Shown here: positions 1-25,557 of the stretch, one piece after another
How the letters are laid out: every line of letters starts with the position of its first letter
How positions within the stretch are numbered: the first letter of the stretch is position 1
Source of the DNA: Candidatus Hydrogenedentota bacterium
Lineage (GTDB): Bacteria > Hydrogenedentota > Hydrogenedentia > Hydrogenedentales > SLHB01
NCBI GenBank assembly: GCA_045863295.1
Contig: BTWA01000055.1
Span: 1 to 25,557, forward strand
Reading direction: 5' to 3'
DNA: 25,557 nt
Made by a program: the position numbers and the translations under genes
Notes under the pieces: model-generated
What the model was told of the DNA's origin: nothing
The model's input: the letters and a program-made list of their open reading frames with translations, nothing else
Database searches by the model: none

Positions 1-329
1 AGGACGCGGTTCAGGCCGCCGTCTACGCCACGCATGGCCATGTTGCAGGCGACTTTTTCGCCATCATTCCCGTATTTCTTTTTCAGGAGGCTATGGGCGT
101 GGCTGAAATCCATCTTCTCGTTGACCGGAAACGAGGCGGGCAATCCCAGGATGGCGTTCTCGACCTGCCGGACGAACCGAGAGACGGTGCTCTGGAACTC
201 GTTGAAGGTGTCCAGCCGCACCTTTGGAATCCTAATCTGATTGAAGGCATTGATGGCACGGCGCTCCGTTTCGTCGACCGTCCGTGCGGGGTCGATCTGT
301 TCCACGATGGTATCCAGCGTTTTCGACAT
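1..329 (-). CDS. Partial CDS running off the left edge; stand-alone copy 3 of the unassigned helical 'domain X'
   Basis: Not in the ORF track. ATG at 329 follows AAAGGAGG and the frame is open to position 1: MSKTLDTIVEQIDPARTVDETERRAINAFNQIRIPKVRLDTFNEFQSTVSRFVRQVENAILGLPASFPVNEKMDFSHAHSLLKKKYGNDGEKVACNMAMRGVDGGLNRV(L). It aligns by eye to 342-923 and to the C-terminus of 954-2636. Confidence 0.85.
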   Translation of the reverse strand, partial: MSKTLDTIVEQIDPARTVDETERRAINAFNQIRIPKVRLDTFNEFQSTVSRFVRQVENAILGLPASFPVNEKMDFSHAHSLLKKKYGNDGEKVACNMAMRGVDGGLNRV

Positions 330-341
330 TTGGAACCTCCT

Positions 342-923
342 TTACAGTTGCCGGAACACCGGCGAAGTCCGGCGCATGTTCTCCACGAGCGCGTCGATGA
401 TGACCCGGTAGTCGTTCGCGTAGCGCGCGGGGTTACTGAGATCCACCGTGTCAGCGAGTACCGGGCCGTAGTAGTGAAAGACGTCGCGGATGATTGCTAC
501 CTTGTCCTCATATACATTACCTTTGATCTGGGCGTCGAAGACCGCCTCGTAGTAGTCGCTTACGTCCTGCGCCTTGATACCCTCTGCGATCAAGTCGATG
601 ACTGTTTTCATACCGCCGTTAGTGCCATAGATCCCGTCATTGACTGCAGCTACGTAGCCGAGACCACGACGCCGGTATTCGCGATCGAGGATCGCTTTTG
701 CGCGAGCGGCGGCGCGGCCACGTTCAATGGATCCGCCACGGGTGACGGCAGACGTGTAGTGGTGAGCATAGTAATCACCGGTGACTGCACGGAAATCATC
801 CCAATTGGGAACACGGTTCTGCCGCAGGTGATAGTGGTTCCGTGCATCGTCATGCCTGCTGGTGACACGGTCGGCGATGGTGGTGTCACTAAGGTCGTGT
901 ATGATGGATTGAATGCTTGGCAT
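342..923 (-). CDS. Hypothetical helical protein, 193 aa; stand-alone copy 2 of 'domain X'
   Basis: RBS AGGAGG before the ATG. Shares DYYAH/NYYLH, GGMKTVI/GGMRYVL and terminal VFRQL/VFRAL with the C-terminal domain of the upstream Lon-like protein. Confidence 0.9.
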   Translation of the reverse strand: MPSIQSIIHDLSDTTIADRVTSRHDDARNHYHLRQNRVPNWDDFRAVTGDYYAHHYTSAVTRGGSIERGRAAARAKAILDREYRRRGLGYVAAVNDGIYGTNGGMKTVIDLIAEGIKAQDVSDYYEAVFDAQIKGNVYEDKVAIIRDVFHYYGPVLADTVDLSNPARYANDYRVIIDALVENMRRTSPVFRQL

Positions 924-953
924 GGGGAGTCCTCCTATGATTATTTCTTCCGA

Positions 954-2636
954 CTAAAGGGCGCGGAAAACGCTCCTGAGTGCTGCCGCGGTTTGCATGT
1001 ATGCCCGGACCAAGAGTTCTGGATTCTTCAGGAACTGGTCCGGTGCCGTTTCAAGTTCCATTTCGGTCAAGTACGGCCGAAACCGGTCGATTAGCGCTGC
1101 CACAAGGGCGACGCGCCGCTCGTAGCTCAATTGTTGAAGTTGCAGTTCGATAGCGTGTTGCACATACATGTGTTCCTGCTCGGCGGCGTATTGACGTCCC
1201 ATCCTCTCTAGGACATAGCGCATACCGCCGTGGGGCGCTCCATTTTTCGCTTCCGCCTGCGCAGCCCGCAGTCCGCCAGCATGCGCGAACGCACGAGCCA
1301 ACAAGGCTGTGGCTTCATCCTCCAAGCCATTGGAACGGACATCCTTGACCTCGTGCGTGTGCCTGAGCAAGTGCAAGTAGTAATTGGCCGGCACCGAGAG
1401 ATAACTTTCATCGGACCCGACAACCGCCCCGTCCAAACGGTAAGTGGCCATTGCGCTTTCTATGGGCTCGATCACGTCGCGTCGAATGACGTCGGGATCG
1501 ATGGTCGCCAAGAGGGCTTTGAGGTCTGGATTTTCATCCGTGCCATCACCATCCGCATCATTTGCGAGGGTCGCGGTCAAGGTGTTGGGGAGGCGGTCGC
1601 CCGCGTTTGCGTTGAGCAAATACCGAACGTCGTCGATATCAGTATCCTTTGCCCTGGTTACAACACCAGTGAGTTCGGATTCAAACAACAATGGGAACCG
1701 AAGCTGAACGCGAATGTAAGGCGGCAGGGCAACCAGTATCCGGTACAGTGTACGGCCAGCCAGAGAAGGATATTTCCGCTTGTACTCGTGGTAACGGGTA
1801 AACTCGGTAAGCAATTCGCGGGCCGCATCCATTTCCTGATCCAGCCATGCCGACTCGAGCACGGCCCAGAACCTTGGGTGCAAGCTCTCGGTGAGTACGA
1901 GGTCAGTCGCGCCTCGAAGCGGTTTGTCGTGTACTTCACTAAAGTAGCCATTGATGAGCGCGGACAAGACCAGATTTCGTTCCAGGAAGGCCAACCGAAG
2001 AACCTCGGCGAGATTCTCAGCAAACACGATTTCTATGTGGCCTTTCGCCTTCCATATGGCATCTTGGATTGCTTGGTACGCATCACGGGCAAGTTTGCCG
2101 AAGGAGAAGTCGCGGTCCGGATCAGCGCAAACGAAAGTGCTGATCTCCGGGTCTGCACATGCCGCATGAATTTTCGCCGGCAGATTGGCTACGAGCGCGC
2201 AGGTTCCGTCAGGAGAGGCAACGTGCAAGGAGAAAAGAACATCGGAGCGGCAGGGAATCCCGAGCGCCGCGGAGATTAGCGCAATGAACGCCGGCACGTC
2301 TGCCGAGAAGCCGTCCACTTCAAGCTGCCGGTTCTGTGCCGCGGAAAGGTGCACATTGGATACAGAAAGTACAAACCTGCTTCTTACAAGTTTCTCGATG
2401 CGGCTTTCGCGGAAGCCTGGCCCAAGCACTTCACTGTAGTGCGCAATCGTACGCCGGCAAATTCTACCGGGACCTGAGGATTGGAAGCGGTCTACAGACC
2501 TATCCTCAGTGGCCTGTGCATGCACCGTCGCAATCGTCGCGACCGCGTCGTTTCCTTCGCCTTTGACAAGCACCGTCTTCGCGCTTCCGATGGCCATCGC
2601 TGACGCTTTCTTCTCGACCGTATCTACGGTGCGCAT
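954..2636 (-). CDS. Lon-like (S16) Ser-Lys protease domain + helical middle region + C-terminal 'domain X'; no AAA+ module
   Basis: DGFSA (S111) matches Lon DGPSA, followed by ALISAALGIP and LPAKIHAA (K155). The Ser-Lys spacing is 44, versus 43 in E. coli Lon (S679/K722). AENLAEVLRLAF resembles the end of a Lon domain. RBS GGAGGT. Confidence 0.8.
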   Translation of the reverse strand: MRTVDTVEKKASAMAIGSAKTVLVKGEGNDAVATIATVHAQATEDRSVDRFQSSGPGRICRRTIAHYSEVLGPGFRESRIEKLVRSRFVLSVSNVHLSAAQNRQLEVDGFSADVPAFIALISAALGIPCRSDVLFSLHVASPDGTCALVANLPAKIHAACADPEISTFVCADPDRDFSFGKLARDAYQAIQDAIWKAKGHIEIVFAENLAEVLRLAFLERNLVLSALINGYFSEVHDKPLRGATDLVLTESLHPRFWAVLESAWLDQEMDAARELLTEFTRYHEYKRKYPSLAGRTLYRILVALPPYIRVQLRFPLLFESELTGVVTRAKDTDIDDVRYLLNANAGDRLPNTLTATLANDADGDGTDENPDLKALLATIDPDVIRRDVIEPIESAMATYRLDGAVVGSDESYLSVPANYYLHLLRHTHEVKDVRSNGLEDEATALLARAFAHAGGLRAAQAEAKNGAPHGGMRYVLERMGRQYAAEQEHMYVQHAIELQLQQLSYERRVALVAALIDRFRPYLTEMELETAPDQFLKNPELLVRAYMQTAAALRSVFRAL

Positions 2637-3268
2637 AACGACACCTCCATCGTGGCGTTGTCCCGTCCCGGGAAAACGCGGACTTCTATCTCTCCATCTA
2701 GGAGGCGCTCATCTACCGAAGCTCGCCGCGGAAGACTTCCCGTATCGGCCGCGAACCGGACGGGTTCGTCTGGGAAAGCGAAGCCCGACAGAACGTGTTC
2801 CCGCCGGAGCTCGGCCTCCCAGATGATCTGACCAGTGGACAATCCGAGCTGGTAGTGGCCAGGAGTGATAGCGGGAATGGAAACGCTCGGCTCGCTTCCG
2901 GAGAGTCTCACGACGCGGCGGGGCTGATTGCTAGCTGTCAGCACCAGCGATACGGAAACGTGAATTAGCGCATCCTCGAATACTTGAGCATCAAAGAGGT
3001 TCTCGTACTCATCCAAGGCGCCGATTTCTTCGAGTTCAACCGGAGCGTCGTGGTCTATTGGATGCTCTGCACCGGAAACCTCCGGTCGCTTCAGATACTC
3101 GCTTCGCACGGCTTGCATGAATACCAGGAACTGGGCGTAGCCGTTCCGGTGCCTCTCCTCGCGTCCTAGCATGCGAATCTCTTCGAGGGCCAACCGAATG
3201 GCTTCCCCTCGGCCTTCCGCCCGGTAAGCCGCAAAAAGCAGCGGAATGAAATACAGGTCAGGGTTCAT
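2624..3268 (-). CDS. Hypothetical protein, 214 aa; helical N-terminus, beta-rich C-terminus
   Basis: Start moved from 3385 to ATG 3268 (MNPDLYF), which follows GGAGGT. Short overlaps with both neighbours indicate operon coupling. Confidence 0.8.
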   Translation of the reverse strand: MNPDLYFIPLLFAAYRAEGRGEAIRLALEEIRMLGREERHRNGYAQFLVFMQAVRSEYLKRPEVSGAEHPIDHDAPVELEEIGALDEYENLFDAQVFEDALIHVSVSLVLTASNQPRRVVRLSGSEPSVSIPAITPGHYQLGLSTGQIIWEAELRREHVLSGFAFPDEPVRFAADTGSLPRRASVDERLLDGEIEVRVFPGRDNATMEVSLCAP

Positions 3269-4457
3269 GGTCCACCTCCGAATCCGGGTTTGACTCATGG
3301 CCGAGTGCTTCGACAGCGGCGCGATACACGCCAGCACGCTCGGCCATCTCGCGTAAGATGGGATCGCGGCTAATCTCCCGAGCAACGTTCCGCCAAAGGT
3401 CTGGCATCGCGGAGTTCCACTTGCTGCCTGCGAACCGGCTGTACGCGGCCTTGGACACCCCTGCCTCGCGGGCGAGGGTGGCGTCGTTCTTCTGCCCTGT
3501 TGTCAGGCTCTGCATGCGGGCAATCACCAGGGTTCTCACGCCGTCTGCGCCGCATTTGCGAATCGAGGGTTTGAGCGCATCGAGACAAGCGGACTTCTCC
3601 TCAGCGAAGTAGCGCGCCAGATTGGGATACTCCGACCGGGCCGCTAGTTCCCGGGGATTCGGCATAGTGCTTGACGCACACCCCAACTCGAATGCCGGAT
3701 CGGATACATAACACGCTACGGCGAGCCTCTCGTTGATTATGGATTGGACGCGCTCGCGCTCGCCTTTACGTCCAGGACAGGGGTCATCCACGTTTTCGCG
3801 CAGCCATGCCGGGCGTTGCGGGCCGCTGAGATACTTCGGCAGGTAGACGGTGATCGTGCCCTTTCCGGGAATCTTCCACGCGTAGCGTGATTCGAAGGGA
3901 TTGCGAAACTTCCGCGTTGCTTCCTGGAGAGAAAGTCCAATGTGCCGCAACACGAACCGCTGGAACACGGCACACACGGCGCTTTCGCGTTCGAGCGAAT
4001 TCTGCGCGCGATTGACTTCCTGGTCCGCCAAAACAGCGTTGGCCAGCGCTTTGTAGTACTTCCGCCGGTCAGTCTTCGGCCAGTGGATGGCTTCTTGCTC
4101 TCCCTGCAGGTCATCCGTACCGACGGACGGCCTTTCACGGTGCTTCTCCGGTAAGGCCTCAGGCGGGAGGTTCGTGAACTTATCCAGTGTCAGATCGCGC
4201 GCGGCGTCCAAGATTTCAGTTCGGGGGCGTGGTGATGAGGTTGCGCACCGCTCGATACAGTACGTGATCAAATGATGAATCCCGATGCGGTTCTCATTCC
4301 CATTCAAAACGAACGGCGTGCGATGTTCCAGAAGCTCCTTGATGGCGCGAGCATGGACATCCGTACACAACACACCTATGAGCGCCTCAATGGTGTGCCG
4401 GGCAAACGGCCGCTCTACGGCTGGTTCAGTATTCTTTGGCTTGGCAATCGTACTCAT
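3258..4457 (-). CDS. Hypothetical protein with C-terminal helix-turn-helix (putative DNA-binding or sigma-like regulator)
   Basis: NDATLAREAGVSKAAYSRF fits an HTH pattern (LA-x-x-A-G-V-S). ATGA overlap with the upstream gene. Confidence 0.7.
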   Translation of the reverse strand: MSTIAKPKNTEPAVERPFARHTIEALIGVLCTDVHARAIKELLEHRTPFVLNGNENRIGIHHLITYCIERCATSSPRPRTEILDAARDLTLDKFTNLPPEALPEKHRERPSVGTDDLQGEQEAIHWPKTDRRKYYKALANAVLADQEVNRAQNSLERESAVCAVFQRFVLRHIGLSLQEATRKFRNPFESRYAWKIPGKGTITVYLPKYLSGPQRPAWLRENVDDPCPGRKGERERVQSIINERLAVACYVSDPAFELGCASSTMPNPRELAARSEYPNLARYFAEEKSACLDALKPSIRKCGADGVRTLVIARMQSLTTGQKNDATLAREAGVSKAAYSRFAGSKWNSAMPDLWRNVAREISRDPILREMAERAGVYRAAVEALGHESNPDSEVDHEP

Positions 4458-6352
4458 GATGTCGCAACGCTCCTCACTTCATGGCGCTCATCGCGCGCCC
4501 CTACAGCAGCCGATACCTTCCAACGTCTGTTAATCTCGATGTTGGCTAACGCCCGCAGCGTTTCCATCGCATATTTCGAGGTGGTGTCCACCCAGATACG
4601 GGCAGGCCCGCTTTGGACAAGCTCGTCAAGGCAACGCAGGCACCGATCATTCGACACATTAGGCCCAGCTTTGCTGCAATCTGGAGTCGGCCAGAGAAGG
4701 GGAAGTGCCTCGACGAGGGTACTTTCGGCCATATACTCGAAGCGCAGTGCGAAGCGTATGCGTTGGAGACTGGGCTCCAATGACGAAAGAAGGATCATTG
4801 ATTCAGGGGCGGACAACTCGTCATCGTGGAAGATGGACGTGCGTACAATGGACACCCGCGAAATCAGACCGTGGGTTTCTTCGAAGCGTTCGGCAAACTG
4901 CTCTGGCAATATCCGGCAATCATGGTAGGGAAAGGGCTCACTACGTCCTATGACCACTGCGTGGGATAACGGAACACCCAGAGCGTTGGCCGCGCGGACA
5001 ATGTCGCGAGTCCTCGGGTTTTCGGCAGGCCGGAAGAGAACGTGCACTTCACGGTCCTTCTCTCGAAGTACACGGAGCAACATGGAGTGGCGCAAGGCAT
5101 CCTTGCGTGCACCGAGGATCGCTTCGACCCGTTGAAAAACGTACTGCGCAAGATCGGCGAATCCGAAGTAAAGCAGCCGTTCAATCATTCGCGACAGGCA
5201 CGGAACGGATCCAGGCGCATCCGGCAACGTGGGAACCAGCCGGGCGTAGTGCCGGAGTTCGCCCACCAGGTCTCCTTCGAGCCGCGACCGTTCCGCTTCC
5301 GCCGCCATAACGACGTCTTCACGCCCTGCCGCCTGCAGTTCCTCAAAAAGCGGCGTCAAATCTCCGGTTCTTCCCTCGCTGACGCTGAGCCCAACTTCTT
5401 CGATTATTCGGTCGATGCGCTTCCTTTCCGCTTTCAGACGCAGCTCGTTGCACATCACCTCGTCGATGCCCAGACAGGAACGGTAGTCACCTTCGAGCGG
5501 TTCACCGCTCGGACGAAGGATGCAATTCCTCAATTGAAACCGCTGAGCAAAGCCCTCACGAAACACGAGAACCAGCTCATCGGATGCGCTGCGCGCGGCG
5601 CCGACCACCCCCTTGGGGATTTCCATCTCATTCCGCACCGTGATTGGAGAAGCGCACCATTCCAAGGCCTTTCCATCGTCATGCCCAAAGCTAAGCAGGC
5701 GCGTACCGAAGGGAACCAGCGCGTAGAAATCACCAAGGTGGGCCGATACCTGCGACATGGTCTTGCCGGGGAGATTGAGGATGCTCATGCCACCGTCCTT
5801 AGCGGGAAAGACGACACTCTTGGCCTCTTCCCAATATGCCCCCTTGACCCACCCCAAAGGCGACGGCGGCGACGCTGCAAGGTAGGTCGTGAACTGCCGG
5901 GTCGATGTTTGCATCACATAGACCACGCCCTGGTCCGTGATACCGATGAGGCACCCTTCGAGGTAATGGAGACCAGTGACTGCGCCACCGGGATGGGGAA
6001 TCGAGATTACATCAGGTTGGGAACATTGCGCTTGCATGATCAGGAGGTTATTTTCCTCATCCGACGCTGCCAGCTGATCATCCTCCAGGAAGCAGACCGA
6101 TATAATGCCTGCACGATGTTGAACCCATCCGGCAGTTTCGAGCGTATTGGCATTGGCCGTGTACGCATGGATCCTTCCGCTTCTGGTCGCGACCGCTACC
6201 CGGCTATGGTCGAGGCTCAGGGCCATGGCATAGATGCTTGCACCAGGTTCGTCCGAGAAAACGAGTTCTCCCGTTGCCAGACTCAAGACATGTGGATGCG
6301 CCTTGCCGGTACCCAGCAAGGGAAGTAGATCTACCGTGGCTGCACGGCCCAT
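4454..6352 (-). CDS. WD40-like beta-propeller protein with helical (TPR-like) and unknown C-terminal regions
   Basis: Repeated blade-like segments: IYAMALSLDHSRVAVATRSGRIHAY, HRAGIISVCFLEDDQLAASDEENNLLI, HPGGAVTGLHY, AHLGDFYALVPFGTRLLSFGHDDGKALEW. RBS AGGAG. Confidence 0.75.
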   Translation of the reverse strand: MGRAATVDLLPLLGTGKAHPHVLSLATGELVFSDEPGASIYAMALSLDHSRVAVATRSGRIHAYTANANTLETAGWVQHRAGIISVCFLEDDQLAASDEENNLLIMQAQCSQPDVISIPHPGGAVTGLHYLEGCLIGITDQGVVYVMQTSTRQFTTYLAASPPSPLGWVKGAYWEEAKSVVFPAKDGGMSILNLPGKTMSQVSAHLGDFYALVPFGTRLLSFGHDDGKALEWCASPITVRNEMEIPKGVVGAARSASDELVLVFREGFAQRFQLRNCILRPSGEPLEGDYRSCLGIDEVMCNELRLKAERKRIDRIIEEVGLSVSEGRTGDLTPLFEELQAAGREDVVMAAEAERSRLEGDLVGELRHYARLVPTLPDAPGSVPCLSRMIERLLYFGFADLAQYVFQRVEAILGARKDALRHSMLLRVLREKDREVHVLFRPAENPRTRDIVRAANALGVPLSHAVVIGRSEPFPYHDCRILPEQFAERFEETHGLISRVSIVRTSIFHDDELSAPESMILLSSLEPSLQRIRFALRFEYMAESTLVEALPLLWPTPDCSKAGPNVSNDRCLRCLDELVQSGPARIWVDTTSKYAMETLRALANIEINRRWKVSAAVGARDERHEVRSVATS

Positions 6353-6354
6353 GC

Positions 6355-6978
6355 CTATGTCTCCTGGTTCCGGTAAGCGTCGTTATGCAGCGTCGTCGGA
6401 GGAAGCGAACGTAGGCCACCGAGGACTTTCCGAAAATCCCCGCGATCAGGCCCGGAACTCTGAATCTGCTGCGGTTCCGTGCTGGAGCGCAGCATTGGCG
6501 CGGGATATTCGTCGATCTTGCCGTGAGGCCACCGCTTCACTTCTGCGCGCTGAAGTGCTCCATGGATACGTGAGATGAGAGTTTCAACAGCTTTCGCCTG
6601 CTTCTCCAAAAGTTCGATGAAGGCGGCGAGAGCAGCGTCGGCTTCGGAAAAGTTGGCGCGCAGCCGGTCGAGGACAATGCGACGTGTGCCAAGACCAATC
6701 GCCTGCGCTTTTTGGCGTGCGTCCGCAAGCTTACGCTGGACGACAATGCGAGTCTGCTGATACTTGGTGAGCATGATACAAATCTGCTGCTTCTCCTTCG
6801 CGTGCTGCGCAAAGAGTTGTTTCAGCTCGAATGGAGGCGGATCCGGGATCGCGTCAGCATGGGGCAAAGCACTCGTGTGGTCCTCGAAGCGTTCCAGGTT
6901 ACTGTCGTCACTTTTTATCCGGCTCAACAGGTGCTCACGCATGTTAGTCTTGTCGTATTCTTCGCTAGTCGTGGACAT
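6355..6978 (-). CDS. Hypothetical coiled-coil/helical protein, 207 aa
   Basis: Long amphipathic helical stretch in the middle. RBS GGAGG; 2-5 nt spacing to neighbours. Confidence 0.8.
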   Translation of the reverse strand: MSTTSEEYDKTNMREHLLSRIKSDDSNLERFEDHTSALPHADAIPDPPPFELKQLFAQHAKEKQQICIMLTKYQQTRIVVQRKLADARQKAQAIGLGTRRIVLDRLRANFSEADAALAAFIELLEKQAKAVETLISRIHGALQRAEVKRWPHGKIDEYPAPMLRSSTEPQQIQSSGPDRGDFRKVLGGLRSLPPTTLHNDAYRNQET

Positions 6979-6983
6979 CGATG

Positions 6984-7487
6984 TTAGCCCTCCATCAGGC
7001 GGCGAAGCCGCTCCACAGTTTCTTCACTCGATTGTTGGACGGCCCGAAGGTCGTCCGCTAGGTGCTGAAGTTCTTCCACGTCGCGCTGTATCGAACCGCC
7101 GGCGTCCCGTATCTTCTCAGCGATGTCGGCCACCTTTACCTTCTCGGCTTGTGTGTCGACAGCATCATGCGTGCGCTCGGCAGCATCCGATGCCTCGGTC
7201 ACTTCACGTTCGCTTTCGGTGACCTCTTCTTGAACGTCGCGAACGTTCCCTTCCCGCACGTCGAATTCGTCGTGTGCCGTGCGCTCCGCGGCGTCAAAGG
7301 CGTCCTGAATCTCACGATACGCCTCCAGACTTCCACCGTAGTCAAGCTGATCCTCGATCTCCCGGATGACCTCCCGGTCATCCGTCACCTCACTCAAAAG
7401 GTCGTGCAAGTCGTGAAGATTGGCTTCCTGGCGGTCCGTGTCGTCACGGATGGCCGCTTTCTCGATGTGTCGCAGTTCATTCATCAT
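6984..7487 (-). CDS. Acidic coiled-coil protein, 167 aa
   Basis: Very D/E-rich, lacks Pro, heptad-like pattern. RBS GAGGA. Confidence 0.85.
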   Translation of the reverse strand: MMNELRHIEKAAIRDDTDRQEANLHDLHDLLSEVTDDREVIREIEDQLDYGGSLEAYREIQDAFDAAERTAHDEFDVREGNVRDVQEEVTESEREVTEASDAAERTHDAVDTQAEKVKVADIAEKIRDAGGSIQRDVEELQHLADDLRAVQQSSEETVERLRRLMEG

Positions 7488-7513
7488 GAGTGGTTCCTCC
7501 AGGGTTCGTTTGC

Positions 7514-10264
7514 CTATCCATTCTTCGGGTTCACCAGGCTCTTTACGGTGTCGCCGAATCTGGCCTCAAATTCAGAGACGATCTGGGATTTCGTTCGCTT
7601 GACGTCCGCAGGGACGTCGACTCCGATATGGGAAATGATGGGTTCATACAACTCGAAGTAGAACTGCGCGACCGCGTCTCCCTGCATACGCGCAAGCACT
7701 TCCGCAGTTTGGTCCATATTGACCCCTGCCCCAGAATTCCTTCCTGATTCGTGTTCGATCCTCCTGGTGTGTTCTTTTGCGGCGTCGTCTTTCGCCTTGA
7801 GTACTGCGAATTCCCGTTGAAGCCAATTCAGGTTAGTCCTGCACCAAGTAGCGTGGTGCCTGCGAAACCACGGGCGTTCGGAGATTGCGGCTTTTATTTC
7901 GTCATAGGTGGGAGGACTCGAAAGGCCAGGTATCGCTTTGGTAAGGTCCACCGTATGTAACAGAATCGGTCTGTGGTAAGTCTCTGCGAATAGATATCCT
8001 TGGCCTGTGGCGAGACGCGCTACATGTTCTCTCTGCGTGTCGCTGAAGAGCATGGTACCCCCAAGAAGCTCGCGGCTGTTTAGATCTTGTATGCGGTAAG
8101 TGAGCTTTGTTGATGTCAGTTCGATTAGGTCCGGAGCAACGTTCTTACAGCTTTGGTCGGCAGGGAGAAATCCCACTTTCTGCTTTCGGAATTCCTTGAC
8201 GAACTTGCATGCCTGCTTGCTTGCGGCAGCTACCTGGTCCACGGTATCGGATGATCGATTAGCGGGATCGGACGACGGCGCAAGGGCGTGAGCCTCGTCA
8301 ACGAGTATTACGAGTTGTACGTCACCCGCGGGTACCGGTTGGTGTGTGATGTACAGTTGCAGGCGACTAAGGAAGAAGACCATAAAAATGGACTTTTCCG
8401 CGTCCGATAGCCCGCTCAAGTCGATGATGCTATAGCCTTCTATGATCTCGCCAAACTCAGGGCAGTTGCGTGCCGGCTGAAAGATCTTACCCAATGAACC
8501 TATGCTGAGGGTCCCGAGGCGGTTGTCGAGCGCCGCATAAAGATCGCCTTTTATGTCAGCGCGATAGCTCTGCTCATTGAGAACTTGCTTTGCAGCCCTA
8601 TACAGGTCGCCCATCGTGGGTGAAGGTTCCGGGTTTGGATACCACTGGCAAACTCGATAAAGGGCCTTCCTTAGAACCGTGACGAGCGGACCTTCCAGTG
8701 GCATGCATGCTTCGAAGCAGGCCATTATCTCTGCGACAAAGGCATCCCTATCCTGCCGAGGAAAACGCTTTAACGCACTTAACGCCATCGGTACTACTTG
8801 CGGACGGCCAGGCGTAAAGATTTTGAGTTCCTTAGCCAATCTACGCGCCGTCGGGTCCGGGGAACATCGTTCTTCCAGAATCAGACCATTCTGTTCGCCT
8901 AGAATCGGCGAAATAAAAATGAAGGGTATACCCAGCCGGTAAAGCTGAAGAGCGATATTGATCAGTGTAATGGTTTTCCCTGTACCTTGGGGTCCGAAGA
9001 TGGACATACCTCGAAGAAGGCTCTGAGCTTGGATGCGCCGCTCCAGGATGTCGATATCGCCGCGCCCATGTGCAAGATCGTGGCCGAGCAGTATGGTTCT
9101 GTCCCCTTCGGCATTCGGCGGATCCGTGCTCTGCCGGAGGCAACGCGGGGTACCGGAAGCTCCGACTGGAAGACGGAAGAGGCCGCGCAGACTCGAAGGA
9201 AGTGCGAGGTGGCGCAGCCAAGAAAGCCTTCCATAAAGATGAGAATCCATATCGAACTTGGATTTCAGCGGGTCAGGCGCGACCGCTACATCACCCAATT
9301 CTGCCGAGGTCAGCAGGTCTGTAAGTTCAGGAGATTGCCGATTGACGACTACTAGCTCCCAGTTGCTGTCTGCAAATGCGCTTTCCGCTACTACGGTCCC
9401 AATCAGCTGGGCAACCCCCGGCTCGCATCCGAACACCCGGCAATGGAAATGTAGTTGATGTTGGTTCAACTCCTCCCCCCGTGCGGTCATTGCAAACAGA
9501 ACTTCGCGGGCGAGGGGATCGGGCTGTTGGGTTGATTGTGTCGGGGAACGATACGGACGGCTACGTTCTTCGTCGAAATAGTCGATGCTGAACCCATCTC
9601 GAGACCGTTCGCTGTTTGGGCGGGCGATCCGCTGGAGATGTGTGCAGTACTCTGCAATTGCGGCCCGTTCGTCACTCGCATTGTATGAACTTACACATGT
9701 GTGAATAAGAACGGGAGAATTGATGGAGTCCAAAGCTTGATCGAGGTTTAAATACGTATTGGAGTCGTTCGAAGTCAGGGTAAGATCCTTCCGTAGAAAC
9801 GATGGAAGAAAGGAATTCTCGGCTGGTGTCGTTACCGGCTTGATCACCTGCGCCTTTCCTACAATGTCGCAGCTCTCGATGAAATCGCTCCATGGAACTG
9901 TTGGCATGCTGGACACTCTCCACCTATTCGGCTTGTCCGCGTGGTGAGAGGCGCCGTAGAGATGCGAAAGGCGGCCACGGTTAAGCGTCACGTCCAAAGC
10001 ATCAGCGCATCCGCGTTCGTAGGTGTTGAGCGACAGAAACATCTTGAGGCGAGACTGCGGATGCGCGGTTTCATCTCCGGGTGAGTGGAACAGATAGGAA
10101 CTAAGGCTACAGCTGCGAGACGGAGCAACTGAAATGAGTTGGAGAAGTCGCGCACATTCTTGCCAAACTGCGGCAGCGATTCCCTCTGGAAGGTGGATTA
10201 AGAGATTTGAATCATCCAGTGCCGGAATCACGCGAGCTTGAAAAAAATGACGTTGCGGAGCCAT
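7514..10264 (-). CDS. Large HerA/FtsK/VirB4-superfamily (DUF87-like) P-loop ATPase
   Basis: Walker A IFGPQGTGKT, Walker B VILVDEAH, KEFRKQKVGFLPADQS (arginine-finger plus Q motif of HerA/FtsK), then TSTKLTYRI and LATGQG. Start placed at ATG 10264 after GAGGAGG; an alternative in-frame ATG at 10396 would add a hydrophobic leader. Confidence 0.85.
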   Translation of the reverse strand: MAPQRHFFQARVIPALDDSNLLIHLPEGIAAAVWQECARLLQLISVAPSRSCSLSSYLFHSPGDETAHPQSRLKMFLSLNTYERGCADALDVTLNRGRLSHLYGASHHADKPNRWRVSSMPTVPWSDFIESCDIVGKAQVIKPVTTPAENSFLPSFLRKDLTLTSNDSNTYLNLDQALDSINSPVLIHTCVSSYNASDERAAIAEYCTHLQRIARPNSERSRDGFSIDYFDEERSRPYRSPTQSTQQPDPLAREVLFAMTARGEELNQHQLHFHCRVFGCEPGVAQLIGTVVAESAFADSNWELVVVNRQSPELTDLLTSAELGDVAVAPDPLKSKFDMDSHLYGRLSWLRHLALPSSLRGLFRLPVGASGTPRCLRQSTDPPNAEGDRTILLGHDLAHGRGDIDILERRIQAQSLLRGMSIFGPQGTGKTITLINIALQLYRLGIPFIFISPILGEQNGLILEERCSPDPTARRLAKELKIFTPGRPQVVPMALSALKRFPRQDRDAFVAEIMACFEACMPLEGPLVTVLRKALYRVCQWYPNPEPSPTMGDLYRAAKQVLNEQSYRADIKGDLYAALDNRLGTLSIGSLGKIFQPARNCPEFGEIIEGYSIIDLSGLSDAEKSIFMVFFLSRLQLYITHQPVPAGDVQLVILVDEAHALAPSSDPANRSSDTVDQVAAASKQACKFVKEFRKQKVGFLPADQSCKNVAPDLIELTSTKLTYRIQDLNSRELLGGTMLFSDTQREHVARLATGQGYLFAETYHRPILLHTVDLTKAIPGLSSPPTYDEIKAAISERPWFRRHHATWCRTNLNWLQREFAVLKAKDDAAKEHTRRIEHESGRNSGAGVNMDQTAEVLARMQGDAVAQFYFELYEPIISHIGVDVPADVKRTKSQIVSEFEARFGDTVKSLVNPKNG

Positions 10265-10392
10265 TCTTGCCTCCTCTTGGACGCTAGGGGGAGCGTTGTT
10301 GGGTTCTCGAGAAGCGCCGAGCGCGTTTCCGTATGTAGCGGGTGCAGTGACCAGGACGATGACGGAAAGAACGCTTATGTTTCGAAAGAGAT

Positions 10393-11139
10393 TCATTGGA
10401 TTGCTCCCGGCGCCCAGTGCAGGACCTCTATCGCTAGATGAAGCAGGTGCTGAAACGCCCATTTCCCGGTGAACGTAACGGCGGGAAGTTCAACGAGAAG
10501 GAAGTATCCGATAAACGGCGCAATGTACGGCCATGGGTCGAGGCGTGATACGGTTTGCGGCGGGAAGTTAAGGCGCCCGTGTGTGGCCTCCCATTCCGCG
10601 ATAGGCAGCGCGTAGCCCACACTGCGAGGAGGAGAACTGACGGGGACTGGCAAAACGTCTATGATTCGTCCCTGGTCATCATCAAGTACTCCGGGGCGGT
10701 ACTTGGGGATCGTGTGCTTGCGCGGCGTAAAATAATTGGCAAATAGATCGCGATGCGGACGCCAGTCTGAGAAACTGCCACAGCAATCGCCTGGCGACAG
10801 CGGCGTCTCGCGATTTTGAAGGGCATAAGAACTCCATTTGCCTCTTTCGTCCACGCTAGTATCGGACTTGCAGTGAAATTGCTTGACTGTGATATCGACT
10901 GACACTCCCAGCGCAGATGCAACAATGCTTGCATTCCGAATGACGTCACGCAGCGAGTCGCTTGTGCGAATCTCGTCGGCTTGTATCCGGATAACCGGTC
11001 GATCGTGCATAGGACTTGACGAGCTGCCGGTCTTGGCGATGAGGGAATCTCGGGTAGGCACTACCCCCGTAGCTATCTGCCCGGCAAGCGACGTCTTGAG
11101 GTCGCGTAGCACGTCGTCGGCGTGTTCATAGCGGTTCAT
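10393..11139 (-). CDS. Hypothetical protein with C-terminal hydrophobic segment; probably the frameshifted C-terminal part of the kinase
   Basis: ATG 11139 overlaps the kinase stop (ATGA). It begins MNRYEHADDVLRDL, which resembles kinase subdomain XI, and ends with hydrophobic WPYIAPFIGYFLLVELPAVTF. Confidence 0.65.
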   Translation of the reverse strand: MNRYEHADDVLRDLKTSLAGQIATGVVPTRDSLIAKTGSSSSPMHDRPVIRIQADEIRTSDSLRDVIRNASIVASALGVSVDITVKQFHCKSDTSVDERGKWSSYALQNRETPLSPGDCCGSFSDWRPHRDLFANYFTPRKHTIPKYRPGVLDDDQGRIIDVLPVPVSSPPRSVGYALPIAEWEATHGRLNFPPQTVSRLDPWPYIAPFIGYFLLVELPAVTFTGKWAFQHLLHLAIEVLHWAPGAIQ

Positions 11140-12035
11140 ATGGATTTCTCCAGGCAGTTTGCGATGACGCGGACAATTTGTTCGGGTACGGGTTCCCGGA
11201 GGCGAGGCGCTACACAATGCAAATGCTGGTGTTGCAGTTCCTCGTATGTACCCATGAACGGGGGCGTGCATTGTTCACTGTGAATTTCGTACCCAACGCA
11301 GCCAATGGCGTAAAGATCTACTCGGTGATCCACACGATCCGGAGTTTGAGCGAGAAACGCTTCGGGCGCCATGTATTGCGGGGTCCCAGGAGAGGATGCC
11401 CATGCACGATCCAACGCATCGGTATGGGGCCAGTCCCGGCAAATGGCTAGCCCGAAATCTGCAATACGGATTGTGCCGTCTTCTGCGAGGAGCAGATTTT
11501 CCGGCTTGATATCCCGATGAATCACATCTCGTGCTTCGAGATGCTTTACGGCGGCAAGGATTTGCCTTAGAAAGGTCTTCCCATAACTAATTCGACGTTT
11601 CTGGTCAAAGCGATTCGCAAAGAGCCATTCCCGCAGTGTAGTTGGCGCATATTCTGTGACCAGGACGGAGAGCAGCCCGGACGCGGTCTCGACGTTAAGC
11701 AGGTCGTACACGAAGAGAATGTTGGAATGCCCTTGCACCGTTCGGTACGCGCGGAGCTCGTGCATCAGCAGCTCCCTTGCCAATTGAGCAGGGAAGTGCT
11801 CCGACTGCGCAACTTTGAGCGCGACGTAATTGCCTGTCCAAGTATCCATCGCCTTGAATACGATGCTGATGCTCCCCTTGCCGATCTGCTCCAGGACGCG
11901 GTAGCGCCCGTTCGCAATCGGGTCACCGATCTGCAACGCCTGTGTCGCTTCGTGGCGCAAGTTGGAGTAGAAGAAGCGGTCTTTGCCACCTTGGTTCCTA
12001 TCCGCGTAGGATTCTGCTGCACCAAGGTTTCGCAT
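11136..12035 (-). CDS. Hanks-type Ser/Thr protein kinase (truncated at subdomain XI)
   Basis: IGKGSISIV, VALK, HE (alphaC Glu), HRDIKPEN, DFG, GTPQYMAPE, DLYAIG, PPF. Start moved to ATG 12035, which overlaps the upstream stop (TAATG). Confidence 0.93.
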   Translation of the reverse strand: MRNLGAAESYADRNQGGKDRFFYSNLRHEATQALQIGDPIANGRYRVLEQIGKGSISIVFKAMDTWTGNYVALKVAQSEHFPAQLARELLMHELRAYRTVQGHSNILFVYDLLNVETASGLLSVLVTEYAPTTLREWLFANRFDQKRRISYGKTFLRQILAAVKHLEARDVIHRDIKPENLLLAEDGTIRIADFGLAICRDWPHTDALDRAWASSPGTPQYMAPEAFLAQTPDRVDHRVDLYAIGCVGYEIHSEQCTPPFMGTYEELQHQHLHCVAPRLREPVPEQIVRVIANCLEKSI

Positions 12036-12751
12036 TACTTTTCTTGCTCCAGTTGCGCATCGAACCACAGCGTCGCCCGTTCCATCGCGAGAGTAAGTTG
12101 TGAATGCAGGATTTGGAATTTTGATTCCAAAGGATTTTTGGTGACCGCATACCGGTCGCATAAAGGCAAGACGTAATCCCGCGTTTCGTCGAAGTACTCG
12201 CGAGCCTTTTTCTGAGTGAAGGCACCAGGCATCGTGCGAAGGTTGTCGAGACGATCGAGACACTTTCCGAAAGAAGCTTTGAAGGAAGTGGCAATCCGGT
12301 GAAAGTAGTCGTCTGTACTCTCGGTCTCATCCTTGGTCAGAAGCTCGATTAGGCCCAGGGCTTCCGCGGATATGCTAAACGGGCCTTCGAGATATCCGGG
12401 CGAAGCGCGTTCTTGCGATTGCTCGATGACGTCGTGAAGCAGAACTGCCTGAATTATGGTGCAGTCGTTGACCCCCAACACGAGTGCGCTCTGCGCTACA
12501 CGAATTGGATGCATGACAAAAGGTTCGCCCGTTCGCCGGCGTTGCCCGGCATGAAGCGACATTGCCGCAAGCCTGGCACGAGAGTAATCACCTAAATCGA
12601 ATAGATGCGGGCGAATCAAACTTGGCAGGCGCTCGCTATTCCCCAGTTTCTGACAATGGGAATTTGTCTGACGAGCCAGGGCCGTATCGATTCCGTAAGC
12701 GGCACGATTCGCCTCTTCGGAGATCGCAATTACAGCACGATTAGTACCCAT
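12035..12751 (-). CDS. Stand-alone RelA/SpoT-type HD domain (small alarmone hydrolase/Mesh1-like)
   Basis: HAGQRRRTGEPFVMHP, LLHDVIEQ and KCLDRLDNLR correspond to the RSH hydrolase motifs. No synthetase domain. Confidence 0.85.
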   Translation of the reverse strand: MGTNRAVIAISEEANRAAYGIDTALARQTNSHCQKLGNSERLPSLIRPHLFDLGDYSRARLAAMSLHAGQRRRTGEPFVMHPIRVAQSALVLGVNDCTIIQAVLLHDVIEQSQERASPGYLEGPFSISAEALGLIELLTKDETESTDDYFHRIATSFKASFGKCLDRLDNLRTMPGAFTQKKAREYFDETRDYVLPLCDRYAVTKNPLESKFQILHSQLTLAMERATLWFDAQLEQEK

Positions 12752-13023
12752 CGGTCATGTGCCTCTTCTTCATGATGCCGGTCAAATTCAGGACGTTCTC
12801 ATGAACTACGTTTACCACAAATCAAGCCACGGCGGAAGACATAAGTCCTTTTGTGATAGCGTTTTATGTGTCATTGTTCGTCTGGAGATGGGAGTCCGGC
12901 GGCGATGATTATTTTGTCGGCCAATGGACGGTAAGGAGTTACGATGTCTGGAGATTGGATCCGGAGATTCTCGGCTGGAGATCGTTAGAATACGCCATAG
13001 AAGGAGGCGGCAGGAGGCGCTAG
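12752..13023. promoter_or_regulatory. Divergent promoter region with GGAGAT direct repeats
   Basis: Non-coding gap between divergent genes. GTCTGGAGAT at 12880 and 12946, CCGGAGAT at 12961, CTGGAGAT at 12975, and tandem AGGAGGCG at 13002 and 13012. Confidence 0.5.
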
Positions 13024-16000
13024 GTGAATTCAATCATGCAAAAAATAGCGTTCGTCCTGGACCTTGGGTCCCAACCAAAGGAATTGGTTAAGAACGTGTC
13101 GCTGGCGTTCGCGGACGGTCAGTGGACTCCGCCTTTCGAGTGCACGAAGGGTAAGAATCGGGAGTATTGGCGGCGCTTTTTTCTGCTGGTTTACCGATAC
13201 ATTAGCCTTGGTATTGACATCGATGGGAGTGGAGAGCGCTTGCTGCCCCTTCCTCTCATTCACAAAGATCAACATGACTATGACGAATGGCGACTATTAG
13301 CTAAGTACTGGCTCGACAAGAAGTACGGCGTTCGTAAACATCTCAAAAAGACTCCGGAGTTGCGCAATCTTCAGCTTGCGGTTTCCGAGATCTTCCTTGC
13401 GTCCGGAGCGCCGAACGCTCCCCGTGTTCTCTTTGCTTCGGATTGTAAGTTAGAGGTAGTTCTTTGTCCCTCCTCAAAGATTGAGCTCTGGCCAGGCCAC
13501 ATCTCGGGCGCATCGCCGCTCGGCAGCAATTTCTTTGAGCGGAATGGTATTGATTTCTCTGCCGGCCTCACCCGCCCTTTGACCACCGCAGCAGACCAAC
13601 TATTGCGATTCGAACGGGCACAAATGACAAGTGTGAAACACAAGACGCAGAGTCTTAACCCATACATGTCCGCACTTCTCTCTCAAGGTATGTCACGGCG
13701 AATCCCCTTATATCTTCGAAAAGTTGAAGTGACAAGAAGCTCCACAACCGAAGATGCCGTACACTCTCACGAACCGCTAGAAGCTATAAATGCCGTGGTC
13801 ACCGCTATTGAGAGGGGACAATGCTTCCTTATATACGGTCCATCCGGCTCTGGCAAGTCCTGCTTTCTAAAATCGATCTCGCGAAAATTATTTGAAATGC
13901 CAGGTACAAAACAAAAGTACGCGGTCGTGGTGGAGCTAGGCGCGTATGCTCCGTCATTACACAAGACTTTCGAAGACCTTGTATTTGATTCCTTGCAGCG
14001 GGAGATTGAACGCACTGGAGATAGATTGACGTCCGCTGAGGCTAAAGAATTGAAGAACTGGCTCAACTCGAGCGATTCGCGCACCAATGACACGGTTTAC
14101 ATGCTCGATGGATATAGCGACGTCCCGTTTGAGAGTCGATACGGCCCCGGAAGGTTCGAAGACATCGCAGCTCGCTTCCTCCGGACGGTGACCGGATCTG
14201 TTATTGTCACGTCGAGGGGACTTCAATATCCGCAATGCCTAACCCCTTTAACGTACAGACTTGCCGAACCAGAACCGAATGCCCTCATCAAGTACGTTCG
14301 AGGAAAGCTTGAAAACAACTTGGTCGCGAGACGCGTTCGGCAACTGTTCAAGGATCCGCAATTCTTCCATCTAGCTACGAACATGTTTTACCTCGATTTT
14401 ATCATCGAGCTCGCACAGCACGAGCCCGAATGGCAAGAATTTGCACATTCCCGCTCCAGTATTATTGGCAAGATTGTTAGGTTCGCTCTGGAAGAATTGG
14501 TATTTGGTAATCCAGCACAGCTCTCACCCGTTTCGCCATCACTACCTGACGTTGAGTGGCTGCTGTCAAAGCTGGCCTACACCTCTCTACAGGAGCCGGA
14601 TGGCCAACTGTTCTATCCTGAAAGCCTATCGGACATGTTCCCGGACGTAGAAACCAGGACATCCGCACTTCAAATAGCCATGAAGGCAGGTTTTATAGAG
14701 CATTTTGACCTGGACCTGCCCTCCCTATCAGAGCGCCGTATACGATTTACGAATGAACTATATCGCGACTTTTTCGCTGCCCGTCATGTGATTCGGCAAA
14801 TTCAGCAAAAGCCCTCCACAATCAGCAATCAGATCGTGCGATTGATTGAGTTTCACCGATGTGACGAGCCCCTCTATCTTCTCGCCGAAATGCTCGGGCA
14901 AGATAGGCACGCATTCGGTATTGCGCGAGCGATAGCAACGTACGATTGTGTCGCAGCGGCAGCGTTCGCTGCAAGGGGCAATCTCATAGATCCGGACTTG
15001 CTCTGTAGCATAGTTGCAGGTACAGCGCGTCTGCACGAAACCTGGGCAAATCAAGCACGTACACCTCCGTTCTTCGATCTGACTACTCGTCATCTCAATC
15101 AAAATATCGTTACATTACTTTCGCGGTATGACACGGAAACGCTATTTGAGTCTTATGTCCTCTCAGCTGATCATGACTGGCTGCGTTGTCACGTTCTCGC
15201 CGCTCTCGGCAGGCAAGGAGCGCGAGTAAGCGACGTTCTTCGAGAGCGAAGCTTCACGCAGGAGCCACGTGATGTCTTTCCTTTGCTTCTTGGACTCTCC
15301 GATGCCGGAGCCATTGATGAAGTGCGGCTTGCGGCCCGATTGTTTCGTGAATGCTTCGAGTCTCGAAGGCGCTACCTAGCGCACGAGGAAAGAATTGGGA
15401 AAAGTTACCGCTTGCCAGAATATTATGACGAAGAATATTACGCGGCATTCGCACATCATAGCCGAAACGTATTTGCCAGGTGGCATTCACCTATGCCACC
15501 GGAGACCGTTTTTGAACTTCTGAAATCGGAACAGGATCTACGGACAAGGGCTTTGCTCTTCGGCTTACTTGAGCGATCAAAGTTCGAAGAGCAGCATATA
15601 GAAGAGCTCTTGAAACTGGCGTATACAGAGCTAGGCATACATTGCGCAAAACCACTTCGAGCGATCGCGCGCATTGGCGGCGATAAGTGCTGGAATGCGC
15701 TTACCAAGTTCGCCGCCGACTGGTTTCAACGAAATGGGCTGGCGCAAATACTAGGCGAAGTGGACCCCAATCTGCGAACCATCATTGACGCTATGGTTGC
15801 TGCGCATTCGCGGACAAAAGCATGGGATACATTGCGACAACTACTATTCATGGAATCCGAGATGGAAAGTTTCACCTGCGACGATGACGTGAGGTTTCGC
15901 AGTGAATGGAATCGCATGTTAGTTCTCCTAATGTCAAGGAACATTTCTGTATATCGCATGGAGGAATTATTTTGTTTCGACTCAGACTTAGATGAAGAAA

Positions 16001-16710
16001 AACTGCGATTGGTTGCGACTACAGCACCGATGTGGGAGTTGCGGATACAGGCCACAAGAACACTGGTACGTTGCAGTATTTGGCACGACCCTTTGTTCGT
16101 ACTGGATGCGCTCGAATTGTGCTATGACGCGAAGTCCAAGGAGTCTCATAATCTTCTTATCGAACCCCCTACATGGCAGCTTGACGATCACGTTCCAATT
16201 GGCTATTGGGCAGCCCGCGATATTCATATTCTTTGCCGACGCATAGAGTGCTCGGGAGATCGAGCTCAAATTCATCGGCTTGCAAGTCTTTGTTTTCGTG
16301 AGAAGCTGCCAATGGAAGCAATTATCGAGTGCATACCATTCCTTAGATCTAACGGGATTGAAATTGGAGCTAAACTCACGGAAAGTCTTATAGAGAATGC
16401 AATGTGGTTTGAAACAGGAGGGTACATATTCTCGGAACCCTTCCTGAGCGCCATCAGATCGGTCGCGACCGAACATTTCGACGAGATCTTCATGAAGTCG
16501 CTAACTCGTCAATGTAATGATACGCCCGATGCCCGCAGGGTACCTCAGAATGCCGTTTTGCAAGAACTCCTGGTGTTCCGAGGCTGTCGATTCATCGACA
16601 AGCTCAAGGGCGCTCCGTCCGGGCTCGCCGTAGTACCACTTAACGAGACGGACGCTATTCTTACAAAACTTCGTTCGCTCCTAGCGCATGCTCAATTCTC
16701 TCCTCGGTAG
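13024..16710 (+). CDS. NACHT/STAND NTPase (NLR-like) with unknown N-terminal domain and helical-repeat C-terminus
   Basis: Walker A IYGPSGSGKS, Walker B YMLDGYSD, VIVTSR, NMFYL and FTNELYRDFFAA (NACHT winged-helix motif), followed by a long alpha-helical region. GTG start 6 nt after AGGAGG; ATG 13036 is an alternative. Confidence 0.85.
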   Translation: MNSIMQKIAFVLDLGSQPKELVKNVSLAFADGQWTPPFECTKGKNREYWRRFFLLVYRYISLGIDIDGSGERLLPLPLIHKDQHDYDEWRLLAKYWLDKKYGVRKHLKKTPELRNLQLAVSEIFLASGAPNAPRVLFASDCKLEVVLCPSSKIELWPGHISGASPLGSNFFERNGIDFSAGLTRPLTTAADQLLRFERAQMTSVKHKTQSLNPYMSALLSQGMSRRIPLYLRKVEVTRSSTTEDAVHSHEPLEAINAVVTAIERGQCFLIYGPSGSGKSCFLKSISRKLFEMPGTKQKYAVVVELGAYAPSLHKTFEDLVFDSLQREIERTGDRLTSAEAKELKNWLNSSDSRTNDTVYMLDGYSDVPFESRYGPGRFEDIAARFLRTVTGSVIVTSRGLQYPQCLTPLTYRLAEPEPNALIKYVRGKLENNLVARRVRQLFKDPQFFHLATNMFYLDFIIELAQHEPEWQEFAHSRSSIIGKIVRFALEELVFGNPAQLSPVSPSLPDVEWLLSKLAYTSLQEPDGQLFYPESLSDMFPDVETRTSALQIAMKAGFIEHFDLDLPSLSERRIRFTNELYRDFFAARHVIRQIQQKPSTISNQIVRLIEFHRCDEPLYLLAEMLGQDRHAFGIARAIATYDCVAAAAFAARGNLIDPDLLCSIVAGTARLHETWANQARTPPFFDLTTRHLNQNIVTLLSRYDTETLFESYVLSADHDWLRCHVLAALGRQGARVSDVLRERSFTQEPRDVFPLLLGLSDAGAIDEVRLAARLFRECFESRRRYLAHEERIGKSYRLPEYYDEEYYAAFAHHSRNVFARWHSPMPPETVFELLKSEQDLRTRALLFGLLERSKFEEQHIEELLKLAYTELGIHCAKPLRAIARIGGDKCWNALTKFAADWFQRNGLAQILGEVDPNLRTIIDAMVAAHSRTKAWDTLRQLLFMESEMESFTCDDDVRFRSEWNRMLVLLMSRNISVYRMEELFCFDSDLDEEKLRLVATTAPMWELRIQATRTLVRCSIWHDPLFVLDALELCYDAKSKESHNLLIEPPTWQLDDHVPIGYWAARDIHILCRRIECSGDRAQIHRLASLCFREKLPMEAIIECIPFLRSNGIEIGAKLTESLIENAMWFETGGYIFSEPFLSAIRSVATEHFDEIFMKSLTRQCNDTPDARRVPQNAVLQELLVFRGCRFIDKLKGAPSGLAVVPLNETDAILTKLRSLLAHAQFSPR

Positions 16711-16792
16711 CTTCAGTACGATTAGTCAATGGGAATACTGGTCTGAGGCCGAAACTCCGCCGGTCGTCGGGAAGATCCCGACACCCGGGTCG

Positions 16793-16833
16793 AAAAAGAG
16801 AGACATTCTCCTGGGGGAGATGCCTCTCTTTCG
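16793..16833 (-). terminator. Rho-independent terminator, possibly bidirectional
   Basis: Minus strand reads AAAGAGAGGCATCTCCCCCAGGAGAATGTCTCTCTTTTT: an imperfect hairpin plus U-run just after the stop at 16840, between convergent genes. Confidence 0.7.
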
Positions 16834-16839
16834 CCCGCG

Positions 16840-18231
16840 TCAGGTGACGCGGAGGAGGGCGCCGGTGAAGGCGACCTTGCCGTCGAGGAGGGCCAGGGCC
16901 AGTTCTTCGGGCGTGTACGTGGGGTTTTCGTGGCTGGGTTCGAGGAGCACGCCGCCGCGGAGGTGGCGCAGCGCGTACATGGCCAGGACGAGATTCCTCA
17001 GGTAGCGGAGTTCCTCCAGCACGGGGAGTTCGGCCGTGGCCGAAGGGCTGGCCGCGATTCGCATAAAGCGGTTATGCTGGAAGTAGTCATCCAGCGTAGG
17101 CTTTTTCTCGGCGTACTTGTCCGCGGCGAGTTTGGCCAGTTTCGACAACAAGTTGTCCTTGTTGCCAGTCATCGAGACGCCATACTCGCGCAACAGTTCA
17201 CGGAGCATTTCGCCTGTGCACTTGCTCGTTGCGAATCGCCCGATGTGGAAGGCGCGGACCCGCGAGGGTCCGACCTCTACGGCCGCGGTGGGCTCGTAGT
17301 GCCTCGACGTGTAGTTCAAGGCAGGGAAGGACACCGTGCCGCCCTCCTGTTCGAGGATGTCTCCCAACCGTTCCACCGTAGTGCGGAACACCAGTCTTCC
17401 ATCGTCAGTAGACCATCTTCTGGAAAACTCCTCCGCGGCAGGTCGCTTCGACGCACTTCCGCCCAGGTCGGGACGGAAGGCCAAGGCGTGCCCGGAGCGC
17501 GTGATGTGCCACTGCACATGGGTGCCGCTGATGTGCGGCTTCTCCGACTTCATGATGACCGCGAGACTCATCGCGCGTATCTCCAGCGTCAGGCGCAGCC
17601 GTCCCTGGCCGTCCGTGAATTGCGCAAGCACCGACGCTGCGCGGAAGTTTTGCGTAGGGATGGCCTCGTTGATGAGCAGCTTGTCGTGCCGCTCGAAATC
17701 ATCGAGCGTCAGGACGTTGCCGAGGTTGTACGTGTCCACGTCGTCATAACTGGACAACTTTATCGACTTGTCTTTTGACTTTAGGAACTGACGCAGCGAC
17801 TGGAAGCCGCAGTGCGCTCGTTCCGCCAGGGCTTTCGCGACGGAATGATCCCATCGGTTGCGGAGGCGTTCCTTGGCGATATCCAGGAGTTCCATGTACG
17901 ACAGGTCCTCCACGAAGTACATGTCCTCCTGCACGGCCTTGAGTGTTCGCTGGAACCGGCAACGGTCACCGTAGACGTATCCGCCGTCTGCGATGACATC
18001 ATAACTGAGTCCCATCGGCGTCAATGCCGCGACTTTCGCTTCCTCGGCGTTCAGGCGCTGCAAGAGACCATCGAGGAGCGATGGGTGCTTGTCATGGCCC
18101 TGCCAAGGGTGGATTCCCTGCAGCAGTACATTCGCCACGGGAACGTCAACCAATTGCCAGTGAAGGCGCTTGAACCGTGGGATCTCCCGGTCCGGTTCGA
18201 GCCAAAACTGAATCGTCTGCAAGGTACTCAT
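16840..18231 (-). CDS. Hypothetical protein, 463 aa, with C-terminal SAP/HeH-like DNA-binding motif
   Basis: Start moved to ATG 18231 (ATGA overlap with the AAA+ gene, RBS AGGAGG). TGEMLRELLREYGVSMTGNKDNLLSKL fits the SAP consensus. Confidence 0.75.
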   Translation of the reverse strand: MSTLQTIQFWLEPDREIPRFKRLHWQLVDVPVANVLLQGIHPWQGHDKHPSLLDGLLQRLNAEEAKVAALTPMGLSYDVIADGGYVYGDRCRFQRTLKAVQEDMYFVEDLSYMELLDIAKERLRNRWDHSVAKALAERAHCGFQSLRQFLKSKDKSIKLSSYDDVDTYNLGNVLTLDDFERHDKLLINEAIPTQNFRAASVLAQFTDGQGRLRLTLEIRAMSLAVIMKSEKPHISGTHVQWHITRSGHALAFRPDLGGSASKRPAAEEFSRRWSTDDGRLVFRTTVERLGDILEQEGGTVSFPALNYTSRHYEPTAAVEVGPSRVRAFHIGRFATSKCTGEMLRELLREYGVSMTGNKDNLLSKLAKLAADKYAEKKPTLDDYFQHNRFMRIAASPSATAELPVLEELRYLRNLVLAMYALRHLRGGVLLEPSHENPTYTPEELALALLDGKVAFTGALLRVT

Positions 18232-19715
18232 GCGGCTCTTCCTCCTTTCGTGTTCTTGCCGCCCGCGAGTAGCCGTTCGAATGTGTCGAGGTCGTCCCCG
18301 ATTGCTTTTGCGGTCTCGCGGATGGTTCTGGGGTTGACATTGCGGGACGCGACCAGCTTGCTCACCCGCTGATACGCAATGAGCTTTGCGAGGTCCGTAT
18401 CCCGGTCGAGCAGATGCTCGACTTCCTCGATGTACTCGATGGCGTCGCCTTCGAGCCTTGGGACGCATGCCGTACTGAGCGTGTCCGGGGAGACTTTTCC
18501 GCACAGCGATGCCAACAGTTCCTGCGGTACCGTGCCAGGCCGGCGTGCCTCGACTTGCAGGGCGGTGTAGGCTAGGAGCGAGATGTCCCGCTCATCTCCC
18601 ATCAAGTCCGTCCAGGCCTTGGAGAGCGCGAGTTCTCCAAGGTCGTGGTTCAGCAGCAGCTCCGCTTTGCGTACGAGGTCGGGAGTCGTGAACAACTCAT
18701 AGATCAGATTGACCACGCCCAGTTCTGCTTCCGGCTCGAAGTACTGACTCAAGAGGTCGAAGCAGACTTCCATTTTGTGCACCGCCTCCTCGCGGTGGAG
18801 CGATGCGTCATTGAGACCGACCGGAATGCTGGACTGAACGACGTAGCGTGCCGACCGAACAAAGTCCGGGATCGCGGCGCCGAAAGCCTCGGCCTTTGCC
18901 AGTTCGATGGCGCGGTTGGCGAGGAGGTTCCGGTAGATGAACCCGAGCCTGCGTCCGTCGAGCGCGACTTCGCCCTTACTTTCCCGCATGAGCAGGTCGG
19001 CGAACTTGGCGAGAAACTCTGCGAGAGATGGCAACTGCTCCTTGAGCTGGAGGAAATGCGCTCCGGCCAAAGTCAGCATATGACGCATTGTCTCGCCGGT
19101 CTCGTTCACATCATGCAGCGGTACCGTGCCGGCCGTGACACCGCCGGTCCATTCCACAAGACTCGGCGCGTCGTCGCCGTTAATGTGCGTTGCCACACGG
19201 ATACGGTCATCTTCTTCCATCTGCAACACGTCGGGCGGATAAAGAAAGACGGCAAACCGTCCGATCAGCGCGTCGTCCAGCGCCTGCGTCGCGCTGTAAC
19301 TGAGCGGGTTCATGGCGCTCCACACCCACTTTACGCGGGTGGTGAAGCCCATGATCTTGCGGCTACGGATGATTTCAAGCCACTTGGACTGGAGTTCCGG
19401 TACCGCGCGGTTGAGCTCGTCGATGAGCACAAGTTCCTTGTCCCAAATCGTAACGGGACTCTGAACGTACTCGACGACGCCTTCCTTGAGCTTCTCGACG
19501 TTGGGGTATCCCAGCACGTCCTCGAACATGGCTTTCGAAGCGTCGTAAACCAGGAAGGAACGGCCCAGTGCCTGGGCCACCTTGTTGGCGACATGGGTCT
19601 TGGCGCTCCCGTGATTGCCAATGAGCAACAGCGGGTCGCCGGTAAGAAGGGAAGCGAGTAACAGATTCTCGTCGGCTTCCTTCCAACCAAAGATACCGAG
19701 TTTAGACAAAATCAT
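18228..19715 (-). CDS. MoxR/RavA-type AAA+ ATPase
   Basis: Walker A LIGNHGSAKT, Walker B LIDELNRA, LQSKWLE, SAMNP, ALIGRF. Start at ATG 19715 after AAAGGAG. Confidence 0.9.
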   Translation of the reverse strand: MILSKLGIFGWKEADENLLLASLLTGDPLLLIGNHGSAKTHVANKVAQALGRSFLVYDASKAMFEDVLGYPNVEKLKEGVVEYVQSPVTIWDKELVLIDELNRAVPELQSKWLEIIRSRKIMGFTTRVKWVWSAMNPLSYSATQALDDALIGRFAVFLYPPDVLQMEEDDRIRVATHINGDDAPSLVEWTGGVTAGTVPLHDVNETGETMRHMLTLAGAHFLQLKEQLPSLAEFLAKFADLLMRESKGEVALDGRRLGFIYRNLLANRAIELAKAEAFGAAIPDFVRSARYVVQSSIPVGLNDASLHREEAVHKMEVCFDLLSQYFEPEAELGVVNLIYELFTTPDLVRKAELLLNHDLGELALSKAWTDLMGDERDISLLAYTALQVEARRPGTVPQELLASLCGKVSPDTLSTACVPRLEGDAIEYIEEVEHLLDRDTDLAKLIAYQRVSKLVASRNVNPRTIRETAKAIGDDLDTFERLLAGGKNTKGGRAA

Positions 19716-19756
19716 GATTCTTCTCCTTTTCTTGAACTGAGCTGAGGTGGACAAGA

Positions 19757-19782
19757 GCGACGTCCCAACCGAGGGACGTCGC
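19757..19782. repeat. Inverted repeat (hairpin) upstream of the AAA+ gene
   Basis: GCGACGTCCC-6 nt-GGGACGTCGC, perfect 10-bp stem. Confidence 0.75.
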
Positions 19783-19974
19783 GTACTGCGCAGGCCTGAC
19801 TTACCCAACGCTCCGCCCAAAAAACAGTCGGAACGTCATGTGTCAGCGATGAGCAACTGAAACGGCGCTGACGAACGCACCGCTCAATAACGTGGAAGGC
19901 CTAGCTACGGGCTGCCGAGCCACGACTGTTGCAGACGCAGGTGGCGGGACGGAGAATAGGGAAAGGGTCGCGAT

Positions 19975-20598
19975 ATGGAGAGTACAGCAGGTAACGGTTC
20001 ACGCTCAGGGGCAGTCAGCGAACGCATTCTGGCACGCGAGTGCCATTACATCGAACACTTTGGTCCGATAACCCAACCCGTCGCCCATTCTACCGACGAA
20101 CAACCGGTTCACGTGGACATCTACGAGTTCGAGCCGACCCAGGACCGCCGCCAATGGACGTTCGTCACAAGCGGCATGAGCGACCTGCGTCAGCGCGTTC
20201 CCAATGAGCTTCTGCATGTCCTTGCACCGCGGTCCGAGATCGTCCTGTATGCTCCCGGACCTCGACCGTGGATTCCTCCCCTGCTCCAGCGTTTGGCCGA
20301 GTACCCATCCAAGAGCGGTACGTGGTTGCACTGGTACCACACTTGGACGGCGGATGCTCCGCTGATGCCAGAGCATCCCGAGTTCACGGGTTACGTCTTT
20401 CTTCCGCCCCGCCTTGAGGACCCGTCCATCAACAACCTTCACGTTGAGGGTGACCGGGTGGACTTTCTCTGGATGCTTCCTATCACCATAGCGGAAAGGG
20501 ATTTCGCCGCAGGACACGGAGCCGAACATCTCGAGTGGCTCCTGATGCACCGCGGCGTGGATCTTACCGCCGGGGAATTTCGTCCGCCGGTTGTTTAG
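19975..20598 (+). CDS. Suppressor-of-fused (SUFU) domain protein, putative toxin-immunity protein
   Basis: HVDIYEF, WTFVTSGMSD, RSEIVL, LAEYP, WYHT and VDFLWMLPITIAE are typical of bacterial SUFU-like proteins. Confidence 0.85.
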   Translation: MESTAGNGSRSGAVSERILARECHYIEHFGPITQPVAHSTDEQPVHVDIYEFEPTQDRRQWTFVTSGMSDLRQRVPNELLHVLAPRSEIVLYAPGPRPWIPPLLQRLAEYPSKSGTWLHWYHTWTADAPLMPEHPEFTGYVFLPPRLEDPSINNLHVEGDRVDFLWMLPITIAERDFAAGHGAEHLEWLLMHRGVDLTAGEFRPPVV

Positions 20599-20825
20599 GG
20601 CTTAGCAACTCCGATTGATACGCGCTGCTGCCATGGTTCGAGTCCTGTGCTAAACACGAGGAACTCTGTTCCATTACCAGACTTGGCTTCGCGCGCGTCC
20701 TCATCGTCGATGCCGTTTTCTTTCAGCCAGGCGCGCTCGGCGTTCCGAGCGTCCGCCTCGCGGCGGAAAACCCGTGCGGCCGAGACGATGCCTTGGTATG
20801 TTTCGACGGTTACGTACACGTTCAT
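20595..20825 (-). CDS. Small hypothetical protein, paralog of the C-terminal half of 20919-21293
   Basis: RBS AGGAGGT. GIVSAARVFRREADARNAERAWL matches GIVRGVEAFRTAESATKAEREWL. Confidence 0.75.
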   Translation of the reverse strand: MNVYVTVETYQGIVSAARVFRREADARNAERAWLKENGIDDEDAREAKSGNGTEFLVFSTGLEPWQQRVSIGVAKP

Positions 20826-20861
20826 GCTTCGTCACCTCCTCTTCTTGGTCTTGATACAGTT

Positions 20862-20897
20862 GCGGGGAGACATCCCGACTGAGTGATGTCTCCCCGC
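20862..20897. repeat. Intergenic inverted repeat (hairpin)
   Basis: GCGGGGAGACATC-10 nt-GATGTCTCCCCGC, perfect 13-bp stem. Confidence 0.8.
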
Positions 20898-20918
20898 CCA
20901 TCTCAGCGATTGCGATGG

Positions 20919-21293
20919 TCAGTCCTGGAGTTCGCACTCCCAGACCGAAGCGCCCGTTCCCCAATCGGAACGATGTTCGCGCTCGTTGTCGTCGTGTATT
21001 TCGGCGGCGCGCAGCCATTCGCGCTCCGCCTTTGTCGCCGATTCCGCGGTACGGAAGGCCTCGACTCCGCGCACAATGCCGTCCTCCATGGGAACGAGCA
21101 CGTGTATGCGGCCCACTTCCGAAGAGCCCTCTGGGTAGCCGAGATCAACCTCGTGGATTCGGCCGCTCTTATCCCGGACTTCGAAGTGCGTCGCCCACGA
21201 TGCCGGGTTGCGATGAATCGCGAGCGCCTGGCGCGCGGCCTCCTCGGGGGAGTCCGCATCCAGGTCAATGTTCCAAGTGACTCTGTACTCCAT
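20919..21293 (-). CDS. Small two-domain hypothetical protein
   Basis: RBS GAGGAGG. N-terminal YRVTWNIDLDADSPEEAARQA resembles the 'A-x-S-P-E-E-A' small domains of mobile elements. Confidence 0.8.
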   Translation of the reverse strand: MEYRVTWNIDLDADSPEEAARQALAIHRNPASWATHFEVRDKSGRIHEVDLGYPEGSSEVGRIHVLVPMEDGIVRGVEAFRTAESATKAEREWLRAAEIHDDNEREHRSDWGTGASVWECELQD

Positions 21294-21305
21294 CTTCGCG
21301 CCTCC

Positions 21306-22616
21306 TCAATGGACAATGTCTTCCAACTGCACCACATCGCCCAAGGGTTGGAATTCCGGACAGTCCTGCTTGCCACCGAATAGCACCGTCATCGTGCGGA
21401 CCTTCCTGCGTCGCAGCTCTTCGAGTTGTTCGGGTTTCAGACCGGCGTATCCATCGGTGAGCACGACGGCCTTGTCGAGTCCACGCTCGATGATGCTGTT
21501 GGCAATGCAATTAAAGTCCGTGCCGTAGGTAGTCTTGACCGCTCCCTGCAGCAAGGTATGGAAAGGAATTTCGACGACGATGTTGCTGAAGAGAAACACC
21601 GACGTCAGTTCCGTTCGGAGACTTTGCAGCACTCCGATGATTCCTGGCAGATGCTCGTTCACGCTTCCGGAAACATCCAGGTAGACGGCGAGCCCTTGCT
21701 TGTGGCTGGTGACGCCGGTCGTGCGGTTGCGGTAGTGGAACGGCGTGATACCCGCCGAGAGCAGAACCAGGTCGCGTTTGGACGGGTGAATCGGAATCGG
21801 CGATACGCACACCCGGGAATGGCGTGTGGTCTGCCTGAAGTTGTCCATCTTTTGCCGCGTTGCAAACTTCTGGAGCAAGGCCTTCTTAATAGACAAATGC
21901 GTTTTCAGGGCATCCACGAACATATCGAGCAGATTCTGGCTGTAGCCAGCGTTCGGACCCAGGTTGCGTTTCACGGCTTTCTTCAAGTCTTCCGCGATTC
22001 GGCCGAGATCCTCGGCTGACAAGCCTTCCACTCCCGAATCAGGTCCTAGCTTGGTATTGGTGCCTGTGGCATGGCTGCCGAGCAGCGTTATGGCGGCCGC
22101 CTCCGACGTGGGCGTCAGCACTTTCAAGGTCTGAATGACCTCGCCCGTGCTGAGCCACTGTCCGGACCTTCGTCCATAGCAGTAGAACACGTCGTACAGC
22201 ACGTCGTAGCGGCTGTCCCGCATCAGACTCATGGGCCGCAAGAGACCAGGAAGCCCATGAGGCTCGTAGAACTTCTTGAATAGACTCCCTTCGCCGGACG
22301 CGCGGGCGAACAACTGGCTGATACTCGCGTTGATCACCATGTCCGCGGCCAGATTTTCCAATTCTCCCGGTCCATGGACGAAATGGCCGAACATGGGATG
22401 CATCAGTTCGTGCATGACAAGACAGAAAAGGTCTTCCTCGCTCGTCACGTACCGACTGACGAATGCCGGCCCGTATCTCAGGTGTCCGTCGGCGGTGATG
22501 CATGCCGTTGGACATTCCGGGGATTCCTCGACGCGCTTGATGAACGAGCCGGCAAAGCTTTCCCGCCCGAGCGCGTTTCTGAGCACGTTTCGAACGGTCT
22601 CCAGAGTGATTCTCAT
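21306..22616 (-). CDS. DUF2201-like metallopeptidase fused to a VWA domain (likely MoxR partner)
   Basis: HELMH (HExxH), NLAADMVIN, MIDAS DVSGS, GTDF, VLTDGY. Start moved to ATG 22616 after GGGAGG. Confidence 0.9.
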   Translation of the reverse strand: MRITLETVRNVLRNALGRESFAGSFIKRVEESPECPTACITADGHLRYGPAFVSRYVTSEEDLFCLVMHELMHPMFGHFVHGPGELENLAADMVINASISQLFARASGEGSLFKKFYEPHGLPGLLRPMSLMRDSRYDVLYDVFYCYGRRSGQWLSTGEVIQTLKVLTPTSEAAAITLLGSHATGTNTKLGPDSGVEGLSAEDLGRIAEDLKKAVKRNLGPNAGYSQNLLDMFVDALKTHLSIKKALLQKFATRQKMDNFRQTTRHSRVCVSPIPIHPSKRDLVLLSAGITPFHYRNRTTGVTSHKQGLAVYLDVSGSVNEHLPGIIGVLQSLRTELTSVFLFSNIVVEIPFHTLLQGAVKTTYGTDFNCIANSIIERGLDKAVVLTDGYAGLKPEQLEELRRRKVRTMTVLFGGKQDCPEFQPLGDVVQLEDIVH

Positions 22617-22635
22617 TGTTGATTTCCTCCCATGC

Positions 22636-22673
22636 GGCGCCCCGAAGGCCGTGGGTAGTACCTTCGGGGCGTC
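22636..22673. repeat. Intergenic inverted repeat (hairpin)
   Basis: GGCGCCCCGAAGG-12 nt-CCTTCGGGGCGTC, 13-bp stem with one mismatch. Confidence 0.75.
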
Positions 22674-22690
22674 TTGGGTTCGGTTGAGGT

Positions 22691-23293
22691 TTAATGGACA
22701 CGAAAGACGACGTTTCCCTTGCCCGCGCGGAAGCAATAGCGGCACTCGAAGCAGGACTTCGCCCTGCCGCTCTGATGAAGGCAGGGAACGCCTTCGGCTC
22801 GCGGGTCGATATCGAGGTAGGCGACACGCCATCCTTTTGGCGGATCTGGCATTCCCGGATCGACCGACGCGAACAGGTGAACGTTAGGCAGTGCCCGGAA
22901 CTGTTCGAGCACTGGTAGTAGCGATGGCTCGGTCCAAGACCGGGTATAGGCCCAAAACTGCGTGGCAGGCCGTCTAGTTGCGATCTTGCGCCACGCCAGG
23001 ATGTAGGCCCGGCTGTAGAAGTCGCCGCTCACATGGATGCGCAGCACCGGGAGCTCTCGGGGCATGCGCCGTAGCATTTCGCGAACGAAGCGCCGGCTGT
23101 CCCACGACAAGACGAGGTTGCGCGAGTAGGCCAGCCGGCAGTCCGGCCGCATGCGTTCGAAGCGGGCCGCGTAACAGTGTTGCAAGCACCACTTGCTGGC
23201 GCCGGGACAACTGAAACGCGACGGTAGACTGAAGGTGAGTATCGGACCCACCTTGATGTTGCCTCTGCCGAGGCTGGGTAAGATGCTCTGCAT
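22691..23293 (-). CDS. GP88-family (phage gene product 88-like) Cys-rich protein
   Basis: GNIKVG, FSLP, CPGASKWCLQHCYA, RIHVSGDFY, YTRSW, CFECRYCF. Confidence 0.8.
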   Translation of the reverse strand: MQSILPSLGRGNIKVGPILTFSLPSRFSCPGASKWCLQHCYAARFERMRPDCRLAYSRNLVLSWDSRRFVREMLRRMPRELPVLRIHVSGDFYSRAYILAWRKIATRRPATQFWAYTRSWTEPSLLPVLEQFRALPNVHLFASVDPGMPDPPKGWRVAYLDIDPRAEGVPCLHQSGRAKSCFECRYCFRAGKGNVVFRVH

Positions 23294-23313
23294 GGGTTTT
23301 CCTTTCCAAATGG

Positions 23314-23354
23314 AAAGGGCGGAGCTGCCTATGAAAAGACAGACTCCGCCCTTT
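23314..23354. repeat. Intergenic hairpin (terminator-like or RNA-stabilising)
   Basis: AAAGGGCGGAG...CTCCGCCCTTT 11-bp arms with an imperfect inner extension, about 20 nt upstream of the GP88 start. Confidence 0.75.
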
Positions 23355-23405
23355 GGTTTGGGTTATTGGATTGACGTTCGGGTCAGCTTGGTGAAGAGAT
23401 GCGGA

Positions 23406-23663
23406 TCAGTCGGCTGACGCTGTAGCGCATTGTTCCTGGTGCTCTTCGATGTCTTCTTCGAAGAGCGCCTGAGCCCGATTCAGTTCCGCGGTCCAGTCGT
23501 GACCGTATGCGTGGCACCAGTGGTGCAGCGCGTTGAGGAGCGAGATTACATACCCCTCCTCGTCCGATTCCGGGTCATAGCCGGCGGGTGCGTAGCCGTC
23601 CGACTTGGCGCGAGTCAGAATGGCTTCGCGGGCGATGTCAAGCATCGTTTCGCGCGTGGTCAT
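23406..23663 (-). CDS. Small hypothetical protein, 85 aa
   Basis: ATGA overlap with the upstream gene; RBS GGAGG. Confidence 0.75.
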   Translation of the reverse strand: MTTRETMLDIAREAILTRAKSDGYAPAGYDPESDEEGYVISLLNALHHWCHAYGHDWTAELNRAQALFEEDIEEHQEQCATASAD

Positions 23664-24223
23664 AACTTTTCCTCCACGGACAAGGAATCTGGGCCGAGTT
23701 CGTGGCTATACTCCTCGAACCCAATATCCGTGACTTCTGGTCTCCGGTCGCTGACCATCGCTTTGGCTTCTACTGGATCGGCAGCGTCAACTTCGTAGTG
23801 CCGGACGTGTACTTCTCGGACGCCGACGATGTAGGTTCGTTTCTCCGCGGACGCGGAACAACGCATCACCGGACTCGCGCCTGAAGTGGATTCCGCCTCC
23901 GGAACGAGATCGCTGGCGAGCGCCAGGACGCCTCGCAGAGAATTACGAATCGTCGTCAAAGCGCGTGTCGTGCTGTCACGACTCGCTGACTCCTCCGTAA
24001 GCGCACGCTGGACCTCGCTGAACACTGCGCCGCAGAGCTCGCGAAGTACGGCGATATGCTCGGCTACGTTTGAAGTCACCCATTGCTGGGCGTCCAGGTC
24101 TGACTCAAACTTCGCACAGGCGTCACACCGCTGAAGTTCCAGCGCATGCGTGTCTGTGTTGAACATCACCAGCCAACCGCGGCCGTTGCATTCGGAGCAG
24201 CCATGAGCTTCGTGTGTACTCAT
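23660..24223 (-). CDS. Hypothetical protein with N-terminal Zn-ribbon (CxxC...CxxC), 187 aa
   Basis: Start moved to ATG 24223 (ATGA overlap, RBS AAGGAGGAG). CSECNGRG...RCDAC, with C-terminal YIVGVREVHVRHYEVDAADPVEA. Confidence 0.75.
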   Translation of the reverse strand: MSTHEAHGCSECNGRGWLVMFNTDTHALELQRCDACAKFESDLDAQQWVTSNVAEHIAVLRELCGAVFSEVQRALTEESASRDSTTRALTTIRNSLRGVLALASDLVPEAESTSGASPVMRCSASAEKRTYIVGVREVHVRHYEVDAADPVEAKAMVSDRRPEVTDIGFEEYSHELGPDSLSVEEKL

Positions 24224-24510
24224 GTCTCCTCCTTCGGACGTCTCTCCGGGAAGTCCTTGTAGTACTCGACCTCTATCGCGTCCGCGAACTCCTCGCGCAA
24301 CGCGTCTACTTCGAGGGAAGGTTGGAACACGACAAAGCATTCGCCGTCATCCAGGTGAAGGGTTGTGGCAATGGACCAGACTTCGTTCGAGAAGGACACG
24401 TCCACGACGGTGTGTCCCTTGAGCATCTTGCGGATTTCCCGCAGGTGCTTCTTTCCGGCCTTCGAACGCATGAAGCGTTCGATGTCGGCCATGTTGCAGG
24501 CGTCTCCCAT
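24220..24510 (-). CDS. Small hypothetical protein, paralog of 24846-25106
   Basis: RBS GAGGAGG; shares FMR...IATTLHLD with the paralog. Confidence 0.8.
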   Translation of the reverse strand: MGDACNMADIERFMRSKAGKKHLREIRKMLKGHTVVDVSFSNEVWSIATTLHLDDGECFVVFQPSLEVDALREEFADAIEVEYYKDFPERRPKEET

Positions 24511-24513
24511 GGT

Positions 24514-24816
24514 TCACTCCTCCTCTCCGTAAAGCGCTTTCTTCAGCGTCGGGGCAATTTTCTGGAACTCGTGCCAGGAACCGTTGAGGGAAATGCCCCG
24601 CTCGAATTGAAGGAGGTTTTCCAGCAGTTGCCGCTCGTCCTCGGTGGCCTCCGCTGTGGCGGTGGCCAAGAGTTCAAGCGGTTCCACGGGAACTTCCTGC
24701 TCGGTGCAGGCGTCGGTGTAGCTGCGGGTGTAGTCGTCTCCAAGACGCCATCCCCAGCCAGTCACTCCGTCGTCTCCCACGAACTTGGTTCGAGTAAGTT
24801 GTGCTCGGTTGCTCAT
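24514..24816 (-). CDS. Small hypothetical protein, 100 aa
   Basis: Start moved to ATG 24816 after AAAGGA; packed 3 nt from the next gene. Confidence 0.7.
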   Translation of the reverse strand: MSNRAQLTRTKFVGDDGVTGWGWRLGDDYTRSYTDACTEQEVPVEPLELLATATAEATEDERQLLENLLQFERGISLNGSWHEFQKIAPTLKKALYGEEE

Positions 24817-24845
24817 TTGGTTTTCCTTTCTGACTTGTTTGCCGC

Positions 24846-25106
24846 TCAAGGCTTGTTGTCGAGTTGCCAGAAGAACGCGCTGAATTGGTCATACAGCGTG
24901 TCCAACAGCAGTTCTTCGTCCATGACGCGGTAGGTTTCGTTGTTGTCCAGGTGAAAAGTTGTGGCGATGCCATCGTCTGTCGCGGCGAAGGTGACGCGCT
25001 GGATGGTCCGGCCTCGCAGGTGAGTCTTGATTCCCTCAAGCCAGGCGCGTCCTTCCGAACCGCGCATGAACGCGTGTGTATCTTTCAGGCGTCGAGAAGC
25101 TGACAT
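24846..25106 (-). CDS. Small hypothetical protein, paralog of 24220-24510
   Basis: Start moved to ATG 25106 after GGGAGG; FMRGSEG...IATTFHLD. Confidence 0.75.
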   Translation of the reverse strand: MSASRRLKDTHAFMRGSEGRAWLEGIKTHLRGRTIQRVTFAATDDGIATTFHLDNNETYRVMDEELLLDTLYDQFSAFFWQLDNKP

Positions 25107-25557
25107 TGGCTCATCCTCCCGTCCTGAAAGACCCTCACCGTACGTTTGTCCACCGTCACGCGGACGGTGTCGTAGTACCGGTCCATCCACTGGCAGAACT
25201 TGTCCACCACCTCTTCGAAGGTTTCCGGAGTGTAGTCCAGTGTGAGACAGCTCCGCGGATAGTTCGCGTCGTGCTGCCGGAAGAACCCGCCGGTAAAACC
25301 CTTGTCGCCGTAGTGGTCAAGAGTGAACTTGGCCCGCCAGGTGAAGATGGAATTGGCGTGGCCCCAGCGGCCCGGCTCCTCGATGAGTTCCATGAGATGC
25401 CTGGCCCGTTCGAGTACGGCCGAGGCCTCCATGCTGCGTTGGGCCCAGCCGATGTAGATGCAGGAGCCCAGCCCGAAGGCCTTGCTCCGGTGTCCGGTGA
25501 CGATGCGCCATACGGTGGGATGATCGTCCGCCCACGCGATGACGCGGGCAAGCGACG
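25085..25557 (-). CDS. Hypothetical protein, 5'-partial (start probably beyond the right edge)
   Basis: The frame of ORF 25085-25432 stays open to the window end (...SLARVIAWADDHPTVWRIVTGHRSKAFGLGSCIYIGWAQRS-MEAS...). Confidence 0.7.
   Translation of the reverse strand, partial: SLARVIAWADDHPTVWRIVTGHRSKAFGLGSCIYIGWAQRSMEASAVLERARHLMELIEEPGRWGHANSIFTWRAKFTLDHYGDKGFTGGFFRQHDANYPRSCLTLDYTPETFEEVVDKFCQWMDRYYDTVRVTVDKRTVRVFQDGRMSQCQLLDA

Follow-up and report, generated by a model that had tools for sequence, protein, structure and literature searches.

Why does the gene of a Lon-type protease carry the same helical domain as the small genes lying beside it, and what might the copies of this domain do together? 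The locus that raises these questions lies at the very start of the window, i.e., the whole stretch of 25,557 nucleotides that was analysed, from a Candidatus Hydrogenedentota bacterium. According to the original prediction, a single unassigned helical domain of about 190 residues occurs three times in this region, once fused to a Lon protease and twice as a free gene, in an arrangement likened to that of Death-like and effector-associated domains (EADs). Below, the shared domain is called X and its four paralogues are called LonX, X2, X3 and X4, while the coordinates of the features found in the window are collected in Table 1.

Sequence comparisons confirmed that X is one domain common to the Lon-type peptidase and to the neighbouring small genes, and that it exists in four ancient copies. 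Residues 370–560 of the LonX protein (P0001) align end to end with residues 2–193 of X2 in BLASTP (E 2e-7, 22% identity), and the corresponding family profiles match each other over 188 columns (hhalign probability 99.7, E 4.3e-25). X3 is truncated in the window (P0003): this partial sequence gives no BLASTP match to the other two copies, while hhalign aligns it with LonX and X2 in the correct register with E-values of 0.002–0.005 and probabilities of 7–14%. Once aligned with 10 orthologues, X3 yields a family (A3) that matches both X2 (E 5.9e-15) and LonX (E 4.4e-15), with a probability of 98.4 in each case, and the three-way HHalign comparison proposed with the original prediction is significant for X3 via this orthologue family, not for the window sequence alone. 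Moreover, P0003 matches a joint X profile built without it (1.4e-19, profile positions 2–108). The X4 family profile likewise matches those of X2 (1.4e-23), LonX (9.5e-22) and X3 (5.2e-16), and the hhalign alignments among all four families run end to end. The short motifs quoted in support of the predicted similarity, as well as the VFRAL and VFRQL ends of LonX and X2, are all present in the translations.

In a quick maximum-likelihood (ML) tree of 57 X sequences, each paralogue falls on one side of a branch, and these branches are supported by SH-aLRT values of 100 (X2), 93 (LonX), 100 (X3) and 99 (X4). Mean pairwise identity over seven loci amounts to 53% for X2, 34% for LonX, 37% for X3 and 26% for X4; sequences of one paralogue are thus 26–53% identical across loci, against 15–25% between paralogues inside one locus. 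The count of three copies has to be revised upwards, to four per cassette (see below) and eight in the window's genome, where they are spread over two paralogous loci. As for the third gene, which had been predicted from an ATG at position 329 in spite of being absent from the ORF track, it is real (ORF 3–329), and its absence from the track comes from the X3 gene being cut where contig C55, and with it the window, begins. The first 55 bases of the window are also found in two other contigs, either at the end of C23 or, as the reverse complement, at the start of C17, and the X3 frame runs on to 192 aa through either of them; the C17 and C23 pieces match positions 94–192 of the joint X profile. 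X4, the fourth paralogue, is located on the adjoining contigs, just past a gene for a HerA/FtsK-type ATPase.

Table 1. Features of the window discussed in the text, with positions counted from its first nucleotide.
Feature	Coordinates	Strand	Description
LonX protein (P0001)	954-2636	-	ORF of 560 aa
X2 (P0002)	342..923	-	193-aa free-standing X copy; most conserved paralogue
X3 (P0003)	3..329	-	first 109 residues; ORF open at window start
X domain of the LonX protease	954..1529	-	P0001 residues 370-560 and stop codon
Helical middle domain of P0001	1602..1982	-	residues 219-345
Lon-type S16 proteolytic domain of P0001	1989..2603	-	residues 12-216
Putative catalytic Ser111 codon of P0001	2304-2306	-	in the S16 domain
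Putative catalytic Lys155 codon of P0001	2172-2174	-	in the S16 domain
g09	2624..3268	-	conserved partner; listed ORF begins at 3385
g08	3258..4457	-	conserved 399-aa partner; possible C-terminal helix-turn-helix, as a lead only

Judging from both its sequence and its structural model, P0001 is a Lon-type (S16) peptidase that has no ATPase of its own and looks active, its Ser111/Lys155 dyad being conserved. When searched against the PDB, its profile matches 1xhk with an E-value of 2.6e-7, or of 2.2e-10 for a profile of 60 sequences, and the 45 PDB sequences retrieved by the latter at E ≤ 1 are all Lon or RadA. In Foldseek, 135 PDB entries match the model at E ≤ 0.001; those listed are Lon proteolytic domains, the best being 6wys_B (E 2.2e-7, TM by target 0.72). 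In the alignments with 1xhk, the GfSAD and LpaK segments of P0001 fall on GDSAT and NEK, whose serine and lysine are the catalytic residues of that structure, and S111 and K155 are kept in at least 90% of the 60 P0001-family sequences. Both the fold and the Ser-Lys dyad are common to P0001 and to the Lon/LonB proteolytic domain (MEROPS S16; PDB 1xhk, 6wys and 1rr9). In contrast, canonical LonA and LonB have an AAA+ module in the same polypeptide, which P0001 has not: no AAA family was found in Pfam or NCBIfam and no LON substrate-binding domain in Pfam, while Pfam Lon_C was reached by one of five family members (E 0.0025). Since no AAA family is detected and the peptidase fold begins at residue 12 of the model, P0001 is best described as a Lon-type peptidase-domain protein, not as a canonical Lon, which means that the “Lon protease” of the original prediction holds for the S16 fold and the dyad but not for the AAA+ module. 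The peptidase comes first in the protein and is followed by the helical domain, of which the motifs RFW, YP..G and LPP..R..FPL are conserved (60 sequences), by a predicted disordered linker (residues 351–366) and by X.

As far as sequence searches and predicted structures can tell, the roughly 190 residues of X make up a new all-alpha domain, without a name in the four family libraries searched. The AlphaFold2 model of X2 (pLDDT 94.7, pTM 0.85) features eight helices, and the predicted helices of the X domain of LonX come in the same order. The best Foldseek match of the X2 model has an E-value of 1.8 in the PDB and of 1.4 among viral structures (BFVD), whereas the best of 48,161 chains in VIA-align only reaches a Z of 5.4, under the usual noise for helical proteins. 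Nothing meaningful was retrieved from the PDB with the X sequence profile, and the ESM Atlas value for X2 (0.76) is under the bar. The X regions of P0001 to P0003 match no family in Pfam, NCBIfam, PADLOC or PHROGs. Pfam searches with 57 X sequences at E ≤ 1 produce scattered single matches and no recurring family, whether of EADs or of another kind. Altogether, the fold and family searches give no assignment to a well-characterised family, in line with what had been predicted, and no description of X or of the cassette was found in the literature searched, including the portions consulted of PMC12458937, PMC4158269 and PMC7159879.

The most conserved of the paralogues, X2, has 31 invariant columns across eight sequences, which are mostly polar (R74, K76, R81, R84, R85, N95, D96, T101, N102, D110, K117 and D130, among others). 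Its conserved motifs include REYRRR, ND..GTNGGM and ERYA, with FRxL at the C-terminal end, and ND..GTNGG lies at a helix N-terminus in the model. These residues would also fit a ligand-binding or catalytic site instead of a purely structural role. The glycine motif alone is common to nearly all four X families (G104 is found in 96% of 57 sequences), while little of the X2 motif is left in X4. Finally, the X proteins are neutral to acidic, and with a median pI of 5.6–6.7 the idea of X as a basic DNA-coating protein was rejected.

The genomic context of these genes was taken from 21 loci. Eight genes make up the cassette, in the order g08, g09, LonX, X2, X3, HerA/FtsK-type ATPase, X4 and AEP primase, of which g08, g09 and LonX form the most constant triad: homologues of g08 and g09 are each found in 20 of the 21 loci, with g09 directly upstream of the protease gene, against 14 loci for the ATPase and 11 for the AEP. 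Fifteen related loci extend for 4 kb or more on the downstream side, and in 13 of them the four X genes follow one and the same order, the two exceptions being a rearranged locus and a locus ending inside the ATPase gene. Gaps between LonX, X2 and X3 are of 6–30 nt, and X4 overlaps the 3′ end (stop) of the ATPase gene. The free X copies are 190–230 aa long and carry no fused domain, and no hydrophobic segment was found in any core protein. No family match or PDB match was obtained for g09; the alignment of its family, whose consensus opens at a MxxxLYFIP stretch, favours the ATG at 3268, which overlaps the g08 stop. The ATPase is a soluble HerA/FtsK-type protein of about 820 aa, and its only PDB sequence match is IcmO, at an E-value of 0.013; together with the missing hydrophobic segment, this weakens its candidacy as a membrane coupling protein or as an FtsK/TraB-type conjugation pump.

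The cassette, of which the X set is the fixed core, lies next to integrase genes in many bacteria that are uncultured. Cassette loci were fetched from Thermodesulfobacteriota, Planctomycetota, Nitrospirota, Gammaproteobacteria, Ignavibacteriae, Verrucomicrobia and other groups, and X2 is present in 5 of 60 relatives, at up to four loci per genome. Since the linkage between X and the protease is kept across phyla, it is very likely that the two are functionally coupled. Of 11 related loci that were scanned, eight have a tyrosine integrase (PF00589) after the AEP primase, directly so except in one locus (L013), where an RNR gene lies between the two. A tRNA gene abuts the integrase in three of these eight loci (L005, Asp; L011, Thr; L022, Gly), the far ends of the elements lying outside the fetched flanks, and the integrases are only 20–30% identical to one another. 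Such a placing of integrase and tRNA gene recalls those tRNA-targeting integrative elements that encode an AEP-type primase as well as a tyrosine integrase, which the patchy, multi-copy distribution of the cassette would fit as well. In contrast to these elements, the cassette has an eight-gene core with four X, a Lon-type peptidase and an ATPase of this size, and both of its copies in the window's genome are devoid of an adjoining integrase: the nine PF00589 matches of this genome are all located elsewhere than on C55, C52, C23 or C17, no integrase or tRNA gene lies beside either copy, and no tRNA gene was found in the window or in the adjoining contigs. A role in mobility is thus not evident in this genome. 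Further, tblastn searches with P0001 gave no match among PLSDB plasmids or in INPHARED (50,697 phage records), and pattern scans of IMG/VR with A1 and A8 returned no relatives.

At face value, X recalls the EADs and Death-like domains described by Kaur et al. 2020, at least in the sections consulted of that paper (PMC7159879), which are non-enzymatic alpha-helical domains carried by an enzyme and by adjacent genes of the operon, and a coupling between domains is the natural reading for X too. This part of the originally proposed analogy, i.e., a domain common to an enzyme and its neighbours, stands, whereas the co-polymerisation, the activation or inhibition of the protease and the substrate or decoy role put forward with it are hypothetical. 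According to the same sections, an EAD copy has its closest relative in the copy of the adjacent gene, one of the two being borne by a core component of NTPase type and the other by an effector or signalling enzyme (PMC7159879), whereas the X copies fall in four old clades, one per gene position, in which adjacent copies are not closest relatives, and the three other copies are free-standing, none of them being borne by a core NTPase-type component. X is also larger than the domains described there, with its 190 or so residues and eight helices. Consequently, the four ancient clades are a poor fit with a homotypic coupling in Death or EAD style, and the analogy fails on this point and on free copies that are fused to nothing. 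There is no Death-like chain among the listed fold matches of the X2 model, although X may be a distant relative, and neither “Lon” nor “primase” appears as a whole word in the main text of PMC7159879.

The reading that we favour, to which we would give a probability of about 40%, is that the four X are non-interchangeable subunits of one cytoplasmic hetero-oligomeric assembly that would tether the peptidase. The X domain of LonX itself would then act as the tether, holding the peptidase at its place in the assembly, next to the ATPase, and would probably gate it too. Such an assembly would serve the eight-gene cassette, seen as the constant part of tRNA-targeting integrative elements, and would have a role in the biology of these elements. 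In a bolder and quite improbable version, the four X would form a fixed collar coupling the ATPase-less Lon-type peptidase to a hexameric motor of HerA/FtsK type, the pump replacing the AAA+ ring of Lon, to yield a split ATP-dependent machine of an undescribed kind for proteolysis or DNA-protein processing, which would drive the life cycle of a new and widespread family of tRNA-integrating elements in uncultured bacteria.

An unlikely alternative is a switch by regulated proteolysis, in which free X proteins or g09 would be substrates or pseudo-substrates engaged through X–X contacts, and in which cleavage would free the regulator g08, thereby turning on the element or some response. Comparable switches exist as protease/repressor or protease/anti-sigma/sigma systems in mobile elements and type III CRISPR, respectively ImmA-ImmR and CalpL-CalpT-CalpS. 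The constancy of the g08-g09-LonX triad is consistent with this alternative, as are a peptidase without ATPase, as in signalling Lon-type proteases, and weak HTH or sigma-like signals in g08, of which the Atlas feature matches to sigma-70 and HTH clusters attain 0.90–0.91. Yet these matches share few features, the HTH-type Pfam matches are sub-threshold, each family being seen in 1 of 15 members, g08 has no PDB match, and a substrate role leaves unexplained why three free paralogues have long kept their fixed positions. CalpL is an ATPase-less signalling Lon protease of type III CRISPR, in which a SAVED domain activates the peptidase by ligand-driven oligomerisation. The LonX protein resembles it by its N-terminal ATPase-less Lon-type peptidase, by a C-terminal non-catalytic domain that may control the peptidase through oligomerisation and by the HTH/sigma-like protein that g08 might be, encoded alongside. 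In a further alternative, X would be a sensor or enzyme domain itself, with X2 as the active form and ligand-driven oligomerisation of LonX activating the peptidase. While the polar invariant columns of X2, the ND..GTNGG motif at the start of a helix and an evolution much slower than that of the other paralogues all point in this direction, we find it improbable, given that neither Foldseek nor VIA-align reveals any likeness to a known ligand-binding or catalytic fold, that the glycine motif alone is widely common to the X families and that X4 does without most of the X2 motif. Moreover, Pfam and PADLOC scans of the window returned neither a SAVED domain nor CRISPR genes, and the three free X paralogues have no known counterpart in CalpL systems.

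The cassette may also be a defence system instead of element machinery, a possibility raised by the closeness of its AEP to a family of conflict systems and by the defence matches of the ATPases. In this case, the cassette would be a conflict system against phages or other elements, carried by islands as cargo, and X would be the adaptor between its protease effector and a sensor or motor of HerA type. The closest Pfam family of the cassette AEP is PF22548, the AEP of TOTE conflict systems (E 9.4e-32), and it matches CRISPR-associated PrimPol models too; in PADLOC, both HerA-like ATPases match the defence model mad8 and a kinase matches mad6. Moreover, ThiF, E2-ThiF-JAB, MoxR and DUF2201_N peptidase genes are found near the cassette, and the module next to it is hypervariable when its two copies in the genome are compared, with 25–34% identity against 66–96% in the flanks. 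We nonetheless consider this explanation rather unlikely. PADLOC recognises no named immune system, with X, g08 and g09 remaining without any match. TOTE (TPR, OB, TBP, Effector) is defined by its TPR-OB and TBP components, according to the part of PMC12458937 consulted, and family scans of the window and of the adjoining contig returned no TBP, TPR-cold-shock/CSD or OB component. In addition, it is the cassette that is the constant part beside the integrase, whereas cargo usually varies, and several copies per genome better suit a mobile element. A last and very improbable alternative is a virus-like assembly, in which free copies of a scaffold would assemble together with a protease-scaffold fusion, with the ATPase as packaging motor. 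In herpesvirus UL26/UL26.5 and lambda C/Nu3, protease and scaffold are produced from nested in-frame genes, their shared part being identical, and, as here, a helical protein that exists on its own is repeated at the C-terminus of the protease. To this likeness, one can add the succession of neighbouring all-alpha proteins, HerA/FtsK-type ATPase, primase and integrase after the protease, and the match of the ATPase to phrog_5156 (1.4e-24). But no capsid, portal or terminase gene was found in the core with Pfam and PHROGs, the scans of IMG/VR (two patterns) and of the phage records returned no relatives, no viral fold clearly matches the X model, and the X copies are separate old paralogues, as divergent as stated above, not nested in-frame products.

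A function for the four-paralogue set would amount to an assignment for thousands of hypothetical proteins, would define either a new mobile-element machinery or a new conflict system, and might reveal a new way to regulate or power a Lon-type protease. Clustered at 50% identity, the X family comprises about 2,169 representatives, and E ≤ 1e-30 holds for 823 of these. Among the best 150 of these 2,169 representatives, full Lon fusions (68) and free forms (54) dominate, followed by N-truncated Lon fusions (25), and only three have another N-terminus, so that further architectures may exist beyond these 150. This profile listing of fusion partners had been suggested together with the original prediction. 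One candidate for a second protease fusion, P0087, which combines a DUF2201_N-like metallopeptidase with X, was rejected as a chimera or a one-off deletion: its first ~245 residues are 86–89% identical to proteins of 428 aa, its remainder is close to the Lon fusion P0171, with the junction falling inside the Lon middle domain, and it is a singleton from one 5-kb contig.

P0001, P0002 and P0003 lie head to tail on the same strand (see the table), at the start of the initial 25,557 bases of contig C55, one of 88 contigs in the assembly, and none of them matches a family in Pfam, NCBIfam, PADLOC or PHROGs (E ≤ 0.01 or 0.001). Residues 370–560 of P0001 align end to end with residues 2–193 of P0002 (BLASTP: E 2e-7, 22% identity), and the profiles of the two families, A1 (8 sequences from P0002 homologue searches) and A2 (5 sequences from P0001 homologue searches), align over 188 columns (probability 99.7, E 4.3e-25), with the three motif blocks of the original prediction in the same columns. 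P0003 by itself finds no other copy by BLASTP, and its hhalign matches (E 0.002 and 0.005; probability 14% and 7%) are not significant. Its gene is incomplete: the first 55 bases of the window recur at the end of contig C23 and in the reverse-complemented start of contig C17, two alternative continuations, each of which extends the reading frame to a total of 192 aa. Among public genomes, 21 related loci have a gene of 189–198 aa directly behind the P0002 orthologue; P0003 aligns with these proteins, and their family profile (A3) aligns end to end with A1 (E 5.9e-15) and A2 (E 4.4e-15). Moreover, a joint profile built without P0003 matches it at 1.4e-19, and the two contig-end pieces match the complementary half. 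These profile alignments and the joint-profile match confirm the predicted repeat of one domain (X) in three genes, hereafter LonX (the C-terminus of P0001), X2 (P0002) and X3 (P0003), the last being recognizable through its family and not singly.

A fourth copy, X4, emerges from the related loci, in which X3 is followed by an 820-aa ATPase gene whose end is overlapped by a further X gene of 200–230 aa; the X4 family profile (A4) matches the other three at E 1.4e-23, 9.5e-22 and 5.2e-16. When the context of the 21 loci was examined with the joint profile, 13 were found to hold four X genes in identical order, while L008 is rearranged with three, L014 stops within the ATPase gene and the remaining loci stop earlier. 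Two partner genes, g08 (399 aa) and g09 (about 215–250 aa), precede the protease gene in 20 of the 21 loci; the ATPase, of HerA/FtsK/TrwB type, is found in 14 and an AEP primase (PF22548, E 9.4e-32) in 11. Hydrophobic segments were found neither in the ATPase nor in any other core protein. Signs of decay are visible in L009:2820–3398 (X2 broken into two ORFs) and L014:12407–14915 (X3 in two pieces ~1.9 kb apart). A helix-turn-helix or sigma-region-4-like motif may be present at the C-terminus of g08, given Atlas feature matches to sigma-70 and HTH clusters (0.90–0.91) and sub-threshold matches to KORA, HTH_28, Sigma70_r4_2, HTH_3 and LacI, each in one of 15 orthologues.

The entire region is present twice in the window's genome, the second copy beginning at the start of contig C52 (identity to the window: LonX 66%, X2 89%, g08 86%, g09 82%). 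One X4 gene is located on C23 and its paralogue on C17 (89%), together with the second ATPase (83%) and primase (94%). This makes eight X copies, beyond which a profile search of the genome did not find others. Among the core genes, the protease differs most between the two copies, and positions 1641–2119 of the window (P0001 residues ~173–332, covering the last part of the peptidase domain plus the middle domain) do not align at the DNA level, both flanks aligning at 83–87%.

The X domain has no family assignment, as originally stated. An X2 model computed from a 57-sequence alignment of all four X families is confident (pLDDT 94.7, pTM 0.85) and features eight helices. Its best matches are not meaningful, either in the PDB (Foldseek E 1.8, VIA-align Z 5.4) or in a set of predicted viral structures (E 1.4); a PDB sequence-profile search and the ESM Atlas contribute nothing further, and no Pfam family recurs across the 57 sequences. 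A profile search over 1.84 billion representatives yielded 2,169 carriers at E ≤ 0.001 (1,802 at ≤ 1e-10, 823 at ≤ 1e-30). Lon dominates as fusion partner among the best 150 of these 2,169, with 68 full Lon fusions, 54 free forms and 28 proteins of intermediate length, of which 25 already align with the Lon-fusion profile at their very N-terminus and are thus truncated gene calls. The other three have different N-termini: a short basic extension (P0092), 165 residues of no known kind (P0146) and, in the 477-aa metagenomic P0087, the N-terminal 245 residues of a DUF2201_N-like metallopeptidase (45% identical to the window gene at 21306–22832), continued by the C-terminal portion of a Lon-X protein. 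P0087 was not counted as a second architecture, since it is a singleton and each half is 86–90% identical to a separate protein. It probably arose by deletion or as a chimera of the assembly, but hints that metallopeptidase and Lon-X genes share elements elsewhere.

The protease itself called for a more precise description than a fusion to Lon. Its family profile matches the LonB-type proteolytic domain 1xhk (E 2.6e-7, strengthened to 2.2e-10 with 60 sequences), with GfSAD aligned over GDSAT and LpaK over NEK, Ser111 and Lys155 being kept in at least 90% of the 60 sequences. In the four-part AlphaFold2 model (pLDDT 83.7), the first domain groups with Lon proteolytic domains (Foldseek: 135 matches at E ≤ 0.001; 6wys_B, E 2.2e-7, TM by target 0.72). 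Because fold and dyad match Lon and neither Pfam nor NCBIfam reveals an AAA+ module, P0001 is a Lon-type S16 peptidase-domain protein and not a canonical Lon.

In a quick maximum-likelihood tree, every X family is confined to one side of a branch (SH-aLRT 100, 93, 100 and 99). Across the seven loci holding all four paralogues, X2 has a mean pairwise identity of 53%, LonX of 34%, X3 of 37% and X4 of 26%, and paralogues of one locus share 15–25%. All are neutral to acidic, and just a single glycine, which in X2 is G104 and opens the longest helix, is kept in nearly all four families. Judging from sequence, the paralogues are best explained as one proposed hetero-oligomeric assembly, within which the X domain of LonX would tether the peptidase, because they are old, position-fixed and unequally constrained members of one tightly spaced operon, and because one is tethered to an active-looking peptidase without its own ATPase. 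The originally proposed analogy with Death-like and effector-associated domains holds for this coupling logic; however, two defining features of the latter (PMC7159879) are that adjacent copies are closest relatives and that a partner copy is fused to a core component, whereas neighbouring X genes are not each other's nearest kin and the free copies lack such a fusion.

Four other explanations compete with the hetero-oligomeric assembly. LonX could be the protease of a switch whose targets are g09, g08 or the free X proteins. X2, in which many polar residues are kept, could be a sensor or enzyme. The set could also be a virus-like protease-scaffold module; no relatives turned up in IMG/VR, PLSDB or INPHARED. 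Finally, it could be a conflict system carried as cargo.

Of 11 loci whose long flanks were scanned (115 flanking ORFs), eight have a tyrosine integrase behind the primase, and in three of these a tRNA gene adjoins the integrase. These integrases are mutually just 20–30% identical. X2 occurs in 5 of 60 relatives of the window's genome, some with two to four loci. In the window's genome neither integrase nor tRNA gene adjoins either cassette copy. In L013, a ribonucleotide reductase (RNR) gene separates primase and integrase. Three loci have RNR genes behind the primase (L007:16998–19894, class III with its activase; L013:17457–19736 and L017:20162–22276, large subunits), the available sequence of L007 and L017 stopping there.

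Upstream of the core, about half of the loci carry a module of HerA-like ATPase, WD40-like protein and Ser/Thr kinase. Its two copies in the window's genome share only 25–34% identity, against 66–96% for the genes on either side, which suggests that the module has been swapped or diversifies fast. The MoxR, SUFU-like, DUF2201_N-like and GP88 genes (window 16840–23293) are all duplicated on C52 (81–96% identity); in the other loci, none of them was found up to 10 kb away from the cassette, except for a distant MoxR-like gene in L017. The P-loop protein, encoded opposite to the cassette, has no counterpart in the second region copy or the related loci. Ubiquitin-type conjugation genes adjoin the cassette in five loci (L025:19030–21324, L005:3–638, L011:1–783, L017:2–733, L022:546–1805), with an E2-ThiF-JAB triple fusion in L025, and ThiF-family genes adjoin the HerA-like ATPase in four loci.

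Table. Features of the window and domains of P0001.
Feature	Position	Strand	Remarks
P0003	3-329	minus	109 aa, open at contig start
P0002	342-923	minus	193 aa
P0001	954-2636	minus	560 aa
P0001 alpha/beta domain	residues 12-216		AlphaFold2 model
P0001 helical domain	residues 219-345		AlphaFold2 model
P0001 disordered linker	residues 351-366		AlphaFold2 model
P0001 X domain	residues 370-560		AlphaFold2 model
g09	2624-3268	minus	
g08	3258-4457	minus	
Upstream module	4454-12751	minus	
WD40-like protein	4454-6352	minus	632 aa
292-aa protein and two small proteins	within 4454-12751	minus	
HerA-like ATPase	7514-10462	minus	982 aa; matches mad8
Ser/Thr kinase	11136-12263	minus	PADLOC best match mad6
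HD-domain protein	12035-12751	minus	
P-loop protein	13024-16710	plus	1,228 aa
MoxR-type AAA protein	18228-19820		
SUFU-like protein	19975-20598		
DUF2201_N-like putative metallopeptidase	21306-22832		508 aa
GP88-family protein	22691-23293
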